Shown here in pieces: positions 1-64,000 of a stretch of 64,000 nt of DNA. Both the position numbers and the translations under genes were made by a program. The stretch comes from Candidatus Heimdallarchaeum endolithica. Lineage in GTDB: Archaea > Asgardarchaeota > Heimdallarchaeia > Heimdallarchaeales > Heimdallarchaeaceae. The stretch covers positions 2,848,001-2,912,000 of the forward strand of contig CP084167.1 in the NCBI GenBank assembly GCA_021513715.1. The letters are read 5' to 3'. Position 1 is the stretch's first letter; each line of letters starts with the position of its first letter. The notes beneath the pieces were generated by a model. That model did not search any database. It saw only the letters and a list, made by a program, of their open reading frames with translations, and had not been told where the DNA came from.

Positions 1-2
1 TT

Positions 3-182
3 GCTCGTGGAATTATCAGCGCAAAAGAAGAATTGAATATAAAAATTCCAATGGTTATTCGACTAATAGGAACGAATGACAAAGAGGGAATAAAAATATT
101 AGAAGAAAATGGTTTTCATGCTTTTGGTGAAATGAAACCTGCAGCAAAGAAAATAGTTGAACTTGTTAAAGGAGGAAATTAA
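3..182 (+). CDS. sucC: Succinyl-CoA synthetase beta subunit, C-terminal fragment (truncated by window edge)
   Basis: Frame 3 reads ARGIISAKEELNIKIPMVIRLIGTNDKEGIKILEENG...KIVELV*; the RLxGTN motif is typical of SucC; lies directly upstream of sucD. Confidence 0.9.
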   Translation, partial: ARGIISAKEELNIKIPMVIRLIGTNDKEGIKILEENGFHAFGEMKPAAKKIVELVKGGN

Positions 183-183
183 G

Positions 184-1059
184 ATGGCAATTTTATTAGA
201 TGAAAATACAAAAGTAATTGTTCAAGGTATAACAGGAAAACAAGGACGTTTTCACGCTAAATCAATGTTAGACTATGGAACAAAAGTTGTAGCTGGTGTC
301 ACTCCAGGAAAAGGAGGAGAGGAAGTACATGGGGTGCCTGTGTTTGATAGCGTAAAGGAAGCTGTTGATGCAACAAATGCAGAAGCTTCAGTTATTTTTG
401 TTCCAGCACCCTTTGTTTATTCTGCAGCAATGGAAGCTATAGACGCAGGAATAAAACTTCTAGTAATAATTACAGAAGGAGTACCAGTAAAAGATTCAGC
501 CAAAATACGTAAGAAATGCAAAGAAACAAATGTTCAACTTATAGGGCCCAACTGTCCTGGATTAATTACTCCTGGGAAGAGTAAGATAGGAATTATTCCT
601 GGACAAATTTGTATGCCTGGTAATGTAGGAATTGTTAGCAGAAGCGGAACCCTAACATATGAAATCATTCAAAACCTTACTCTTAATGGGTTAGGCCAGA
701 GTACTTGTGTTGGTTTAGGAGGAGATCCAGTTCATGGTATAGATTTTACTGAAGCTCTTGAAATGTTTGAAAATGATGAGCAAACTGAACATATTATCTT
801 GGTAGGAGAAATAGGTGGTACAGGAGAACAAGAAGCTGCAGAGTTAATAAAAGAAAAAATCACTAAACCTGTTTATGCTTTTATTGCTGGAAATGGAAGC
901 TGGGTTAAACCTGGAAAACAAATGGGACACGCAGGAGCTATTGTCCAAGGTGAATCAGGGACTGCTAAAGCAAAAATGGAAATTCTTTCAAAAGCAGGAG
1001 TAGTCACGGTTCGTACACCTCAAGAAATACCCGAAAAAATTAAAGAAAAGAGTAGTTAA
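184..1059 (+). CDS. sucD: Succinyl-CoA synthetase alpha subunit
   Basis: VQGITGKQG, IGPNCPG, SRSGTLTYE, phospho-His motif MGHAGA; ATG at 184 follows GGAGG. Confidence 0.97.
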   Translation: MAILLDENTKVIVQGITGKQGRFHAKSMLDYGTKVVAGVTPGKGGEEVHGVPVFDSVKEAVDATNAEASVIFVPAPFVYSAAMEAIDAGIKLLVIITEGVPVKDSAKIRKKCKETNVQLIGPNCPGLITPGKSKIGIIPGQICMPGNVGIVSRSGTLTYEIIQNLTLNGLGQSTCVGLGGDPVHGIDFTEALEMFENDEQTEHIILVGEIGGTGEQEAAELIKEKITKPVYAFIAGNGSWVKPGKQMGHAGAIVQGESGTAKAKMEILSKAGVVTVRTPQEIPEKIKEKSS

Positions 1060-1079
1060 CCTCTCTTTTAATCTCTTTT

Positions 1080-2240
1080 TTATGTATTGAAAGTTTTTTC
1101 GAAATTGTAGGGGGTATCATGTCCAAAACGTAGGTGTATAGAATAGGAAATTGAAATAGTAAAAGATTGTGAAATATTAAAATCTGAAGTAGGAACTATA
1201 ATTGAACCTCCAATAGTTAAATCCCCTTCTTTTTGATAGAAAGAGTACCAGTACATGTAAGCTAACTCTTTATCATTTTGTATTAGAGTAATATTGAAGT
1301 TTTTCAATACTTTATTCCATGTTCCATCGTGTGAAAAATAGATCTTATAAGCAATAAAGTAAATTTCTCCATCATCATATTGTTGAATTTGAACAAGGCT
1401 GATGTCTTTAATTCCTGTTTCTAAGTTCCTGTTACTTACAATAGTATCTAATATTGGAATAAAAATTATTAAAGAAATAATAAATACAACTGATATAATA
1501 ACCTTATTTCTAGATTTTTTATCTCTAAAAGTGTTAACAACTTTGTTTTTGATTCTTTTTGGCAATTGTTGAAAATATCTGAAAATCTTATCTTTAACAC
1601 TAACTTTTTCTTTTTTTGTATTTTCTTCTTTGCATTTTTCTTCTTTCTCTTCTTTTTTTTCTTTCTCTTCTTCTGGGCTTAATATTAAGTAAATTAAGAC
1701 AATAATTAGAAATCCTATGACTAGATATTGAATAAAAGGATAGGCGCTTAACCATAATCTCAAATAACCTATTTTTGGTATTAAAAACACTGTTTTTCCT
1801 AAAATTGCATCATAAGGAATTAATGTTGATGAAATATTGTAAGAATCAACATAATTATTACTATCTGGGTTATCTCCACTTACTCGATAATAATATTCTA
1901 TTCCTTCATTCGTCGAAACTTTGGTTATATTAATTACTCTATGAATTATAAGTAATTTCTTTGAATCAGGAATACTGGGGTTGAGATTGCTGCGATAAAC
2001 TATTACATCCCCCATGTGAATATTATCAGGTTTTGACTTAACAATAAGAAACATGTCCCCTTGATCATAGGTTGGCCACATACTTGAATGAGGTCCATTT
2101 TCGATAACAACAAGTGATGTTCCTAGTATTCCTCCTGTTAGCATTTTAAGGATGACAAACATGATTGATGCTATGATGATAAATGAGAAAACATCTTTCC
2201 ACTTAATTTTAGATAAATATTCAGAAATTGACTGAGACAT
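1080..2240 (-). CDS. Signal peptidase I (S26B/Sec11 type) with extra C-terminal TM plus beta-rich domain (SPC22/23-like)
   Basis: N-terminal TM, catalytic Ser (SSMWP), GDVIVY, catalytic His (IIHRV), GDN motif, GK..F.IP.IGY; ~200 aa C-terminal extension. Confidence 0.85.
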   Translation of the reverse strand: MSQSISEYLSKIKWKDVFSFIIIASIMFVILKMLTGGILGTSLVVIENGPHSSMWPTYDQGDMFLIVKSKPDNIHMGDVIVYRSNLNPSIPDSKKLLIIHRVINITKVSTNEGIEYYYRVSGDNPDSNNYVDSYNISSTLIPYDAILGKTVFLIPKIGYLRLWLSAYPFIQYLVIGFLIIVLIYLILSPEEEKEKKEEKEEKCKEENTKKEKVSVKDKIFRYFQQLPKRIKNKVVNTFRDKKSRNKVIISVVFIISLIIFIPILDTIVSNRNLETGIKDISLVQIQQYDDGEIYFIAYKIYFSHDGTWNKVLKNFNITLIQNDKELAYMYWYSFYQKEGDLTIGGSIIVPTSDFNISQSFTISISYSIHLRFGHDTPYNFEKTFNT

Positions 2241-2312
2241 TGATTGATGGAAGTGATTTCCATTTTTAAATATTTACTTTTTTATCGGAAAAAACTTAAG
2301 CACAGATTCTAA

Positions 2313-2618
2313 TTGACAACTATAATGTTTAAGCAGATCGCAGCAGATATTGATAAAATAAGGTGGGAATATAAAAATAAAATTCTTTTTATAGAGATTA
2401 CAGGTTTCCTAAGAAGTGCTGGATACACTTTAATCGAACCAAAAGTTAAAATTTCTGAACACGAAAAAAAGATTTCTATTTCCCTTTTATCAAGAAGAAA
2501 AAAAAATATTGCCACTCAAGCTTTAGTTCCTTTTACTAAAAAAATAGAGTTTTCTATTTCATCTAAAGGTACTTGGCAAGTTATTTGTAACGATAAAGAA
2601 GAAATCATCGATATTTAA
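2313..2618 (+). CDS. Small hypothetical beta-rich protein, possibly PrcB-C-like
   Basis: SAGYTL...ISISL...TQALVPF resembles the GGY...TQA.T.P pattern of PrcB C-terminal domains; weak. Confidence 0.45.
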   Translation: MTTIMFKQIAADIDKIRWEYKNKILFIEITGFLRSAGYTLIEPKVKISEHEKKISISLLSRRKKNIATQALVPFTKKIEFSISSKGTWQVICNDKEEIIDI

Positions 2619-2719
2619 ACCTGTAATTTAGTTTTTTGATAGTATTTTTTTTTATTCATCAAAAAATATTTTCTTCTGTTACACAAAAGTTTAATTATGT
2701 CTTTTTTGTCGGTTATTGT

Positions 2720-3073
2720 ATGGGTACTGATACAAAAGATTCTCTCTATTTATTATCAAGAGAATACTTGAAAAGATATGGAAAAATAATAGATGATCTT
2801 TCAGAAATAGAAGGACTAAAAAGAAGTGCAATAAAATTTCTAGTTAAGGTAAAGAATCACTTTCTAGGTGTTTGGATTCTGGATTGGAAAAGGAATGTGG
2901 GGACAGATAAAATTATACATATTGAACGTTTAATCCAAAGATCAAACCTTAGTGGTGGATTTATTATCACTAATAAGTTCTCTTCAAATGCAAGACAACT
3001 TGCAGAACAGACTGACAGTTTGATTTTAATTGAAAAATCTGAAATTTTATATCACTCAAAAGGCACATTTTAA
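2720..3073 (+). CDS. Mrr-like restriction-endonuclease-fold protein, probably catalytically inactive
   Basis: W.R.VG...I......GGFIITNKFS.NA...A....ILI matches the Mrr_cat second half; D and (Q/E)xK catalytic residues not evident; ATG at 2720 preferred. Confidence 0.6.
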   Translation: MGTDTKDSLYLLSREYLKRYGKIIDDLSEIEGLKRSAIKFLVKVKNHFLGVWILDWKRNVGTDKIIHIERLIQRSNLSGGFIITNKFSSNARQLAEQTDSLILIEKSEILYHSKGTF

Positions 3074-3211
3074 CTTTTAATATTTCTTTAATTTATTTTA
3101 ATTAGACTGTCTCTTTTGTTCACTTTTTAGATAAGAAATATAATAAGACTATCGCTACTTTTTTAAATTATAAATTCGTAATATTTTTAGAAACTCATAA
3201 AAGTGATTAAT

Positions 3212-3610
3212 ATGATGAAAAAAAGAGGTGTTTCTCCAGTAATTGCAACAGTATTGCTTATAGCTCTAGTAACAGCTGCTGCAGCTATTGTATTTTTGGT
3301 AGTTTTACCAATGGTTCAGAATCCTGGTGCACAAGCATTGATTACTACTCCAAATGGAGCTATTGATAATGGAAATGGCACTATGACTTTTAATTTCCAG
3401 ATTAAAGCGACAGGAGGAGATATTACAGTCACTGATGTAACTGTGTCTCCAACAGTAACAGTTAGTTTTACTGCTATAACAATAAGTGCAGAATCTACTC
3501 AAACAGTACAAGTTTGGGGAGCATTTACTGATAATACAGAATATACATTTACTTTTACTTTTACATCAGGAGATAGTTCTTTCACTGAAACAGTATCTGT
3601 AACAGCATAA
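3212..3610 (+). CDS. Archaeal type IV pilin (class III signal peptide)
   Basis: MMKKRG/VSPVIATVLLIALV.AAAAIVF is the PibD/FlaK cleavage motif plus hydrophobic helix, followed by a Thr-rich beta domain. Confidence 0.9.
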   Translation: MMKKRGVSPVIATVLLIALVTAAAAIVFLVVLPMVQNPGAQALITTPNGAIDNGNGTMTFNFQIKATGGDITVTDVTVSPTVTVSFTAITISAESTQTVQVWGAFTDNTEYTFTFTFTSGDSSFTETVSVTA

Positions 3611-3615
3611 AACAG

Positions 3616-3655
3616 TTTTTCTTTTTCTTATTTTTTATTTATTTATTTTGTTTTT
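3616..3655 (+). terminator. Oligo-T archaeal terminator after pilin gene
   Basis: Several T-tracts immediately after the stop codon. Confidence 0.55.
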
Positions 3656-3706
3656 AGAAATTTGCTTATATTTATAACCTATTAAGTTTACACTTATACG
3701 AGAGTA

Positions 3707-4408
3707 ATGGAAAGCGCTGCAAAGTTGTTATTTCAATCTATTAGCTCTATATACGATTCAACAATTAGTAGTAGCGCGCTTCAATCTCAAATCTGTTTTA
3801 AATCTTTAAATAAACCCACTTATTATTATGGGATACGTTTAAACGATTCTATTATTCCTGATAGATTAATTATAAGAATTACAGAGAATAAAAAGGATAT
3901 TTTCATTGATCTATTATGGTTAGTTAATTCTCATGATTTTATAATTAAAAATTGTGCACTATTCTCTTATCAAAAAAAGAAAATTACATGTTCTTCAAAT
4001 TCAAAAGAAGTTAAAATCCTACTAGAGCAAGATCCTTCTATTTCAGCTTGTTATGATGATCTTATAAAAGTAGAGGGATTATTTCAGAAAATTCTTGTAG
4101 GTTCTAAATATTGCTATTTTCAGAAAGTTTTCGATGAAATAGGGGTTGACTTTGATAAAATTCCAACACAATCATTTGCTATCTCTAGAAGTGTTTTAAA
4201 ACAAAAAGAATTAAGTAACCTTCAGTATCAAGACTTTGCAATTAATTCTTTTATTGCAATAATTGATATTGTACAACGTTCATTTGAATTATTAGATTTA
4301 CAAAGAAAAGGAGAAAAAAATATAAGCAAAGTATACTACTGTGTTCGTTGTGGTTATAAAATTCCATCTTCCTCTTACTTTTGCCCTTTTTGTGGTGCAA
4401 AACAATAG
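3707..4408 (+). CDS. Hypothetical protein with C-terminal zinc ribbon
   Basis: C-terminal CVRCG...FCPFCG. Confidence 0.7.
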   Translation: MESAAKLLFQSISSIYDSTISSSALQSQICFKSLNKPTYYYGIRLNDSIIPDRLIIRITENKKDIFIDLLWLVNSHDFIIKNCALFSYQKKKITCSSNSKEVKILLEQDPSISACYDDLIKVEGLFQKILVGSKYCYFQKVFDEIGVDFDKIPTQSFAISRSVLKQKELSNLQYQDFAINSFIAIIDIVQRSFELLDLQRKGEKNISKVYYCVRCGYKIPSSSYFCPFCGAKQ

Positions 4409-4516
4409 ATACACTTACTATTGCTTTTTTATTTTACCTCTTGTTCTTAATTAAATCCAGTTATGAAAAAAGATGGACAATAAGGCTTATTTATAAGAGA
4501 TTTATAAGACTTTTCA

Positions 4517-5230
4517 ATGATTGTAGAAGACGTTTCCAAACCACTAAGTTCTACAGAATTAGAAGAGCTAATACATGTCTTATATAGCAAGGAGATATCT
4601 GTTAAAGAGTTTGTTGATTCTATAAAGACATCTAGAGATGAGACAATTTCATTAATTAAACATGAAAATGTCGTCTATGGTTATTTTCTGTGGGCAAAAG
4701 ATGAAGAAATAGATGAAGAGGAAAATAAAGTGCTGCAATCTATTTTTACGATTGAAGATTTGGTATGTATTCCTTCATTCGAAAATTTAAAGGTTAAAGG
4801 GGAATTAGTTTCAATAATTGAAGAAAATGCAAGAAGTAAAGGCTGTAATTTAATAGAAATATCTGTTCCAAGCCAATCTTTTAATATTATTTCAATATTT
4901 TTAGAAAGCAACAAGTACGAGCTTACTTCTTTAAGAGTAAGTAAGGAACTTGAGAGAAAGACTGAATTCGTAAAGATCTATACTGGTATTGAAAAATATA
5001 TTAAACCCCAATTAGTTGAATTACTAGTTTCAAAAGAAGGGACATATCAATTAGAATTGATAGAAGAACCTTCAGATTACAAAAATATTTTAGAACAAGG
5101 TTTCAGTCCTGAAATAGTTAGCGTGATTTTTGATTTAGAAGAAAGAAATACTGATGAGTTATTTGAAAAAATTAATGAAGTTACTGATTGGCAAGAGTTT
5201 TCAATTACCTTAATCTCATATCTAAGCTAA
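4517..5230 (+). CDS. GNAT-fold protein (degenerate) with C-terminal extension
   Basis: VVYGY...IEDLVC.P......ELV..IEE.AR.KGC..IEI pattern of GNAT acetyltransferases; acetyl-CoA motif degenerate. Confidence 0.5.
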   Translation: MIVEDVSKPLSSTELEELIHVLYSKEISVKEFVDSIKTSRDETISLIKHENVVYGYFLWAKDEEIDEEENKVLQSIFTIEDLVCIPSFENLKVKGELVSIIEENARSKGCNLIEISVPSQSFNIISIFLESNKYELTSLRVSKELERKTEFVKIYTGIEKYIKPQLVELLVSKEGTYQLELIEEPSDYKNILEQGFSPEIVSVIFDLEERNTDELFEKINEVTDWQEFSITLISYLS

Positions 5231-5928
5231 TTTTTTAACTTTTTTAATATTTTTCTCGTATTGCTTGGTTTATTTGTAATTATTCCATCTACATCTAGCT
5301 TTAAACATTTTTTTATAGCCCTCTTTCTATCTACTGTCCAAGTAACAACCTTTTTGTTTAGCTTTCTGAAGTATTGAATGTTTGTTCTGTTAAGAAAAAG
5401 GTAATATGGATTTACGCTATCAATATATTCATTTTTAATGAACTCTTTTACTTTCTTACTGGGATATAGAAAAAGAAAAGCAAGAGAAAAACCCAATTTC
5501 TTTTCTTTTAATTCTTCAACGACTTCCTTATAGAATGAACTAACCATTATTTTGGAATAATCAATATTAATTCCTTTAAGGAAATCATAAAATTGTTCTT
5601 TTTTTATTTTACATTTTACTTCTACATTAATACTAATTGAAGGAATAAATTGGTTTAAAACGTCTTCAAGTAATGGTATATTTTCATTGTTGGGTAATAC
5701 AATTTGATTTAATTCTTTAAGAGAAGTTTCTTCAATTATGTAGGATTGGTTTTTATATTTTATTTTGGGATCATGGTGTACAACAAAAAAGCCATCTTTA
5801 GTTAAATGAGTATCTAATTCGATCATATCTGCCCCTTGTTCAACAGCTAAATTAAAAGCTGAAAAACTATTTTCATAAGCTTCATCTGAAGCTCCTCTAT
5901 GTGCAATAATAAGTGGATTATTTATCAT
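5227..5928 (-). CDS. Glycerophosphodiester phosphodiesterase
   Basis: IIAHRGAS, ENS, IELD.HLTKDG..VVHHD, NVEVK, WTVD, VDGIITN. Confidence 0.95.
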   Translation of the reverse strand: MINNPLIIAHRGASDEAYENSFSAFNLAVEQGADMIELDTHLTKDGFFVVHHDPKIKYKNQSYIIEETSLKELNQIVLPNNENIPLLEDVLNQFIPSISINVEVKCKIKKEQFYDFLKGINIDYSKIMVSSFYKEVVEELKEKKLGFSLAFLFLYPSKKVKEFIKNEYIDSVNPYYLFLNRTNIQYFRKLNKKVVTWTVDRKRAIKKCLKLDVDGIITNKPSNTRKILKKLKN

Positions 5929-6028
5929 TAGTTTTTCTAAATTTTCATTCAAATAAATGCTTTTCCCCTTTTTCAATTATAAAGAAACACACTTAAAAAC
6001 GTTGAAAAAAAAGTTCTTTGAGAAAGAA

Positions 6029-7282
6029 ATGACTTATAAAATTAAAAATATAAATCTAGCTGAAGAAGGAAGAAAAAAAATAGAGTGGGCAGAAAGCAGG
6101 ATGCCTGTAATGATGAAGTTGAGAGAAGAATTTTCTAAAACTAAGCCTTTAGAGGGAATGAGAATAGCTGGATGTTTACATGTAACAAAAGAGACTGCTG
6201 TGTTAGTTGAAACACTTGTTCTTGCTGGAGCAGAGGTTTCTTGGAGTGGGTGTAATCCGTTGTCTACAAAAGATGATATAGCAGCTGCTTTAGCAGCAAA
6301 TGATATCTCAATTTTTGCTTGGCATGGAATGACAACTGAAGAATTTTATTGGGCTATAGATAAAACTCTTGAATTTAAACCTACATTGACTCTTGATGAT
6401 GGAGCAGATTTAATATTTAGAATACATTCAGAGTTTCCCCATTTAGCAGAAAATATTATCGGTGGGACTGAAGAAACAACTACTGGTGTTCACAGACTAA
6501 GGGCAATGGAAAAAGCAAATAAGCTATTATACCCTATAATTGCAGTCAATGATACTCCAACTAAATGGCAATTTGATAATGTATATGGAACAGGACAGTC
6601 AACTATCGATGGAATATTAAGAGCAACAAACATTCTTATTGCAGGTAAAACTTTTGTTGTAGCAGGTTATGGCCATTGTGGAAGAGGAGTAGCTAAAAGA
6701 GCATCAGGTTTAGGTGCAAATGTTATAGTTACAGAAGTAGACCCTGTTGAAGCATTAAAAGCCACATTAGAAGGCTTTAGAGTAATGAAAATGGTTGACG
6801 CTGCTGAGATAGGTGATATTTTTGTAACTGCAACAGGAATGAAAGATGTAATAACTAAGGAACACTTTGAAAAAATGAAAGATGGGGCAATAATCTGTAA
6901 CACTGGTCACTATGATGTTGAAATTAACATTAATCATTTAGAGGAGTTAGCTGTTGAGAAAAGAGAATTAAGGATAAATAATGAAGAATATAAATTAAAA
7001 GATGGAAGAAGATTATATTTGCTTGCTAAAGGAAGACTTGTTAATCTTGCTTCTGCAGAAGGACACCCATCAGAAGTTATGGATATGTCTTTTGCAAACC
7101 AATTATTAAGTTTGATTTATCTTAAAGAAAATGGAGGAAACTTAAAGAAGAAAGTGTATGATGTCTCAGAAGAGCAAGATAAGAGGGTGGCTAGTTTGAA
7201 ATTGAAGTTAATGGGTTATGAAATTGATGAATTAACAGAAGAACAGAAGCAATATAGAGACGCTTTCTTTGAAGGAACATAA
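6029..7282 (+). CDS. ahcY: Adenosylhomocysteinase
   Basis: CLHVTKET, CNPLST, DDGAD, EETTTGV, FDN.YGTGQS, GYGHCGRG, GRLVNL, GHPSEVMD. Confidence 0.98.
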   Translation: MTYKIKNINLAEEGRKKIEWAESRMPVMMKLREEFSKTKPLEGMRIAGCLHVTKETAVLVETLVLAGAEVSWSGCNPLSTKDDIAAALAANDISIFAWHGMTTEEFYWAIDKTLEFKPTLTLDDGADLIFRIHSEFPHLAENIIGGTEETTTGVHRLRAMEKANKLLYPIIAVNDTPTKWQFDNVYGTGQSTIDGILRATNILIAGKTFVVAGYGHCGRGVAKRASGLGANVIVTEVDPVEALKATLEGFRVMKMVDAAEIGDIFVTATGMKDVITKEHFEKMKDGAIICNTGHYDVEININHLEELAVEKRELRINNEEYKLKDGRRLYLLAKGRLVNLASAEGHPSEVMDMSFANQLLSLIYLKENGGNLKKKVYDVSEEQDKRVASLKLKLMGYEIDELTEEQKQYRDAFFEGT

Positions 7283-7354
7283 AATCAGAGACAAATCGAC
7301 GGAAGATTTTTAGACTAGAAATAAGTATCTCAATATATAGGAAGAGGTATAGAA

Positions 7355-8641
7355 TTGATAAAGCATCTACTTATCCTAACAACATATGGGCAAATATTTT
7401 ATAGCCAAGAATTTGGAACGGAAGAAACAGTGGATGTCGCTTTAACTGGAGGGTTAATGTCTGCGATATACTCTATGGCTACTGAAACTCAAAGAGAAAA
7501 TATCACTGAGTTTGAAATGATGACTTCTAGAATTAAATTTAGAGAAGAAGAAAATGATCTATTGTTTGTTCTTACTGTCGATAAACGAATGGATGAAAAA
7601 GATGTCGAAGATTTGCTGGATATGATTTCCAAAAGGTTTTTTGAGAAATATGGAGAACTTCGGGTAGATGGGCTTATTTTAAGCGATTTTGAAGAAGATG
7701 TGACAGAAATAATAAATAACAAATTATGGTATCTCGAAACTTCTAAAAGAAAATTCAAGTTTTTTGACTACTTAGCTTTAATTGTTACTTCAGTAATATT
7801 GGGTTGGTATATTTATTTAATATTCAATATTCCAAGTTTTGTTTGGACTCCTTTGCTGAAAAAATTAGCTCAACCAGTAGATTTTGTTCTCTATCTTCTA
7901 ATTTTAATGGCTTCTTTTTCTTTACCAGGATTAGCGTTGTATTTTATTCTAAAGTTTTCTAATATTAAGGATATATTCAGATTCTCAAAAGATTACCTAA
8001 CTAGGCCAACAAGAGCAAGCTACGCAGAGCTATTACCTAACTACTTTTTGTTAAGTATTGTTATTTCTTATGTACTTTACTTTAGTTTTATGGTGTTTAG
8101 TAAAGCTTACTTCTCTGAAATTACAGCTTTTCCAATGTATCCTGGAGCACTACTAGGTTCTGATTATTCACAACCCTTTTCTTTTTATAATATGAGCAGC
8201 TCAGACATTGGCGATCAAGTATTAGTAGGTTCATTTACTTGGTTTAGCTGGGTTTTCCTATGTCCACTTATTTATTCATTAATCTTGGGAGAAAAGGAAA
8301 AGTGGAAATTACTTAGAAATAGTATTTTTATTGCCTCAATTGCAATAACTGCATTACTAGGTTGTTTAGTTGTAGGAGGAGTAATTTACCTGCAAGCTGT
8401 AGGTTTTCATCCTACAAATCCTGTTCTTTTTGCAGATGATGTTTCATCGCTTTTATACCAATTTGTTGCCCGTTTTCCATTAAACATTTTCTTTTACGGT
8501 TTTCTTCTATTTTTGGGTGTAGGGATAAACAGAGTTACTCCTCCTAAAACTAAGGTTTCTTCTCTTCTTGCTATTTGGGTATCAATTTACCTAACACTTA
8601 TTATTCAACGACTATTCTCTGATCTATGGGCTGGAAATTGA
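7355..8641 (+). CDS. Longin-like domain fused to a ~7-TM membrane domain
   Basis: N-terminal LLIL..YGQIFYS...LTGGLMSAI.SMA.E...I..RF..KY longin-type pattern (~120 aa), then seven hydrophobic segments. Confidence 0.7.
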   Translation: MIKHLLILTTYGQIFYSQEFGTEETVDVALTGGLMSAIYSMATETQRENITEFEMMTSRIKFREEENDLLFVLTVDKRMDEKDVEDLLDMISKRFFEKYGELRVDGLILSDFEEDVTEIINNKLWYLETSKRKFKFFDYLALIVTSVILGWYIYLIFNIPSFVWTPLLKKLAQPVDFVLYLLILMASFSLPGLALYFILKFSNIKDIFRFSKDYLTRPTRASYAELLPNYFLLSIVISYVLYFSFMVFSKAYFSEITAFPMYPGALLGSDYSQPFSFYNMSSSDIGDQVLVGSFTWFSWVFLCPLIYSLILGEKEKWKLLRNSIFIASIAITALLGCLVVGGVIYLQAVGFHPTNPVLFADDVSSLLYQFVARFPLNIFFYGFLLFLGVGINRVTPPKTKVSSLLAIWVSIYLTLIIQRLFSDLWAGN

Positions 8642-8707
8642 TCTCTCTCTTTTCTCTTTCTACAAAGAATTTTTAAATTCATAAGATAGAAGGTAGATGA
8701 AGTTACA

Positions 8708-9862
8708 ATGCTCTCATTTAGTGTTCTCTTCTTTTTCCATAATAGAAAAAGAACTTACCAAGCAATATTAGTACTCTCTCTTTCCTTAGTAATCTATATT
8801 TCAACTACTCTCTTGGTGAGAGGTTATTCTTCAAATCTTTCAGGAATGGCTAACATTATTACTCCATCAGATGAATATATTATAATAGAAAAGGAAAAGT
8901 CACTATCTGAAAGTAGAATTGAAAATCAAACTATTGATTTTCTTTATGATTATGCAGAAAAAACTCCAAATATAAAAGCAATAGTCGCATACAAATATGC
9001 ACCAATAATTGTAAAAGGAGAAAATGGTAGAATTAAGGAAACTTATCTTCGTTTATTGAATTTTACTTATTTTAATTCGTATTATCCTTGGGAGTATGTT
9101 TATTCGTTTGAAAATCCGGGTTCTGATGAGCTTATTTTAGGAAGATACTTAGCTTCTTTGTTATCTGCTGATAAAAACTCAATAGTTGACGTTTGTCTTC
9201 CAACTATCAATTTTAACACATCTCTTGTAATTTCTAATGTAATAACAAACAGCGATGAATTTGAACTCGAAATAATTGCGAGCTTTAGCAGCATTTTGAA
9301 CTCACACTTTGATTATTTCTCTTTTATTGAAATAAAAATTAAAGAACCTTCAACTATTTCTGCTATTCAAGAGGATATTAAAGAAAAGTATCCTGAACTT
9401 GATGTAATAAGTGAAAAGCAAACACAAGAATTTATCATTTATGGTACAAATGATATCATACAAACTCTTAATCTATTGCAATCCTTATTTTTTATTTTAA
9501 TGCTTGTTTCAATTACGTATAGCATTTATACTTTAGTAAAAGAAAGTGAAAAAGAAATTTTTATTCTCCGTTCTATAGGGGCCACCAATTTAAATATTAT
9601 TAGCCTTTTTCTTCTCCAATCATTATATATAGGACTAATTTCAGCATTCTTGGCTTTAATTGGTGGATTTTTATTAATTGTTTCCATTGTTTCGGCAGTA
9701 ACAGCTTTTTCTTATCTTCCTTATATTTCTGTCACAATATATTCAAAGTTAATTGTAATTATTTTTGGTTTTTCAATAGGTTTGTCAATATTATCAGGAA
9801 TAATTCCTTCTTTCCTTGCGTCAAAAATAAGATTACTTAAGGAGGATGAAAATATTGTTTAA
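8708..9862 (+). CDS. FtsX/MacB-family ABC permease
   Basis: One N-terminal TM, extracytoplasmic domain, C-terminal E.EKEI.ILRSIGA motif plus 3 TMs. Confidence 0.85.
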   Translation: MLSFSVLFFFHNRKRTYQAILVLSLSLVIYISTTLLVRGYSSNLSGMANIITPSDEYIIIEKEKSLSESRIENQTIDFLYDYAEKTPNIKAIVAYKYAPIIVKGENGRIKETYLRLLNFTYFNSYYPWEYVYSFENPGSDELILGRYLASLLSADKNSIVDVCLPTINFNTSLVISNVITNSDEFELEIIASFSSILNSHFDYFSFIEIKIKEPSTISAIQEDIKEKYPELDVISEKQTQEFIIYGTNDIIQTLNLLQSLFFILMLVSITYSIYTLVKESEKEIFILRSIGATNLNIISLFLLQSLYIGLISAFLALIGGFLLIVSIVSAVTAFSYLPYISVTIYSKLIVIIFGFSIGLSILSGIIPSFLASKIRLLKEDENIV

Positions 9863-12800
9863 TCTTAGACATACTTTCCTATATAACATTTTACCAAAAA
9901 AGAGATTACTAATAGCTTTTATTGGTTTTTTCATTAGTTCAGTAGTTATCTCTGGTGGATCAATATTAATGTATAGTATTGTTTCTTCTACTACAACTTA
10001 TCTCGGTGAGAGTGATGATGTCCTTATAATAACGAAAGAAGGTTCTACAACTCCCTATACAAGCCAATTACCTCTAGACTTTGTTGAAGCAGTGAAATTT
10101 GTACCTGGAGTAGTTGAAGTGTGTCCCGAGGTTTTAACTGCAGCGGTATATAAAAATAAGGCTATTTATTTTAGGGGAGTAGATACATATAGCTTTTGGA
10201 ATTTTACTCCTTATACTTTAATTGATGGGGTATTATTAGATGACAAAGATACCTTTAATGTTACGATTGGATTAAACTTTGCAGAAGAGCATAAATTAGA
10301 GGTTGGAGATTTCATAACTATTTATTCTACAAAAACAACTTCAGCTATTGAATTAAGAGTCAAATCTATTATTTACACTGGTACACTTCTAGATGATGAA
10401 CTAGTAGCTCCATTAGCAATTGGACAATTTTTAACTTTTGATTCGTTTAACTATATTACTCATGTTAGAGCAAGGATTGATTTATCAAAAACTACAAAAG
10501 AAAAAGTGAAAAGTATAGTATCGAATAGTTATAAAATTAAAGTTGGAGTACGAACCTTTAATGAAACACAAGAGCTTAATGCTACTGTTTTTGTTCAAGA
10601 TTTGCGCGGACAAAAAATTAACACAACTGAAATTGTAAACTTAAACTCTATGGTATTTGAACTCCCATTTAGAATGTATGAAATTTATGCACAGATAGGA
10701 GATTTTAAGTCAAATAAAACACAAATATTACCTGGAATAGACTTAGAGGTCAACATTCTTATTCCTTATTTAGAAAGAGTTGTGAATTTTACTGTTTTAA
10801 CAGAAGAAAAAGAACCAATAGAAAACGCAAAAATAAGCTTAACTCGCAAAGATTCTGATGTTTATTCTTATACTGATGAAATAGTATTGTATTCAAATTC
10901 TAAAGGAAAAGCAGTTGTCACTCTCAGTAATGGTACGTATTCTGCTGTCATCTCTTATAAAAGATTCAATAACAAATTCAATTTTGTAACTCAGGAAAAT
11001 AATGAATTTACGATAACATTGATAAAGAAACATCCAGACTTACAAGTGAATTTTCCAAAAAACAACTCTATAATACATGGTACAACACTTAATCTCTCTT
11101 TTGTTAGTTCTCCTGGTTATTCAATATATTATTACTTTGATGGCGATGGATCCAACACTTATACTTATTATAGTGAGTATTCTGGTCTACTATCCCCTGA
11201 ATTCCTTTTACACAAATTTTCAGGAGAAGCAGGAGAACACACGCTTACAGTTTATACAAAAAATTCTTATTATTCAGGAAACGTGTCAGAATATTTTAAT
11301 TCAACAATTATTTATTTCACTATAATTGACCCACCTGAAACTTTAGAATTTGAAAATGTTTCAGATATGTCTAATTTAGAGCCCAATCAAGTATTGAAAG
11401 TAAACTTACCATTTAACTATTCTTATTATGCCCCTTCCTATAGCTGGGACGATAAAGAATGGATAAGTATGGATGATAATCAGATCGTTGCAGAAGCAAC
11501 AATAGGATTGCATAAGTTAGAAATTAAACTTAAAACGAATACTAAGCAAAAGACCTATTTCTATTATTTCTCTATTTCAGAAAACAATTACAATTTTGGA
11601 TTGTATAACTTATCGTATCATAAAAAAATAAAACCAAATTCAATTTTTAAGGTTTGGTTTAATAATCTAACAGAGCCACTCTTCTATAGTTGGGATAATC
11701 GTAGTTCAAATAATTTATTTGAACACGAATATATTTTAACAACAAGTTTATCAGAAGGTAGTCATTCATTAACTATTGGATTCCAAAAAGATGGGCTATG
11801 GAACAATAGAAGTTACAATGTAATTATTGATACTGGTATTCCAAATATCTCTCTTTCAGCTACAAATAATTCTATTCTAAGTTCAGGAGAATTTTTGACC
11901 GTTTTTTCAAATGAAACAATTTATGATCTTGCGTTTTCATGGGATAATCAAAAATATTCATTATCTTATGATAACAAAATCCCAACTCCTTATACAAACG
12001 GTACACATACTTTAAGTTTGGTTGGTTATGATTTAGTGGGTAATAGATTTAATTTATTTTACAATTTCACTATTGTTAATCAAACAAATGTTAATCTTTA
12101 TGATTTCTTTTTGTTAAACGAGTATTCAGGGCTGATTAATCAAACATTTGTTGAACTCGAAATTTATTCTCCACCTGATGTTTCAACAATAACCTATGAA
12201 TTAGAAGGAATGCTAAATATTTCAGGAAATTACTCGGAAAAACTACTATTTTATCTTTATTCCGGGAAATATAATTTAACAATTAAACTCTTCAACAGCT
12301 CCCAAATTGTAGGTTACAGAAATTGGTCTTTTTATGTAATGAATGGATACAACAAATCATTCATTTCGTACTCTGATTTAACACAAAATAATGATTTAGA
12401 AGATGTTGTGGTCTACTTCCCAGAATTCGATGTTTCATATAAATTAGATGAATCATCAACAATATTTATTACAGATAATATATGGTCTTCAATTATTTCG
12501 TCTTACAATTCTACTTACAACTTATTTTCATATTTGTTTGTTGATACACAACCACCTAGTGTTTCTATACTATCACCAGACAAAGGGTCTGATCTTGCAA
12601 ATATATGGTTGGATTTAAAAACAGAAGCTGTAGAAGTTTTTTACAAAATTGATTCTTTAACAACACTTAGTAAATATTACTCTCCTGTAGTTATATCTAA
12701 TTTATCAATAGGAGAACACAAATTATATTTAACTTTGTATGATAGTTTGAAGAATAAGAAGGAACTTACATATACTTTTTCTATAGGAATCGAATATTCT

Positions 12801-14066
12801 CTTGTTAATTTAACTTTTGTTTATTCTGAAATAGGAAATGTTACTCTAGCCCCAAATTATGAATTTAAAGTTCGTTCTATTTGGAATAAAACTTTAATTT
12901 CTCTACAATCAAATAACAATGGAACTTCACTATTTAAAATTTTGAAAGGACAGTTTTATTTGTACATCACTTATGATAATACAACATTTGTATTTACAAT
13001 CAATGCAATAAGTAATATTGAAAAAACTATATTTCTTGGAAAAACAAATTTGACATTATCGTTTATTGATGTCTATGCGAATCTGCCAATATCAAACCAG
13101 TACTTCAATATTTACGATATTACAGGATTACTAATAAAAAGACTAAAAACAAATATTACAGGAGAAACAGAAGTGTCTTTGGACACAGGCATTTATTTTG
13201 TGGAATATGAAGTGCTTGATAATATTTATTCTTTTTATATTTATGTTTTTGAGGGAACGCAATCTTATACTTTTTATGTACTTTCACAGCCTGAATCAAT
13301 TAGTTTAACTTTTATATTTAGCAATAACACTCAGGCTAAAAACTTGCCAATAATTGTTGAAACTGAGTTTTTTGGAAATATTAGTTTTTATACAGATATT
13401 AACGGAGAATACGTTTTGTTGCTACCTTATCAAAAAATAGTTATACATGTTTTTTCACCTTCAGGAAGAAGATTAATATCTTTAACTCGATATATCGAAC
13501 CAGGTATTTCCTCTCTTAAAATCGTTATTCCTAGTGAAAAGAGTTCTACTTATCAAGAATTGCCATTTCAGAATATAGGCGGTTCTTTTGACATACTTAT
13601 AAGTTTATCTTCAGAGTATATGGAACATTATCTAAAGGGTTCTTTGCTTTTTACATATACTTTGGCTTATGCTGAAATTATTCTGATTGTATTGATTGTA
13701 GGCGCTAACTTATACGCTATTTTGAGAAATATAAACACAGAAAGTAGAAAAGAAATAAGAATTACTGAGATGATAGGTGCTACTTATCCTCATATTATGT
13801 TTTCTATTTTTTCCAGATTGGTTATTTTATCCTCTTTCTCCTATTTTATTGGGTATTTTGTGGGGACTGAAATTCTTAAATTATTAGCTAAGATGAACAA
13901 AACAGTATTCTTTGGTCATACATTTATTCCAAAAGGTAATGTATTTATTTTTATTATATGCTATTTCTTGATATTGATAATTGTAAGTATGACATCATTA
14001 TTTTTAGTAGTTTCACATAAGAAAAGGGAGAAAAAAAGGAGAGAAAGTAAAATTCCGTTGAAATAA
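9846..14066 (+). CDS. Giant FtsX/MacB-family permease with ~1000-aa Ig-like/transthyretin-like extracellular region
   Basis: N-terminal TM and MacB-type domain; repeated YSWD...G.H.L.I modules; C-terminal ESRKEI.I.EMIGA plus 3 TMs; many N-x-S/T sequons. Confidence 0.8.
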   Translation: MKILFNLRHTFLYNILPKKRLLIAFIGFFISSVVISGGSILMYSIVSSTTTYLGESDDVLIITKEGSTTPYTSQLPLDFVEAVKFVPGVVEVCPEVLTAAVYKNKAIYFRGVDTYSFWNFTPYTLIDGVLLDDKDTFNVTIGLNFAEEHKLEVGDFITIYSTKTTSAIELRVKSIIYTGTLLDDELVAPLAIGQFLTFDSFNYITHVRARIDLSKTTKEKVKSIVSNSYKIKVGVRTFNETQELNATVFVQDLRGQKINTTEIVNLNSMVFELPFRMYEIYAQIGDFKSNKTQILPGIDLEVNILIPYLERVVNFTVLTEEKEPIENAKISLTRKDSDVYSYTDEIVLYSNSKGKAVVTLSNGTYSAVISYKRFNNKFNFVTQENNEFTITLIKKHPDLQVNFPKNNSIIHGTTLNLSFVSSPGYSIYYYFDGDGSNTYTYYSEYSGLLSPEFLLHKFSGEAGEHTLTVYTKNSYYSGNVSEYFNSTIIYFTIIDPPETLEFENVSDMSNLEPNQVLKVNLPFNYSYYAPSYSWDDKEWISMDDNQIVAEATIGLHKLEIKLKTNTKQKTYFYYFSISENNYNFGLYNLSYHKKIKPNSIFKVWFNNLTEPLFYSWDNRSSNNLFEHEYILTTSLSEGSHSLTIGFQKDGLWNNRSYNVIIDTGIPNISLSATNNSILSSGEFLTVFSNETIYDLAFSWDNQKYSLSYDNKIPTPYTNGTHTLSLVGYDLVGNRFNLFYNFTIVNQTNVNLYDFFLLNEYSGLINQTFVELEIYSPPDVSTITYELEGMLNISGNYSEKLLFYLYSGKYNLTIKLFNSSQIVGYRNWSFYVMNGYNKSFISYSDLTQNNDLEDVVVYFPEFDVSYKLDESSTIFITDNIWSSIISSYNSTYNLFSYLFVDTQPPSVSILSPDKGSDLANIWLDLKTEAVEVFYKIDSLTTLSKYYSPVVISNLSIGEHKLYLTLYDSLKNKKELTYTFSIGIEYSLVNLTFVYSEIGNVTLAPNYEFKVRSIWNKTLISLQSNNNGTSLFKILKGQFYLYITYDNTTFVFTINAISNIEKTIFLGKTNLTLSFIDVYANLPISNQYFNIYDITGLLIKRLKTNITGETEVSLDTGIYFVEYEVLDNIYSFYIYVFEGTQSYTFYVLSQPESISLTFIFSNNTQAKNLPIIVETEFFGNISFYTDINGEYVLLLPYQKIVIHVFSPSGRRLISLTRYIEPGISSLKIVIPSEKSSTYQELPFQNIGGSFDILISLSSEYMEHYLKGSLLFTYTLAYAEIILIVLIVGANLYAILRNINTESRKEIRITEMIGATYPHIMFSIFSRLVILSSFSYFIGYFVGTEILKLLAKMNKTVFFGHTFIPKGNVFIFIICYFLILIIVSMTSLFLVVSHKKREKKRRESKIPLK

Positions 14067-14070
14067 ACTT

Positions 14071-16872
14071 CTACTTAATAGTAAATCCATTAATACCATA
14101 AGTAAACCAGCTGTTATTATAATAATAAATATTCAAACCACTTGTTGATAGAGTTGAAACATGATAACTCTGTGTCTCAATTTCATTTGTGTTTGAATGG
14201 TAATAAGATATTAAAATATCAATTGAGAATATTGTGTATGAACTCTGTTCTAATGTTAAAAGTGTAAATTGGTTAAAGCTTTCTACTTCTGGTTTTTTAA
14301 TTGTGTAGTTTAAAACTGATGTTCTTCTTGTATGTTCTCTAAAACTTGAATATTCTGTAGAAATTGTGAGATTAAATGGCTGTTTTGTGGGTATTGCTGT
14401 AAAGTCTTGAATAAGATCTATTTGGGCTTTACTGCCATTTATAGTTGTTTTGTGGAAATTATTACTAAATAAGTTTGTTTTACTATTTTCATTCTTTAGA
14501 AGAAATTCAACAGGACCGATATATGGCTTGCTAAAATCATAATTGTTGAATGTATATAGCAAGTATTCTTCATTATAAAAATTCAAAGTGAATAATTTTC
14601 TATTTGCCAGTATTCGAAAGATGTAATATTTCCAATAATATTTCTCTATGAAAGCTTTGTACCAATCATTCTTTTGATTTTGAGAAACAAAAATTGAGAC
14701 ATTATACTTATTGAAGAAATTAAAGAGTCTTGTTACATTCTCTCTATCTAAAGGAAATATACCTTCCTTAATTCCTGAGCTTTGTATAGATCCAAACATA
14801 TATACATCTATAGTAGGTTGAGAGACATAGTACTCTATTCCAGGAGTATTAATAGATAGTATTGTTTCCCAATCTGAAGCTCCAAGTCTATTAATAGCAT
14901 TTTTTAATTCTTCATAATTGGTTCTAGTGTAATAACTATAGCGATGTTGATATTCATTAATATTGAATTTACAATAAGTAATGAGAGCAGCTTGAGCTGC
15001 CATTGGAACAAATATTAATACGAAAAGCATAAAGGTTGTTGATATCTTCTGAATACTCTTTTTTTTGCTGTAGATCTTAGTAAAACTAAGATTCCAACTT
15101 TTTTCTTTCCAAATGAATAGAAACACAATCAAAGTTAGAAAAAATGAGAATCCAATAATGCTTCCAACATGTGTATGAGCTTTATACCAACGTTCATGAA
15201 AATTGACTATAACTCCAACTTCAAAAGGAAAGACTGGATAAAGAGATAAAAAGGCTGTTAAAGCAAGGAAAATAAAAGCAAAAAAGCCATCATTTTCTAA
15301 ATTAAATTTTTCATTAAAGAAGTTTACAATTCCTTTGAACCCAAAAATTACAATTATTGTTAGCGGGACAACAATTGGGGAAAGATAACGAATTGAACCT
15401 AAGGCAAAAAATCCTTGCCAGAAGATATAGAAAAATACTAACCAGATGATTAATCCATGTTTATTCTTTTTGTGTGCACAGAATAGTCCTGTAAGTTTTA
15501 CAAATAGCCATGAAGGTGCAAACATTGTTGCAATTAGAATTGCAAAAGTAGAGGTTACAAAGGTTGCTGTATGAGCGTTTTCAAGGTAAGTCTCAACAAA
15601 AGGAAGGCTTATACCTTTCCAACTAAGATTGAAAGTAGCATTTCTAGGGTCCCAGTAAGTATTTCTAAGCATTTCTTCAACACCAGTTATTCTTAACATA
15701 TGTTGTGCCCAGAAATAACCTACAAAGATAGGAAAAGAAAAAATTATGACAGTGAAAAACCACCTCTTATACGAAAAATTTAGTGTTTCAGATTGAATGA
15801 TTATTATTGCACAATAAATAGCTGCTAATACAATAAAAATTGATGTACCGATGTAAATATCAAATAAAGATTTTCTTGCTATTTGAGCTACAAAACCAAA
15901 AACAAGTAAGATTCTTAACACTTTTCCTACTTTATCTGAATCCATTGCAGCAAAAATAATAAGAGGAATTATAAACCCGCTTATCTTACTTAAAACACAG
16001 CCAGCAAATGATGCAGAGGTTAAAAGAGTATAAAAAATTTGATCTTTGTTTGATGTACTTTGTATGAATTTCTTATAATAGTAGTAAGATGCAGTTGTGA
16101 AGAACATAATGTAAATTTCTTGGTAATATTGATATTCATAAATAAGAAAATATACAAAAGGTGTTACCAGAAAGGCGATTGTTGACATATTTGAGTATTT
16201 TTCACTTAATCCTTCTATTCTTGCAATCTTATAACACAAATAAACAGTTAAGCTGAAAAATAACATAGGGACTAATTGTATCATTTCAGATAGTGTTATG
16301 AAGAAAGTAAAAGCATAAAGCATCACATTAAGCGGAGGTTTAAACATTGGTAGAAAATTTAATTCGTTGATTTTTCCTAGTTCACCTGTGGCAAAAATTC
16401 TAAAAGCGTTTGGGAGATAAAAATGTAGTGCATCCCAACCTCTAATAGGAGAAACAAGAGCTTGGAAAGTGTATGCACAAAGAATTAAAAAAATAACTAC
16501 AACTAGAATTTTACTAATGCTCTTTTCATATTTATATTGTCCCTTTAAAACGGTTTTAGGAAGAATTTTTATTAGGAAATGAAACAAATAATAAAGGAAA
16601 ATAGCTATGCTTATTGTTAAAAAAGTATAAACAAAGTTACTCATTAATTGTTTTGTTAATTGGTTAGGATAATTGTATGCTAAAAGACCAAAGAAAATCA
16701 TCGGCCCAACAAGTGAGATCGTTCCTAATACTGTTGAGTCAAGAATAATTTCAAAAAAAGTCTGTTTTTTTTCACTTTTTAGTAGTTTTTTGATAATTAA
16801 CACTTCTATAGAACCAAATGAGATAATGGAAATAACTGGTAAAATAACTCTAATGTCAAGCATAAATGTCAT
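14071..16872 (-). CDS. Multi-TM GT-C superfamily (PMT/ArnT-like) glycosyltransferase
   Basis: ~20 TM segments; P..GWDA...YLP first-loop motif, KPP, L.K motif, RYL.P; C-terminal soluble domain. Confidence 0.7.
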   Translation of the reverse strand: MTFMLDIRVILPVISIISFGSIEVLIIKKLLKSEKKQTFFEIILDSTVLGTISLVGPMIFFGLLAYNYPNQLTKQLMSNFVYTFLTISIAIFLYYLFHFLIKILPKTVLKGQYKYEKSISKILVVVIFLILCAYTFQALVSPIRGWDALHFYLPNAFRIFATGELGKINELNFLPMFKPPLNVMLYAFTFFITLSEMIQLVPMLFFSLTVYLCYKIARIEGLSEKYSNMSTIAFLVTPFVYFLIYEYQYYQEIYIMFFTTASYYYYKKFIQSTSNKDQIFYTLLTSASFAGCVLSKISGFIIPLIIFAAMDSDKVGKVLRILLVFGFVAQIARKSLFDIYIGTSIFIVLAAIYCAIIIIQSETLNFSYKRWFFTVIIFSFPIFVGYFWAQHMLRITGVEEMLRNTYWDPRNATFNLSWKGISLPFVETYLENAHTATFVTSTFAILIATMFAPSWLFVKLTGLFCAHKKNKHGLIIWLVFFYIFWQGFFALGSIRYLSPIVVPLTIIVIFGFKGIVNFFNEKFNLENDGFFAFIFLALTAFLSLYPVFPFEVGVIVNFHERWYKAHTHVGSIIGFSFFLTLIVFLFIWKEKSWNLSFTKIYSKKKSIQKISTTFMLFVLIFVPMAAQAALITYCKFNINEYQHRYSYYTRTNYEELKNAINRLGASDWETILSINTPGIEYYVSQPTIDVYMFGSIQSSGIKEGIFPLDRENVTRLFNFFNKYNVSIFVSQNQKNDWYKAFIEKYYWKYYIFRILANRKLFTLNFYNEEYLLYTFNNYDFSKPYIGPVEFLLKNENSKTNLFSNNFHKTTINGSKAQIDLIQDFTAIPTKQPFNLTISTEYSSFREHTRRTSVLNYTIKKPEVESFNQFTLLTLEQSSYTIFSIDILISYYHSNTNEIETQSYHVSTLSTSGLNIYYYNNSWFTYGINGFTIK

Positions 16873-18533
16873 TTTTTCTCTCCTTCATACTCTCTCATAA
16901 CATCTGCTGCACTTTTTGTAGATTTAGCCTTTTTAAGGAATTCTAATTCCTTAAAGTATGTGACAGTTATTATTGCTGGTACTGATAAAGATATTGCTGA
17001 CATAATAAACCATCCAACTAATGGATCAGGGGGAAATGACAAGAAAGATTGAACAATAGCATAATAAAAAGGACTAGATAGTATTAGTAGAACGAAAGAC
17101 CAGATAGAATATTTGATTTTTTCACTCATCTTGCCTAAAGATTTAGGCTTTTTCTTAATTGTTCTTCTAAACTCTTTTTTTATTCCCAAAAAAGCACTAA
17201 TTACAGCCCATAAAAGAAAGGATTGAGCTGTTAACATCAAAATATAAAAGGCAGTGATAGTCCAAACTCCACCCCAAAATCCTCTTAACCGAATCATCCT
17301 ATCTTCTTTTTCTTCTCTTATCCAAGTAATAACCCCCATAACTAAATTTGCAAAAGCGATAAGAATAGGTGCTAAGATAAGCAGAGGGACAACTTCTGCG
17401 ATATTTGGTCTAATGAATGGAATCTTCAAAAAGTAGTTACATGAAAGAATAAGAAAATTAACAAACCACATACTAACTCCAATAGCTGGAAGAACAGAGG
17501 TTACAGCCATATCTATTTTGTTTAAAAATGAACCTTTACCTCGTAGAACAAAGAAAGTTCTTTTTACAAAAATCTGTGAAATCCCATAAGTCCATCTCCA
17601 AACTTGATTTATCATTCCGATGGGTGTCCAGGGTACTAAACCATTACTGCATATTTCATGAATATAATCAGATTTGTAACCTTTTGCTATAAGAACGAAT
17701 GAAGTGTCTGTATCTTCTGCAAGAGTATCCTCTAAAAATCCACCAGCTTCTTTAACTAGCTTAGTTTTAAATACACCTGTAGTTCCTGCGAAAACTACTC
17801 CGAAACGAGTTGCTCGACTTTTTTGCATTATATGAAAAAATTGACTGTGAATGAAGGCACTACTCCTCTGCATGTAATTATCTTGATTAACAAACATGGG
17901 TTTTCCTTGAACAAAAATAATTTTTTCGTTAGTAAAACCAGATAAACATGTTTTTAGAAAATTCTCTGTTGGAATGTGGTCAGAATCTAATAAAGCAACA
18001 TAATCAGTTGAGATTTGTTTTAAAGCATTATTTATAGCTCCTGCCTTGAACCCTTTTCTATTCTTTCTGTGTATATATTTTACATTCTTTTTTTTGCAAA
18101 AATCTTTTAATTCCTTATTTTCACCTTCTGGTGTGTCATCTGCAATTATTACTTCAAAGGATTCTTTAGGGTAATCAACATTTAGTGCACCTTCTATAGT
18201 TTGAGATAAAACAGCTAAAGGCTCTTTATATGTTGGAATAATTATAGAAACAGAAGGGAAATTCTCTTTTTCAGAAATAAAAAAGTTTCTATTACTAGGA
18301 ATTTTGTAATCAGAAGAAGAACCAATATAGTAGTAAACAAAAATTGAATAAAAAGCACTGAATAGTTCTACAAAAAGTATTACAAAGTTTTCAATAACTA
18401 TAAGAATATTTTTTGTTCCACTATTAACTTTTGCAAATTGAATAATAAGAATTGAACTTGAAATAATATAATACAATAGAAAACCAAATAGTAAATAAAA
18501 TAATATATACCAGAATATTTTTGCTTTAGACAT
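16869..18533 (-). CDS. Processive GT2 glycosyltransferase, cellulose synthase (BcsA/Csl)-like
   Basis: IPTYKE, ADD, GFKAGAIN, DSDH, FVQ, AED, QVWRW (D,D,D,QxxRW) with flanking TMs. Confidence 0.9.
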   Translation of the reverse strand: MSKAKIFWYILFYLLFGFLLYYIISSSILIIQFAKVNSGTKNILIVIENFVILFVELFSAFYSIFVYYYIGSSSDYKIPSNRNFFISEKENFPSVSIIIPTYKEPLAVLSQTIEGALNVDYPKESFEVIIADDTPEGENKELKDFCKKKNVKYIHRKNRKGFKAGAINNALKQISTDYVALLDSDHIPTENFLKTCLSGFTNEKIIFVQGKPMFVNQDNYMQRSSAFIHSQFFHIMQKSRATRFGVVFAGTTGVFKTKLVKEAGGFLEDTLAEDTDTSFVLIAKGYKSDYIHEICSNGLVPWTPIGMINQVWRWTYGISQIFVKRTFFVLRGKGSFLNKIDMAVTSVLPAIGVSMWFVNFLILSCNYFLKIPFIRPNIAEVVPLLILAPILIAFANLVMGVITWIREEKEDRMIRLRGFWGGVWTITAFYILMLTAQSFLLWAVISAFLGIKKEFRRTIKKKPKSLGKMSEKIKYSIWSFVLLILSSPFYYAIVQSFLSFPPDPLVGWFIMSAISLSVPAIITVTYFKELEFLKKAKSTKSAADVMREYEGEKK

Positions 18534-18558
18534 TTAACACACTTAATTCCAACTTACT

Positions 18559-20157
18559 TTAATTAATTTCATAGATATTATTTTTTTTAGTTTTGCCCAT
18601 AAAATAAATTGTCAAAGGAGTAGTTACTAACATTGAGGAACCTAATATGCCTAACCCTAACCAAAAAGATCCTCCAAAAGAGTTATTGATAAAGTCTAGT
18701 ACTGAACAAGCAACCATAATGCCTCCAACAATTGTGACAAAAACAAGATAAGAATAAATAGGAACTCTTTCGTTCCACTTGTCTTTTCCCCTTATGGGTT
18801 CTTTATTAGAAATTAGAGATTTAAAAGTTGCATAAATTGTAAATGGATTGAATACAAGAGCGAATATGTAAAAGAAAATTAAATCTCTATATTTGTAATT
18901 CATATTGCTCCTATTTGCAAAACTTATTGAAAGAATACCAGAAAGGTAATATGATAAACTAAAAGATACTGGTATTATTAATAAAGGCAGAAAATCCTGA
19001 ATCGGAGGGCGGATTAATGATATATTGGAGAAAAACATTGTTATGTATATAAAACCAGAAAAATATAGAACTGAAGCAACTAAAAAAAGTGAGATGCTAA
19101 ATAATAGATCTATTTTATCGAAAAATGATAAGTCAGAACGTAAAATTTCTCTCCATTTCTTACTAAGGACAGTAAATTGACCTTTAGCCCATCTGATAAT
19201 TTGTGAAATAAGGACATCAAACTTAGCAGGAACTAGTCCTAAACTACCATATTCGTCTAAAAGAACTCCCTTATACCTTTTTTCTAAGATTTCAACTGTA
19301 GTAGCAACGTCTTCAGTAAAAGAATATCTTGGGATGCCACCTATCTCTTTAAGAATTTTAGTTCGAAAGCAAGCGGATGAACCATTAAAAATAGTAGTTT
19401 TTCTAATACTTTTTGATCTACCAAATATCTCGAAAAATTGAGCATACATTACAGACTCCCATAATTGCAATTTGGATTTTACTTCTCTAAAATTGACTTT
19501 TGTTTGGACATATGCAATCCTATCATCTTTTTCTAGCATTAGTACACATTTTTCAAGCACAGTTGGAAAAATTGTATGGTCGTAATCTAAGAAAAAAATG
19601 TATTCTGTCTCTACAGTTTGCAAAATCTCGTTTAACATTCCTGCTTTGAAATGTTTGTTCAAAGGAGAGAAAAAATATATCGCATTATATTCATCAGCTA
19701 AACTCTTAGTCTTAAATGCTAATTCTTCATTTAATGTGTCATCCCCTATTATTACTTTTACTTTTGATTTTGGATAGTCCATTTTCTTAAGTGCAACTAG
19801 TGTTTCTTTTAACACATCTATTATCGGATTATGGACAGGAACAACAACTGTAACTTCTGGTAGTTCTTTTTTTTCATATTCTTGAGTTTCAAGAGTATTT
19901 AATTGAGGATGAAAACAACTATTTGCCATATGATAAAATAGTAGTGTTGTATAAAAGATACCAAAAGTTTCGAAGAATAGAGAAATAAAGTTTAGTAGAA
20001 TTTGAAGAATTAATTTTGTAGTTAGTTTTGAAACGAAAAGAGGATAGACATTTAAGTAAATTGACCATATAAGATAAAAACAACCTAGAATTAATGATGA
20101 TAATGTGAAAAAGTAGAGTAAAGTTCCAATAATTACCCATTTCTTACTAGGTTTCAT
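18559..20157 (-). CDS. Processive GT2 glycosyltransferase, cellulose synthase (BcsA/Csl)-like
   Basis: VPVHN, GDD, FKAGMLN, DYDH, YVQT, FNGS, TED, QIIRWAKG with flanking TMs. Confidence 0.9.
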   Translation of the reverse strand: MKPSKKWVIIGTLLYFFTLSSLILGCFYLIWSIYLNVYPLFVSKLTTKLILQILLNFISLFFETFGIFYTTLLFYHMANSCFHPQLNTLETQEYEKKELPEVTVVVPVHNPIIDVLKETLVALKKMDYPKSKVKVIIGDDTLNEELAFKTKSLADEYNAIYFFSPLNKHFKAGMLNEILQTVETEYIFFLDYDHTIFPTVLEKCVLMLEKDDRIAYVQTKVNFREVKSKLQLWESVMYAQFFEIFGRSKSIRKTTIFNGSSACFRTKILKEIGGIPRYSFTEDVATTVEILEKRYKGVLLDEYGSLGLVPAKFDVLISQIIRWAKGQFTVLSKKWREILRSDLSFFDKIDLLFSISLFLVASVLYFSGFIYITMFFSNISLIRPPIQDFLPLLIIPVSFSLSYYLSGILSISFANRSNMNYKYRDLIFFYIFALVFNPFTIYATFKSLISNKEPIRGKDKWNERVPIYSYLVFVTIVGGIMVACSVLDFINNSFGGSFWLGLGILGSSMLVTTPLTIYFMGKTKKNNIYEIN

Positions 20158-20224
20158 TCAATCCCGTACATCGCTTTTTAATTCGGATATTTATCGAGTT
20201 TATTAAATATTTTGAAAAGTCATA

Positions 20225-20303
20225 TTGAGAATAAAAGATCAGGGTGAGCTAGGTTCATCACTGTTCAGCGGTTGTAATTCTTCTTCATCTCTATTATTCT
20301 CAA
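20225..20303 (-). ncRNA. Box C/D 2'-O-methylation guide sRNA
   Basis: Minus strand reads ATGAAGA (C) - 13 nt - CTGA (D') - ACA - GTGATGA (C') - 12 nt - CTGA (D), enclosed by perfect 10-bp inverted repeat TTGAGAATAA/TTATTCTCAA; intergenic and GC-richer than flanks. Confidence 0.88.
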
Positions 20304-20334
20304 GAGCAATTTAATTATGTAATTATAATTTTTC

Positions 20335-21366
20335 TTATTCTTCTTTTTCTTCTTCAAATGGGACTTCTTCTATTTGAACCTCTTCTTCTTCTATCATATC
20401 TATTTGTTTCTCTTCCATTTGCCTTTTTTGCTCTAATTGTTCTGGTGGTAAAAGAGCTTCTATCTGGTTTTTAGGTACTGGAGGAGGTACAAATCTTTTT
20501 ACTAGATTCTGTATTTTCTCTTTTTCTTTAGATAAATTAAGTCGGTCACAAATTTCATAGAATTGTTCTTCGAACAAATACAACTCTTCAAGTAAATCCT
20601 TGTATATTGTATTTAGCTCTTTATCGCTCAACTTTGCTATTTCATCAGAGCAAATTTCTTGAATATATTCTTTAAGAAAATCATCGTCTTTCGTTTCTTC
20701 AGCTACAAAGAACATAAATTTGGAAATGTTAGGTTGGGAACCATGTACTGCAGTCTGAATGAGAATTTTTCTATATTTAGTAGTTAAATCTTTTCTAAAT
20801 TCGTTTTTGTCTATTCTTAAAACCTCTGATAGCTCGTTTTCCCATTTATCATCTAATTTGGAAAAATTAAAAGCTATTGCTGGAATGGTGTGCTTCATAA
20901 TAATTTCTTTATGTTTTGTCAATTCTTCTTCAGGTATATCTCTTACATTTTTGAGGAACAAACTGTAATATTGTGGGTTTCCTGAAATTTCAAAGTATTT
21001 TAATAAAGGTATAACAACTTGTTGGGGTTCTAATCCTTTAAAGTAAAGTTTTAACAAATATGGCCTGAAAACATAAGGGGCAACCATTAAAAGTAATAAA
21101 GGAATGAATAGATAAGATATTGGAAATCTTAAAGCAAGTAAAACTACACTCGCAACAATGATTATTGCATATAAACCATAATTGAAAAGCCTTAAAGTCT
21201 TTTTTGCATTATATCTGTTAGCACAAATAGGACAAATTCGTTCTTGTTTCATATTATAATCTTGATCTAAATCACAAATTGCTAATTTGCACTCAGCACA
21301 CTTCTCAGTAGATTCATTGTGAATATGAAAAGCGCAATTTTCTTTTATTTCTCCATCAAAGCTCAT
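20335..21366 (-). CDS. B-box-like zinc finger, 2 TM, helical domain protein
   Basis: CAFH...CAEC...IC...ICPIC, two hydrophobic helices, acidic tail. Confidence 0.65.
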   Translation of the reverse strand: MSFDGEIKENCAFHIHNESTEKCAECKLAICDLDQDYNMKQERICPICANRYNAKKTLRLFNYGLYAIIIVASVVLLALRFPISYLFIPLLLLMVAPYVFRPYLLKLYFKGLEPQQVVIPLLKYFEISGNPQYYSLFLKNVRDIPEEELTKHKEIIMKHTIPAIAFNFSKLDDKWENELSEVLRIDKNEFRKDLTTKYRKILIQTAVHGSQPNISKFMFFVAEETKDDDFLKEYIQEICSDEIAKLSDKELNTIYKDLLEELYLFEEQFYEICDRLNLSKEKEKIQNLVKRFVPPPVPKNQIEALLPPEQLEQKRQMEEKQIDMIEEEEVQIEEVPFEEEKEE

Positions 21367-21495
21367 TTCAATACAAAATTCTGGAGAAGTTTTTTAACTT
21401 TATCTATTGCTTGAAATTTCTAATTTGATTAAATTAAAGGAATGTTTCCCAAAGATAATAAGTCTTAAAATAATAGCGATAAATGTTGAGCTGAA

Positions 21496-23133
21496 ATGAA
21501 TAATCCTTATGAAATCGAAGAACGTGAGTATAAACATTGGGCAACAGTTGTAAGTGAACAAGCAATCCAATTGTTTGGTAATAATCAAGTTGTAGCAACT
21601 GGTTGGGCTCCTAGCGGATATTATCACATAGGCAATTTTAAAGAAGCTGTAACTTGCCGTGCTATTTACAATGAATTGAAAAATCTAGGTGCAAAAACAC
21701 GCTTTATTCTAAATATTGATGATGTTGACCCTTTTGATAAAGTACCTTCTTTTTTCAAAAAGGATTATGGAAAAGGGCTTCACAAATATATAGGTTTTCC
21801 GATTAATCAAGTACCTGATCCATTAGGTTGTCATAATTCATATGCAGAGCACTTCATCGCCAATGCTTTAAGTATTATGGAATCATTTGATGTAACACCT
21901 GAAAATCTTAGCACAGCAGAACTTTACAAGAAAGGAGAATATGACAAATATGCAAAGTTATTCTTAGAAAAAAGAGAACAAGTATATCAATTAACAGAAC
22001 AAATTACTGGTTCTAGAATGGAAGAATTTATGCTTATCCAGTGTCCAAAGTGTGGTAACCTTGCAGCTCCTAAGATGACAGGCTTCAGTATTGAAGATGA
22101 AAAAATATTTGTTGACATTGAATGTAGGAAAGAAAAAAAAGGCTGTGGTGAAAAAAGTTCAATTCAATTGGGTGAAACAACTTGGAAACTTAAATGGCGT
22201 TTAGATTGGGCTTCTAGACAAGATTTCTTGGGCGTTACTGTTGAATCTTCAGGAAAAGATCATGGTGTAGCTGGGGGTTCAATTGATACTTCTTTAGCAA
22301 TACATAAAGATATATTCCAAAAAGAAAAACTCCCTCTCTTAATTCAACACGGTTTTCTTACTTTTGGAGGAAAAAAATTAAGTGGTAGTTCTGGCAGTGG
22401 TATGCCTGTTACTGAATTTCCAAAAATTCTTGACCCAACAGTTTTTTTGTATAAAATCTATAGACAAAATCTAAGAACAGATTTTGATTTTAATGTAAGT
22501 ATAGATGTACCTAAAGTTGCAGCAGAATTCGATCAAGCTGAGAAACTATATTTTAGCAAGGAAACAATAGAAAAAGATAAAGCTTCCAAAAAGATAATTA
22601 AAGCATATGAGTTGGCGCTTATTGACAAACCTACGTCCAAACCAGTTATTAGAATTGATTATGGGCATCTTTCTACAATTATGCAAGTATGTCTCTTTGA
22701 TCAAGAAGTAACCTTACAAAGATTATATGAAACAAATTATATTCCAAGAAAATTAACAGATTATGAGTATGATCTTTTTAAGAAACGATTTGAGAGAGCT
22801 AAATATTGGTTAGAAAATTATGCTGATGACAGAATTCGATTTAAAATACTAGATGTTCCAGACTGTTCTCAGGTTCAAAAAAGTACTACTGAAATTATTT
22901 TGTCTCTAAGTAAAGCGATAGAAAATCTGCCTGAAGATATACATGGTGATGATATTACACAATTCTTATATGAGAAAGCTAAAGCAAATGAAATTAAACC
23001 TAAAGACTTTTTCAAAGTTTTATATCTAATAATTTTAGGTAAAACTTTTGGGCCAAGAGCAGGGACGCTTATTGAAGCAATAGGAAAGGAACGTGTAATA
23101 GCAATGATGAAAAAAGCTTTATCTTGTTTTTAA
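21496..23133 (+). CDS. lysS: Lysyl-tRNA synthetase, class I
   Basis: PSG..HIGN, D.FDKVP, KL.WRLDW, GKDH, KLSGSSG (KMSSS equivalent), GPRAG anticodon domain. Confidence 0.95.
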   Translation: MNNPYEIEEREYKHWATVVSEQAIQLFGNNQVVATGWAPSGYYHIGNFKEAVTCRAIYNELKNLGAKTRFILNIDDVDPFDKVPSFFKKDYGKGLHKYIGFPINQVPDPLGCHNSYAEHFIANALSIMESFDVTPENLSTAELYKKGEYDKYAKLFLEKREQVYQLTEQITGSRMEEFMLIQCPKCGNLAAPKMTGFSIEDEKIFVDIECRKEKKGCGEKSSIQLGETTWKLKWRLDWASRQDFLGVTVESSGKDHGVAGGSIDTSLAIHKDIFQKEKLPLLIQHGFLTFGGKKLSGSSGSGMPVTEFPKILDPTVFLYKIYRQNLRTDFDFNVSIDVPKVAAEFDQAEKLYFSKETIEKDKASKKIIKAYELALIDKPTSKPVIRIDYGHLSTIMQVCLFDQEVTLQRLYETNYIPRKLTDYEYDLFKKRFERAKYWLENYADDRIRFKILDVPDCSQVQKSTTEIILSLSKAIENLPEDIHGDDITQFLYEKAKANEIKPKDFFKVLYLIILGKTFGPRAGTLIEAIGKERVIAMMKKALSCF

Positions 23134-23187
23134 TTTAGTTGTCGATAACGAAACATATACATAGTTCGTTTTTGTTTTTTTTTTGTA

Positions 23188-24066
23188 ATGAGTGAAATAC
23201 TTAATATTGTTCTTCTTGGATTGGAAAATGCAGGAAAAACAACTCTCCTAAATACATTAAAAGGAGAAAAATTTAGAGAAACAAGAACAACAATTGGAAT
23301 TAATGTGGATCTCATAAATTATAATGGATACAAATTTCAAGCAATTGATGTAGGAGGACAAAGAGTATTTAGAGATACATTGTGGCCCCAATATACAAAA
23401 CTTGCTAGTGGTGTAATTTATATCTTTGATATATTTGATAAAAGAAAGTTAAGTGAAGCTAAAAAATGGTTTGATGAAATCCAAACATGGGTAACAGAAA
23501 AAGCTGTATTTCTCTTTTTAGCGAACAAAATAGACCTAAAAGAAGAAAAACAAGATTTTATGTCACTTGATGATATAATAAAAAGTTTCAATTTGGAAAG
23601 ATTTTCTCTCTATCCAGAACAAAGTTTTAGAATTTTTGAAATTTCTGCAAAAACTGGAAAAAATGTGGACATCGCAATCAAATGGCTGTTTGAAAAATTA
23701 TCAGAGCAAGTTAGAAAGCAGACAAATCTTTCTTTCATTTTTGTACATAACAGTGATTTTAAGTTAATATATGTTAATTCTGAGAAAATGAAGATCTTGG
23801 AAAAATTGTTATTAAAACAAGTATCTCAACTTAGAAAAAACAATAAAAAAATTTCATTTTTAAATGTTGAAGAGTATAAACTGTTTTTTTATGCTGATTC
23901 TCAATTTAGTATTATTCTTGGAACAAAAGAAAATTTACCTCAACAGTTCTTCATAAATGTAGCTATAGAAATAGCACATGAGCTAAAAACAAACCATCTT
24001 CCACTAAACCACTATAAACCTGAACTAGATGGAATAATAAATGGGATTTTATTAAAGGAAAAATAA
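23188..24066 (+). CDS. Arf/Sar-like small GTPase fused to C-terminal longin/roadblock-like domain
   Basis: G1 GLENAGKT, G2 TT.G, G3 DVGGQ, G4 NKID, G5 SAK; ~110-aa C-terminal alpha/beta domain. Confidence 0.88.
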   Translation: MSEILNIVLLGLENAGKTTLLNTLKGEKFRETRTTIGINVDLINYNGYKFQAIDVGGQRVFRDTLWPQYTKLASGVIYIFDIFDKRKLSEAKKWFDEIQTWVTEKAVFLFLANKIDLKEEKQDFMSLDDIIKSFNLERFSLYPEQSFRIFEISAKTGKNVDIAIKWLFEKLSEQVRKQTNLSFIFVHNSDFKLIYVNSEKMKILEKLLLKQVSQLRKNNKKISFLNVEEYKLFFYADSQFSIILGTKENLPQQFFINVAIEIAHELKTNHLPLNHYKPELDGIINGILLKEK

Positions 24067-24097
24067 TTAAGTTATGCAGTAAAATTATAGTTGACCA

Positions 24098-25942
24098 ATG
24101 ACTATTATTTTTTCACGTGATACTACTACTTTAATTGAAGGGTATTTTAAACAAAACCAAATAAGTGTTTCCAATAATAATGAAGATATTGAAATTATAA
24201 TTACTTCTGTAACTAGAATCTTTAAAACTGTGCGGAAACAGCATGGCAAAGAAGTTCACATACTTCAATTAACTTTTGGTAAAGAAGGTAGCATTTTAAT
24301 TTATCGTAAAGATGATAATGAAGATGCTGCTGATATAAAATTTGTACTTATTTTAAATCCTTTGTTAAATATTCCTGAATTAAGAAATGAAATAACAAGC
24401 CTATTAAGTAATTATTTAGACGATTTAGAAGCAATAACAGAAGATGCAGTTATAGATCTTTTATTACTCTTTGAACAAAAAGAATCAAAAGTTTTTCCTA
24501 CGAGTTTTCTCGACTATTTACCGCTCTCAATAAATCCTATCTTTTTTTTAGCTGAAAATCAATTGGGCAAAAGTAAACTTGTTGAGCCAAATCTACCACT
24601 TTTTAGTGTTAACCATCCTATATTGAAAATTTTTAACTCTGTTTTGCTAAATAAACATCCTGTTATCAATATACATTTTGAGGAACTAATAGAAATAAAT
24701 ATGGAAGAAAAGATTCGTCTTCAATATAATTTTGCTTTATTGTTAATAAAGATCAATATGCAAGAATTAGGGCTTAAATTACTAGAATCACTGTTAAATA
24801 CTCCCCTTTATTATATTAATCAACTTACACGTTGTTTATTCGCATATAACTTAATATCTATAGACTCAAGTTTCGCAAAAACATTGGTTACAGAAGTAGA
24901 TGAGAGCTTTATGTTAAAATTATCTCCAAGTACAAGAGTTATTTTTCACACATTAAAAGGCCAAATATTTGAACAAGAAAAAATGTTTAAAGAAAGCTAC
25001 CTTCAATATTCAACTGCAATTTCCCTATCTACTAGTATTTCAGATGTTATGCAACATTTGGCATTTGCTTATTTAGGGATTGGTAATATTATGAGTACAA
25101 TAAACGATTTTGAAAAGGCGATTTTTTCTTTTTCCATTGCTAGTTCTATTTTTGACTATTTAGGGGAAAAACAAATTAAGAACACTGTGCAATCAAATAT
25201 TGAAAAAGTCAAACTTATACAAGCAAAGAACTATCTTGCTGCTGTGATGATGAGTTTGAATGAGGAAAAATACGAACAAGCAGTTTTTTTTCTTCGAAAA
25301 TCAATTTCATTATTTGCTAAAATTTTATTGGAGATTTCAACTCCATACCTAAGTGAAGTCAGTCGAGAAATAAAAGGCATATTATCTTCTTTCAAGAACA
25401 GATTATATTTTGATGAATCGTTTAAAAATTATGAACAAAAATTAATCTTAAAGTTTGAAGAACTTTTAAGAATCACTTCTATACTGAAAAAAGAGCATCT
25501 TACAGAAACCATACACAAACAATTAACTGTTCTCTCAAAGCCAGAACAAATAATATTGAAACAACTTTTGTTTATATATGAAGATGGAAGATTAATGTAT
25601 TCATATTCTCCTAGTGATAAAACAGGTTTTGAAAAAGATTTTATTTTTGCTGGAGTATTATCAGCAATACAAATGCTACTAAGTGAGGCATTAGAAACTG
25701 AAAATTTTTTTAATATTGATGCTGGAAATGTTAAGTTGTTTATTAAAAGAGGACGTTTTGCTTCAATAATATGTATCGTTAATGTAGTCAATGAACAAGT
25801 AAAAAGCTTTATTGATAATTTAATGACTCGATTTGAAAGCGAATTTACTGAAGCAATAAAGGATTGGGAAGGAGATCTTAAAAGATTCAGAAGTCTCGAA
25901 AAAATTATTGAGGACCTCTTGTTGTCTAAAATTGCTCAATAA
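24098..25942 (+). CDS. TPR-containing protein with C-terminal longin-like domain
   Basis: Central TPR-like helices (LAFAYLGIGNI...FEKAI..F..A); C-terminal LLFIY.DGRL.YS...AGVLSAIQ.LL.E...F...F...I.DW.GDL pattern typical of Asgard longin-like domains. Confidence 0.75.
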   Translation: MTIIFSRDTTTLIEGYFKQNQISVSNNNEDIEIIITSVTRIFKTVRKQHGKEVHILQLTFGKEGSILIYRKDDNEDAADIKFVLILNPLLNIPELRNEITSLLSNYLDDLEAITEDAVIDLLLLFEQKESKVFPTSFLDYLPLSINPIFFLAENQLGKSKLVEPNLPLFSVNHPILKIFNSVLLNKHPVINIHFEELIEINMEEKIRLQYNFALLLIKINMQELGLKLLESLLNTPLYYINQLTRCLFAYNLISIDSSFAKTLVTEVDESFMLKLSPSTRVIFHTLKGQIFEQEKMFKESYLQYSTAISLSTSISDVMQHLAFAYLGIGNIMSTINDFEKAIFSFSIASSIFDYLGEKQIKNTVQSNIEKVKLIQAKNYLAAVMMSLNEEKYEQAVFFLRKSISLFAKILLEISTPYLSEVSREIKGILSSFKNRLYFDESFKNYEQKLILKFEELLRITSILKKEHLTETIHKQLTVLSKPEQIILKQLLFIYEDGRLMYSYSPSDKTGFEKDFIFAGVLSAIQMLLSEALETENFFNIDAGNVKLFIKRGRFASIICIVNVVNEQVKSFIDNLMTRFESEFTEAIKDWEGDLKRFRSLEKIIEDLLLSKIAQ

Positions 25943-26005
25943 AGCTCTTATAATTGGTTAAAACAGCACGAAAAATAAGAATAAAGATAGAAAAGTAAGT
26001 ATTGT

Positions 26006-27565
26006 TTATTCTGGTAAACGTATTAAGTCCCTAAAAACTTCTGATTTTCTCTCTAAAACTTCCTTTTCTCCTTGACTGTTTAGGAAAATAGAAAATGTCT
26101 CTAGCATCGGAGAAGTATCTCCACTGATCTTTAGATATACTCTTTGTTCTTCATTCTCTTTAGGTACATCCAAAATCAATGTCATTTTTTTGTAATTGTC
26201 CTTGTTTTCTTCTATTATTTGAATATCTTCTGGGTTTTTTCTTGTAATAACATGCATTAGGGGAATTTTATCTTCTATAGAAACTACTCCATCTAAGTTT
26301 TTGGTAGACTTAATAACATAAAGAATAGTATAACCTGACTCTGTGCTCTTTAAATAAATGAATTTAGCACTTTTAATAATTATCTCGCCACTTTCATTCT
26401 CAACAACTTTCTTTGCTCTGAAAAGGTAAGGATAATAGTCAAGTTGGTAGGTTTTAGTTAAGACTTGTCCCATGTTGACATTTTTATGGAGCCAGCGAAT
26501 TGTAGTTCCTTTCATTTTAGCTTTTTCAATTGTTCCAGAAGGAGGAATCACATCTGGATTGCTCCTCTGAATTTCAAATTCTGGAGGAATGTCGTCTGTG
26601 ATATACAGTTCATTAATAATCCGATTGTGAACGTTCAAATATTTTGTTTTTGATACAAACTGCAACCCTTCTGTTTTAATTGTTTCAAATACATTTAATG
26701 TGTTAATTATTTTTTTATCCAATATTTCTAAAATTGTTCTATTAATTCTTCTTCTAAAGTTATATTTTGCTTGAAATTTCTGTTTAGGAGCAAGTTCAGG
26801 TATGTTCCAAATAATTTCCAAAAATTCATCGTTCTTATTCTTTAATGGATCTACTTCTGCACCATGAATGTCAATTTTATTGATTTTAAAACAATAAGGA
26901 ATTTGATCTATAATTTTTATGTCTTTTATTGGAGCATCATATTCATTTTCCAATTCTGATTTAATAACAAAGTCTCCTATCCCCTCTCCAACAAATATAC
27001 TATTGTCTTTTTCTGCTGTTATTAGTTTTCCATCTGGAGCTCTAAAGCTATTTGTACTTTTAACTTTTTCAGGATAATTATATTTATTGTCTTCTATTAT
27101 CTTGAATATTAACTCCTTTTTGGCGTATTCATCGTCAGGAAGTTCAGAGAGAGTGTTCTCTTTTCCTATCACACGTGTGTCTTCTTCAATATCCCAACTT
27201 TCTTCTTGTTTCCTTGTATCAAGTGTTTTTGTGTCTACAATTAAATCTTCTATGGGTTTTTCTAATATTGTATCTGTCTTTAATAGTCGAAGAATAAGCT
27301 TATAATCTGCATTTATTCCCATTTCTTGTAAAAACTCTTCAATCCATCGAGCTACACGGGTTTCGTGAGGAGCTAAAATTGTAGCCCAAAACTCAAAGAC
27401 TGTTTTTACTACTTCATGTAAATTTTTGCATAATCGCTCATTTATTAATCCTGACTTATCATGAAAGGAAACTGTTCCACCCAAAGCAGTAGAAAATAAA
27501 TTTGTGTTTGGTTCAATGTTTATAAAATATCGAGTAGAGCCCCAAAGAAGTTTTCCTGTTGTCAT
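26006..27565 (-). CDS. Hypothetical protein with three tandem Ig-like (DUF11/TRAP-beta-like) beta-sandwich repeats
   Basis: Repeats I.D.IP (IIDQIP, ITDDIP, IEDKIP), the first two followed by I.W; no signal peptide. Confidence 0.6.
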   Translation of the reverse strand: MTTGKLLWGSTRYFINIEPNTNLFSTALGGTVSFHDKSGLINERLCKNLHEVVKTVFEFWATILAPHETRVARWIEEFLQEMGINADYKLILRLLKTDTILEKPIEDLIVDTKTLDTRKQEESWDIEEDTRVIGKENTLSELPDDEYAKKELIFKIIEDNKYNYPEKVKSTNSFRAPDGKLITAEKDNSIFVGEGIGDFVIKSELENEYDAPIKDIKIIDQIPYCFKINKIDIHGAEVDPLKNKNDEFLEIIWNIPELAPKQKFQAKYNFRRRINRTILEILDKKIINTLNVFETIKTEGLQFVSKTKYLNVHNRIINELYITDDIPPEFEIQRSNPDVIPPSGTIEKAKMKGTTIRWLHKNVNMGQVLTKTYQLDYYPYLFRAKKVVENESGEIIIKSAKFIYLKSTESGYTILYVIKSTKNLDGVVSIEDKIPLMHVITRKNPEDIQIIEENKDNYKKMTLILDVPKENEEQRVYLKISGDTSPMLETFSIFLNSQGEKEVLERKSEVFRDLIRLPE

Positions 27566-28182
27566 TATTTCACCACTCCAATAACAATACGCTCATTTAT
27601 AGAAATAACTTGATATTCAACTGTTTTTTCTGTTGAAACCTCGATTTCTTCTATTGTATCAGAACTATAATTGTAAACACTTAACTTATACGTACCTTCC
27701 TCTAATGATTCAGAAACATATTTTTTAATTTGGGTGAGGGAATTAAATAAAACTGAAGGCGAACTTAAAACAGGAACATAATCCCCAAAAACATCTCTTC
27801 TCAAAATTTCTATAACTTCTCTATTTTCTTTTTTTCCAAATTTCTCTTTATAGAGTCTTTTAGCTGTTTGTAAATAAAAATTAATAATTTCTTCGCTTTC
27901 AGCTAAGTTATAAATCTCTTTTGCTTTTTCTAACTCATTTAGATATAGATATCTAGTTATCAATTTGGCTAAAGCAAAAGCATATAAGTCCTCATAATCG
28001 TTTTTTGAAATATCAGCGAGAAAATTCCATAAAATGGTTGATTCTAGATATTTCTCATTTTTTTCTAATTCTAAAGTTTTTTTGGTAATGGTTTTTAATA
28101 CTTCATTTATTTTGTCTTCATTAAATAATTCTTTTACTTCTCTGATAATTTCTTGAATCGAACCTTTGCTCATAATAGCCAC
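27565..28182 (-). CDS. Hypothetical protein (helical N-terminus), translationally coupled to the downstream gene
   Basis: 205-aa ORF; stop overlaps next start (TAATG). Confidence 0.7.
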   Translation of the reverse strand: MAIMSKGSIQEIIREVKELFNEDKINEVLKTITKKTLELEKNEKYLESTILWNFLADISKNDYEDLYAFALAKLITRYLYLNELEKAKEIYNLAESEEIINFYLQTAKRLYKEKFGKKENREVIEILRRDVFGDYVPVLSSPSVLFNSLTQIKKYVSESLEEGTYKLSVYNYSSDTIEEIEVSTEKTVEYQVISINERIVIGVVK

Positions 28183-28243
28183 TCTTTCTTCACCTAAGTT
28201 TGTTTAATTAACTATATAATTGTTACTCTCTCCAGATTTTTTT

Positions 28244-29253
28244 TGTTTACTCAATAGACTTGGGTTACACTTTTGGGTACTAGAGAAACATAGGGGTGAT
28301 TCATAAATCTTTCTCCTGGGGTGAGGAAGTTAAGAGATTGGTGAGGACGACTAAAATTGTAGTAAGAGCGGTAGTAGGAGAGATCTGCGTTGCAGTATTT
28401 TAGACCTAATCTTTCCATCTCACGGATGATTGTCCCATGTAGTCTTTCTACTTTTCCACATGTTTCGGGGTGAAAAACTCTAGCTCTGATGTGCTTTATT
28501 CCTTCTGTTTGACACCAACGGGAGAAGGTACTTGTTCCTCCTCTAACGGAAGAGAAGAGTGCTCCATTGTCAGTAAGTATAGACTCGGGGTAACCGTACT
28601 CTTTTATTGCTTCCTCTAGCAAACTTATTATCTGCTCTTTTTTTGGTGCAAAAGGGTGGAATTCAGCTCCCAGACAGAATCGTGAGTGGTCGTCTATCAA
28701 GGTTATGAGGTGGAGATGTTGTCCCTGTTCTTCTACCCAGAATGGTCCTTTCACATCTATTTGCCAGAGTTCGTTAGGTTTTTGACGTTCAAAACTCTTG
28801 TATCGAGGTCTTTTCCTCTTTTTTCTATTAACCCATAAAGGAAGACCTAACTCTTTTATTACTTTCGTCACTGTCGTCTGAGAGAGTGCTTTTCCTTCTC
28901 TCTTCAACAAATAAGCTATCTTCTCCACATTCATTCCTTGTTTTATTCTTAACTCCCTTATCCTCTCTTTTAACTCCTCATCTACTTTCCTGTGTATAGT
29001 TTTTGGTCTGGAAGATCTATCTTTCCACCATACTCCTTCAGGGTTCTCTCTGAACCTCTTCAACCACTTATACACAAACTTCCTACTCACCATATACTTG
29101 TGAGCTACTTCTTTTATCTTCTCTCCTTCCAAAGCTTTTTTAACCACAATCTTTCTTAGTTTCTCCAGGTTACGTTCGTTTTTGTTCATAATATATCACT
29201 TACCCACGTAACCCACTTCTATTTATTTGTTACCAATGTGAGTTGAGTATACA
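28244..29253 (-). mobile_element. IS481-family insertion sequence, 1010 bp
   Basis: TGT...ACA ends; 26-bp imperfect TIRs (TGTTTACTCAATAGACTTGGGTTACA vs TGTATACTCAACTCACATTGGTAACA); flanked by 16-bp direct repeat CTCTCCAGATTTTTTT at 28228-28243 and 29254-29269. Confidence 0.95.
28251..29189 (-). CDS. IS481-family DDE transposase
   Basis: HTH (VSRKFVYKWLKRF), DRSSRP, PNELWQID, IDDHSRF, ILTDNG, PETCGKVER, YNFSRPHQSL. Confidence 0.97.
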   Translation of the reverse strand: MNKNERNLEKLRKIVVKKALEGEKIKEVAHKYMVSRKFVYKWLKRFRENPEGVWWKDRSSRPKTIHRKVDEELKERIRELRIKQGMNVEKIAYLLKREGKALSQTTVTKVIKELGLPLWVNRKKRKRPRYKSFERQKPNELWQIDVKGPFWVEEQGQHLHLITLIDDHSRFCLGAEFHPFAPKKEQIISLLEEAIKEYGYPESILTDNGALFSSVRGGTSTFSRWCQTEGIKHIRARVFHPETCGKVERLHGTIIREMERLGLKYCNADLSYYRSYYNFSRPHQSLNFLTPGERFMNHPYVSLVPKSVTQVY

Positions 29254-29324
29254 CTCTCCAGATTTTTTTATTTAATCTTATTTATTGTAATTTCTACTCT
29301 TTTCTAATAGTAAATATTGAAAAA

Positions 29325-30674
29325 TTAGATGAATCTTTTATAAATTAATTCAATTTTTCTTTTCCAATTTTCATATTCTTTATAAGTTTCAGGAAACTGC
29401 GAACAGAGTTTCTTTATTTGTTTTGTAGCGCTCAGAGCTTTTTTCATTAAAATTAGCAAGTAAAATTTAGGAAAGCAACGTATAACTCTAGCTAAAAGAG
29501 AAAAGATGCTTTCTTTCTTGCTTAGACCTTGAACAGATAAGTCAGATTGCTTGATTACTCCTCTTCTAATTAAAAACTCTAAATCCTCTGCCCCAATCCT
29601 TTTTAAAACAATAACTAGTATCTTATAGAGCGAATTATCACTTCCAAATTCCTTTATAACTTCAACATTATACTGCCACAAGTTATCAACATCATATTCT
29701 CCTTTTTCAATGGCTAGTTTAGCTACTTTTCCAGCTATTGTACCAGCAAGTAAAGCAGGACCATGTCCTTCTGCTGTAAGAGGGTCTGCATGAAAAGCAG
29801 CATCTCCTGCAATAATAAGACCTGGAGCAACAGCATTCCACAAAGGTGGTTGTACAGGAACTACGTCTCCTCTTCCATCAATAACTTCATATTCAGGATA
29901 ATATTTTCTTATAGCGTTAAAATAAACTTGTTTAACACTAAGCTGCTCATTTTGACCAACTTTTTGAAAACCTGTCCCACAATTTAATTTTTGTTTTCCA
30001 TCTCCAAAAAACCAAATATATCCAGGTTCTGGGATATTTCTCTCATATTGTAATACAATTTTTTGGTGTAAATCATGATCTTCCTTTAACTTTATTATCT
30101 CTCGAAAACATGAAGCATAGTCGTTTTTTGTGAGTTTTTTGTACAAGGATGGAGAAAAGTCTTCTGGTAAATTTGTTCTTATAACAGCACGACATCCACT
30201 AGCATCTATGGTTATTTTTGCTCTAAATTCTCTTTCTTCATTATTTTTAGTTTTTGCTATAACTCCCACTACTTTATTATTCTCAACTAAGGGTTTTATT
30301 ACTTTGCAATTATCAACTAATTGAACTTTTCTTGAAAGGGCTTCCTTAAGCAATCGTTGGCCATAAATATGACGATTTATCATAAAGCCAATGGCTGGTA
30401 ACTGTATATTTATTTCTGGTTTTCTTGTTCTAACTACCATTGTTCCTATTTTTGCATTTATTTCTTCTTCCTTCGGAGGTTCAATTTCTAACATTTTTGA
30501 AATTTTCAAAGAAGTTTTTTTAGATAATGCTTCCCCACAAACTTTATCTCCAATTTTCTCTTTAGGTTTAGTATCGATTAATATTACACTTAATTTTCTA
30601 TTGGCAGCACTAATGGCTGCTGAAACACCTGCAGGACCTGCGCCAACAATAACAACATCACTAGTGTTAGACAT
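29325..30674 (-). CDS. Geranylgeranyl reductase family (digeranylgeranylglycerophospholipid reductase)
   Basis: VGAGPAG, K.CG, IDASG, PGY.WFF, GDAA...P...EG. Confidence 0.85.
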   Translation of the reverse strand: MSNTSDVVIVGAGPAGVSAAISAANRKLSVILIDTKPKEKIGDKVCGEALSKKTSLKISKMLEIEPPKEEEINAKIGTMVVRTRKPEINIQLPAIGFMINRHIYGQRLLKEALSRKVQLVDNCKVIKPLVENNKVVGVIAKTKNNEEREFRAKITIDASGCRAVIRTNLPEDFSPSLYKKLTKNDYASCFREIIKLKEDHDLHQKIVLQYERNIPEPGYIWFFGDGKQKLNCGTGFQKVGQNEQLSVKQVYFNAIRKYYPEYEVIDGRGDVVPVQPPLWNAVAPGLIIAGDAAFHADPLTAEGHGPALLAGTIAGKVAKLAIEKGEYDVDNLWQYNVEVIKEFGSDNSLYKILVIVLKRIGAEDLEFLIRRGVIKQSDLSVQGLSKKESIFSLLARVIRCFPKFYLLILMKKALSATKQIKKLCSQFPETYKEYENWKRKIELIYKRFI

Positions 30675-30881
30675 TAATTCAGAACGAGAGTTGAGCATTA
30701 AAAGATTTTCTCTCTTTTTTTTGTTTTATGTGTTGCTATAAAATACAATTAATCGCTATTTATATGTCTGTTTGTCTATATTACTGTGGTTTATTCTATA
30801 ACATATTTTGGTTTAGTTAATTACTCACCTTCCTATGAAACAAATTTTAAATAGACATATGATTTAATAAGATAGAAGAAA

Positions 30882-31985
30882 ATGGAAAAAGTAAAAATTG
30901 TCTTTTCAGTATTTGACGATACAGTGGGTTCAAGAGTTCTTCTATCACAAAATGTGTCTGAAGAAGAAGCTCAAAAAGTTTCAGTAAGAATGTTGATGGG
31001 TGCAGCAGCTACTGATATGCTAAAAGAAAGTTCAGCAGTTTTACCCCTTCATGACATGAGCGATGTAGCATATTCATTTTTCTTTGGTATCCCTTGTAAG
31101 TCAAAAAGGTCTCCTGTCACAATGGCTTGTTTAACGTTTATAATACCAGAAGATCTTCAATCTAAACTTTATACGAAGGTACCAGTTTTTAATTATCATT
31201 CTAGTACAGTAGCCAAACAAATAGCTGGTCTTATTTTATATGAACCTAGTTACAATTTAGATGAATCACTTAAACAGAGAGTATTCAAGTGGGCTGAAAA
31301 TCTAAAATCTATTATGGAAGCTAAACAAGATCAAATGGGTGGAGTTCAAACAATTGATATATTAAGATCAGCAGCAACGCCTTACTTCTTCATGAGGCTT
31401 GTGAATAAGGGACAAGAGTCAGTTGTAAGAGAATTAATGTTAGGTCGCCCAATTGTAGTTATATGTTCAAAAGAGATGGTGAAACCGTTTTTATCTTCAT
31501 TACAGTCATTCCAACCCAGAAGAGAATTGCTCGTTTCGCTCTATCCTGCAGAATATGTTCCTCCAGATCAATTTGATGTCCTTTTTGCAACTCCTGATCT
31601 GTTGTCTTCTTATCCTGACACACTTATTGTAGATTTAACAACAGGTGTAGCTAAAAATGGTCAAAACTGTCTATTCTGTAAAGAATTACTTAACAAGCTT
31701 CAACAAGATGCAGAAGCTGAGAACTATAATCATAAGGAAATAATTGATGTTGCAATAAGAAAAATGGAAGAAGAAGTAAGTAAGATTCTTAGATATTCTG
31801 GTTCATCAATTATTAGCCAATATTATGCGCTAACAACAAATCCAAAACAACAATTTGCTAATCTTACTGATAGCGAAATCGACATGGCTTTTACAATTGC
31901 TTTATCTAGATATCCTGAATATGCTCAAAAAATCGACAAGTTATACCAGGAATTGACTGGAAAGAAAAGAAAATTCACTGTTTAA
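30882..31985 (+). CDS. DENN-like protein (uDENN/longin + cDENN + helical C-terminus)
   Basis: N-terminal FSVFDD.VG.R, central LMLGRPIVV and LIVDL..G motifs typical of DENN/AVL9/folliculin folds. Confidence 0.65.
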   Translation: MEKVKIVFSVFDDTVGSRVLLSQNVSEEEAQKVSVRMLMGAAATDMLKESSAVLPLHDMSDVAYSFFFGIPCKSKRSPVTMACLTFIIPEDLQSKLYTKVPVFNYHSSTVAKQIAGLILYEPSYNLDESLKQRVFKWAENLKSIMEAKQDQMGGVQTIDILRSAATPYFFMRLVNKGQESVVRELMLGRPIVVICSKEMVKPFLSSLQSFQPRRELLVSLYPAEYVPPDQFDVLFATPDLLSSYPDTLIVDLTTGVAKNGQNCLFCKELLNKLQQDAEAENYNHKEIIDVAIRKMEEEVSKILRYSGSSIISQYYALTTNPKQQFANLTDSEIDMAFTIALSRYPEYAQKIDKLYQELTGKKRKFTV

Positions 31986-32108
31986 CAAAAATAATTACTT
32001 TTTATTTTTTTTATTTTATGGGTTATTATCCAAGTTATAAACAAAAACTCATGTGTTTTTGTGTTATCTTTGAATAAATTTTAAATCTTTAAAATTTACT
32101 CTTGAAAT

Positions 32109-32879
32109 ATGAAAATACTTGAGATAGTTGAAAAAATAGCTGTAGAAGAACCAAGAATAGTTTCTATCGTTGGTGCTGGGATATCAAAAGCTTCAGGTAT
32201 GCCAACCTTCAGGGGAGAAGATGGAATGTGGAATAACTACAGTGCTATGGAACTAGCTACTCCTCAAGCATTTGCAAAAGATCCTCAACTAGTGTGGAAT
32301 TGGTACAAAGCAAGAATGAGAATTTTGCTTAAAGCAAAACCAAACGATGCACATTTTGCCCTCACAAAATTAGAAAAAGCAGGTTTAAGTTTAGGTATTA
32401 TAACTCAAAATGTTGATGGTTTACACGAATTAGCAGGGAGTAAAAAAATTATTGAAATACATGGCAGAATTAGATATGCCCGTTGTACAAGTTGCAAACA
32501 TGTACAAAGATGGGATAAGGATGAAATAGTAAACGAGCGTGATTCTCTTCTTTATTGTCCTAATTGTGAAAAAAGTTTGCTAAGACCTGATGTTGTTTGG
32601 TTTGGAGAACCTTTAGATCCTTCAAAAAGTGAAATTGCACTTGATTGGTTATCACATTGTAATCTTGTTTTAGTAATTGGAACAAGTGGGGTTGTTTATC
32701 CTGTTGCTTCATTTCCTTCTTTTGCCAAAGAAAATGGAGCTAAAATTATAGAATTTAATATCGAATCTACTCCACTTACACCAATTTGTGATTTCTCAGT
32801 ATTTGGAAAGTGCGAAGAAAACTTACCTCTGTTTGTAGAAGAGTTAATAAGAAAAATAGAGAAAAGTAAAAGTGGGTAA
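32109..32879 (+). CDS. cobB: NAD-dependent protein deacylase (Sir2, class III)
   Basis: GAGIS..SG.PTFRG, W.WY..R, TQNVDGLH, IHG, Zn CxxC pairs, LRPDVVWFGE, GTSG.VYP. Confidence 0.95.
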   Translation: MKILEIVEKIAVEEPRIVSIVGAGISKASGMPTFRGEDGMWNNYSAMELATPQAFAKDPQLVWNWYKARMRILLKAKPNDAHFALTKLEKAGLSLGIITQNVDGLHELAGSKKIIEIHGRIRYARCTSCKHVQRWDKDEIVNERDSLLYCPNCEKSLLRPDVVWFGEPLDPSKSEIALDWLSHCNLVLVIGTSGVVYPVASFPSFAKENGAKIIEFNIESTPLTPICDFSVFGKCEENLPLFVEELIRKIEKSKSG

Positions 32880-33156
32880 AATGAAAAAAAGAATAGAAGT
32901 AAAGGTTACAGGAATAGTCCAAGGAGTATGCTTTAGAGCTTATACCAGAGATTTTGCAAAAAGAATAGGTGTAAATGGATACGTGAGAAATCTAGTTGAT
33001 GGTTCAGTGGAAATAGTAGCTGAAGGTGAAGAAGAAAAACTTTGGGAATTAATTAAATTTGCAAAAAGAGGTCCACCATCTGCTCGGGTGTATAATATTG
33101 ATGTAAAGTGGACTGAAAATTTAAATCAATTTAACAATTTTACAATAAAATATTGA
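32872..33156 (+). CDS. acyP: Acylphosphatase
   Basis: G.VQGV.FR, GYVRN..DGSVE, GPP.A.V. Confidence 0.95.
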   Translation: MGKMKKRIEVKVTGIVQGVCFRAYTRDFAKRIGVNGYVRNLVDGSVEIVAEGEEEKLWELIKFAKRGPPSARVYNIDVKWTENLNQFNNFTIKY

Positions 33157-33185
33157 AAAATAAAAATGAGGAAAATAGGTCAAGT

Positions 33186-33971
33186 CTATTCATCTTTTTC
33201 AGAAGATGTGTTTTCTTCTTTTTCTTTTTTTGATTTTGCTAGCAACTTGTCTATTTTTTTCCTATCTTCTTCTGATAGCTGCTCCATGGCCTCTTGACTC
33301 TTTTTCATAATATGTCCTAGAATAAGTCCATATAGTATCGATAAAACGCCCATTGTTGAGCCTTGAGAATTATAATGTTCTTGTGCTCTAGATTTACATG
33401 TATTCAACCATTCTTTAGTCATTTTTCCGTTTCCTAATCCAGGACATTCTTCCTTATCTGCTAAAAAGTATTTTTGTCCATTAAAAGCTAAAGGATAAGC
33501 ACTACAGTGAATAGGCATGCTATAGTAAAGGTTACAAATTTTGTTCTCATGATCGTAGAGGGGACATCCAGAAGGATTAGAATCATTTTCTTTCTTATTC
33601 CGCTTCAAAACTAACTGAACACTAAATTGGTTTACTTCTTTTATTTGAAGAAAGGGTAATACGTAATTAAGAGAACCATCGTTGATCCATCTCTGAATGT
33701 CAGAAATATAGACTGGAACTTCATCCCAACGTTCACAACACTTACCACAACCCTTTATACAATTAAAAACAAATCTTTGAGGTCTTTTTTCTTTTGATTC
33801 TTGTTTTCCTTGTTCTTCTTCTTTTTCACTTTTCTTTGTTTGTTTTTCTATTTTTTCTTTGTTTTCTTTATTTTGTTCCTTTTCTTGTTGCTCTTCTTTT
33901 TTAACTTCTTGTTTTTCTTCTTGTTCTCTTCTCTCTTCAGTGACATCTACATTCTCTTCATTTTCAATCAT
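33186..33971 (-). CDS. YkgJ/CxxCxxCC cysteine-cluster protein with charged N-terminal extension
   Basis: C..GCG.CC, CP.YD...C..Y...P..C..YP, CPG.G. Confidence 0.85.
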   Translation of the reverse strand: MIENEENVDVTEERREQEEKQEVKKEEQQEKEQNKENKEKIEKQTKKSEKEEEQGKQESKEKRPQRFVFNCIKGCGKCCERWDEVPVYISDIQRWINDGSLNYVLPFLQIKEVNQFSVQLVLKRNKKENDSNPSGCPLYDHENKICNLYYSMPIHCSAYPLAFNGQKYFLADKEECPGLGNGKMTKEWLNTCKSRAQEHYNSQGSTMGVLSILYGLILGHIMKKSQEAMEQLSEEDRKKIDKLLAKSKKEKEENTSSEKDE

Positions 33972-34060
33972 TGTATCACCAAATATTAAGACAAATAAAA
34001 GAAAATAAAATTTTTCGGTATATAATATAATATTATAAAAATAAAAAATAAAATAAGAGT

Positions 34061-34699
34061 CTAACCGTACAACTCTCGTTTAATAGTCTCAAAGATTCCA
34101 TCTATTCTATCGTACATTTCTTCTCCGCCTTTCAAAGCTGAGATTGCTTCCCATCCGTGAAATGACCTTGGATAACGTTCTTTCAAGTGTTCCCAAGCAG
34201 CTTTAAAGTTTTCTCTCAAGTACTCATCTGCTTTTGCTTTGCTAAAATCAAGTAAGTCGATTTTATTCACTACTAAGAAAAAGATGGCTTTTGCTTTTCT
34301 TGCTTTACGCTCAGCTTTGACAATATCATTATCTAGAGTCATAAGAAAATAATTGCTAACTTGAGTTAAAGCATCAATTTGAACTTTAGTATCTTGAGTG
34401 GGGTCAATCATGAAAATTATACCGTTAGTCTTGTAGTCCTGCATTGCTTTCTTCCAATAAGGCCACAAAGACATATCTCCAGGGCAATCTACTGCCATAA
34501 CCTTGTATGTCCTATATTTTTCTAAGCTTAAAGCTGATTTGTATTGTTGACTTTTGAGTTTTATACGTTTAGAGTGCACTTCAATTTGTGTTGTAGGACT
34601 TATATCTTCGATATCTTCTCCCTTGATTCTTTTAATTAGAGTAGTTTTACCTACTCCTGTTGCACCTAAAATTGTGATTGATAATTCACGAGTTAACAT
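34061..34699 (-). CDS. Ras/Arf-superfamily small GTPase
   Basis: G1 GATGVGKT, G2 PT, G3 DCPG, G4 NKID, G5 SAL. Confidence 0.9.
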   Translation of the reverse strand: MLTRELSITILGATGVGKTTLIKRIKGEDIEDISPTTQIEVHSKRIKLKSQQYKSALSLEKYRTYKVMAVDCPGDMSLWPYWKKAMQDYKTNGIIFMIDPTQDTKVQIDALTQVSNYFLMTLDNDIVKAERKARKAKAIFFLVVNKIDLLDFSKAKADEYLRENFKAAWEHLKERYPRSFHGWEAISALKGGEEMYDRIDGIFETIKRELYG

Positions 34700-35044
34700 T
34701 GTTATTCAACTGAATAGTTAGTTTATTCAGTATATCAATCTTTTGTAAAGATTAAGTATACACTTTAGTCAAAAAATCAAAATTCAATCTAATAGGTGTT
34801 GAAATTAGGATAATTGGAATTATCGCTTTAAATTTAATAAAAGGCTGATAAGCGCTATTTCTAAAAATTATGATACTAATAATTAAAAAAATTAAAAATA
34901 GGTTTTAAATTTTCTTTAAATTTAATATTTCTAAAAAATATTATCTATTTTTTCTAAATTTTTCTATTTTTCACGCAAAAAAAGCGCAATTCTAATGTGC
35001 GTTTTTAGCGCATCTAGCATTGTTTTTTAGAACTTCCAAAACTT

Positions 35045-35060
35045 GAGAAAGGTTTATAAG
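35045..35060 (+). promoter_or_regulatory. Probable BRE/TATA promoter of the kor-hdr-mvh-frd operon
   Basis: GAGAAAGG followed by TTTATAA ~58 bp before the first ORF. Confidence 0.55.
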
Positions 35061-35116
35061 GAGACTGTTGGTGTTCTTGTAGATTATTAAAAATTAAGTT
35101 GATATGTGAATAGTAT

Positions 35117-35449
35117 ATGAATTATACTGTCGATTATGATAAAAAAAAGAAAAAAGCGGAGTGGCCCGCTTTCATAAATATAAGTGAATGGAAACAAGAA
35201 CACCCCGTAATATATTTAATCCCAGAACGTTGCAAAGCTTGTAGTTTCTGCATAAATTACTGCCCTGAACAGATACTTGAATTTTCTTCAGATATCAACC
35301 AAAAGGGTTATCATCTTCCCAAACTTAAAGAGGGTAAGGATTTTTCTAACTGTGCAGAGTGTCATTTTTGCGAATTAATTTGTCCTGAATTCGCTATTTT
35401 TGTGAAGGTTCCGGAAAAACAAGAAGAGGAGGAGAAACAAGATGAGTAA
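35117..35449 (+). CDS. korD: 2x[4Fe-4S] ferredoxin, 2-oxoacid oxidoreductase delta subunit
   Basis: CKACSFCINYCP, N.KGYH.P, CAECHFCELICPEFAI; upstream of korA. Confidence 0.88.
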   Translation: MNYTVDYDKKKKKAEWPAFINISEWKQEHPVIYLIPERCKACSFCINYCPEQILEFSSDINQKGYHLPKLKEGKDFSNCAECHFCELICPEFAIFVKVPEKQEEEEKQDE

Positions 35450-36614
35450 AACAATTCAGAAAGAAGAAGATCGAACTGTTTTAACTGGTGAATACTTTAC
35501 AACAGGAAACCTTGCTGCTGCAGAAGGAGCTTTGGCTGCTGGATGTAAGTTTTTTGGTGGTTATCCTATTACTCCTAGTTCAGAGATCGCAGAACACATG
35601 TCTTATCGTCTTCCCCAAGTTGGAGGGCATTTCCTTCAATTCGAAGATGAAATTGCTTCTATCGTATCAATTCTTGGAGCAAGTTGGGGAGGATGGAAAT
35701 CTATGACTGCAACTTCTGGGCCAGGTTACTCATTGATGTTGGAAAATATTGGTCTAGGTATAATGACTGAAACTCCTTGTGTTATAATAAATGTGCAACG
35801 AGGAGGACCATCTACTGGTCTACCAACACTAGTAGGTCAGCAAGATATCCAACAGACAAGATGGGGGTCACATGGAGATTATGAAGTAATAGCTTTAGCA
35901 CCAAATAGTGTTCAAGAATGCTTTGATTTAGTAATTGTTGCTTTTAATTATGCTGAAAAATATAGATTACCTGTAACTTTGCTAATGGATGAAACACTTG
36001 GTCATATGAGTGAAAAGTTGATTATACCAAAAAAAGATGATATCAAGATTATTAATAGAAAGAAGCCCAAAGATGATCCTTCCAGTCATCTTCCCTATAA
36101 AGCAGATGAAGATCTAGTACCACCAATGGCTACAGCTGGAGAAGGATATCGTGTTATAACCACAGGATTAACACATGATGAAAGAGGATATCCTGTTTTA
36201 GATGCAGAAACCCAAGAAAAACTTCTGCGAAGATTAATTAATAAAATAAAAAAGAATAAAGATGATATAATTTTACTTGAGGAATATAAACTTAAAGATG
36301 CTGAGCTAATAATTATCTCCTTTGGTATAAGTGCACGTGCTTCGAAAGGAGCAATTGAACTTGCAAGAAAAAAGGGGATAAAGGTTGGTCTTTTAAGACT
36401 TATTACCATCTGGCCATTTGCTGATGAACATATAGAAAAACTTGCAGAAAAAGTTGATAACATCTTGGTTGTTGAAATTAATTCTGGACAAGTTACAAGA
36501 GAGGTTCAGAGAGCTGTAAAGGGTAAAGCTAACGTACATGGAGTGCTTAAGCATGGAGGTACCATTCATACACCAGAAGAAATCTTATCTGAGATAGAGA
36601 GGAGAGTAAAATGA
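35442..36614 (+). CDS. korA: 2-oxoglutarate(2-oxoacid):ferredoxin oxidoreductase alpha subunit
   Basis: GYPITPSSE, EDEIAS, TATSGPG, VQRGGPSTGLPT, GSHGD. Confidence 0.92.
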   Translation: MSKTIQKEEDRTVLTGEYFTTGNLAAAEGALAAGCKFFGGYPITPSSEIAEHMSYRLPQVGGHFLQFEDEIASIVSILGASWGGWKSMTATSGPGYSLMLENIGLGIMTETPCVIINVQRGGPSTGLPTLVGQQDIQQTRWGSHGDYEVIALAPNSVQECFDLVIVAFNYAEKYRLPVTLLMDETLGHMSEKLIIPKKDDIKIINRKKPKDDPSSHLPYKADEDLVPPMATAGEGYRVITTGLTHDERGYPVLDAETQEKLLRRLINKIKKNKDDIILLEEYKLKDAELIIISFGISARASKGAIELARKKGIKVGLLRLITIWPFADEHIEKLAEKVDNILVVEINSGQVTREVQRAVKGKANVHGVLKHGGTIHTPEEILSEIERRVK

Positions 36615-37471
36615 CTAGTGAATTATTAAAAGCTGAAGAACATCCTTCAGATGTATTTCTAAGACCCGGTAGAATACCTCATATCTGGTGTCCTGGGTGC
36701 AGTTTAGGTTCAGTAACGAATGTGATTATACAAGCAATAAAACAAAGTGGAATTGATTCTAAAAAGATAGCTATAATTTCTGGTATTGGTTGCACAGGAA
36801 GAGCTGCAGGCTATCTGAATTTTGATTCTTTTCACACAACTCATGGTAGAGCTATACCTTTTGCTATAGGATTAAGCGTAACTGACCCTGAGAGAAAAGT
36901 TATTGTTATTTCAGGAGATGGAGATTTAGCTTCTATAGGAGGTAATCATCTGATTCATGGAGCTAGAAGAAATGCAGACATTACAGTTATTTGTGTAAAT
37001 AACTTTCAATATGGAATGACTGGTGGGCAAGTAGGCCCTACTTCCTACGAGGGACAATTTCAGACTACTGCCCCATATGGAAATGTTGAGCATCCATTTG
37101 ACCTACCAGGTTTAGCTTATTCATGTGGGGCAACTTTTGTAGCAAGGTGGACAGCTCTTGATGTTAGAAGAATGAAAGAAACAATTATTGAAGCGATTCT
37201 ACATAAAGGATTCTCTTTTGTAGAAATTTTGGGCTCATGTCCTACAACTTATGGTAGAAGAAATCAATTAAGAGAAGGTTTAGAAATTTTAGAAAATTTC
37301 AGAAAGAGGACAGTATTGCAACATGGAGCTGACCCAACAAAAACTGAAATCTCCAAAGATGGACCTATAATTGTTGGAAAATTTGTTGAAATAAAAGATA
37401 AATCAACCTTAACAGATAACTTGCTTAAAGTTCAAAGAATAGCAAAAGCAACAAAATCAAGGGGGTTATAA
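36611..37471 (+). CDS. korB: 2-oxoacid:ferredoxin oxidoreductase beta subunit
   Basis: WCPGC, SGIGC, HTTHGR, GDGD...IGGNH, YGMTGGQ, CPT. Confidence 0.92.
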   Translation: MTSELLKAEEHPSDVFLRPGRIPHIWCPGCSLGSVTNVIIQAIKQSGIDSKKIAIISGIGCTGRAAGYLNFDSFHTTHGRAIPFAIGLSVTDPERKVIVISGDGDLASIGGNHLIHGARRNADITVICVNNFQYGMTGGQVGPTSYEGQFQTTAPYGNVEHPFDLPGLAYSCGATFVARWTALDVRRMKETIIEAILHKGFSFVEILGSCPTTYGRRNQLREGLEILENFRKRTVLQHGADPTKTEISKDGPIIVGKFVEIKDKSTLTDNLLKVQRIAKATKSRGL

Positions 37472-37472
37472 A

Positions 37473-38012
37473 ATGCCAAGAGTAGAAATACGTTTTGCTG
37501 GTTTTGGAGGACAAGGAATCGGTCTTCTAGGAAGATTAATGGGTGAAGCAATTGCTTTGTATATGGAAGAAAAAAATGCTATAATGACTCAGAGCTATGG
37601 ACCTGAAAGTAGAGGAGGAGCCAGTAGTTCTGATGTTGTGATTGATGAAGGAGAAATTGCCTACCCTAAAGCAACTCATTATGATTATTTAGTTGTTATG
37701 TCAGAGGAAGCCTATCATAAATACATCCCGAATTTGAAAGAAGGGGGAACATTATTTGTAGAAGAGAATCTAGTAATCCTCGATGATCATGCTAAAAAAG
37801 CTGGAAAAATCTTGAAAATTCCTGCAACTAAAATAGCTGAAGAAATAGGAAGTAGTTTATATGCAAATATTGCAATGTTGGGTTTTTTCTGTGCAAATAC
37901 TGATATAGTATCTGAAGATGCGCTAAAGAAGGTGATAAGAGAAAAAGTGAAAGCACGTTTTGTAAAGAATAATCTTATTGCTTTCGAAAAGGGGAAAAAC
38001 TATAAGGGATGA
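37473..38012 (+). CDS. korC: 2-oxoacid:ferredoxin oxidoreductase gamma subunit
   Basis: AGFGGQG, QSYGPESRGG.S. Confidence 0.92.
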   Translation: MPRVEIRFAGFGGQGIGLLGRLMGEAIALYMEEKNAIMTQSYGPESRGGASSSDVVIDEGEIAYPKATHYDYLVVMSEEAYHKYIPNLKEGGTLFVEENLVILDDHAKKAGKILKIPATKIAEEIGSSLYANIAMLGFFCANTDIVSEDALKKVIREKVKARFVKNNLIAFEKGKNYKG

Positions 38013-39979
38013 AAAAAATGGATGAGAAAAAGAAAGTTGGAGTATTTGTTTGTCATTGTGGAAGAAATATCGCTCAAACTGTTGATATAGAAAAACTAAT
38101 GGAAAAAGTCAGAGAAAAGTATGATGTTGAGCTTGTAGAAGATAATATGTATATGTGTTCTGATCCAGGACAAAATTTGTTAAAAGAGTCAATTCAAGCA
38201 AAGAATTTAAATCGAGTTATTGTTGCTGCTTGTTCTAGAGATATGCATGAGCCAACATTCAGAAGTGCAGCTCAAGAAGCTGGTTTAAATCCTTATTTAG
38301 TTGAAATTGCTAATATTAGAGAACAAGTTAGTTGGGTTCATGATGACAAAGAAAAAGCAACAGAAAAAGCTTCAAAGATAATAGGTTCAACAATTGAAAA
38401 AGTAATAAGAGATGAACCTTTAGAACCTCTTAAAATACCTGTTGTTCAAAGAGCATTAGTTATTGGAGGAGGAATTGCAGGAATACAAGCTGCTCTTGAT
38501 ATTGCTGATGCAGGATATGAAGTAACTTTGGTTGAAAAATCTCCTACTATTGGAGGACACATGGCACAATTAGCTGAAACATTTCCGACTTTGGATTGTA
38601 GTCAATGTATTTTAACACCAAAAATGGTTGCTGTAAGTCGACATCCAAAAATTAACTTGCTGACAACCAGTGAAGTTGTAAGTGTTGATGGGTATGTTGG
38701 AAACTTTAAAGTGCAAATAAGAAAGAATCCGAGATATGTAGATGTTGATAAATGTAATCTCTGTGATGATTGTACAGCTGTATGTCCTGTAGTGGTTCAT
38801 GATGAATATAATCAAAGTTTATCCCCAAGAAAAGCTATTTATATCCCATTTCCTCAAGCTGTACCTGCATCGTATGTTATTGACGAGGAAACTTGTTTGG
38901 GAATTGATCCTCTGATCTGTTCAAAATGTAAAGATGTCTGTTTAGTTGAAGCAATAAATTTCGATATGCAACCAGAAATAATTGAAGAAGAATTTGGTGC
39001 CATAATTGTTGCCACTGGATATGATACCTATCCAATAGAAAATATAGGTGAGTATGGTTATGGTGCTCATCCAGATATTATTTCAGGACTAGACTTTGAA
39101 AGATTATTATCTGCAAATGGACCAACACAAGGTGTTATAAGAAGACCTTCAGATGGAAAAGTCCCAAAAACTGTAGTGTTTGTTCATTGTGCTGGTTCTA
39201 GAGATCCTGCTAAACATTTACCTTATTGTTCTAAAATATGCTGTATGTACTCTACAAAACATGCTTTGCAGTATAAACATCTTGTTCATGATGGAACTGC
39301 GATTAACTTTTATATTGATGTAAGAACAGCAGGAAAAGATTATGAAGAATTCTATAAACGTGCTGCAGAAGAAGAAAAGGTGATTTATGTAAGAGGAAAG
39401 GTCTCTGAAATAATAGAAGACGGAGATCAGCTTCTAGTAAAAGGTGTGGATACATTATTGGGAGAAGCAGTAGAAGTTCATGCTGATCTAGTTGTTTTAG
39501 CTACAGGATTAGTTCCAAGTAAAGGAACACAAGAAATTTCACATCTTTTGAAATTATCTTGCGATAGTAAAGGATTTCTCAAAGAAGCACATCCAAAATT
39601 AAAACCTGTAGAATCAGCTCTATCTGGTATTTTTATTGCAGGAACTGCTTCTGGTCCAAAAGACATTCCAGAGACAGTTTCTCAAGCTTCTGGGGCAGCA
39701 GCAAAAGCTGCAACAATTCTGGCTTCTGAATTCCTTGAAAGAGAGCCTCAAATCGCACAGGTAGATCCAACAACTTGCGGTCTGTGTCATACTTGTATTA
39801 ATGTTTGTCCCTATGGAGCGATCTATTTAGATGAAGGTGTGAGAAGAATAACTGTTCGAGAAGCACTATGTGAAGGATGTGGAAGTTGTGCAGCTGCTTG
39901 TCCTTCTGGTAGCATTGAATTAAAAAACTCTACTTCTGAAGGAATTAGAGCGCAGATTAAAGCATTGTTACAAGGGTGA
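38009..39979 (+). CDS. hdrA: Heterodisulfide reductase subunit A (bifurcating flavoprotein)
   Basis: GVFVCHCG, YMCSDPGQ, ANIREQ, GGGIAG, FPTLDCSQC, YCSKICC, E.HPKL.P, GPKDIP, ferredoxin motifs. Confidence 0.97.
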   Translation: MKKMDEKKKVGVFVCHCGRNIAQTVDIEKLMEKVREKYDVELVEDNMYMCSDPGQNLLKESIQAKNLNRVIVAACSRDMHEPTFRSAAQEAGLNPYLVEIANIREQVSWVHDDKEKATEKASKIIGSTIEKVIRDEPLEPLKIPVVQRALVIGGGIAGIQAALDIADAGYEVTLVEKSPTIGGHMAQLAETFPTLDCSQCILTPKMVAVSRHPKINLLTTSEVVSVDGYVGNFKVQIRKNPRYVDVDKCNLCDDCTAVCPVVVHDEYNQSLSPRKAIYIPFPQAVPASYVIDEETCLGIDPLICSKCKDVCLVEAINFDMQPEIIEEEFGAIIVATGYDTYPIENIGEYGYGAHPDIISGLDFERLLSANGPTQGVIRRPSDGKVPKTVVFVHCAGSRDPAKHLPYCSKICCMYSTKHALQYKHLVHDGTAINFYIDVRTAGKDYEEFYKRAAEEEKVIYVRGKVSEIIEDGDQLLVKGVDTLLGEAVEVHADLVVLATGLVPSKGTQEISHLLKLSCDSKGFLKEAHPKLKPVESALSGIFIAGTASGPKDIPETVSQASGAAAKAATILASEFLEREPQIAQVDPTTCGLCHTCINVCPYGAIYLDEGVRRITVREALCEGCGSCAAACPSGSIELKNSTSEGIRAQIKALLQG

Positions 39980-39984
39980 GAATT

Positions 39985-40449
39985 ATGAGTACATCAAAAC
40001 AAGAACAAGAATCAGGTATAAAAAACCCAAACCCGAAGATAGTCCTTTTCTTATGCCGTTGGTGTTCTGGAAAAGGAGCAGATTTAGCAGGAACATCAAG
40101 ATTAAACTATCCCCCTAATGTTCTGCCAATAATGGTCAATTGTACATCGAGAATTGATCCTAGATTTATAGTAGAAGCTTTTCTAGATGGAGCTGATGGG
40201 GTTCTAGTTACAGGTTGTCACTTTGGTGATTGCCATTACAAGACTGGCAATTACAAAGCATATAGACGTCTCTCACTAGTTGCAAAATTATTGAAACAAG
40301 TCGGAGTTAATCCCAAAAGATTTAGATTGACTTGGATATCAGCAACAGAAGCGACAAAATTTGTGAAAGTGACTACTGAAATGGTAGAAGATTTGAAGAA
40401 ACTTCCTCCTTACTGGAGTAATGAAAATGGAGGTGATAGTGATGAATAA
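39985..40449 (+). CDS. mvhD: Methylviologen-reducing hydrogenase subunit D ([2Fe-2S])
   Basis: FLC.WCS..GADLAG.SR, C..R, GADGV...GCH.GDCHY..GN, WISA.E. Confidence 0.95.
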   Translation: MSTSKQEQESGIKNPNPKIVLFLCRWCSGKGADLAGTSRLNYPPNVLPIMVNCTSRIDPRFIVEAFLDGADGVLVTGCHFGDCHYKTGNYKAYRRLSLVAKLLKQVGVNPKRFRLTWISATEATKFVKVTTEMVEDLKKLPPYWSNENGGDSDE

Positions 40450-41440
40450 ATTAAAGGTCGCAGTAGCTCTTGGAGCAACTTGCGCTGGTTGTGACGTAGC
40501 TATCCTAGATTTAAATGAAAAAATACTAGATGTAATAGAAATAGTAGATTTTGTTTTTTGGCCTACAGCAATGGACTTTAAACTGGATGATCTAAAAGCA
40601 CTAAAAGATGGTGAAGTTGATGTAGGTTTGTACCATGGGGCTATAGGGACAGAAGAAGATGAAGAAATAGCTAAAATATTAAGAAAGAAATCAAAAATAG
40701 TTGTAGCTTTTGGAGCTTGCGCTAATTTTGGTGGGATACCAAGTTTAACAAATATGCCTTATGAATCAAAGATGTTTGATGTGGTTTATAAAGAAAGTCC
40801 ATCTACTTCAAACCCAGAAGGGACTCTACCACAAAAAGAAACAGAGATAGAAGGAACAAAGTTGACTTTACCAGGAATTAGAAAAAGAGCAGATTCTTTA
40901 AACAGTGTTATTGATGTCGATTATTATGTCCCAGGTTGTCCTCCTATGGTTCCTTTGATTGAACAAGTAGTTGATGTCTTAAGAGTGTTTGTTGAAAAAG
41001 GCACTTTACCTCCTAAAGGAGCAGTTATTGCTGGGCAAGATACCTTGTGTAAAGAGTGTGGACGAACTAAACCAGAAACTATTTCTTACAAAGAATTTGT
41101 GTCTCCACAAGAAGTAAAAGAAATTGATCCTGACCTTTGTCTACTCTCGCAAGGAATTCTCTGTTTAGGGCCAGCAACACGTTCTGGTTGTGGAGCCTTA
41201 TGTACAAAAATGAATGTTGGTTGTAGAGGATGTTTAGGACCAACAGACAAAGTCGATGATCATGGTCTGAAAATGATATCTGCTCTAACTTCACTTTTGG
41301 AAGTTGAACATGAAGAAGAATATACAGAGGAAGATTTCGATAAATTATTAGAAAAAATACCTGACCCATTAGGGACATTTTATCGATTTACTTATGGAGT
41401 ATCCATGATCTCTAAATTACATCCAGATAAGGAGGAATAA
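40442..41440 (+). CDS. mvhG: [NiFe] hydrogenase group 3c small subunit
   Basis: CAGC, FGACA..GGIP, VDYY.PGCPP, C..C, CL...G..CLGP.T..GC...C, CRGC.G. Confidence 0.95.
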   Translation: MNKLKVAVALGATCAGCDVAILDLNEKILDVIEIVDFVFWPTAMDFKLDDLKALKDGEVDVGLYHGAIGTEEDEEIAKILRKKSKIVVAFGACANFGGIPSLTNMPYESKMFDVVYKESPSTSNPEGTLPQKETEIEGTKLTLPGIRKRADSLNSVIDVDYYVPGCPPMVPLIEQVVDVLRVFVEKGTLPPKGAVIAGQDTLCKECGRTKPETISYKEFVSPQEVKEIDPDLCLLSQGILCLGPATRSGCGALCTKMNVGCRGCLGPTDKVDDHGLKMISALTSLLEVEHEEEYTEEDFDKLLEKIPDPLGTFYRFTYGVSMISKLHPDKEE

Positions 41441-41442
41441 AA

Positions 41443-42930
41443 ATGAATCAAAAATTAAATCCAAATATAGTGACTATTGAACCAGTCACAAGATTAGAAG
41501 GATTAGCAAAAATAACTGTACTTCTTAATGATGAAGGAAATGTAAAAGATGCTTTTTACCAAGTAGTAGAGCTCAGAGGGTTTGAACGCTTTGTTCAAGG
41601 AAGACCAATTGAAGAAGTTTTGAGAATTACGCCAAGAATCTGTGGTGTGTGTCCTATTCCTCATCATCTTGCACCTGCAATAGCTGCAGATAGAATATAT
41701 GGTGTTGACCCTCCAAAAACTGCAAAACTATTAAGAGAAATGATGGCTTTAGGCCATATTGTTCATAGTCACATTTTACATTTCTATGCTTTTGCTCTTC
41801 CTGATTTTGTATTAGGGGAAAAGAAGGAAGCAGGTACGCATAATATAATTGGTTTAGCTAAGACATTTCCAGATGTTGCCAAAGCAGCTATTAAAGCAAG
41901 AGGAGATGCTCAAAAAATTCAAGCGATGATTGGTGCAAAAGCTACTCATCCTGTTACAGTCATCCCAGGAGGAATAAGTAAGGGAGTAACAAAGGAAGAT
42001 ACAGAAAAAATGTTAGAAATGAGTAATAATATCGTAGAATTCGGTAAATTGGGTCTTAAAGTCTTTGAAGATTTAGTAGTTAAAAATAAGGATCAGATGG
42101 CTCTTATTAATAGTGATGCATATAAAATGGATACCTATTATATGTCAATTGTAGGGCCAAAAAATACGCTTGATTTCTATAATAGTCAAACAGTCAGGGT
42201 AATTGACAGTAAAGGAAAAGAGTTTGCAAAATTTGAGTCTGATAAGTATTTAGACTACATAGATGAACATGTAGAACCTTGGTCATATCTAAAGTTCCCC
42301 TACCTTAAACAGATAGGTTGGAAAGGACTTGTGGATGGACCAAATAGTGGTGTATTTAGGGTTAATGCCTTAGCTCGATTGAATGTTGTAGATAAGATAG
42401 AAACCCCTCTAGCTCAAGAAGCAATGGAAAATATGTACGATGTTCTTGGCGGAAAGCCTGCTCATCATACTCTCGGTTTTAATTGGGCTAGACTAGTTGA
42501 AATCCTTTATTGTGGTGAAAAAATGGTTGAATTAGCTCAGGATCCTGACTTCTATGGTCCAAAATTCAGGGAACAGTTAAGTAAAGACATGATTACTGGT
42601 GAAGGAGTAGGGGCAATAGAAGCACCAAGAGGAACTTTGTATCACCACTATAAGACTGATAAAGAAGGAAAAGTAACCAAAGCTAATATCATAGTAGCTA
42701 CAACAAATAATAATGCTGCAATATGCTTGAGTGTCAAAAAAGCTGCTCAAGAAATGATCAAAAAAGGTCAATATAATGATGATGGACTAAATAAAATTGA
42801 GATGGCTTTTAGAGCCTATGACCCTTGTTTAGCTTGTGCAACTCACGCTATGGTTGGACAGATGCCACTAAAAGTGGAAATATATGATTCTAAGAAAAAT
42901 AAGATAAGAGAGTTGACACGTAAACTATGA
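41443..42930 (+). CDS. mvhA: [NiFe] hydrogenase group 3c large subunit
   Basis: TRLEG, RGFE, L1 RICGVC, EAPRG, L2 RAYDPCLACATH plus cleavable C-terminal tail. Confidence 0.96.
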   Translation: MNQKLNPNIVTIEPVTRLEGLAKITVLLNDEGNVKDAFYQVVELRGFERFVQGRPIEEVLRITPRICGVCPIPHHLAPAIAADRIYGVDPPKTAKLLREMMALGHIVHSHILHFYAFALPDFVLGEKKEAGTHNIIGLAKTFPDVAKAAIKARGDAQKIQAMIGAKATHPVTVIPGGISKGVTKEDTEKMLEMSNNIVEFGKLGLKVFEDLVVKNKDQMALINSDAYKMDTYYMSIVGPKNTLDFYNSQTVRVIDSKGKEFAKFESDKYLDYIDEHVEPWSYLKFPYLKQIGWKGLVDGPNSGVFRVNALARLNVVDKIETPLAQEAMENMYDVLGGKPAHHTLGFNWARLVEILYCGEKMVELAQDPDFYGPKFREQLSKDMITGEGVGAIEAPRGTLYHHYKTDKEGKVTKANIIVATTNNNAAICLSVKKAAQEMIKKGQYNDDGLNKIEMAFRAYDPCLACATHAMVGQMPLKVEIYDSKKNKIRELTRKL

Positions 42931-43433
42931 AAATAGCGATTATCGGCCTAGGAAACCCTATTGTGGGGGATGATGCTGTAGGAATAAGAGTCTTAGATTA
43001 TATAAAAGAAAACAAGATTCTTCCTTACTTTGTAGACATTATGGTCGATGTAAGCCTTTCTGGGATAGGTTTAGTTGAATTATTCAGAGGATATGATAAA
43101 GTAATAATAATAGACTCAATGCAATCTAATCAATTTGAGCCTGGGACAGTTTTAAGACTCAACCCAGACCAATTTGTAAGTGCGCTACATGTTTCTGATT
43201 ATCATAATATGGATTTCTTTACTGCTTACGAATTTGGAAAAGAAATTTATGATGATCTACCATCAAACGAACAAATTGTTATCCTCGGAATTGAAATTAA
43301 TTATATCACTGTATTTAGCGAACAGCTATCTCCAGAAATAAAGTCAAAGTTTAATGAAATAGTAAACGATGTTTATCAGTTTATTGAAAACGAAATAAAT
43401 CAAGAAAAGGAGATTATACGCAATGTCCTTTGA
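42927..43433 (+). CDS. Hydrogenase maturation protease (HycI/HyaD family)
   Basis: IGLGNP..GDDAVG, IIID, H. Confidence 0.92.
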   Translation: MKIAIIGLGNPIVGDDAVGIRVLDYIKENKILPYFVDIMVDVSLSGIGLVELFRGYDKVIIIDSMQSNQFEPGTVLRLNPDQFVSALHVSDYHNMDFFTAYEFGKEIYDDLPSNEQIVILGIEINYITVFSEQLSPEIKSKFNEIVNDVYQFIENEINQEKEIIRNVL

Positions 43434-43836
43434 GTATATAAAAATAGGAAAAGAAGAAAAAGAATTCATAAGTAAAATAGAAGATATCAGCGGACAGAAT
43501 CTATATGCATGTTATCAATGTGGAAAATGTACCGCTGGATGTTCTTTTAGTAATCAAATGGATCTTACAGTAAACCAAGTTATTCATAGATTACAACTTG
43601 GACAAAAAGAAAAAGTGCTGAGTGCAAAGAGTCCTTGGGTTTGTGCAAGTTGTCTGACTTGTACAGTAAGATGCCCACGAGATATTGACGTAGCTGCGAT
43701 AATGGAGTCAGTAAGAGAATACATTCTACGTTATGAACCAGAGAGGATAGAAAGAATGAAAGTTACAGAAGAAAAAGCTAAAAAGCTTCCTAATATAGCC
43801 CTTGTAGGTAGTTTTAGGAAAAATACTGAATTATAA
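43423..43836 (+). CDS. hdrC: Heterodisulfide reductase subunit C
   Basis: CYQCGKCTAGC, W.C.SC.TC..RCPR. Confidence 0.92.
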   Translation: MSFEYIKIGKEEKEFISKIEDISGQNLYACYQCGKCTAGCSFSNQMDLTVNQVIHRLQLGQKEKVLSAKSPWVCASCLTCTVRCPRDIDVAAIMESVREYILRYEPERIERMKVTEEKAKKLPNIALVGSFRKNTEL

Positions 43837-43848
43837 TAGGTGAATTAA

Positions 43849-44739
43849 ATGAAATATTCATATTTTCCAGGATGCAATCTCAAAACAAATGCAAAGGAAT
43901 ATGAACATACAGCTGTAGAAGTTTCAAAAATATTGGACGCTGAGCTCGTAGAAATGCCAGTGTTTAATTGTTGTGGGACAGTTCATAGTATGGTTTCAGA
44001 TAATACTATGAGAAGAGTGGCTCCTGTACGTATTCTTTCAAGATCTGAAGAACATCAGAAAGAGTTAGAAGATACAAAAAATACCGTTGTAACTCTTTGC
44101 TCGATGTGTAGTTCAACACTAAAAGTAGTGAATGAAGAAGTAAAAGAAGACGAAGAAATGCTACAAAAAATAAATTGGCAACTTGAAAGAGATAATCTAA
44201 AATATTCTGGCCATTCAGAAGTCAAACATTATTTAGAAATACTTAGAGATGAAGTTGGTTTTGAAGAAATCATTAAAAAGGTTAAAAAACAACTTAAAGG
44301 AATGAAAATTGCTTCCTATTATGGTTGTATGTTGTTGCACCCAGACAAAGCTAAAATAGATGATAGTGAAACACCTACAGTAATGGAAAGCCTTACTCTT
44401 GCACTTGGAGGAGAAGTAGTTGATTGGCCTTATTTTAAAACTTGTTGCGGTTCTTATCATGTTGTAGATAAAGAAGATATCGTAAACAATCAAGTTTTGA
44501 AAATAACGGAGGGTGCAAAAAAAAGAGGAGCTAATGCTATAATTACTGCTTGTCCTTTGTGCGCTTATAATCTAGATAGTCAACAAGTATTTTTACAGAA
44601 AAAAGGAGTAATTAAAGAAACCATACCTGTCTTCTACTTTACTCAACTTATGGCAATAGCTCTAGGGATAAAATTGAAAAATTTTGAAGATCATCATGTA
44701 GATCCTAAACCTTTACTAAAAAGTCTAGGATTAATTTAA
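43849..44739 (+). CDS. hdrB: Heterodisulfide reductase subunit B (two CCG domains)
   Basis: YFPGC, CCG, C..C, YYGC, CCG, CPLC..NLD, YFTQL. Confidence 0.93.
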   Translation: MKYSYFPGCNLKTNAKEYEHTAVEVSKILDAELVEMPVFNCCGTVHSMVSDNTMRRVAPVRILSRSEEHQKELEDTKNTVVTLCSMCSSTLKVVNEEVKEDEEMLQKINWQLERDNLKYSGHSEVKHYLEILRDEVGFEEIIKKVKKQLKGMKIASYYGCMLLHPDKAKIDDSETPTVMESLTLALGGEVVDWPYFKTCCGSYHVVDKEDIVNNQVLKITEGAKKRGANAIITACPLCAYNLDSQQVFLQKKGVIKETIPVFYFTQLMAIALGIKLKNFEDHHVDPKPLLKSLGLI

Positions 44740-44758
44740 AAAAAAAGAGGAATAAAAA

Positions 44759-45481
44759 ATGGCAAAAGCAATATCAATGAGAGAAAAAAAAGAAGAACTT
44801 GACACAGTAACCATATATATTATGGGTCAAGGATACAAAGTTCCTTCTTCTTTAACCATAATGAAAGCAATGGAATATGCTGGTTTTAAACTTAAAAGAG
44901 GAGTCGGGTGTCGTGCAGGTTTTTGTGGAGCATGTGCAACCGTTTATAGAAAATTAGGCGATTACAAAATATATGCTAACTTGGCATGTCAAACTAAAGT
45001 TGAAGACGGGATGTATCTCACACAATTACCTTTTGTTCCTGCAAATAAAGCAGAATACAATCTTGATGAGATTAAACCTTCAGCTTCAACAATGCTCCGT
45101 TTCTATCCAGAAATAGCAAGATGCTTAAGTTGTAATGCTTGTTCAAGAGTGTGCCCACAAGATATACAAGTAATGGATTATGTTCAATACAGTTTGCAAG
45201 GGCAAATAGATAAAGCAGCTGAACTAGCTTTTGATTGTATTCAATGCGGTCTTTGCGCAATTCGTTGCCCAGCAGAGATTCCTCAATATCATGTGGCAAC
45301 ATTGGCACGAAGATTACATGGTAGATATCATATGATTGCTCCTGACACTCTAGAACAAAGAGTAAAGGAAATAGAAGAAGGAAAATACGAAAAAGGATTT
45401 GAAGAGTTGATGTCTCTATCTGAAGAAGAATTAAAGAAACGATACGTTGCAAGAGACTTTATTGATCAGAAAAAGGCGTGA
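44759..45481 (+). CDS. Fumarate reductase/succinate dehydrogenase-like iron-sulfur subunit ([2Fe-2S] + 2x[4Fe-4S])
   Basis: GCRAGFCGAC...LAC; CLSCNAC...CP; CIQCGLC...CP. Confidence 0.85.
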   Translation: MAKAISMREKKEELDTVTIYIMGQGYKVPSSLTIMKAMEYAGFKLKRGVGCRAGFCGACATVYRKLGDYKIYANLACQTKVEDGMYLTQLPFVPANKAEYNLDEIKPSASTMLRFYPEIARCLSCNACSRVCPQDIQVMDYVQYSLQGQIDKAAELAFDCIQCGLCAIRCPAEIPQYHVATLARRLHGRYHMIAPDTLEQRVKEIEEGKYEKGFEELMSLSEEELKKRYVARDFIDQKKA

Positions 45482-47145
45482 GTAAAATGATTAGAGGATA
45501 TCCAGAAAGTATGAGAAAAAGTATTGACAAAGTCAATAAAACAAGAGATAAGAGAATCGACCAAATTATGAAAGATTTGACTCTTGAAGAGCGTGAGAAA
45601 GTATTGCACGAGTTTCACCCAGACTATAATCCGGCATACAAAAGAGATATTGGTTGGGGACAAAATAAGGGAGATAATGTTCCTAATGAAGTAGCAGATA
45701 TACTGGAATCATATCCAATTTATGATCCAGATGAAATCGATTTAAGCCAAATAGACTATGATGTTGGCGTGTTGATTATTGGTGCAGGAGGAGCTGGAAC
45801 AGCAGCAGCATTATGGACTGTTTATTCTGGAGTGCCAAAAGATAAGATTCTGCTGGCAACCAAACTTAGGTTAGGAGATTGTAATACTGTTATGGCGCAA
45901 GGAGGAATCCAAGCAGCCGATAGACCAGAAGATTCACCTTTGATTCATTATTTGGATGCTATGGGTGGAGGACACTTCAAAAACAAACCTGAGTTAGTAA
46001 AAGCACTTGTTTCTGATGGACCAAAAATAATCAAGTGGCATAAAGAACTAGGTTTAATGTATGATCAAAACGAAGATGGAAGTTTTGTAGAAAATGCTGG
46101 TGGAGGAACATCCAGAAACAGAATGCACTGCGCTAAAGACTATACAGGAATGGAAATTTTCAGAAATTTAAAAGATGAAGTAATTAACAATGAGATACCT
46201 TTGTTAGAATTTTCTCCTGCTGTAGAGCTATTAAAAGATGAAAATGGAAGAGTAGCAGGAGCGTTATTGTATAATCTAGAAACGAAAGAATATTCTGTCG
46301 TGAGAGCAAAAACAACCATTTTAACCACAGGTGGATTCGGAAGGTTGCACATCGCAGGGTTTGCGACAACAAATCATTATGGAGCAACAGGAGACGGAAT
46401 AGTTATGGCTTACAGAGCTGGAGCTAAACTAAGAGACTTAGATTCAACACAGTTCCACCCAACAGGAGCAGCTTTTCCAGAGCAAATAGTAGGATTACTG
46501 ATTACTGAAAAATTAAGAAGCTTAGGAGCACAAGTTTTAGGAAAGAATGGTGAACAAATATGCTATCCATTAGAACCAAGAGATGTTGAAGCTGCTTCAA
46601 TAATAAAAGTAACAAAAAGTACAGATAATTATGTTGAAACTCCTACGGGAATGAGAGGAGTTTGGCTAGACAGCCCATTGATTGAAGAAATTAGAGGAAA
46701 AGGTACTATCGATAAGAATCTTGCTGCTATGAAAAGGATGTTCTCAAGATTCGATATTGATATGACTGAAGATCCTATACTAGTTCATCCAACTCTACAT
46801 TATCAGAACGGAGGAGTAGAACTTGATGAGCATGGTTATACTTCTGTACCTGGATTGCTAGGTGCAGGTGAGATAAGTGGTGGTGTTCATGGAAAGAATC
46901 GTCTCATGGGTAATTCTCTTCTTGAGGTCAACGTTTTCGGCAGAAGAGCAGGTATATCTGCTGCTAAAGAATATAAACGAGGTAAAAAACCAGGTAAGCT
47001 TACTCTGTCTCATGTAAAGAAAGCAATTGAGCAAATAGATACTCTAAATCTCAAGAAAAAACGTTTTTCACCTGTCATTCTTCCAGAATATCGTAGTGAA
47101 GCAGTTAGAGATCGTTTAATTCAACTATTTGAATCTAGTCTCTAG
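45478..47145 (+). CDS. Soluble fumarate reductase-like flavoprotein (SdhA/FrdA/TfrA family, non-covalent FAD)
   Basis: GAGGAG, NT.MAQGG, TGDG, QFHPT, ITE, PRD, HY..GG, HG.NRL.GNS. Confidence 0.85.
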   Translation: MSKMIRGYPESMRKSIDKVNKTRDKRIDQIMKDLTLEEREKVLHEFHPDYNPAYKRDIGWGQNKGDNVPNEVADILESYPIYDPDEIDLSQIDYDVGVLIIGAGGAGTAAALWTVYSGVPKDKILLATKLRLGDCNTVMAQGGIQAADRPEDSPLIHYLDAMGGGHFKNKPELVKALVSDGPKIIKWHKELGLMYDQNEDGSFVENAGGGTSRNRMHCAKDYTGMEIFRNLKDEVINNEIPLLEFSPAVELLKDENGRVAGALLYNLETKEYSVVRAKTTILTTGGFGRLHIAGFATTNHYGATGDGIVMAYRAGAKLRDLDSTQFHPTGAAFPEQIVGLLITEKLRSLGAQVLGKNGEQICYPLEPRDVEAASIIKVTKSTDNYVETPTGMRGVWLDSPLIEEIRGKGTIDKNLAAMKRMFSRFDIDMTEDPILVHPTLHYQNGGVELDEHGYTSVPGLLGAGEISGGVHGKNRLMGNSLLEVNVFGRRAGISAAKEYKRGKKPGKLTLSHVKKAIEQIDTLNLKKKRFSPVILPEYRSEAVRDRLIQLFESSL

Positions 47146-47818
47146 TAACTATTTTCTTTTTTTTCATCTCTCTTTCTATTTCTTTTATTGAAAATATTTT
47201 TCCATGAGAAGGATATAGCCACTCTACTCCTTCATCTATTAATTTTTTCCAACTTTCGTATATCTTTTCTTTTTCATTTGCAACTATAGGAAAATAGCTT
47301 TTTCCTGAAAGCAATGGAAACTTCATTACAATATCTCCTATAAAAGCATGTTTTTGTTTGAAAATTAAAGAAATTGAACCATCAGTATGTCCTGGTGTAT
47401 GGATTATTTTAGCGTCAAATCCATAATCACTAAGTGATAATTCATTACTTACTTTGATTTCTACAGAAAAGGGAGCAATCTCACGCTTTATCGAAGGAAA
47501 TATCATTTTCAGTAATTTATTCGTTAAAACAGCTTCTGGTGTATTCCCTTTTTCAACCATATTAGCTTCTGTTTCATGCATTAAAACCTCTGCTCCTGTA
47601 ATTTCTTTCATCTCTTTCACTGATCCAATATGGTCAATGTGTCCGTGAGTAATAACAATTAGTTTAATGTTTTTTGGCTCGATAGAGAGTTTTCGTAGAA
47701 AATTAATTATTTTTTTATGACTTTTTAACATCCCTGTATCAACTAAGATGTAATTGCTATTCTCTTTTATGAGATAACTATTAACATAACCTAATTTTAT
47801 TCTGTGAATAGAAATCAT
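47135..47818 (-). CDS. Metallo-beta-lactamase fold hydrolase
   Basis: LVDTG, THGHIDH, TPGHT.G, GD, P.HG. Confidence 0.93.
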   Translation of the reverse strand: MISIHRIKLGYVNSYLIKENSNYILVDTGMLKSHKKIINFLRKLSIEPKNIKLIVITHGHIDHIGSVKEMKEITGAEVLMHETEANMVEKGNTPEAVLTNKLLKMIFPSIKREIAPFSVEIKVSNELSLSDYGFDAKIIHTPGHTDGSISLIFKQKHAFIGDIVMKFPLLSGKSYFPIVANEKEKIYESWKKLIDEGVEWLYPSHGKIFSIKEIEREMKKKKIVTRD

Positions 47819-48136
47819 AATTATCAAAAAAAATTTGATTGCAGCATTATATCTTTTTCGAATATTTTGATTTTTATTGGTTTTTTGAAATTTGATTATT
47901 TTTCAGTTAATTAAAAATCAAACTTACTGTTAACTAAAAAATATATTAGCTGTATTACCTTTTAACTTTTAAATTATCCAGATTTTATTGCTAAATATTT
48001 TATTCTTTTGGTTTAACTACTACAATTATTTAAACCATTAATATCTTCTTATTTGCTCTTTTTTACTCTCTCTAATAATAAAATAATGCTTTTTTTTAAT
48101 TAGGTTTATAGTGTAAGCTTTTTAAGGGCACTTTAA

Positions 48137-49522
<1,386 letters not shown>

Positions 49523-49528
49523 AACTAC

Positions 49529-49558
49529 TTATTTTCTTTTCTTTTCTTTTCTTTTTTT
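49529..49558 (+). terminator. Oligo-T terminator after gdhA
   Basis: TTTTC repeats and T-tract directly after the stop codon. Confidence 0.55.
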
Positions 49559-49613
49559 AAATTCCAAAAATTAAATTCCAAAAATATTTTTTAGTATAAA
49601 TAAAAAAGAGTAA

Positions 49614-51020
49614 TTAAATAAAATCTCCTGTTTCTATTTTCTGTGGGAGGTAAAAGTTTGTAATAAATTGTGGATCACGTGCGTTTAGTGCCTGAATTTC
49701 CGCTTTGTATCCTGTGTTTATTAGTATTTCAAGTTGTTCTTGCCACTTTGGTTTTCTTTTTACGAACTCTTCCTCTAACATTAGTTTAGATCGTCTTATG
49801 TCTTTTTGAGTCATTTTAATTAGTGCTTCTCTAGGTATATCAAATCCACTTTCAGGTTTTAGATCACTTGGAAGCAAACCTAACCATTTAATATTTGGAA
49901 CTGCAAGATGAGTAGATTCGAAACTAAGAGCCTTACTCCCAACACTATATACTCTCATGATTTCGAAACCGTAAGGGTCAGCATCCATAATAGCAAGAAT
50001 AGGTAGTTGTAAATCATCGTTTATTTTCTTTAAAAATTGCCTTGTTGCCATATCAGGCTGACCTTTAGCTGTAACTAAAATACTTGGGACATAATCGTAA
50101 AAATGATCTTCTGCTAACCTGTTAAAAATAGCATCTTTTTCTATAACTAAACAAAATTCAGCATCACTTTCCAAATCTTCAATATCATCTATATTTGGAG
50201 AAATAGCCTTTCCTGAACCAATAGCTCTGCAGTCAATGAGATCTCCCTTTTCCTTGAATTGCAACTTACCAACAACAATTCCTTTAGAAGAAGCACTAAC
50301 ATTTAATGATGTTCTAGTAGCTTGAATCATCGCTCCTAAATCTTCAATAAGAGAATCAGAAACTGCTTGTTTCTTAAATGCATTAACATTCATGTAAAAA
50401 ATATCTCTTTTTGTACTGTGGATATCTCGGGAGAGTATATCATGAAGAAGCCTCATTAGTATAGACATTTGTTCAATTGTACTTACAGAAGATAAACTTC
50501 TAAATTGGCGTTCTATCATCTGCCTTCCAATAAGTACTAGCTCTTGTTCTTCATCAAAGCCAATATTTCTTTTTCCTCTTGAAGGGATTTTAAAACCAGC
50601 TTCATCAGGATTGTTAAGTGCTTCATTCAAAAATAATAGCGCTGCTTCAACAATTTTGTTTTTAGCTTTTTCTGAAGACATTGTTTCTACATTAGTTACA
50701 CCATAAGGTAACTCGTAGTCTTGTAATAAAGTAAGTTCATTCCTAAGTTTTCTTATTTTATCAACTGAAACTTTTCTTTTGATTTCAATTCTCATTAATT
50801 CCTTTTTAAGAGAATAATTACTAAGGACTTTACCTTTATCTAAGGAATACCACTTCTTTCCACTTCTCAAAAAGAGTACAAAAGAACCTTTTCTAAGTTC
50901 AAATTCGTCCTGTAATATCTGGTATAATTCGTTTATTTGAATGCTATTATCAAAACTCATCTTTACTTCAGTTGAAGGCAAAATTGTTGCATTTTTTACT
51001 AAAAAATTATATCTTACCAT
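49614..51020 (-). CDS. top6A: DNA topoisomerase VI subunit A (Spo11 family) with N-terminal ubiquitin-like domain
   Basis: IPSR...N, STKRDIFY (catalytic Tyr), Q..SD..IED, Toprim IEKDA, KGQPD.ATR, DADPYG, KAEIQAL. Confidence 0.96.
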   Translation of the reverse strand: MVRYNFLVKNATILPSTEVKMSFDNSIQINELYQILQDEFELRKGSFVLFLRSGKKWYSLDKGKVLSNYSLKKELMRIEIKRKVSVDKIRKLRNELTLLQDYELPYGVTNVETMSSEKAKNKIVEAALLFLNEALNNPDEAGFKIPSRGKRNIGFDEEQELVLIGRQMIERQFRSLSSVSTIEQMSILMRLLHDILSRDIHSTKRDIFYMNVNAFKKQAVSDSLIEDLGAMIQATRTSLNVSASSKGIVVGKLQFKEKGDLIDCRAIGSGKAISPNIDDIEDLESDAEFCLVIEKDAIFNRLAEDHFYDYVPSILVTAKGQPDMATRQFLKKINDDLQLPILAIMDADPYGFEIMRVYSVGSKALSFESTHLAVPNIKWLGLLPSDLKPESGFDIPREALIKMTQKDIRRSKLMLEEEFVKRKPKWQEQLEILINTGYKAEIQALNARDPQFITNFYLPQKIETGDFI

Positions 51021-51030
51021 TTTTTACACC

Positions 51031-54000
51031 TTATTTTGTACTCCTTTTTTTACTTTCAATCTTTTTATCTGCAGTAATTTCATCTAAAGTTGTTTGTTTT
51101 GTCCTTTTTGCTGTTGTTTTCTTTGCTGTTGTACTTGGTTTTTTTGCTGTTGCTGTTGTTTTCTTTGTTGTTGTTTTCTTTGCTGTTGCTGTTGTTTTCT
51201 TTGTTGTTGTTTTCTTTGCTGTTGCTGTTGTTTTCTTTGTTGTTGTTTTCTTTGCTGTTGTTGTTTTCTTTGTTGTTGTTTTCTTTGCTGTTGTTGTTTT
51301 CTTTGCTGTTGTACTTGGTTTTTTCTTTGCTGTTGTACTTGGTTTTTTTGCTGTTGTTGTTTTCTTTGCTGCTGTTGTTTTCTTTGCTGTTGTACTTGGT
51401 TTTTTTGCTGTTGCTGTTGTTTTCTTTGCTGTTGTTGTTTTCTTTGTTGTTGTTTTCTTTGCTGTTGCTGTTGTTTTCTTTGCTGTTGTACTTGGTTTTT
51501 TTGCTGTTGCTGTTGTTTTCTTTGCTGTTGTACTTGGTTTTTTTGCTGTTGCTGTTGTTTTCTTTGTTGTTGTTTTCTTTGCTGTTGTTGTTTTCTTTGC
51601 TGTTGTACTTGTTTTGTTTTTTACAAAAGGAATTGATTGTTTAATTTTCTTTATATCATTATAAGTCATCTCTAGTTTTCCTTCGAGCTGTGATGTTGGA
51701 TAAACAATAAATTCTCCGATTGTATTAATTCCGAGTGATTTTAGCTTATTTCGTATTCCCTGCTTAACATCCAACTTTTCTATTGGTTCTTCTATTAGCT
51801 TTTGTAACTTTTGTACATTTTCGTTTTTGAAAGTGTCTTTTTTCTTCACCCGATTATCAGCAAAGATCAACTCTTCAAAAGAATATATTCCTATTTCCTT
51901 CAGTTTTAATATTGTCTCACTACTCATAAATGGTGTATTTTTTACTATTTGCGTTTTACCTTTTTTTGCTATTTTTAGAGATTGAGGAGTTAAAGTAGCA
52001 AAATAGTTTTTCAACTGTCTTTCTGTTATATTAGTAATTTCAGTTAGTTCATTAATTCTTGTATTAAAAACGTCCCAGAGAGAATACTTCTGTTTATGGT
52101 ATAATTTAAAAATACTGTTTGGCTTATCCTGCATTAGTGCATAGAATGAGTAAATTGGGTATGAAAGAAGTTCTTTTAATGTGGATATCTGTTTAATTGT
52201 TAACTCTGTTTGCTCTTTAATCCTTTTATCAGAAACTGATAAATGTATAATGTGGGAAAAGCCTCCGTTTTCTAAGATAGATTTTTCAGTATCCGAAAAT
52301 AGACCTAAATCTTTGATTCTGTAACTATTTAGTTCTAATTGTTCCTTCACTTTAGTCATATTAAGAGAATGAAGAAGTTCAGTAAATTCTGCATGTTGTT
52401 TTTCTGTAAATTTAATATGTAAATCATCTATATTTTGTAAAAAGAAAAGATCATAAATTTGTTCATAACCTCTTTTTGATAGTTGGGAAAGTATGTTCTT
52501 TTGACGTATAAATAATGCTAATGATGCTCTAAAACAAGAAAGAACGTCTTTTACTTTCATCGATAAATCGCTTATATTTTTTTCTTCAAACAAAGCAATT
52601 AGTTCACCTAATGAATTTATATCATTTTTATTTAGCTCGTTAATTATTTCTTTATCATTTACAAATTCTATAAGTTTAGAATTACTTTGAGCTGTTAATG
52701 AATCTAGATTATGGAATGGAATTTGAGATAAAAAGTTTTTAAGAACAGTTATGTCTGTGGATTTATTTAATAATAGTAAATCATAGACTGTTTTTATGTT
52801 ATTTTTTAGTAGAAGCTTAAATGTTTCCTTACTTTCAAAGACAAGTGGAAGAGAGTAAATTTTTTGTTCTATTCTTAAACGGAGTTTTTCTGTAATCTTC
52901 CATCTCTTTGAAGTTTTTGACTTTGAAACAAGATTAAAGATATAAGCCTCTTCTATGGAGAAAATGTGACCTTGACTTAAAACATCTAATTCAGTTTTAT
53001 CCAAAATTGTTTCTGGAATGGGGGTTAACTTCGATGCAAGAGTACGTAAAGTTTCTAATGATAGATTTCGAATCTGACGTATTAGTTTATTATCATCGAT
53101 TATCTGATTTAACTGGTATTTAGGTTTTAAAATTAAATCTCCAATTGTTAAGTTGCCATATTGTTTGTATTTCTTTTTATTCTCAAAACTTTCACCTACT
53201 AGCAAAATAATGTGCCTATTTAGAAATTGTAAGTATTCATTAAAGTGTAAAGTTATGTTCTCAGGAAAAGAGCTTGTAATATTGTCAAATTTCTTTTTAT
53301 CATATTTCTCCAAAAGAAGTAAAGATTCAAGGGTATGTTGGATTTTTTGTTCATCTTCTTCAGGGAGATTCAACTTTTCTTCGAGTTTGGTTGGTTTTGA
53401 GAAAATAAATGAGTAAATATCAAGTAGCCTTTTTGACACTTGAGAGTCTACTTTTAGAGAGTCATGATGCATATTAAAGAAAACTAATTGTTGAAAACTT
53501 AAGTTGGGAAGTTTTTCATCAAAATATCGTGAAGAGAGTTTTTGTAAAAGTTCAATTTTTGTTCTTAATGAAGGTGAAAGGTTGGAAAAAACATCGGTGT
53601 TTTCAAAAAGATCAAGATAATTTTTAATACTATTTTCTCTTAATTCAGCAATATCAAAATCTTGTAGAACAATATTTGTTTTTAGAGCAGGAGGATTGCT
53701 TATCCTAGAAATAGTAATTTTACTAAGAAAAGTGTCAACTTCACTATTCTTTGTGTCTATAATTTTTGCAAGATCTGATTTAGATAACAAAAGCATTTCT
53801 TGTATAGTACTTACTTTGGACAAAAGTTTCAACCAATTTTCAAGAGGAAGTTGTGGAAAAGAAATTAGATAAATAGACTTGTTTAATATTTTTAGAACAT
53901 TATTTCGTAATTTACTTCTCAGTCTACTGTGTTTCTTTGATAAATCATAAATCAAATCATCAACAACTGTATAATATTTCAATAATTCTTTCTTTGTTTC

Positions 54001-57000
54001 ACTATCAAATAGCATAATATTAGAAAGTTGAACTCTTTTATCTCTCAATTTTCTAATTGTGTTAAGATTCAAAGTTGAGAGAACGCGATTAACTTTCTCA
54101 AGTTGTTTTTCTGTTAAGAATGAAGAATATGAAATTGGCTTAATTAGTAAATCTTTCAGTGTTTCGATTTTATGTTCATTTAGTTTTTCTATTTCTTTTT
54201 CTGTAAAATCTGTTACTATAGAGATGGAACTGTTGAGAAGATTTAAAATTTCTAACCCTTTTTTAGTAAGAGTCTGTTTGTTCATGTACAATACAGAAAT
54301 AAGATCGATTATATTTGAGATATCTGGAATTTCAATGTTTTTACTGAATAAGTCTTTTGAATTAATAGTACCAAGAAAATCTCCTGTTTTTAATGTAAGA
54401 GATAATGTTTTCTTTTTATCTTTAATCAGATTACTAATTATTGTGCTATAACCACCTAAGTTGATTAGTTTATCGTTTTTGATAAGATCCTTGACAGTGA
54501 AAAGATTGTTGTCAAAATATTTTGTTTCAATTTCTTCAAATTCTAAGGAATTAATAGCACCTAAAAATAGGATTGAAGTATCTAATATTTGTTTTATTTT
54601 TGTTTTTATTTTATTTATCTTTTTTATATCGTAAAGCCAGCTGTATATTGAATTCTCTTCTAAATCTGAAAAACTATAGAACCCATAAGAAGACAATATG
54701 TCCTTTTCTTTTTCACTAAGAAATGGCAAATCTACTAAATGATTGGGTTTATCATGTTCAATTGCATTTTTTATGTTTTCTATCTTAATTGATGAACGAA
54801 GTTTTAATATTTGATCAAGTTTAATCCTTGATTTGTGTGCAAGTGTTTTATATGGGATAAGAAGTAAATCTGCAATAGTATATATTCCACCTTTTTTAAG
54901 ATTAGTTTCTAATTTCTCTTCTAATCCTAAGTATCGAATATTAGCTAGTAAATAGGGACTAATTTCTGCAAATATGTTTTTATCTTTTAGGTTAATATCT
55001 CCAAGTAATTCTTGATAAGACAAGTATCCTAGTTTCATTATTTTTTCTTCATATGAAGTTAAAGGAGGGCTAAATTGTTCAAGTTGTAGATTCTTTAATG
55101 TTGATAGACTTGATAAAATTTCATCAACCATTTCATCTTTCAGATTTTGAATAGAGGAAATAACATCAATAATATGAATTATATTTTTGCTATAGCAATA
55201 TTCTATTGTAGAGAGTGTTAGTATAGGTAGATTATTTATATTTCTACATAATTTCATTCTAATGTTTCTAATTTCTTCAAGATATGAATCAGGCAAATTT
55301 GAGAAAAATTCTTCAGGGAAGTAATATAAGTATTCAATAGAGAAAACTCCTAAATTATATAATTTTTGAACTAATGATTTATTTAACTTCAAATTAGCTA
55401 TATCAAGAGTAGAGAATTGAAGAGAAGATAGGTTTCTAATGAAGAGAGAATTGTTCTCTTTTATCATCTTATTTAATTCTGGAAGATAGCTTTCCCACAA
55501 ATAAATTGGAATATGAAGATAGTCATAATAGGTGTTTTTATTTTTCAATGAAGATTCAACATTTATTATTGAAATGCCAAATATTCGTTCAATTGTTTTT
55601 ATTGGTGTAAAGAGAACAGGAAAATTGACTATCAGTTTTTCTTTTTCTTCTTTGCTTATTTCTATTTGATTAACGTCTTGATAAAATAGCTGAATCAAAG
55701 AGTAAATTTCATTTTCATTAAGATGTTTAATCGTAGAAATTTCTGGTTTTTCAATTGTTTTTAGACTAGTACCTTCCTTTGCCTCACGCTTTTTGATGAG
55801 TGGGAGTTTACCCTCTCCTGTGATCTCTTCTTCAGTTAAAGATGGTAAAAGGTTTAAGTCAATACCATAGATTTTAAGTTCTGAAATAATATCTTGTTTG
55901 TTTATTTGTGATTTAATAGTTTTTATTTCTTTAAACTCTATTCCAAACAATTGGCTTAAGGAAGCTGAAGGAATGGTTAAGAATTCAAGAATTGTGTTAA
56001 TTTTGTTGTTCAAAAGAATAGAATTTTGCTGTAATGAGAGAGAATTTAAGAAGGAAGTTGGAGTTGAACCAAACAAAGAGAGAGTCTTTTTTATTGTAGC
56101 TAGATTTTTATCTTCTAAGCTGTAATCTTGTAAACAAAGAAGTTGATCTAAATAATCAATTTTAATCTTTTTTAAAGCTAGCTTCTGTTCCTTCGTCAAA
56201 AACTTTACATCATGTAGTTTGATGGCCCATTTAGGTATTTGAAAATCAGATAAGGAACTTACTAAATATTCTGCCATTTCTGTATTAATCTTTTCTGGGG
56301 GAAGAAGTAATAAATCAAGAATGAGTTTTTTATTTTCTTTTATCAATTTTCTTAAGAACTCGAGTTGTTCTATTTGAGAAAATTTGTCCAACCAAATAAT
56401 TGGATATTTAACCTTGTTTGTGAGGGATTCAGAGTTATTAAAGAGGATTTGAGAACCAATAACAAATGGTTGAGGAAGTAAATCGAGTAAATTAATAACG
56501 TCGAGAGAGGTCTTAATATTTAGTTTATCATTCTTGTTTGATAGAATATCCAAATGGTCTTTAGGGATCAGATTAACCAATTTTTCTTTGGAAAACTCTT
56601 TTACAAAACGGATAATCTCTGTTCTAGCATTTGAAGGAATTGATCTTTTTTCTTCAGAACTGAGTGTAAGAAGTTCAATGATGTTTTTTACTTCGTTTTT
56701 CCACAAATCAAGCTTGACATCTAAAGATATTTCAGGTATAGAAAAAATGTTTAGGCTTAAACCATAGATAAATTCTTCAAGTTTAGCGATGCTACTTGCT
56801 TTTTCTATTTTTTCACTTTCAGAGAATATAAGAAGATATTCTGGTACCAACCCAAAGATATCTTCAAATGATGCCTTTGAAAGGTTAAACTTAAAGTTTG
56901 TGAGTGCACTCATTAACTCTTTATCTTCCTCAAGAATTGGAATGCCTGAACTAAGACTTATATTTCCTTTTCTTTTCTCCTTTAGTTCTTCAGGGATAAA

Positions 57001-60000
57001 ATTAAGGATACTCTTAAGATCTTTTTCTCTAACTGTGAAAAGATCAATAACTCGTAGAATGCGATTCTTTGCAAGAGTACGTTTAATAAATCGCGAAAGG
57101 TTTGAAATTCTGAAAATAGAGGAGTTACAAAGAGATAGAAAAACGTCGATATTTTCTTCAAATTCATCTGAAAATGATTTTATTTGATAGCTTAAACTAT
57201 AAAGATCTTGAACTGTTTCTTTATTTAGTTTTTGTAAAGTCATAAGATTTCTCTTTGATAGTAAGGTTAGAGATTCAAGTTTTACTCCTTTTTCTGCTAC
57301 TTCTTTCTGGATTTTTTTAACTGAAACATTTTCCTTTATTTTTATAATTTCTGCCTCTGGTATGTCTAAGATTAATGATATTGTGGTGATATCTTCTGTT
57401 AAGAAAGTAAGTATATCTCCAACTCCAGAATATACAAGCTTGAGCATTTGCTCTAGTTCTAAATCTAAGAAGAATACTGATGAGAGATACAATTTTGCTT
57501 CTTTGAATACATTCATATTCACTAAATAGGGATATGATTTTCTGATTTCAGACATTCTAGAAATGAAGTCTTGGATTGAATAAATCCCAAGTTCATGTAA
57601 CTTTTCAACATATTCATCTGTAATAGAGGGACAATTTTCTAAAGGAATAGCAAAACTAAGTCTTTTCTCTTTTAGTTCGTCTAATGAAAGCAAGTCAAAT
57701 ATGTGGAATTCATTATAAATTGGATTGTTTAGGATTTGAGACAATTGTCCTTTTTCAAAAAGAGACAAATCAATTACAGAGTGAATGTCGTGTAGTTCTA
57801 ACTTCTTTATTTCTTCAAAAGACAAGAAACTGAGGAAAGTTATTGAACCAGATAATAGCTCTTTGAATTCCTTATATTTTTCTTTTTTTAGAATACTGGA
57901 AGCTCCCATTCTTACTCCTGCATAGTATAAAGTTTCTATATCTGATATCCCTATTTCTTGTAACTTAGAAATTTCTGATTCAGTGATAAGAGATGAGGGC
58001 ATAATGGGGTGAGATCTAGTTCTATGTAATTCGACGATTTCACCGTAGGAAAGATTTTCCTTTATTTCATTAATTCTTTTTTGTGTTTCATTGGATATTT
58101 CAGAAAGTTTCTTGGTAGGGGTAGAATAAAAGTCTATTAATGTTGTAATTGAAGATCGACTGAGAGGGAGAGCGAGATTAGCATCAAGGTTTAGAGACGA
58201 AATAGGGATAGATAAATCGCCTATAAGTTTATCTAAACTATTTTCCTCTCTTAATTTGTTTTTTATTTCTAAAAGAGGAGAGCTCTCTTCAAATTCAAGT
58301 TCAAACAAGATACCTAAAGTTACAGTAGAGAAATCGTTCCTTGTTTCTTCATTCAAAAAGTTAAGAAAAGGGGTTATTCCAAGAGGAAGTTCAAAGACTG
58401 AACGAATAAGTGTAATATTACATTTTTCAAAAGCTAGTTGTCTTTCAAACTCACTGAGAGTTTTAATCAAATCCGTACTGGATATCACATCAAGTAGTGA
58501 TGACTCTTCTATGTCATCTAAAATAGAAGAAAAGAAGTCTTTATTGTATGCTGTTGCAGAAATAAAATCAAAGTAATGATAAGCTCTCATGTCAATTAAT
58601 TTGGATGAATAATCTGAAACTGTCCTAAACAATGTTCTGTCTGTTAAATCGTTATCTAATATGAAAATTAAATGGTAGAGATGTGAAATTTTGTTTTGAT
58701 TGAAAATAGTTAAAGAATAATCTGATATTTCCTGAAAAATTCGTAAAGGAAGTGATAATATCTTCTTTAGTGTGAAAACTTTTCGCCAGATAGATGATTT
58801 TCTATCAATGAAAACTTCATCAGGGCAGTAGAAAAGCTCTTGAATAGATTGAAATCCTTCATAACTATAAATTGTTTCTCTACTTAATGTTCTTTGTTCA
58901 TTTTTATCAAAAAGTTTAGTTTCATATGCATAGATTGCCCTTGTTTCATATTCTTCTCTTATTCTTTGAGAAGTTAAAATGTCTATTATTTCTTTAATTT
59001 CTTTTGTTGAAATGTTTAAGATGCTACTGAGTTTAACAGATGAAGTAGAAACAAAATCAACAATTGTTAATATATCAGCTTTTCTAAGTTCTTCTGTTTG
59101 TGAAAAAGAAAGTTTTGGTAAGAAATATACCGGTAAACTGAAAAAGTAGAATATTTCTCCAAGATCTAGACTCCTTTTAATATTGTCAAATCGTTCATCA
59201 GGAACTCCTGTTCTCTCCATTAAGACTTTGGATGATGTAAGTAGAAAACCTAGTAAGGTGTTTATTTTATTTTTCTTTAGAAGAGTAATTATATCTGGAT
59301 CTAACATATCTGACAAATGCTTAAAGCGTAGATTTAACACGTTTTTTAAGTTCTGTATTATTTCCCAAGGAATTGTGTTAATTGCCCATTTCTCTTGTTG
59401 AGTAGAAAAGTATAGGTCTTCAATGGTAAAAATATTGTTTGTTTCTAGAGTTTCTACTATAGAGGGTCTAAAGATGTCGAGTTCAGAAATGTCAGTACCT
59501 GTTTCACTAATTCGAATGTTTTTCTTGTATTTTTTAGCTTCTTCTAGATCAATTTTCAAGATTGAAGCAATTTTCTCATCACTAACAAGGAAAAAGTCTA
59601 TAATTCGTCTAATCCCAGTTTTTCTTAAAGCATTCAGCTGTTCATGAGATAAACTTGTTATTTCAACTTCGTCTACTTCTTTTTCTTGTTTCGTTTCCTC
59701 GTTTAATATTTTCTTCTTTACTGTTTTTTCCCAAGTGACAAGAGTCAAGGGAGAACGCAATAGCTTTTTGAATTTCTCAATTACTCCCCATTTTATAATA
59801 GTTGCACCAAAAGTATAAGGGTGTGTCAAGTAAAAGAGTTTGTCAATAGAATTGTATCCTATAACAAGTAAGGACAGTATTTCTTCTGGTGAAAAACGTT
59901 CTGAATTTTCGAAATCAAAAGAAATTGTAGATACATATTTTCCACTAGCTACTTTTTCATAAAATGGTTGTCCATCTCTATTTAAATCAAAATTGTTTAT

Positions 60001-63000
60001 TAGTTCATCAAAACTCTTCTTTGAAAAATTAAGGAGTGTTCTTAATTCATCAAAACTGTAATTAAAAAATTGATGTAAGGAGTATATTTTTTTTGATGCT
60101 AAAACCTCATAATCTTTAAGTTTCAAACCTTTTATACGAGTGATTGGGAGTTGCAAAAACTGATAGAAGTCAATTATTTCTTGAGATAGCAAAACTTTTT
60201 CAGAAAAATCATCTGAAACTTTAAGATTTTTACTATTTATGTTATCGTAGAATTCTAGTAAGACTTTCCTGTCTTTATTTTTAGAAATTTCTGTTTCAAT
60301 GAATGCAGGTGTTAGTTGAAGAAAATCTCTTATTGTATTTACATCCTTCGTTTTAAGCTTAAGAATTGCATCATTCAAAGATTTTGCTTTAGCTTTTGTT
60401 GGAGCTAATTTTGTTAAAAAGAGTATATCTTCATTCATGAATTCTTGAAAGTTATTCATTTTTGATAGAAACTCAGAGATAGGTGGGAGTTCTTCTTCAA
60501 TATAAAAGTAAAACAACTCTTGTATTGTTGTTTGTTGTTCATTGAATTGTTTGACCAATCTCGGGAAGTGCTTTTTTATAATTTTTAAATTTCCTTTGTA
60601 CAATTGTTTGTTTTTCTTAACCTTGTCAGCAGATATGCTTTGTTTTAAACGAATGATCTCTTCCTCGTTAAGGTTTAGTATTAGAGAGAGTTCTTTATTA
60701 CTCCATATAAGAAACCTCCCTATACAATTTACTCCTACCTCATTTAATACGTTAATTTTCTCATTTAATTCAGGAAAAGCAAAAATTAAAGGTGTTCGTA
60801 ATAATAAATAATCTGAAATGTATTGATTCTTAGTTTGTTCATCTTCAAATCCGAAATCTTCTGGGTTAGAGTATATTAAATCCTCTACTGTATATATTTC
60901 ATACTTGTTTGCTTTGCTTTTCAAAGATAGAAAATTGGGAATGGGTGTACCTATTTTTTTCTTTATTCTTGCAATCTCACTTTTTAATAACCCCATTTCG
61001 CGTAATCTTTTTGAAGGAGTAATCAAGAATGATGTAGAAGTAAATATTTTATTTTCCAATAATCTTTCTTCTGCCTTTTCATTAATTACTTTGAGGTGAG
61101 ATAAATCAAGATCTCTATTTGTTTCATTGAGATGAGTAAGTATGCGAAGTTTCGATTCTTCCAATAAACTATCCACAAAAATAGCTAATTCCTTTTTCAT
61201 TAAAGTTCTTAACTTTGCATTTGCATATTGGGCTAGAGTATCTATGTTCACAGACTTAAAAATGTCTAATATGCTCTTTTTTGTGCTATCATCTATAGTA
61301 GATATTAGTTTTAGTTTGCTTAGAGGAATTGATTTTTCAGTGTTAGCCAGAATAGTAAAGAATCTTGTGTAAATTGAACGCTCTAATTCTTTGATCTCTA
61401 GAAGGTCCTTAGTTGGTTTTTCAAGAAAATTTTTTATTGTCTCTATCTTTCGTCTATGGAAAGCATTTTTAGTATAACCGTCTATCCAGTCAGGTTTCAT
61501 TTTTGTTATATTAGTTTTTAGAAATTCAGGAAACTTCTGTGAAATATGCGAAAATACTTTCTTAATATAATCAATCAAGATTTCTGTTAAATCATTTTCA
61601 TATTTATAAGAAAAGGGCTCATTAAACTTGAAAATAAAATCTTCTAGTCCTCTAAACTTATTTGAAAAGTTGGGATAGGTTGTTTTTACATAGTTGAAGT
61701 CAGGATATAGAAATTCTTCTTTTAATTCTGAATAAGCAGACATGGTATCCAAATTGAACTTAAATTCTTGAATAAAACTTGATAAATCGACTGTTTCTTC
61801 TGAGTTTTGAGATTTCGTAATTTCACTAATTAACTTAAATTTGTTTCCCTCTATTAAACGCTCTACTAATCCTTCAACAAAACGTAATTGTGTAGCTTCT
61901 GTTGCTAAATAGTGATAACTATTTTGAATCCATCTTTGATATAAAGCTTCATTGAAACTACTACTTGTTCCTCTTGCAAACCTTTTATCAATTGTTTTGT
62001 TTGTTAATGCTTTCAGAGGAAGTTCAGGGCTCAACTTGGACCTGTCTAATTCATAAATTGTCCTTTGCTTTATTCTTGAAACTTCTTTTTTTGAAAGATT
62101 TAGAATTGTGGACAATTCTGAAATTGGTATAGAGAGAAACTTTCCTATTGTTAAAATATTATTTTTAGCACAATTGTTTTTATATTTGTCTGGACACCAC
62201 ACATTAAGTTCAAAAATCGGTGTTCCTAAAGGAACAAAATTCCTAATTTTCTTTTTTGCTCCATGGGCAAGAGCTGCTGCAACCTTATATTTCTCTTTAT
62301 TTATATTTGTATAAACTATTTTTTCATTCTCCAATATTCTAGCGAGATTATCGATTACAACAGGGGCTGATCTTACAAAACGAGATAATCTTGCATGTTC
62401 TCTTTTTCTTCTTTTTGCTCTACTTAGGAAAGTTTTTAGTCTTCTACCAAGTTGTTGCAAAGCTAATCTTATCTCTTCTTCAATCTCAGGAACAGTTGAA
62501 ATATACTCTTTACTAGTTTCAGGAAAAGGAATTTTTGTACTTACTATTGACACAGCAATAGCTAGCGGGTCTGATTGTCTTGTAAGTCCATATTCGCTCC
62601 AATTTAAAGAAGAAACTACTTTTGTAATAACATCATTTCCCGCACCAAAAATTAGAGGAATTCTATTTGCATATCTGTAAATTATTTTATTATCAACTGA
62701 TGTGCTTCCTTTTTGTTGGGCATATTTAGATACTCCACCTCCATAACCTATTGCAGCTTCTACAATAAAAGGGTGGCCAGAGTAAGCTTTTGGAGGACGA
62801 GAAATTGCTTCAACAAATTCTGGTTCAAGTTCTTTTTCTAAACCTTTTCTTAGTCTTGCTGCTCCTAAAGGAGAAAGAGCATCACCTTGTGGAGCGTCGA
62901 ATCTAAAGATCCTATCCCTCTTTCTTTTTATTTCTTTAGCTTCTTGGTATGCTTTAATGAATCCTTCATGAACTATTCTTCTAATTTCTTTTGAAGTAAG

Positions 63001-63936
63001 TTCGCTTGGTTTTTTGTTAGGATCAATTTCCAAAATTTGAAAGAATTCCTCAGCAACTTCCTTTCTCACTCCCATGAAGTCTTTTGATAAAAATTCGATT
63101 AGATCATTTGCAGAGGTTGCAGCTATTTTTGCTTTGAATTGAGTAATATCACAACCAAATGGGTGTAGTTGAATTACTTTTGGAGGATCTGGCATGTCAT
63201 CTACTACTTTTTGAAAAACTAGTTTTTCACTTGTTCCTTCTTCATCTCCAGGTAGTACTACAGTGAAACTAGCATAAGGGGTAATTATTGCTAATTGCTT
63301 AAAGTATTCTTTAATGCTGTTTTTTGCTAGATTCCAAGCTCCAGTGAAAGTTATACTTATCTCAGTTCCACTAGTATGTAAATATCCTTGGTCATCAGGA
63401 TAATATTCATGCTGCTCCATGATGACTGGTTCATTTTTTTCTAAATTAATCATTAAATGAACTTCATTTGTCATTTCTTCCATGAAGTATCTGCTTTTTA
63501 TTCTTGCAGGAAGATCAACTGAAGACATAGAGTGAATTAAACACATCTTGGCTCCTAAACCAAATCTTCCTCTAGTTTGAATCACTCCATATTTTGTCCC
63601 TGTTAATACTCGACCAAAAAGGTTCGGAATCTCGTGACCTGGAACACCTACACCATTATCTCTGCATGTTAACTGAAGAAAATCAAGATGTTTTTCTAAT
63701 TGTTTATATCTAGTAATATCTAATAATTCATTAATTTCAGAACTAGTTAGTTTTCTTAATTCAACATATATTTCTGGATTTACACCTAGTTTTTCAGCTG
63801 CATCTAAACCATTTTCAACTAACTCTCTAACTGATGTGAAAACAGCTCGCATTGAATTACCAAAACCTGCAATAGCCTTATTTTCATTAAAAAAAGCAGC
63901 TGCACTCATTTTTCGTGTTTTATTTTCTTCAGTCAC
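51031..63936 (-). CDS. top6B: Giant DNA topoisomerase VI subunit B with tandem HhH array and H1-like tail (~4300 aa)
   Basis: N-terminal ~550 aa: ELVENGLDA, DNG.G, L.GTKY, RGRFGLG, GTEI, H2TH, RYANRIPL, W..YGL, STKIPF...SKE; single open frame of 12.9 kb; GTG at 63936 follows AGGAGTGA (track start 63945). Confidence 0.93.
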   Translation of the reverse strand: MTEENKTRKMSAAAFFNENKAIAGFGNSMRAVFTSVRELVENGLDAAEKLGVNPEIYVELRKLTSSEINELLDITRYKQLEKHLDFLQLTCRDNGVGVPGHEIPNLFGRVLTGTKYGVIQTRGRFGLGAKMCLIHSMSSVDLPARIKSRYFMEEMTNEVHLMINLEKNEPVIMEQHEYYPDDQGYLHTSGTEISITFTGAWNLAKNSIKEYFKQLAIITPYASFTVVLPGDEEGTSEKLVFQKVVDDMPDPPKVIQLHPFGCDITQFKAKIAATSANDLIEFLSKDFMGVRKEVAEEFFQILEIDPNKKPSELTSKEIRRIVHEGFIKAYQEAKEIKRKRDRIFRFDAPQGDALSPLGAARLRKGLEKELEPEFVEAISRPPKAYSGHPFIVEAAIGYGGGVSKYAQQKGSTSVDNKIIYRYANRIPLIFGAGNDVITKVVSSLNWSEYGLTRQSDPLAIAVSIVSTKIPFPETSKEYISTVPEIEEEIRLALQQLGRRLKTFLSRAKRRKREHARLSRFVRSAPVVIDNLARILENEKIVYTNINKEKYKVAAALAHGAKKKIRNFVPLGTPIFELNVWCPDKYKNNCAKNNILTIGKFLSIPISELSTILNLSKKEVSRIKQRTIYELDRSKLSPELPLKALTNKTIDKRFARGTSSSFNEALYQRWIQNSYHYLATEATQLRFVEGLVERLIEGNKFKLISEITKSQNSEETVDLSSFIQEFKFNLDTMSAYSELKEEFLYPDFNYVKTTYPNFSNKFRGLEDFIFKFNEPFSYKYENDLTEILIDYIKKVFSHISQKFPEFLKTNITKMKPDWIDGYTKNAFHRRKIETIKNFLEKPTKDLLEIKELERSIYTRFFTILANTEKSIPLSKLKLISTIDDSTKKSILDIFKSVNIDTLAQYANAKLRTLMKKELAIFVDSLLEESKLRILTHLNETNRDLDLSHLKVINEKAEERLLENKIFTSTSFLITPSKRLREMGLLKSEIARIKKKIGTPIPNFLSLKSKANKYEIYTVEDLIYSNPEDFGFEDEQTKNQYISDYLLLRTPLIFAFPELNEKINVLNEVGVNCIGRFLIWSNKELSLILNLNEEEIIRLKQSISADKVKKNKQLYKGNLKIIKKHFPRLVKQFNEQQTTIQELFYFYIEEELPPISEFLSKMNNFQEFMNEDILFLTKLAPTKAKAKSLNDAILKLKTKDVNTIRDFLQLTPAFIETEISKNKDRKVLLEFYDNINSKNLKVSDDFSEKVLLSQEIIDFYQFLQLPITRIKGLKLKDYEVLASKKIYSLHQFFNYSFDELRTLLNFSKKSFDELINNFDLNRDGQPFYEKVASGKYVSTISFDFENSERFSPEEILSLLVIGYNSIDKLFYLTHPYTFGATIIKWGVIEKFKKLLRSPLTLVTWEKTVKKKILNEETKQEKEVDEVEITSLSHEQLNALRKTGIRRIIDFFLVSDEKIASILKIDLEEAKKYKKNIRISETGTDISELDIFRPSIVETLETNNIFTIEDLYFSTQQEKWAINTIPWEIIQNLKNVLNLRFKHLSDMLDPDIITLLKKNKINTLLGFLLTSSKVLMERTGVPDERFDNIKRSLDLGEIFYFFSLPVYFLPKLSFSQTEELRKADILTIVDFVSTSSVKLSSILNISTKEIKEIIDILTSQRIREEYETRAIYAYETKLFDKNEQRTLSRETIYSYEGFQSIQELFYCPDEVFIDRKSSIWRKVFTLKKILSLPLRIFQEISDYSLTIFNQNKISHLYHLIFILDNDLTDRTLFRTVSDYSSKLIDMRAYHYFDFISATAYNKDFFSSILDDIEESSLLDVISSTDLIKTLSEFERQLAFEKCNITLIRSVFELPLGITPFLNFLNEETRNDFSTVTLGILFELEFEESSPLLEIKNKLREENSLDKLIGDLSIPISSLNLDANLALPLSRSSITTLIDFYSTPTKKLSEISNETQKRINEIKENLSYGEIVELHRTRSHPIMPSSLITESEISKLQEIGISDIETLYYAGVRMGASSILKKEKYKEFKELLSGSITFLSFLSFEEIKKLELHDIHSVIDLSLFEKGQLSQILNNPIYNEFHIFDLLSLDELKEKRLSFAIPLENCPSITDEYVEKLHELGIYSIQDFISRMSEIRKSYPYLVNMNVFKEAKLYLSSVFFLDLELEQMLKLVYSGVGDILTFLTEDITTISLILDIPEAEIIKIKENVSVKKIQKEVAEKGVKLESLTLLSKRNLMTLQKLNKETVQDLYSLSYQIKSFSDEFEENIDVFLSLCNSSIFRISNLSRFIKRTLAKNRILRVIDLFTVREKDLKSILNFIPEELKEKRKGNISLSSGIPILEEDKELMSALTNFKFNLSKASFEDIFGLVPEYLLIFSESEKIEKASSIAKLEEFIYGLSLNIFSIPEISLDVKLDLWKNEVKNIIELLTLSSEEKRSIPSNARTEIIRFVKEFSKEKLVNLIPKDHLDILSNKNDKLNIKTSLDVINLLDLLPQPFVIGSQILFNNSESLTNKVKYPIIWLDKFSQIEQLEFLRKLIKENKKLILDLLLLPPEKINTEMAEYLVSSLSDFQIPKWAIKLHDVKFLTKEQKLALKKIKIDYLDQLLCLQDYSLEDKNLATIKKTLSLFGSTPTSFLNSLSLQQNSILLNNKINTILEFLTIPSASLSQLFGIEFKEIKTIKSQINKQDIISELKIYGIDLNLLPSLTEEEITGEGKLPLIKKREAKEGTSLKTIEKPEISTIKHLNENEIYSLIQLFYQDVNQIEISKEEKEKLIVNFPVLFTPIKTIERIFGISIINVESSLKNKNTYYDYLHIPIYLWESYLPELNKMIKENNSLFIRNLSSLQFSTLDIANLKLNKSLVQKLYNLGVFSIEYLYYFPEEFFSNLPDSYLEEIRNIRMKLCRNINNLPILTLSTIEYCYSKNIIHIIDVISSIQNLKDEMVDEILSSLSTLKNLQLEQFSPPLTSYEEKIMKLGYLSYQELLGDINLKDKNIFAEISPYLLANIRYLGLEEKLETNLKKGGIYTIADLLLIPYKTLAHKSRIKLDQILKLRSSIKIENIKNAIEHDKPNHLVDLPFLSEKEKDILSSYGFYSFSDLEENSIYSWLYDIKKINKIKTKIKQILDTSILFLGAINSLEFEEIETKYFDNNLFTVKDLIKNDKLINLGGYSTIISNLIKDKKKTLSLTLKTGDFLGTINSKDLFSKNIEIPDISNIIDLISVLYMNKQTLTKKGLEILNLLNSSISIVTDFTEKEIEKLNEHKIETLKDLLIKPISYSSFLTEKQLEKVNRVLSTLNLNTIRKLRDKRVQLSNIMLFDSETKKELLKYYTVVDDLIYDLSKKHSRLRSKLRNNVLKILNKSIYLISFPQLPLENWLKLLSKVSTIQEMLLLSKSDLAKIIDTKNSEVDTFLSKITISRISNPPALKTNIVLQDFDIAELRENSIKNYLDLFENTDVFSNLSPSLRTKIELLQKLSSRYFDEKLPNLSFQQLVFFNMHHDSLKVDSQVSKRLLDIYSFIFSKPTKLEEKLNLPEEDEQKIQHTLESLLLLEKYDKKKFDNITSSFPENITLHFNEYLQFLNRHIILLVGESFENKKKYKQYGNLTIGDLILKPKYQLNQIIDDNKLIRQIRNLSLETLRTLASKLTPIPETILDKTELDVLSQGHIFSIEEAYIFNLVSKSKTSKRWKITEKLRLRIEQKIYSLPLVFESKETFKLLLKNNIKTVYDLLLLNKSTDITVLKNFLSQIPFHNLDSLTAQSNSKLIEFVNDKEIINELNKNDINSLGELIALFEEKNISDLSMKVKDVLSCFRASLALFIRQKNILSQLSKRGYEQIYDLFFLQNIDDLHIKFTEKQHAEFTELLHSLNMTKVKEQLELNSYRIKDLGLFSDTEKSILENGGFSHIIHLSVSDKRIKEQTELTIKQISTLKELLSYPIYSFYALMQDKPNSIFKLYHKQKYSLWDVFNTRINELTEITNITERQLKNYFATLTPQSLKIAKKGKTQIVKNTPFMSSETILKLKEIGIYSFEELIFADNRVKKKDTFKNENVQKLQKLIEEPIEKLDVKQGIRNKLKSLGINTIGEFIVYPTSQLEGKLEMTYNDIKKIKQSIPFVKNKTSTTAKKTTTAKKTTTKKTTATAKKPSTTAKKTTATAKKPSTTAKKTTATAKKTTTKKTTTAKKTTATAKKPSTTAKKTTAAKKTTTAKKPSTTAKKKPSTTAKKTTTAKKTTTKKTTTAKKTTTKKTTATAKKTTTKKTTATAKKTTTKKTTATAKKPSTTAKKTTAKRTKQTTLDEITADKKIESKKRSTK
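51105..51610 (-). repeat. Imperfect tandem repeat encoding TTAKK/TTTKK/PSTTAKK histone-H1-like tail
   Basis: 15-21 bp units such as TTTCTTTGCTGTTG repeated ~28 times on + strand. Confidence 0.95.
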
Positions 63937-64000
63937 AAAATTCACTCCTTATATTCCGAATTAATGTATACTCATACATTTTTTTTCCATTATTTAAAGA

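Follow-up and report, generated by a model that had tools for sequence, protein, structure and literature searches.

A giant topoisomerase VI B subunit with a long helix-hairpin-helix-type array and a PIP-like C-terminal peptide in Candidatus Heimdallarchaeum endolithica

The gene and its Top6B core

The window, a stretch of 64,000 nucleotides from contig CP084167.1 of Candidatus Heimdallarchaeum endolithica, carries on its minus strand the genes for both subunits of topoisomerase VI (Topo VI). The ATPase subunit, Top6B, is about eight times as long as normal. The relevant features are, in window positions:

51031..63945, minus: whole giant top6B ORF, 4,304 aa plus stop, translated without interruption
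62266..63945, minus: canonical Top6B core, aa 1-560, with GHKL ATPase, H2TH region and transducer (NCBIfam, 2zbk_B alignment)
63541..63834, minus: GHKL (Bergerat) ATP-binding region, aa 38-135 (Pfam HATPase_c)
62392..62892, minus: transducer domain, aa 352-518 (Pfam Topo-VIb_trans, 4.6e-57; the genome search agrees on its place)
62200..62247, minus: low-confidence linker, aa 567-582 (residues 28-43 of AF2 fragment 540-945, pLDDT<50)
51613..62265, minus: repeat array, aa 561-4111, with 43 supported units of ~64 aa, 3 degenerate units and ~700 aa of other helical sequence
51034..51612, minus: basic low-complexity tail, aa 4112-4304, of Thr/Ala/Lys/Pro-Ser units
51073..51099, minus: PIP-like peptide KQTTLDEIT, aa 4283-4291, 13 aa before the C-terminus
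49614..51020, minus: top6A, 468 aa (Pfam TP6A_N and TOP6A-Spo11_Toprim)

Translation starts at the GTG at 63945 or at a close in-frame start, up to the ATG at 63909. The start of top6A lies 10 nt further downstream in the same orientation, and its product bears an N-terminal extension of about 110 aa (alignment to 2zbk_A begins at aa 111). A genome search found this to be the sole top6B of the closed, single-contig 3.33-Mb genome, with no normal-size copy elsewhere in it. An earlier sequence-only reading of the window had seen a genuine giant Top6B and had asked whether a second, normal-size top6B exists; the first point is borne out and the second is answered in the negative. Giant Top6B is evidently the sole, functional Topo VI B subunit of the organism and presumably co-transcribed with top6A. 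The interval 51630-62230, under which that reading had entered the protein, corresponds to aa ~572-4105, i.e. the repeat region alone.

The core exceeds the cut-offs of both NCBIfam equivalogs, PRK04184 (475.5 bits, cut-off 274) and TIGR01052 (405.4 bits, cut-off 380.7), and was aligned over its full length to residues 5-488 of S. shibatae 2zbk_B (1.4e-87). In this alignment the N-box, G1, G2 and switch-lysine motifs are present, and ELVENGLDA, DNGVGVP and GRFGLGAK line up with the S. shibatae protein. An intact core of ~550 aa had been claimed before, and the retained motifs clearly indicate that the ATPase/transducer core is catalytically intact.

The repeat array and its conservation

The array comprises 3,551 all-helical residues. 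A unit HMM, iterated on giant Top6B and 13 colinear orthologues with shuffled copies as control, recognized 43 units at i-E<0.01 (0.05 per shuffled copy), 41 at 1e-3 and 49 at <1, about 6 of the latter being expected by chance. Profile-profile comparison added three degenerate units, which gives 46. The ~55 copies counted by eye in the sequence-only reading are consequently too many; its description of ~3500 aa built from a ~60-aa unit holds for the units of ~64 aa, but not for ~700 aa that are confidently helical and unrecognisable as HhH-type unit. HMM hits are often spaced by -7 to +10 aa. The supposed alternation of long and short forms receives slight support from a two-unit periodicity along the array (permutation p=0.006). 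Pairwise identity between units averages 18% and reaches 41.5% at most, and Tandem Repeats Finder detected no DNA-level tandem array within the repeat array; its one hit, with a period of 18/21, lies in the tail (51112-51620). Such divergence agrees with the earlier view that the array is no artefact of identical repeats, and by this measure its units are old. Among the other genes of the genome no HhH-type unit was found at E<=0.001, with a single 91-aa ORF at 0.008.

Sequence and fold both support placing the units in the (HhH)2 fold class of the RNAP alpha-CTD and the RAD51 N-terminal domain, as had been proposed. Pfam RAD51D_N matches the array at 7.4e-21, and the unit profile matches RNAP alpha-CTD 2max at 1.8e-5 and RAD51 NTD 1b22 at 1.3e-3. 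AF2 models of fragments, a check suggested earlier, gave folded chains for residues 1418-1790 (pLDDT 87.1, pTM 0.81) and 540-945 (pLDDT 84.0, pTM 0.78) from shallow alignments of 33-36 rows. For six-domain chains these pTM values are high. In the second fragment the low-confidence linker follows the final helix of the core and precedes the first of the HhH-type units. Single units superimpose on 9q25_D (Z 7.3, rmsd 1.2 Å over 53 residues), 8gj9_B (Z 7.4, rmsd 2.4 over 57; Foldseek probability 0.98-0.99) and 1z3e_B (Z 5.9). Further matches are HhH domains of Y-family polymerases and XPF as well as SAM and NusA AR domains (Z 4-5.6). The hairpin glycine is kept in 50% of the first and 15% of the second hairpins.

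The full-length protein is under purifying selection. A second closed genome encodes a 4,185-aa orthologue, and the comparison of both (dS ~0.7-0.8; 0.66 for the array) yields a dN/dS of 0.014 in the core; the 3,551 codons of the array have 0.088, and the tail reaches 0.131. More than 35 further genomes, from relatives, carry ORFs of 3.3-4.3 kaa without stops, and they share the colinear architecture with ~50 database proteins. When family members of different genera are aligned they remain colinear, and the array shows just one indel, of 31 aa; length and unit order are fixed. The survey of Asgard Top6B lengths envisaged in the sequence-only reading places all proteins of at least 1,118 aa in a single clade (100/100) apart from normal-length Asgard copies, with lengths from 1.1 to 4.3 kaa inside it. 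The extension has one origin and was lengthened stepwise inside Heimdall-group Asgard archaea.

GyrA was detected in 45 of 46 sampled genomes from families with giant Top6B only, and in none of 7 genomes from two families that keep a normal Top6B alongside an extended copy; this correlation is drawn across kin, so the cases are not independent, and it is imperfect (f14, f20 and f23 combine gyrase with apparently normal Top6B). That gyrase-bearing lineages keep this putatively tethered Topo VI alone would fit a specialised decatenation or fork-associated role, with gyrase in charge of general supercoiling.

Possible roles of the arm and the tail

The tail of 193 residues has a net charge of +58 (62 K+R, 4 D+E); the sister closed genome encodes a tail shorter by 119 aa. 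The tails evolve fast, and the 13 compared from the family cannot be aligned except at the PIP-like peptide, in which Q, T and L are invariant and D is nearly so. Hodarchaeales-type proteins have similar endings (QxxLxx[FY]); Kariarchaeaceae-type tails contain no such peptide. The peptide agrees with the archaeal PIP consensus peptide KTTQSTLDSFFK (PMC4929162) at positions one to five and has I-T in place of the canonical aromatic pair (M/V/L-x in relatives). A complex model with the genome's own PCNA reached an ipSAE of 0.80 in three of three runs (best control 0.00), a mark that 58 of 80 solved complexes attain, as do 2 of 110 mismatched pairs. Contact agreement came to 42% or more, with a partner pLDDT of 48 or higher; the alignment had 13 rows, and the partner's fold is uncertain. 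The predicted interface pairs aa 4280-4291 with PCNA residues 43-50, 126-133 and 250-257. Many PIP-PCNA complexes have already been solved, so the high score may stem from resemblance to them and not from binding by this particular protein. If contacts with DNA and partners are to be assigned, the strongly basic tail and its invariant peptide are the foremost candidates.

As a tentative explanation, somewhat short of probable, we propose that the array is a long, folded arm of conserved length, by way of which the basic tail connects Topo VI to DNA and the docking peptide connects it to PCNA. The array would then serve mainly as a fairly stiff arm and not as 50 DNA clamps in a row, its rigidity being taken from AF2's own pTM for two fragments. 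A short flexible linker joins core and arm, and each A2B2 enzyme would have two arms of ~100 nm if extended, an estimate that allows 2.5-3 nm for every 60-aa domain. At the distal end the polycationic, disordered tail could anchor the enzyme by non-specific DNA binding while the PIP-like peptide docks on PCNA. Topo VI might thus be kept near replication forks or clamp-marked DNA, with the core still able to reach DNA crossings or precatenanes inside the arm's radius. Mildly basic proximal and distal units may contribute DNA contacts.

Unlikely, yet deserving attention, is the proposal of the sequence-only reading that most, if not all, units are (HhH)2 domains which bind dsDNA non-specifically and that the arms wrap, bridge or compact DNA, either as a processivity clamp like that of Topo V or as a chromosome scaffold. 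The fold class does bind DNA, as the matches to alpha-CTD, RAD51/RadA NTD, Y-family polymerases and XPF illustrate; half of the units retain the first-HhH G-I hairpin, and an S-K-K-like second hairpin is common. Across the family the array is mildly basic in its proximal ~500 aa and again in its distal third. Against binding by every unit stands the net charge, a crude proxy for DNA binding, of +2 over 3,551 aa here and of -52, -90 and -119, with basic ends, in other lineages. Strongly acidic arrays belong to f2, Kariarchaeaceae-type and Hodarchaeales-type orthologues. Each of the 14 family members has an acidic central third, and the same holds for the central 1,500 aa; few second hairpins keep their glycine, the fold also mediates protein-protein contacts (NusA AR, SAM domains), and generic coating of DNA does not need a strictly conserved length and unit order. 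The fold class of the earlier proposal stands; non-specific DNA binding by every unit, for wrapping or compacting DNA as a chromosome scaffold, finds no support. Some array units may bind DNA; since the tandem (HhH)2 domains of Topo V make few direct DNA contacts and still encircle DNA and boost activity (PMC9489208), DNA binding by the arm is conceivable.

Less probable again is a protein-interaction platform, in which position-specific units recruit replication, repair or chromatin partners or self-associate like SAM domains, so that Topo VI is a hub or condensate component not tethered to DNA. Each unit is conserved between genera, yet the units are mutually 18% identical, as expected if every position has its own job. 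Neutral or acidic surfaces, the protein-binding SAM and NusA AR matches, and unrelated proteins that combine tandem alpha-CTD-like arrays with regulatory domains point in the same direction. The Z values, however, lie within the range common for helical domains, and at the threshold given above the unit occurs in no other gene of the genome. Finally, an artefact is hardly credible, be it misassembly or fusion of the ORF, chance read-through of a pseudogene or production of the core alone, because two independent single-contig genomes and the many colinear relatives share the gene, the array is constrained over its whole length, it holds no DNA-level repeats able to mislead an assembler, and its genome has no other top6B.

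Comparison with known systems

In the literature searched, we found no published description of a giant Top6B with HhH-type array and PIP-like tail. By its sequence the protein is a member of the canonical archaeal Top6B family: it shares GHKL ATPase, H2TH, transducer and adjacent top6A with the S. shibatae subunit (2zbk_B, 530 aa). Some lineages of gyrase-encoding archaea, Asgard among them, have C-terminal additions of their own behind the transducer (Villain et al. 2022, PMC9348778), and M. mazei Top6B (2q2e_B, 621 aa) ends in an Ig-like domain. Known additions amount to ~100 aa and one globular domain, whereas here ~3,740 aa comprise 43-46 HhH-type domains, a basic tail and a PIP-like peptide.

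Archaeal PCNA clients with a C-terminal PIP-box include Fen1, RFC-L, PolB, NucS and NreA (PMC4929162). As in these, the giant Top6B peptide is placed at the very end of the chain beyond a disordered linker, has a K-Q-x-T-L-D start like the consensus and is modelled in the canonical PCNA pocket; unlike them, it lacks the aromatic pair. No report of Topo VI as a direct PIP client was found in the literature, and the only precedent, cited in PMC4929162, is that Topo VI subunits of P. abyssi co-purified from extracts together with NucS/PCNA.

For single units, RNAP alpha-CTD and the NTDs of RAD51, RadA and RAD51 paralogues (Pfam RNA_pol_A_CTD, RAD51D_N) are the best sequence and fold matches. These domains occur once per protein, whereas giant Top6B chains dozens, in which the position of the DNA-contact arginine of alpha-CTD is not conserved.

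Nearest in layout, as had been suggested, is Topo V of Methanopyrus kandleri, a type IC enzyme with 12 tandem (HhH)2 domains (PMC9489208). In both proteins the catalytic part of a topoisomerase precedes a long tandem series of (HhH)2-type domains, a layout seldom seen otherwise. Their catalytic domains are unrelated (type IC monomer, type IIB A2B2), and an AP-lyase function is not indicated in giant Top6B. Topo V is absent from the listed structural matches of single units, though the two may be related. Giant Top6B has about four times as many units, of the alpha-CTD/RAD51-N kind and mostly without hairpin glycines, unlike Topo V, and its array is neutral or acidic where Topo V has a positively charged track. 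By analogy, giant Top6B may work like Topo V, but as a Topo VI subunit rather than a member of the Topo V family.

Intact Top6B core, HhH-type array and locus

The giant top6B gene encodes a real, selected and intact topoisomerase VI B subunit (Top6B) with a folded arm of helix-hairpin-helix (HhH) domains, followed by a basic tail and a peptide conserved near the C-terminus. Translation of the window gives a single open frame of 4,304 codons on the minus strand, running from 63945 to 51031, which divides into core (aa 1–560), array (aa 561–4111) and tail (aa 4112–4304). The features discussed besides core and array are the following.

49614–51020, minus strand: top6A, 468 aa, 10 nt downstream of giant top6B; Pfam TP6A_N 4.4e-19 and Toprim 2.3e-59
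50691–51020, minus strand: N-terminal extension of Top6A (first ~110 aa), preceding the part alignable to S. shibatae Top6A
51034–51612, minus strand: basic tail of Top6B, 193 aa, a fast-evolving Thr/Ala/Lys repeat with an 18/21-bp DNA tandem repeat
51073–51099, minus strand: peptide KQTTLDEIT, aa 4283–4291 of 4,304 and 13 aa before the C-terminus, resembling the PCNA-docking motif (PIP)

The core scores above the cut-offs of both NCBIfam Top6B equivalogs (PRK04184, 475.5 bits against 274, aa 7–550; TIGR01052, 405.4 bits against 380.7), and aa 1–560 align over their full length with Top6B of S. shibatae (2zbk_B, 1.4e-87). The ATP-binding boxes are kept (N-box ELVENGLDA, G1 DNGVGVP, G2 TRGRFGLGAK), and the transducer switch lysine (...ETSKEY...) aligns with the S. 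shibatae residue, so that the intact core claimed by the sequence-only reading stands. Presumably, the Bergerat-fold motifs (N-box E/N/D, G1 DxGxG, G2 GxxGxG) and the switch lysine have the roles known from the S. shibatae structures. Nothing in the core suggests a dead enzyme, and ATP-dependent A2B2 strand passage is predicted from its sequence. The expected partner gene, for a Top6A of the 5Y-CAP/winged helix plus Toprim type, is present: the top6A product matches S. shibatae 2zbk_A (8e-57), with an alignment starting only at aa 111. For the resulting N-terminal extension the top Pfam match, MxiM (E 0.026), is not credible.

The genome is a single contig of 3.33 Mb (92.6% complete by marker count), in which giant top6B is the only match to the Top6B transducer family; a normal-size top6B elsewhere, for which a search had been proposed, is thus lacking. 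Relatives in the databases, named Candidatus Heimdallarchaeaceae, Kariarchaeaceae and Hodarchaeales, carry the plain label 'DNA topoisomerase VI subunit B'. Precomputed annotations of nearly all giant relatives (proteins P0002–P0049) include PF26169, which is absent from our Pfam scan of this protein (E ≤ 0.1), perhaps because the family is newer than the Pfam copy used.

The repeats located at 51630–62230 by the sequence-only reading proved to be the repeat part of the 63945–51031 frame. A unit HMM was seeded on the Pfam RAD51D_N match and iterated within the protein, then over 14 colinear orthologues. It converged on a 64-position unit and detected 43 units in the giant Top6B at i-E < 0.01, compared with an average of 0.05 in a shuffled copy. 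Comparison of 11 gaps with the unit profile (hhalign) added three degenerate units, at aa 888–916, 2776–2821 and 3119–3160, while core segments, used as negative controls, scored nothing. The other gaps, including aa 628–804 and 1769–1910, scored like these controls and were not recognised as unit. The shuffle-controlled HMM and the profile–profile comparison therefore support 43–46 units instead of the ~55 counted by eye, a number that would apply if the whole array were units. About 700 aa of the array, including the two stretches just named, are helical with high predicted confidence yet unlike the unit, and an ESM-Atlas feature search with aa 636–804 returned sub-threshold leads alone (0.85 to DUF8371).

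Identity between units averages 18% with a maximum of 41.5%, and Tandem Repeats Finder detects no DNA-level repeat in the array (51613–62265); the array is hence old, as had been assumed. The same program confines DNA tandem repeats to the tail (51112–51620). A two-unit periodicity is significant (permutation p=0.006) and fits the earlier impression of alternating forms, but it is weak.

For the whole protein Pfam RAD51D_N reaches 74.5 bits (cut-off 27.3), and a 30-unit profile compared with all PDB sequences retrieves the RNA polymerase alpha-CTD (2max, 1.8e-5) and the RAD51 N-terminal domain (1.3e-3). Single units mostly fall under Pfam cut-offs, with an RNA_pol_A_CTD match in 4 of 30. Two fragments were modelled with AlphaFold2: aa 1418–1790 (pLDDT 87.1, pTM 0.81; 36 orthologous rows in the alignment) and aa 540–945 (pLDDT 84.0, pTM 0.78; 33 rows). 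A single unit superimposes on RAD51-paralogue N-terminal domains (9q25_D, Z 7.3, rmsd 1.2 Å, 53 residues; 8gj9_B, Z 7.4, rmsd 2.4 Å, 57 residues; Foldseek probability 0.98–0.99 for 8gj9) and on an alpha-CTD (1z3e_B, Z 5.9, rmsd 2.3 Å, 59 aligned), and more weakly on NusA AR, the HhH of Y-family polymerases and SAM domains. Since such Z values are 'middling' on the scale of the tool, the fold matches carry weight only jointly with the sequence evidence. Judged by profile similarity and the predicted compact five-helix fold together, the unit is of the (HhH)2/alpha-CTD/RAD51-N type, the class that had been recognised by eye. In 581 aligned units from 14 orthologues the hairpin glycine is kept in 50% at the first and 15% at the second hairpin, and two glycine-containing hairpins (h-x-x-h-x-G-h-G type) per domain are not the rule. 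Consequently, the units are degenerate or pseudo-HhH at many positions. A six-unit fragment has no PDB match at E ≤ 1e-3 in Foldseek, and neither Foldseek nor VIA-align returned a solved structure matching more than one unit at once; Topo V chains are absent among the matches listed, though the repeats may still be distantly related to those of Topo V. Because the VIA-align matches are limited to single units, no solved structure explains the packing between units.

No other gene of the genome matches the unit profile at E ≤ 0.001. The lone match outside the giant frame, a 91-aa ORF outside the window (G000:C1:2099400-2099564, plus strand, E 0.008), is possibly a stand-alone HhH-type domain. 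In a library of 1.84 billion proteins the profile also matches NusA and tandem alpha-CTD-like arrays of unrelated proteins, hence the unit is not exclusive to Top6B. Unrelated metagenomic proteins (P0113, P0092, P0093, P0086, P0090) contain tandem runs of 4–12 alpha-CTD-like domains, with sigma-70 region 4, HTH, Clp_N, S1 or EAD1 as partner domains. Multi-alpha-CTD arrays are therefore a wider phenomenon, apparently an unstudied one.

Charge of the array, basic tail and a putative PCNA anchor

According to the sequence-only reading, the array units bind and wrap DNA and make the enzyme a chromosome scaffold. The array contains 494 K+R and 492 D+E, a net charge of +2 over 3,551 aa. Along the array, the family shows a mildly basic start (~500 aa), an acidic centre (~1,500 aa, in 14 of 14 members) and a distal third that is again mildly basic. 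In relatives the array carries −119 (sister family), −90 (Kariarchaeaceae-type) and −52 (Hodarchaeales-type) and is basic at the ends only. Topo V, by contrast, surrounds DNA with a positively charged track built from twelve (HhH)2 domains (PMC9489208). The values of +2 here and −52 to −119 in relatives argue against such a DNA-enclosing track, and a conserved polycationic arm coating DNA is not what these compositions indicate, although net charge is only a proxy for DNA binding and Topo V itself makes few direct DNA contacts. Binding by some units is possible, but wrapping along the array is improbable. Still more doubtful is a role of the array as a protein-interaction platform.

In the tail 62 K+R face 4 D+E. 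The tail of the same-genus closed genome is 119 aa shorter and retains the terminal KQTTLDEI, and in 13 orthologues with otherwise unalignable tails Q, T and L of the peptide are invariant and D nearly so. Canonical PIP motifs follow QxxhxxAA, ending in two aromatic residues, and the archaeal consensus peptide is KTTQSTLDSFFK (PMC4929162). The latter shares Q-x-T-L-D with our peptide, which, as in the published definition (PMC4929162), provides Q-x-x-[LIM] near the terminus after a flexible linker. Unlike the canonical motif, it has aliphatic residues in place of the aromatic pair at positions 7–8 (I-T here, M/V/L-x in the family). Some Hodarchaeales-type proteins possess endings of the QxxLxx[F/Y] type, with F or Y at position 7; these were not found in Kariarchaeaceae-type tails.

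The last 55 tail residues were modelled with the genome's own PCNA, encoded at L014:1060-1875 on the minus strand, in three runs, alongside three controls. All three runs gave an ipSAE of 0.80, against 0.00 for the best of the three controls. In the calibration sets, 58 out of 80 solved complexes attain this mark, as do 2 out of 110 mismatched pairs. Contacts agreed to 42% or more, and the pLDDT of the partner was 48 or higher. The modelled interface comprises exactly aa 4280–4291 and PCNA residues 43–50, 126–133 and 250–257. As many PIP–PCNA complexes have been solved, the model supports binding at the interdomain-connector/C-terminal pocket only as a likeness to these complexes, not as binding by this particular copy.

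Our preferred reading, to which we give somewhat less than an even chance, is that of an anchored enzyme. The arm would be a fairly stiff connector of conserved length, the tail would attach to DNA and the peptide to PCNA, thereby holding the enzyme in place, and the core would act on DNA crossings within reach of the arm. An anchored design would suit an enzyme known as a preferential decatenase (PMC8837201). A more far-reaching version, which we consider rather unlikely as a whole, has the only type IIB topoisomerase of Heimdall-group Asgard archaea turned into a clamp- and DNA-anchored machine that arose once and lengthened stepwise. Its two rigid arms, with ~45 HhH-type domains and ~100 nm each (the rise per unit and the length of the arm both being estimated values), would act as a molecular ruler or leash, physically linking decatenation or the removal of supercoils with the replisome or the architecture of the chromosome.

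Conservation, origin and gyrase context

A second genome of the genus, likewise a single contig, encodes an orthologue of 4,185 aa, and comparison of the two genes yields dN/dS values of 0.014 (core), 0.088 (array) and 0.131 (tail). Across several genera, 14 members of the family can be aligned colinearly over their full 4.2 kaa, the array showing a single indel of 31 aa; the units keep their number and order as sequence identity drifts to 25–55%. An artefact is thus very unlikely, the misassembly and pseudogene readings being rejected on the strength of the sole top6B in a single-contig genome, colinear relatives, low dN/dS and the lack of DNA repeats in the array.

Between the two closed genomes, dS is ~0.29 at aa 3301–3900 (52246–54045, minus strand) against 0.7–0.96 elsewhere in the gene, and dN/dS in this stretch stays at ~0.12–0.16. 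Recombination between lineages or local mutational differences may be the cause of the low dS.

Top6B sizes were obtained from whole-genome scans with the transducer model followed by open-frame length. They amount to about 4,140–4,305 aa in the own family, 4,244 aa in one sister family, about 3,470–3,590 aa in Kariarchaeaceae-type families and about 2,312–2,346 aa in the Hodarchaeales-type family, closed genome included. Another family of the class has two copies, a normal one of ~500 aa and one of ~1,120 aa. Two families outside the class reach about 2,290 aa and 1,353 aa, and the remaining sampled Asgard families have 500–700 aa. In a maximum-likelihood tree of the core (without the 1,353-aa protein of genome G219) every Top6B of at least 1,118 aa falls into one clade with 100/100 support. 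Asgard copies of normal length, among them the short paralogue from the two-copy family, lie outside this clade. With midpoint rooting only, the 1,118-aa form is sister to all other extended proteins. Along the length series the family-trained HMM, which undercounts in distant lineages, detects 7, 18, 25, 24, 38 and 43 units. The single clade and the rising unit counts mean that, on this tree, the extension arose once and subsequently grew (1.1 to 2.3 to 3.5 to 4.3 kaa).

GyrA is present in 45 of 46 sampled genomes from families whose sole Top6B is the giant form (f1 20/20, the sister family f2 1/1, f3 5/5, f4 3/3, f5 14/15, f6 1/1, f25 1/1) and in 0 of 7 genomes of two families keeping a normal copy beside an extended one; three other families combine gyrase with an apparently normal Top6B. 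Since the sampled genomes are related, this association should be read as a pattern, not as a statistical test. Villain et al. proposed that, once gyrase had arrived, Topo VI gained C-terminal extensions specific to individual lineages (PMC9348778), and the pattern agrees with this. In sampled Hodarchaeales-type genomes gyrA immediately precedes giant top6B, in the same orientation (for example G053:C1:4657199-4661141, G055:C68, G047:C9 and G057:C23); in the present genome the two genes are ~440 kb apart. GyrA here is a 1,270-aa ORF with a split Pfam match. Its gene is situated outside the window (G000:C1:2465029-2467680, loci L011/L012), and profile positions 1–41 and 37–431 match ~1.3 kb apart. 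Judging from its sequence the split gyrA probably holds an intein, and the same split occurs in the sister genome and several relatives.

Significance and comparison with Topo V

The gene itself is publicly deposited under an ordinary label, and general mention has been made of C-terminal extensions in Asgard Top6B. In the full-text literature searched we found no giant or HhH-bearing Top6B, and no account of the HhH array, of how large it is or how it grew, or of the tail. Such a protein is not described in PMC12680538 (main text), PMC11302465 or PMC9348778; in the last, the only C-terminal extensions described for Asgard archaea with gyrase are globular and lineage-specific.

A whole class of Asgard archaea keeps a B subunit of eight times the usual size under strong purifying selection. 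For such enzymes in general, the way in which they are guided to their proper DNA crossings is a question that the field has yet to answer. A tether to PCNA or DNA would represent a new way of localising a topoisomerase, and among archaea the arm would rank with the longest domain arrays known on a single chain. If the anchored-machine reading is true, this mode of targeting would be without known counterpart and would occur in the archaeal lineage nearest to eukaryotes. If instead the arm binds DNA along its length, the topoisomerase would double as a chromatin protein. The link to gyrase bears on the division of labour in archaea after gyrase acquisition (PMC9348778). The protein divides into testable constructs (core, arm fragments, tail, peptide), and the naturally occurring arms, graded in length (7, about 25, about 24–38 and 43 detected units), amount to a ready-made structure–function experiment.

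Among known systems the layout is that of Topo V, in which tandem (HhH)2 domains follow straight after the topoisomerase domain (PMC9489208). The catalytic core, however, is different, being Top6B here and type IC in Topo V.

Follow-up and report, generated by a model that had tools for sequence, protein, structure and literature searches.

A hypervariable polybasic tail carrying a conserved PIP-like motif at the end of the giant topoisomerase VI B subunit of Candidatus Heimdallarchaeum endolithica

Introduction

The lysine repeats at the end of the Streptomyces coelicolor topoisomerase TopA bind DNA, stabilise the enzyme–DNA complex and raise its processivity, and they end in acidic residues (PMC5714199). 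A second kind of terminal element is the PIP box, by which FEN1, PolB, RNase HII, RFC-L and other clients are docked to PCNA; the archaeal consensus peptide crystallised with PCNA is KTTQSTLDSFFK (PDB ID: 1RXM; PMC4929162). Both Topo VI subunits of P. abyssi were co-purified with NucS, PCNA and RFC (PMC4929162). The motif itself can be degenerate, as 10% of 77 confirmed PCNA motifs are without either aromatic residue, and positive flanking charge tunes the affinity for PCNA over four orders of magnitude, possibly offsetting less hydrophobic motifs (PMC6881253). For Top6B, two papers report lineage-specific C-terminal extensions in gyrase-encoding archaea (Villain 2022; PMC9348778) and score Asgard TopoVIB as "CTD +" (Brinkmeier 2022; PMC9665070).

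Here we consider the end of the Top6B gene in a 64,000-nucleotide stretch of the Candidatus Heimdallarchaeum endolithica genome (the window; contig CP084167.1, positions 2,848,001 to 2,912,000). Positions given below are those of the window, and all features lie on the minus strand. Among prokaryotic enzymes, Asgard Topo VI stands nearest to plant Topo VI and the Spo11 machinery, and we know of no account of how archaeal Topo VI locates catenated sister chromosomes and replication forks. The present locus and both earlier papers share an additional C-terminal region in the Asgard Top6B, but the region is a globular CTD there and their available portions mention no polybasic tail or PIP-like motif. 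In the open-access literature, including those portions, we found no description of such a tail or motif in an Asgard Top6B, nor any paper on an Asgard topoisomerase VI with helix-hairpin-helix (HhH) domains.

Results

The giant Top6B gene and its neighbourhood

The genome is a single contig of 3.33 Mb that holds one Top6B, and the database names of the nearest proteins are those of Candidatus Heimdallarchaeaceae. The ORF (51031–63945) runs for 4304 aa without interruption, its stop codon being at 51031–51033, and has the GHKL ATPase and transducer of a DNA topoisomerase VI subunit B, with top6A adjoining. The catalytic core (GHKL ATPase, H2TH and transducer; 62296–63945, aa 1–550), identified with NCBIfam and Pfam profiles, is complete: aa 7–550 match NCBIfam NF003218 with an E-value of 4e-140 and TIGR01052 with 2e-119, and the transducer matches Pfam Topo-VIb_trans with 5e-57. 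Between the core and the tail lies a diverged HhH-like arm of ~3560 aa (51622–62295, aa 551–4108), seen as repeated weak Pfam matches to RAD51D_N (E 7e-21, summed) and RNA_pol_A_CTD and as internal self-matches. The downstream gene, top6A (49614–51020, 468 aa; Pfam TOP6A-Spo11_Toprim, E 2e-59, and TP6A_N, E 4e-19), starts 10 bp past the Top6B stop codon, an arrangement common to the family loci, and the Top6A of the family has an additional N-terminal domain. Every one of the 31 family genomes (5 genera) encodes the giant Top6B, and MAGs bearing the names Heimdall-, Kari-, Hod-, Thor-, Odin- and Promethearchaeota yielded 49 giant Top6Bs (2400–4340 aa).

Composition and repeat structure of the tail

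The tail spans K4109 to K4304 (aa 4109–4304, ~196–198 aa; 51034–51621) and contains 78 T, 62 K, 30 A, 9 S, 6 P, 2 R, 2 D and 2 E, that is 40% threonine, 31% lysine, 15% alanine and 3% proline, with a net charge of about +60. All of its acidic residues are confined to the last 21 positions, leaving the ~170-aa array with none. Repeat analysis places this polybasic tandem-repeat array at 51106–51612 (aa 4112–4280), where it is built from seven copies of TTATAKK, six of TTTKK, five of TTTAKK and six of PSTTAKK(K); Tandem Repeats Finder gives a period of 18 bp (26.2 copies) and also periods of 21, 15 and 42 bp. The terminal sequence of the tail is KQTTLDEITADKKIESKKRSTK, and its very last part, a short basic end (51034–51072, aa 4292–4304) that the ORF translation gives as ADKKIESKKRSTK, is nearly identical in a genome of the same genus. 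A Lys/Thr/Ala repeat tail free of acidic residues for ~170 aa and closed by a QTTLDE-containing end had been described from the letters of the DNA alone (the sequence-only reading), and composition, units and terminal sequence all confirm it.

At the DNA level the tail is strikingly uniform, with ACA used for 76 of its 78 threonines and GCA for all 30 alanines, against mixed codons in the rest of the protein. The peptide units of the array exist in one or two DNA versions apiece, differing at the wobble base of the Lys codons, and the longest exact repeats are of 82 bp. This near-uniformity, together with the long exact repeats, shows the expansion to be recent, in agreement with what the sequence-only reading had supposed. 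When all six frames of the 3.33-Mb genome were scanned, no second polybasic S/T/A/P-rich stretch of 40 aa or more turned up in a real frame, and the tail is thus beyond chance. The reading frame on the minus strand is fixed by its continuity with a Top6B that is conserved in 31/31 family genomes. Plus-strand ORFs over the repeat (50972–51664 and others) were considered and set aside as frame artefacts of the repeat.

The same reading had called the tail histone H1-like. The C-terminal domain of histone H1 is Lys/Ala/Pro-rich, and like it, and like Hc1/Hc2, AlgP and HupB, the Top6B tail is disordered by prediction, polycationic, of low complexity and built from repeats. The likeness stops at composition. 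A globular H1 or HU domain is lacking, threonine dominates, S/TPKK and PAKKA/KPAA units are absent, and the tail sits on an enzyme and not on an abundant architectural protein. The Linker_histone profile has no match in Top6B or in the tail, which follows an (HhH)2 module and not the winged helix of H1/H5; [ST]-P-x-K does not occur in the tail, where proline is found only as K-P-S; and the tail alone has no match in Pfam or the PDB at E-values up to 10. We thus regard the tail, on these comparisons, as an analogue of histone H1 tails and not a relative.

By the same kind of comparison, the lysine-repeat tail of TopA appears to be the closest tested analogue. Actinobacterial TopA and this Top6B are both topoisomerases with a C-terminal run of Lys-rich, low-complexity repeats that varies in length between lineages and precedes a short stretch that includes acidic residues. 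However, TopA is a bacterial type IA enzyme whereas Top6B is the archaeal ATPase subunit of a type IIB enzyme, the two are without homology, and the Top6B tail, unlike that of TopA, is Thr-rich, comes after an array of HhH modules and includes the conserved motif Q-x-T-L.

Predicted structure

For structure prediction we gave AlphaFold2 the last 289 residues of Top6B, with an alignment of 22 family orthologues. The last folded part, directly before the tail (51625–51900, aa 4016–4107), is modelled as an all-helical module with a pLDDT mostly of 83–94, and of 71 in its first ten residues. In Foldseek it is matched best by the N-terminal domain of RAD51C/RadA and the RNAP alpha-CTD (TM-score normalised to the target 0.64–0.69, rmsd ~2.3 Å), with E-values that are weak (0.13–0.7) because the domain is small, and we describe it as an (HhH)2-type module. 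Both matched domains are (HhH)2 DNA-binding folds. Past residue 4109 the model is coil with a pLDDT of 41–56, the lone exception being a single helical turn at the L-D-E of the terminal motif. The tail is thus predicted to be intrinsically disordered, and the idea of a disordered basic tail is borne out by this model and by the net charge of about +60.

Conservation and turnover among relatives

Readable tails from 27 family loci have 26–51% K+R and at most five acidic residues. When considering the 23 complete ones, lengths range from 28 to 198 aa, K+R from 26 to 43%, and acidic residues do not exceed four; the longest of these is the tail of the Candidatus Heimdallarchaeum endolithica genome. 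S+T content across the family tails is 22–49%. The threonine richness is confined to the genus, other genera having S, P, A or V instead, and this weakens the idea of specific Thr phospho-sites.

Even close relatives differ in their arrays. A closed genome of the same genus (G005), 92% identical over the 300 residues preceding the tail, has a tail of only 77 aa with a 45-bp unit in 3.3 copies, the last 26 residues being almost those of the ~198-aa tail. A MAG protein with a 97%-identical core has a third array, a 15-aa unit in at least 5.5 copies that is broken off at the contig end. The suspicion in the sequence-only reading that the array varies in length thus holds between close relatives. 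A similar picture emerges further afield, with arrays of KAKP (9.6 copies), KKKTTP (6.4), KKP[IT] (4.8), KTKP (6.2) and KKTST (3.9) in other lineages, two of these contigs ending within the array; independent tandem arrays are found in at least eight lineages in all. What is conserved in the tail is its charge and its disorder; its sequence, repeat unit and length are not.

For the other families of the class we read the ORF just upstream of top6A, except in f2, where the contig was too short. Of the order's four families, three (Heimdallarchaeaceae, f3 and f4, the latter two K/S/T-rich; f2 is the fourth) have a polybasic tail, so that the absence from orthologues which the earlier reading had named as telling against it is not what we see. 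Families f5, f6 and f7 have no polybasic tail. The polybasic tract, on this sequence comparison, is therefore not universal among giant Top6Bs, and it is not essential to them, since f5 is without it altogether.

A conserved motif near the end of the tail

Within this unconserved tail lies one short linear motif, K-Q-T-T-L-D-E-I-T (51073–51099, aa 4283–4291), identified in the family alignment as PIP-like and without aromatic residues. Its general form, [KRQ]-Q-x-T-L-x-[DE]-[MILV], is present in 22 of the 23 complete family tails, 22–39 residues from the end, and its Q, T and L are the sole near-invariant tail columns in the alignment. The motif was not found in one family member (L029), nor in families f3, f4 and f7. 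These invariant residues use several synonymous codons among the family (ACT, ACC and ACA for T; TTA, TTG, CTC and CTT for L), which places selection on the peptide and not on the DNA. A nucleotide-level signal at this place, for instance one for top6A translation, was considered and is ruled out by the same variation. The motif lies in the predicted disordered terminus (pLDDT ~50) between the basic flanks KRTK and ADKK..KKR.

We compared the motif position by position with the canonical PIP box, Q-x-x-[LIM]-x-x-[FY]-[FY], which binds PCNA in a pocket beneath the interdomain connecting loop and fills that pocket with its aromatic pair. Position 1 is Q in 23/23 family loci (Q4284 in Candidatus Heimdallarchaeum endolithica) and the aliphatic position 4 is L in 23/23. 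The aromatic pair is not there: positions 7 and 8 are I and T in Candidatus Heimdallarchaeum endolithica and, across the family, M/I/V/L and T/S/G/A/K, with K at position 7 in one relative (P0003). Set against KTTQSTLDSFFK, the Top6B motif RTKQTTLDEITA has Q, T, L and D in common, and I-T replaces F-F. Top6B thus resembles known PIP-box clients (FEN1, PolB, RNase HII and RFC-L; PMC4929162, PMC6881253) in Q1, T3, L4 and an acidic residue at 5–6, and in that the motif has basic flanks, lies within a terminus predicted to be disordered and forms one helical turn in the model. It differs from them in that the Heimdallarchaeaceae motif is aliphatic at position 7, polar or small at position 8, and followed by 13–30 further residues in the family, that is, not at the very C-terminus.

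Closer PIP-like forms are found in other clades. In f5 Top6B the motif reads V-[VL]-G-[RQ]-L-D-x-[YF]-M and lies three or four residues before the stop codon, and f6 Top6B has T-R-E-V-D-Q-F-F. Top6Bs from MAGs named Hod and Thor have R-Q-K-S-L-N-A-F, one named Promethearchaeota has a terminal K-Q-K-S-L-D-E-Y-S before the stop, and K-[ST]-L-D-S-F and K-T-L-E-E-F-M occur in further clades; these motifs sit at the C-terminus or near it (P0035-38, P0044), and the sister-family Top6Bs carry Y or F at position 7. The host has comparable ends on its own clamp clients, with Q-R-R-L-D-S-F-F-S closing FEN1, K-S-L-D-T-F-F-S closing the 1343-aa PolB (which also has Q-M-N-L-E-K-F-L at its N-terminus) and Q-A-K-I-N-E-Y-F closing RNase HII, each directly before the stop. 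PCNA is encoded in the genome, on the minus strand at genome positions 1971400–1972230, and has an acidic C-terminus, EDDYEYDDEDY.

The resemblance to an archaeal PIP box that the sequence-only reading saw in KQTTLDEI is therefore strengthened: nothing else in the tail is conserved as an island, selection acts on this peptide at the protein level and closer PIP-like motifs are found in sister families, but both canonical aromatics are missing. As the defining aromatic pair is absent in the family, we call the motif PIP-like from its sequence and do not class it as a PIP box.

In most genera the core of the motif is L-[LM]-D-[MILV], that is hydrophobic-hydrophobic-x-hydrophobic. The motif and the additional N-terminal domain of Top6A do not co-occur cleanly, as L029 keeps the domain without the motif.

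Discussion

The best explanation of the tail, and one that from the sequence comparisons we think probable on balance, is that it tethers the enzyme to DNA electrostatically, is prone to slippage and bears a degenerate PIP-like motif for docking. A predicted disordered polycation (about +60 over ~196 aa) closes the HhH arm of Top6B, and an A2B2 enzyme would have two such tails. Composition would be selected, whereas sequence and length would change quickly as A-rich units of 12–45 bp slip during replication. The tail would most likely act as a non-specific DNA tether, giving the enzyme a higher local affinity for DNA and a longer dwell time on it. The motif, as [KR]-Q-x-T-L-x-[DE]-aliphatic, may be the Heimdallarchaeaceae form of the PIP-like C-terminal motif of the sister families, and would most likely dock the enzyme to a partner, with PCNA as the foremost candidate; the absence of aromatic residues could be offset by the basic flanks together with the acidic PCNA C-terminus.

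Binding of PCNA by the Top6B of Candidatus Heimdallarchaeum endolithica is thus a plausible proposal, though we would not call it probable. Taken to its full extent, it would make the Topo VI of Heimdall-group Asgard archaea a sliding-clamp client that uses an aromatic-free PIP motif within a hypervariable polybasic tail, with charge matched by the acidic PCNA C-terminus in place of the hydrophobic plug, and the type IIB enzyme would be tethered through its ~3500-aa HhH arm to replication forks. We put this wider picture forward with about the same confidence.

The fast turnover of the array would also fit weak constraint. In one alternative the array is mainly a flexible spacer, driven by slippage and tolerated, that takes no part in DNA binding; the terminal motif alone would be of importance, and the K/T composition would simply follow from the A-rich codons of a genome with 30% GC. 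We think this unlikely. It would agree with the unconserved sequence, the seven-fold length range, the units that differ even inside one genus and the f5 Top6Bs, which keep a C-terminal motif without a polybasic tract. However, charge is kept in every complete tail of five genera as well as in f3 and f4 (K+R 26–43%, almost no acidic residues), all indels preserve the reading frame, and neutral A-rich slippage would be expected to yield such tracts elsewhere in a genome that has no other. A more ambitious role is the stronger form of the sequence-only reading, in which an H1-like tail would condense chromatin or phase-separate and be switched by Thr phosphorylation or Lys acylation. Though a disordered polycation of high hydroxyl content would suit it, this seems improbable to us, given that threonine gives way to S, P, A or V outside the genus and that S/TP-K type sites are missing from the tail; and two enzyme-bound tails per tetramer, on the sole such protein in the genome, fit local anchoring better than global condensation.

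The remaining alternatives concern the partner of the motif and the reality of the tail. The motif might dock something other than PCNA, such as the ubiquitin-like N-terminal domain of Top6A (LLD[MVL] being similar to the hydrophobic core of a SIM), or some other protein of the replisome or one of chromatin. The missing aromatic pair, the L-[LM]-D-[MILV] pattern of most genera and the extra domain on the family Top6A would all be accommodated in this way, but the L-D-E-I of the Candidatus Heimdallarchaeum endolithica genus misfits a SIM core, L029 retains the Top6A N-terminal region beside a tail with no motif, and aromatic PIP-like forms, close to the motif of the host FEN1, occupy the same place in sister families; we judge such a partner slightly less likely than the spacer. 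That the tail is an artefact of assembly or annotation, a repeat collapsed or expanded or a frame that is not translated, is hardly credible. Short-read assemblies do break at such arrays, but this genome is a single contig, its frame is unbroken from the conserved HhH module, across the array, to a conserved motif and to an end shared with the closed genome of the same genus, and top6A begins 10 bp past the stop codon. We therefore retain the tether with its docking motif as the preferred reading.

The tail is real, and under that reading it joins two known kinds of feature, a basic disordered topoisomerase tail and a degenerate clamp-type motif. The tail alone is of moderate interest, and would be of more if the link to PCNA is true. 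That the DNA-binding arm bears at its tip a conserved peptide for docking to the clamp is a concrete hypothesis that can be tested with peptides, and the same enzyme with tails of 28 to 198 aa offers a natural series for the contribution of a charged disordered tail to a topoisomerase.

The repeat also has practical consequences. The equivalent array interrupts three MAG contigs or proteins, which end inside it (L014, L020 and P0002), and by breaking short-read assemblies it leaves Top6B often truncated in MAGs. The copy number of the array could act as a strain marker.

PCNA and polymerase of the source genome

The PCNA of the source genome, the leading candidate partner for the PIP-like KQTTLDEI motif in the tail of the giant Top6B, is encoded outside the window (G000:C1:1971400-1972230, - strand, on the genome's single contig) and has a strongly acidic C-terminal tail, …KEDDYEYDDEDY*, which could pair electrostatically with basic flanks of PIP motifs. 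The genome also encodes, again outside the window, a family-B DNA polymerase frame of 1343 aa (G000:C1:1893331-1897362, - strand) with a PIP-like motif at each terminus: QMNLEKFL lies close to the start of the protein, and its C-terminus reads KSLDTFFS*.

The repeat tail and its neighbours

The Top6B tail array is a recurring break point in assemblies: MAG contigs of relatives (loci L014 and L020, and protein P0002) stop within the repeat, and Top6B is thus frequently annotated as 'partial'. Three long + strand ORFs lying across the repeat (window 50972-51664, 51090-51644 and 51094-51636) were rejected as genes, being frame artefacts of low-complexity DNA.

Giant Top6B relatives from other clades have repeat tails of a quite different make-up from the one described here. 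That of P0024 (3685 aa) is a K-D-K-T-T array 257 aa long that contains 31 acidic residues. Those of P0031 and P0032 (about 3900 aa) measure 220-270 aa, are 53% Ser, are built of SSSSKR-type units and terminate in KQKTLTSDS*. Another giant Top6B relative, P0049, a partial protein of 4099 aa under the name Candidatus Heimdallarchaeota, has a precomputed SAP-domain match (PF02037), and its C-terminal 60 aa resemble a SAP motif; such an end would be a further DNA-tethering module, placed at the same arm end as the tail.

Top6A (window 49614-51020, - strand; about 465-480 aa across this and relatives' loci L033-L041) carries an additional N-terminal region of about 100 aa, conserved among the family loci compared and, as judged by eye, also kept in families f2-f4. 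The Top6A N-termini of families f5 and f7 are different, that of f7 beginning with a basic stretch.
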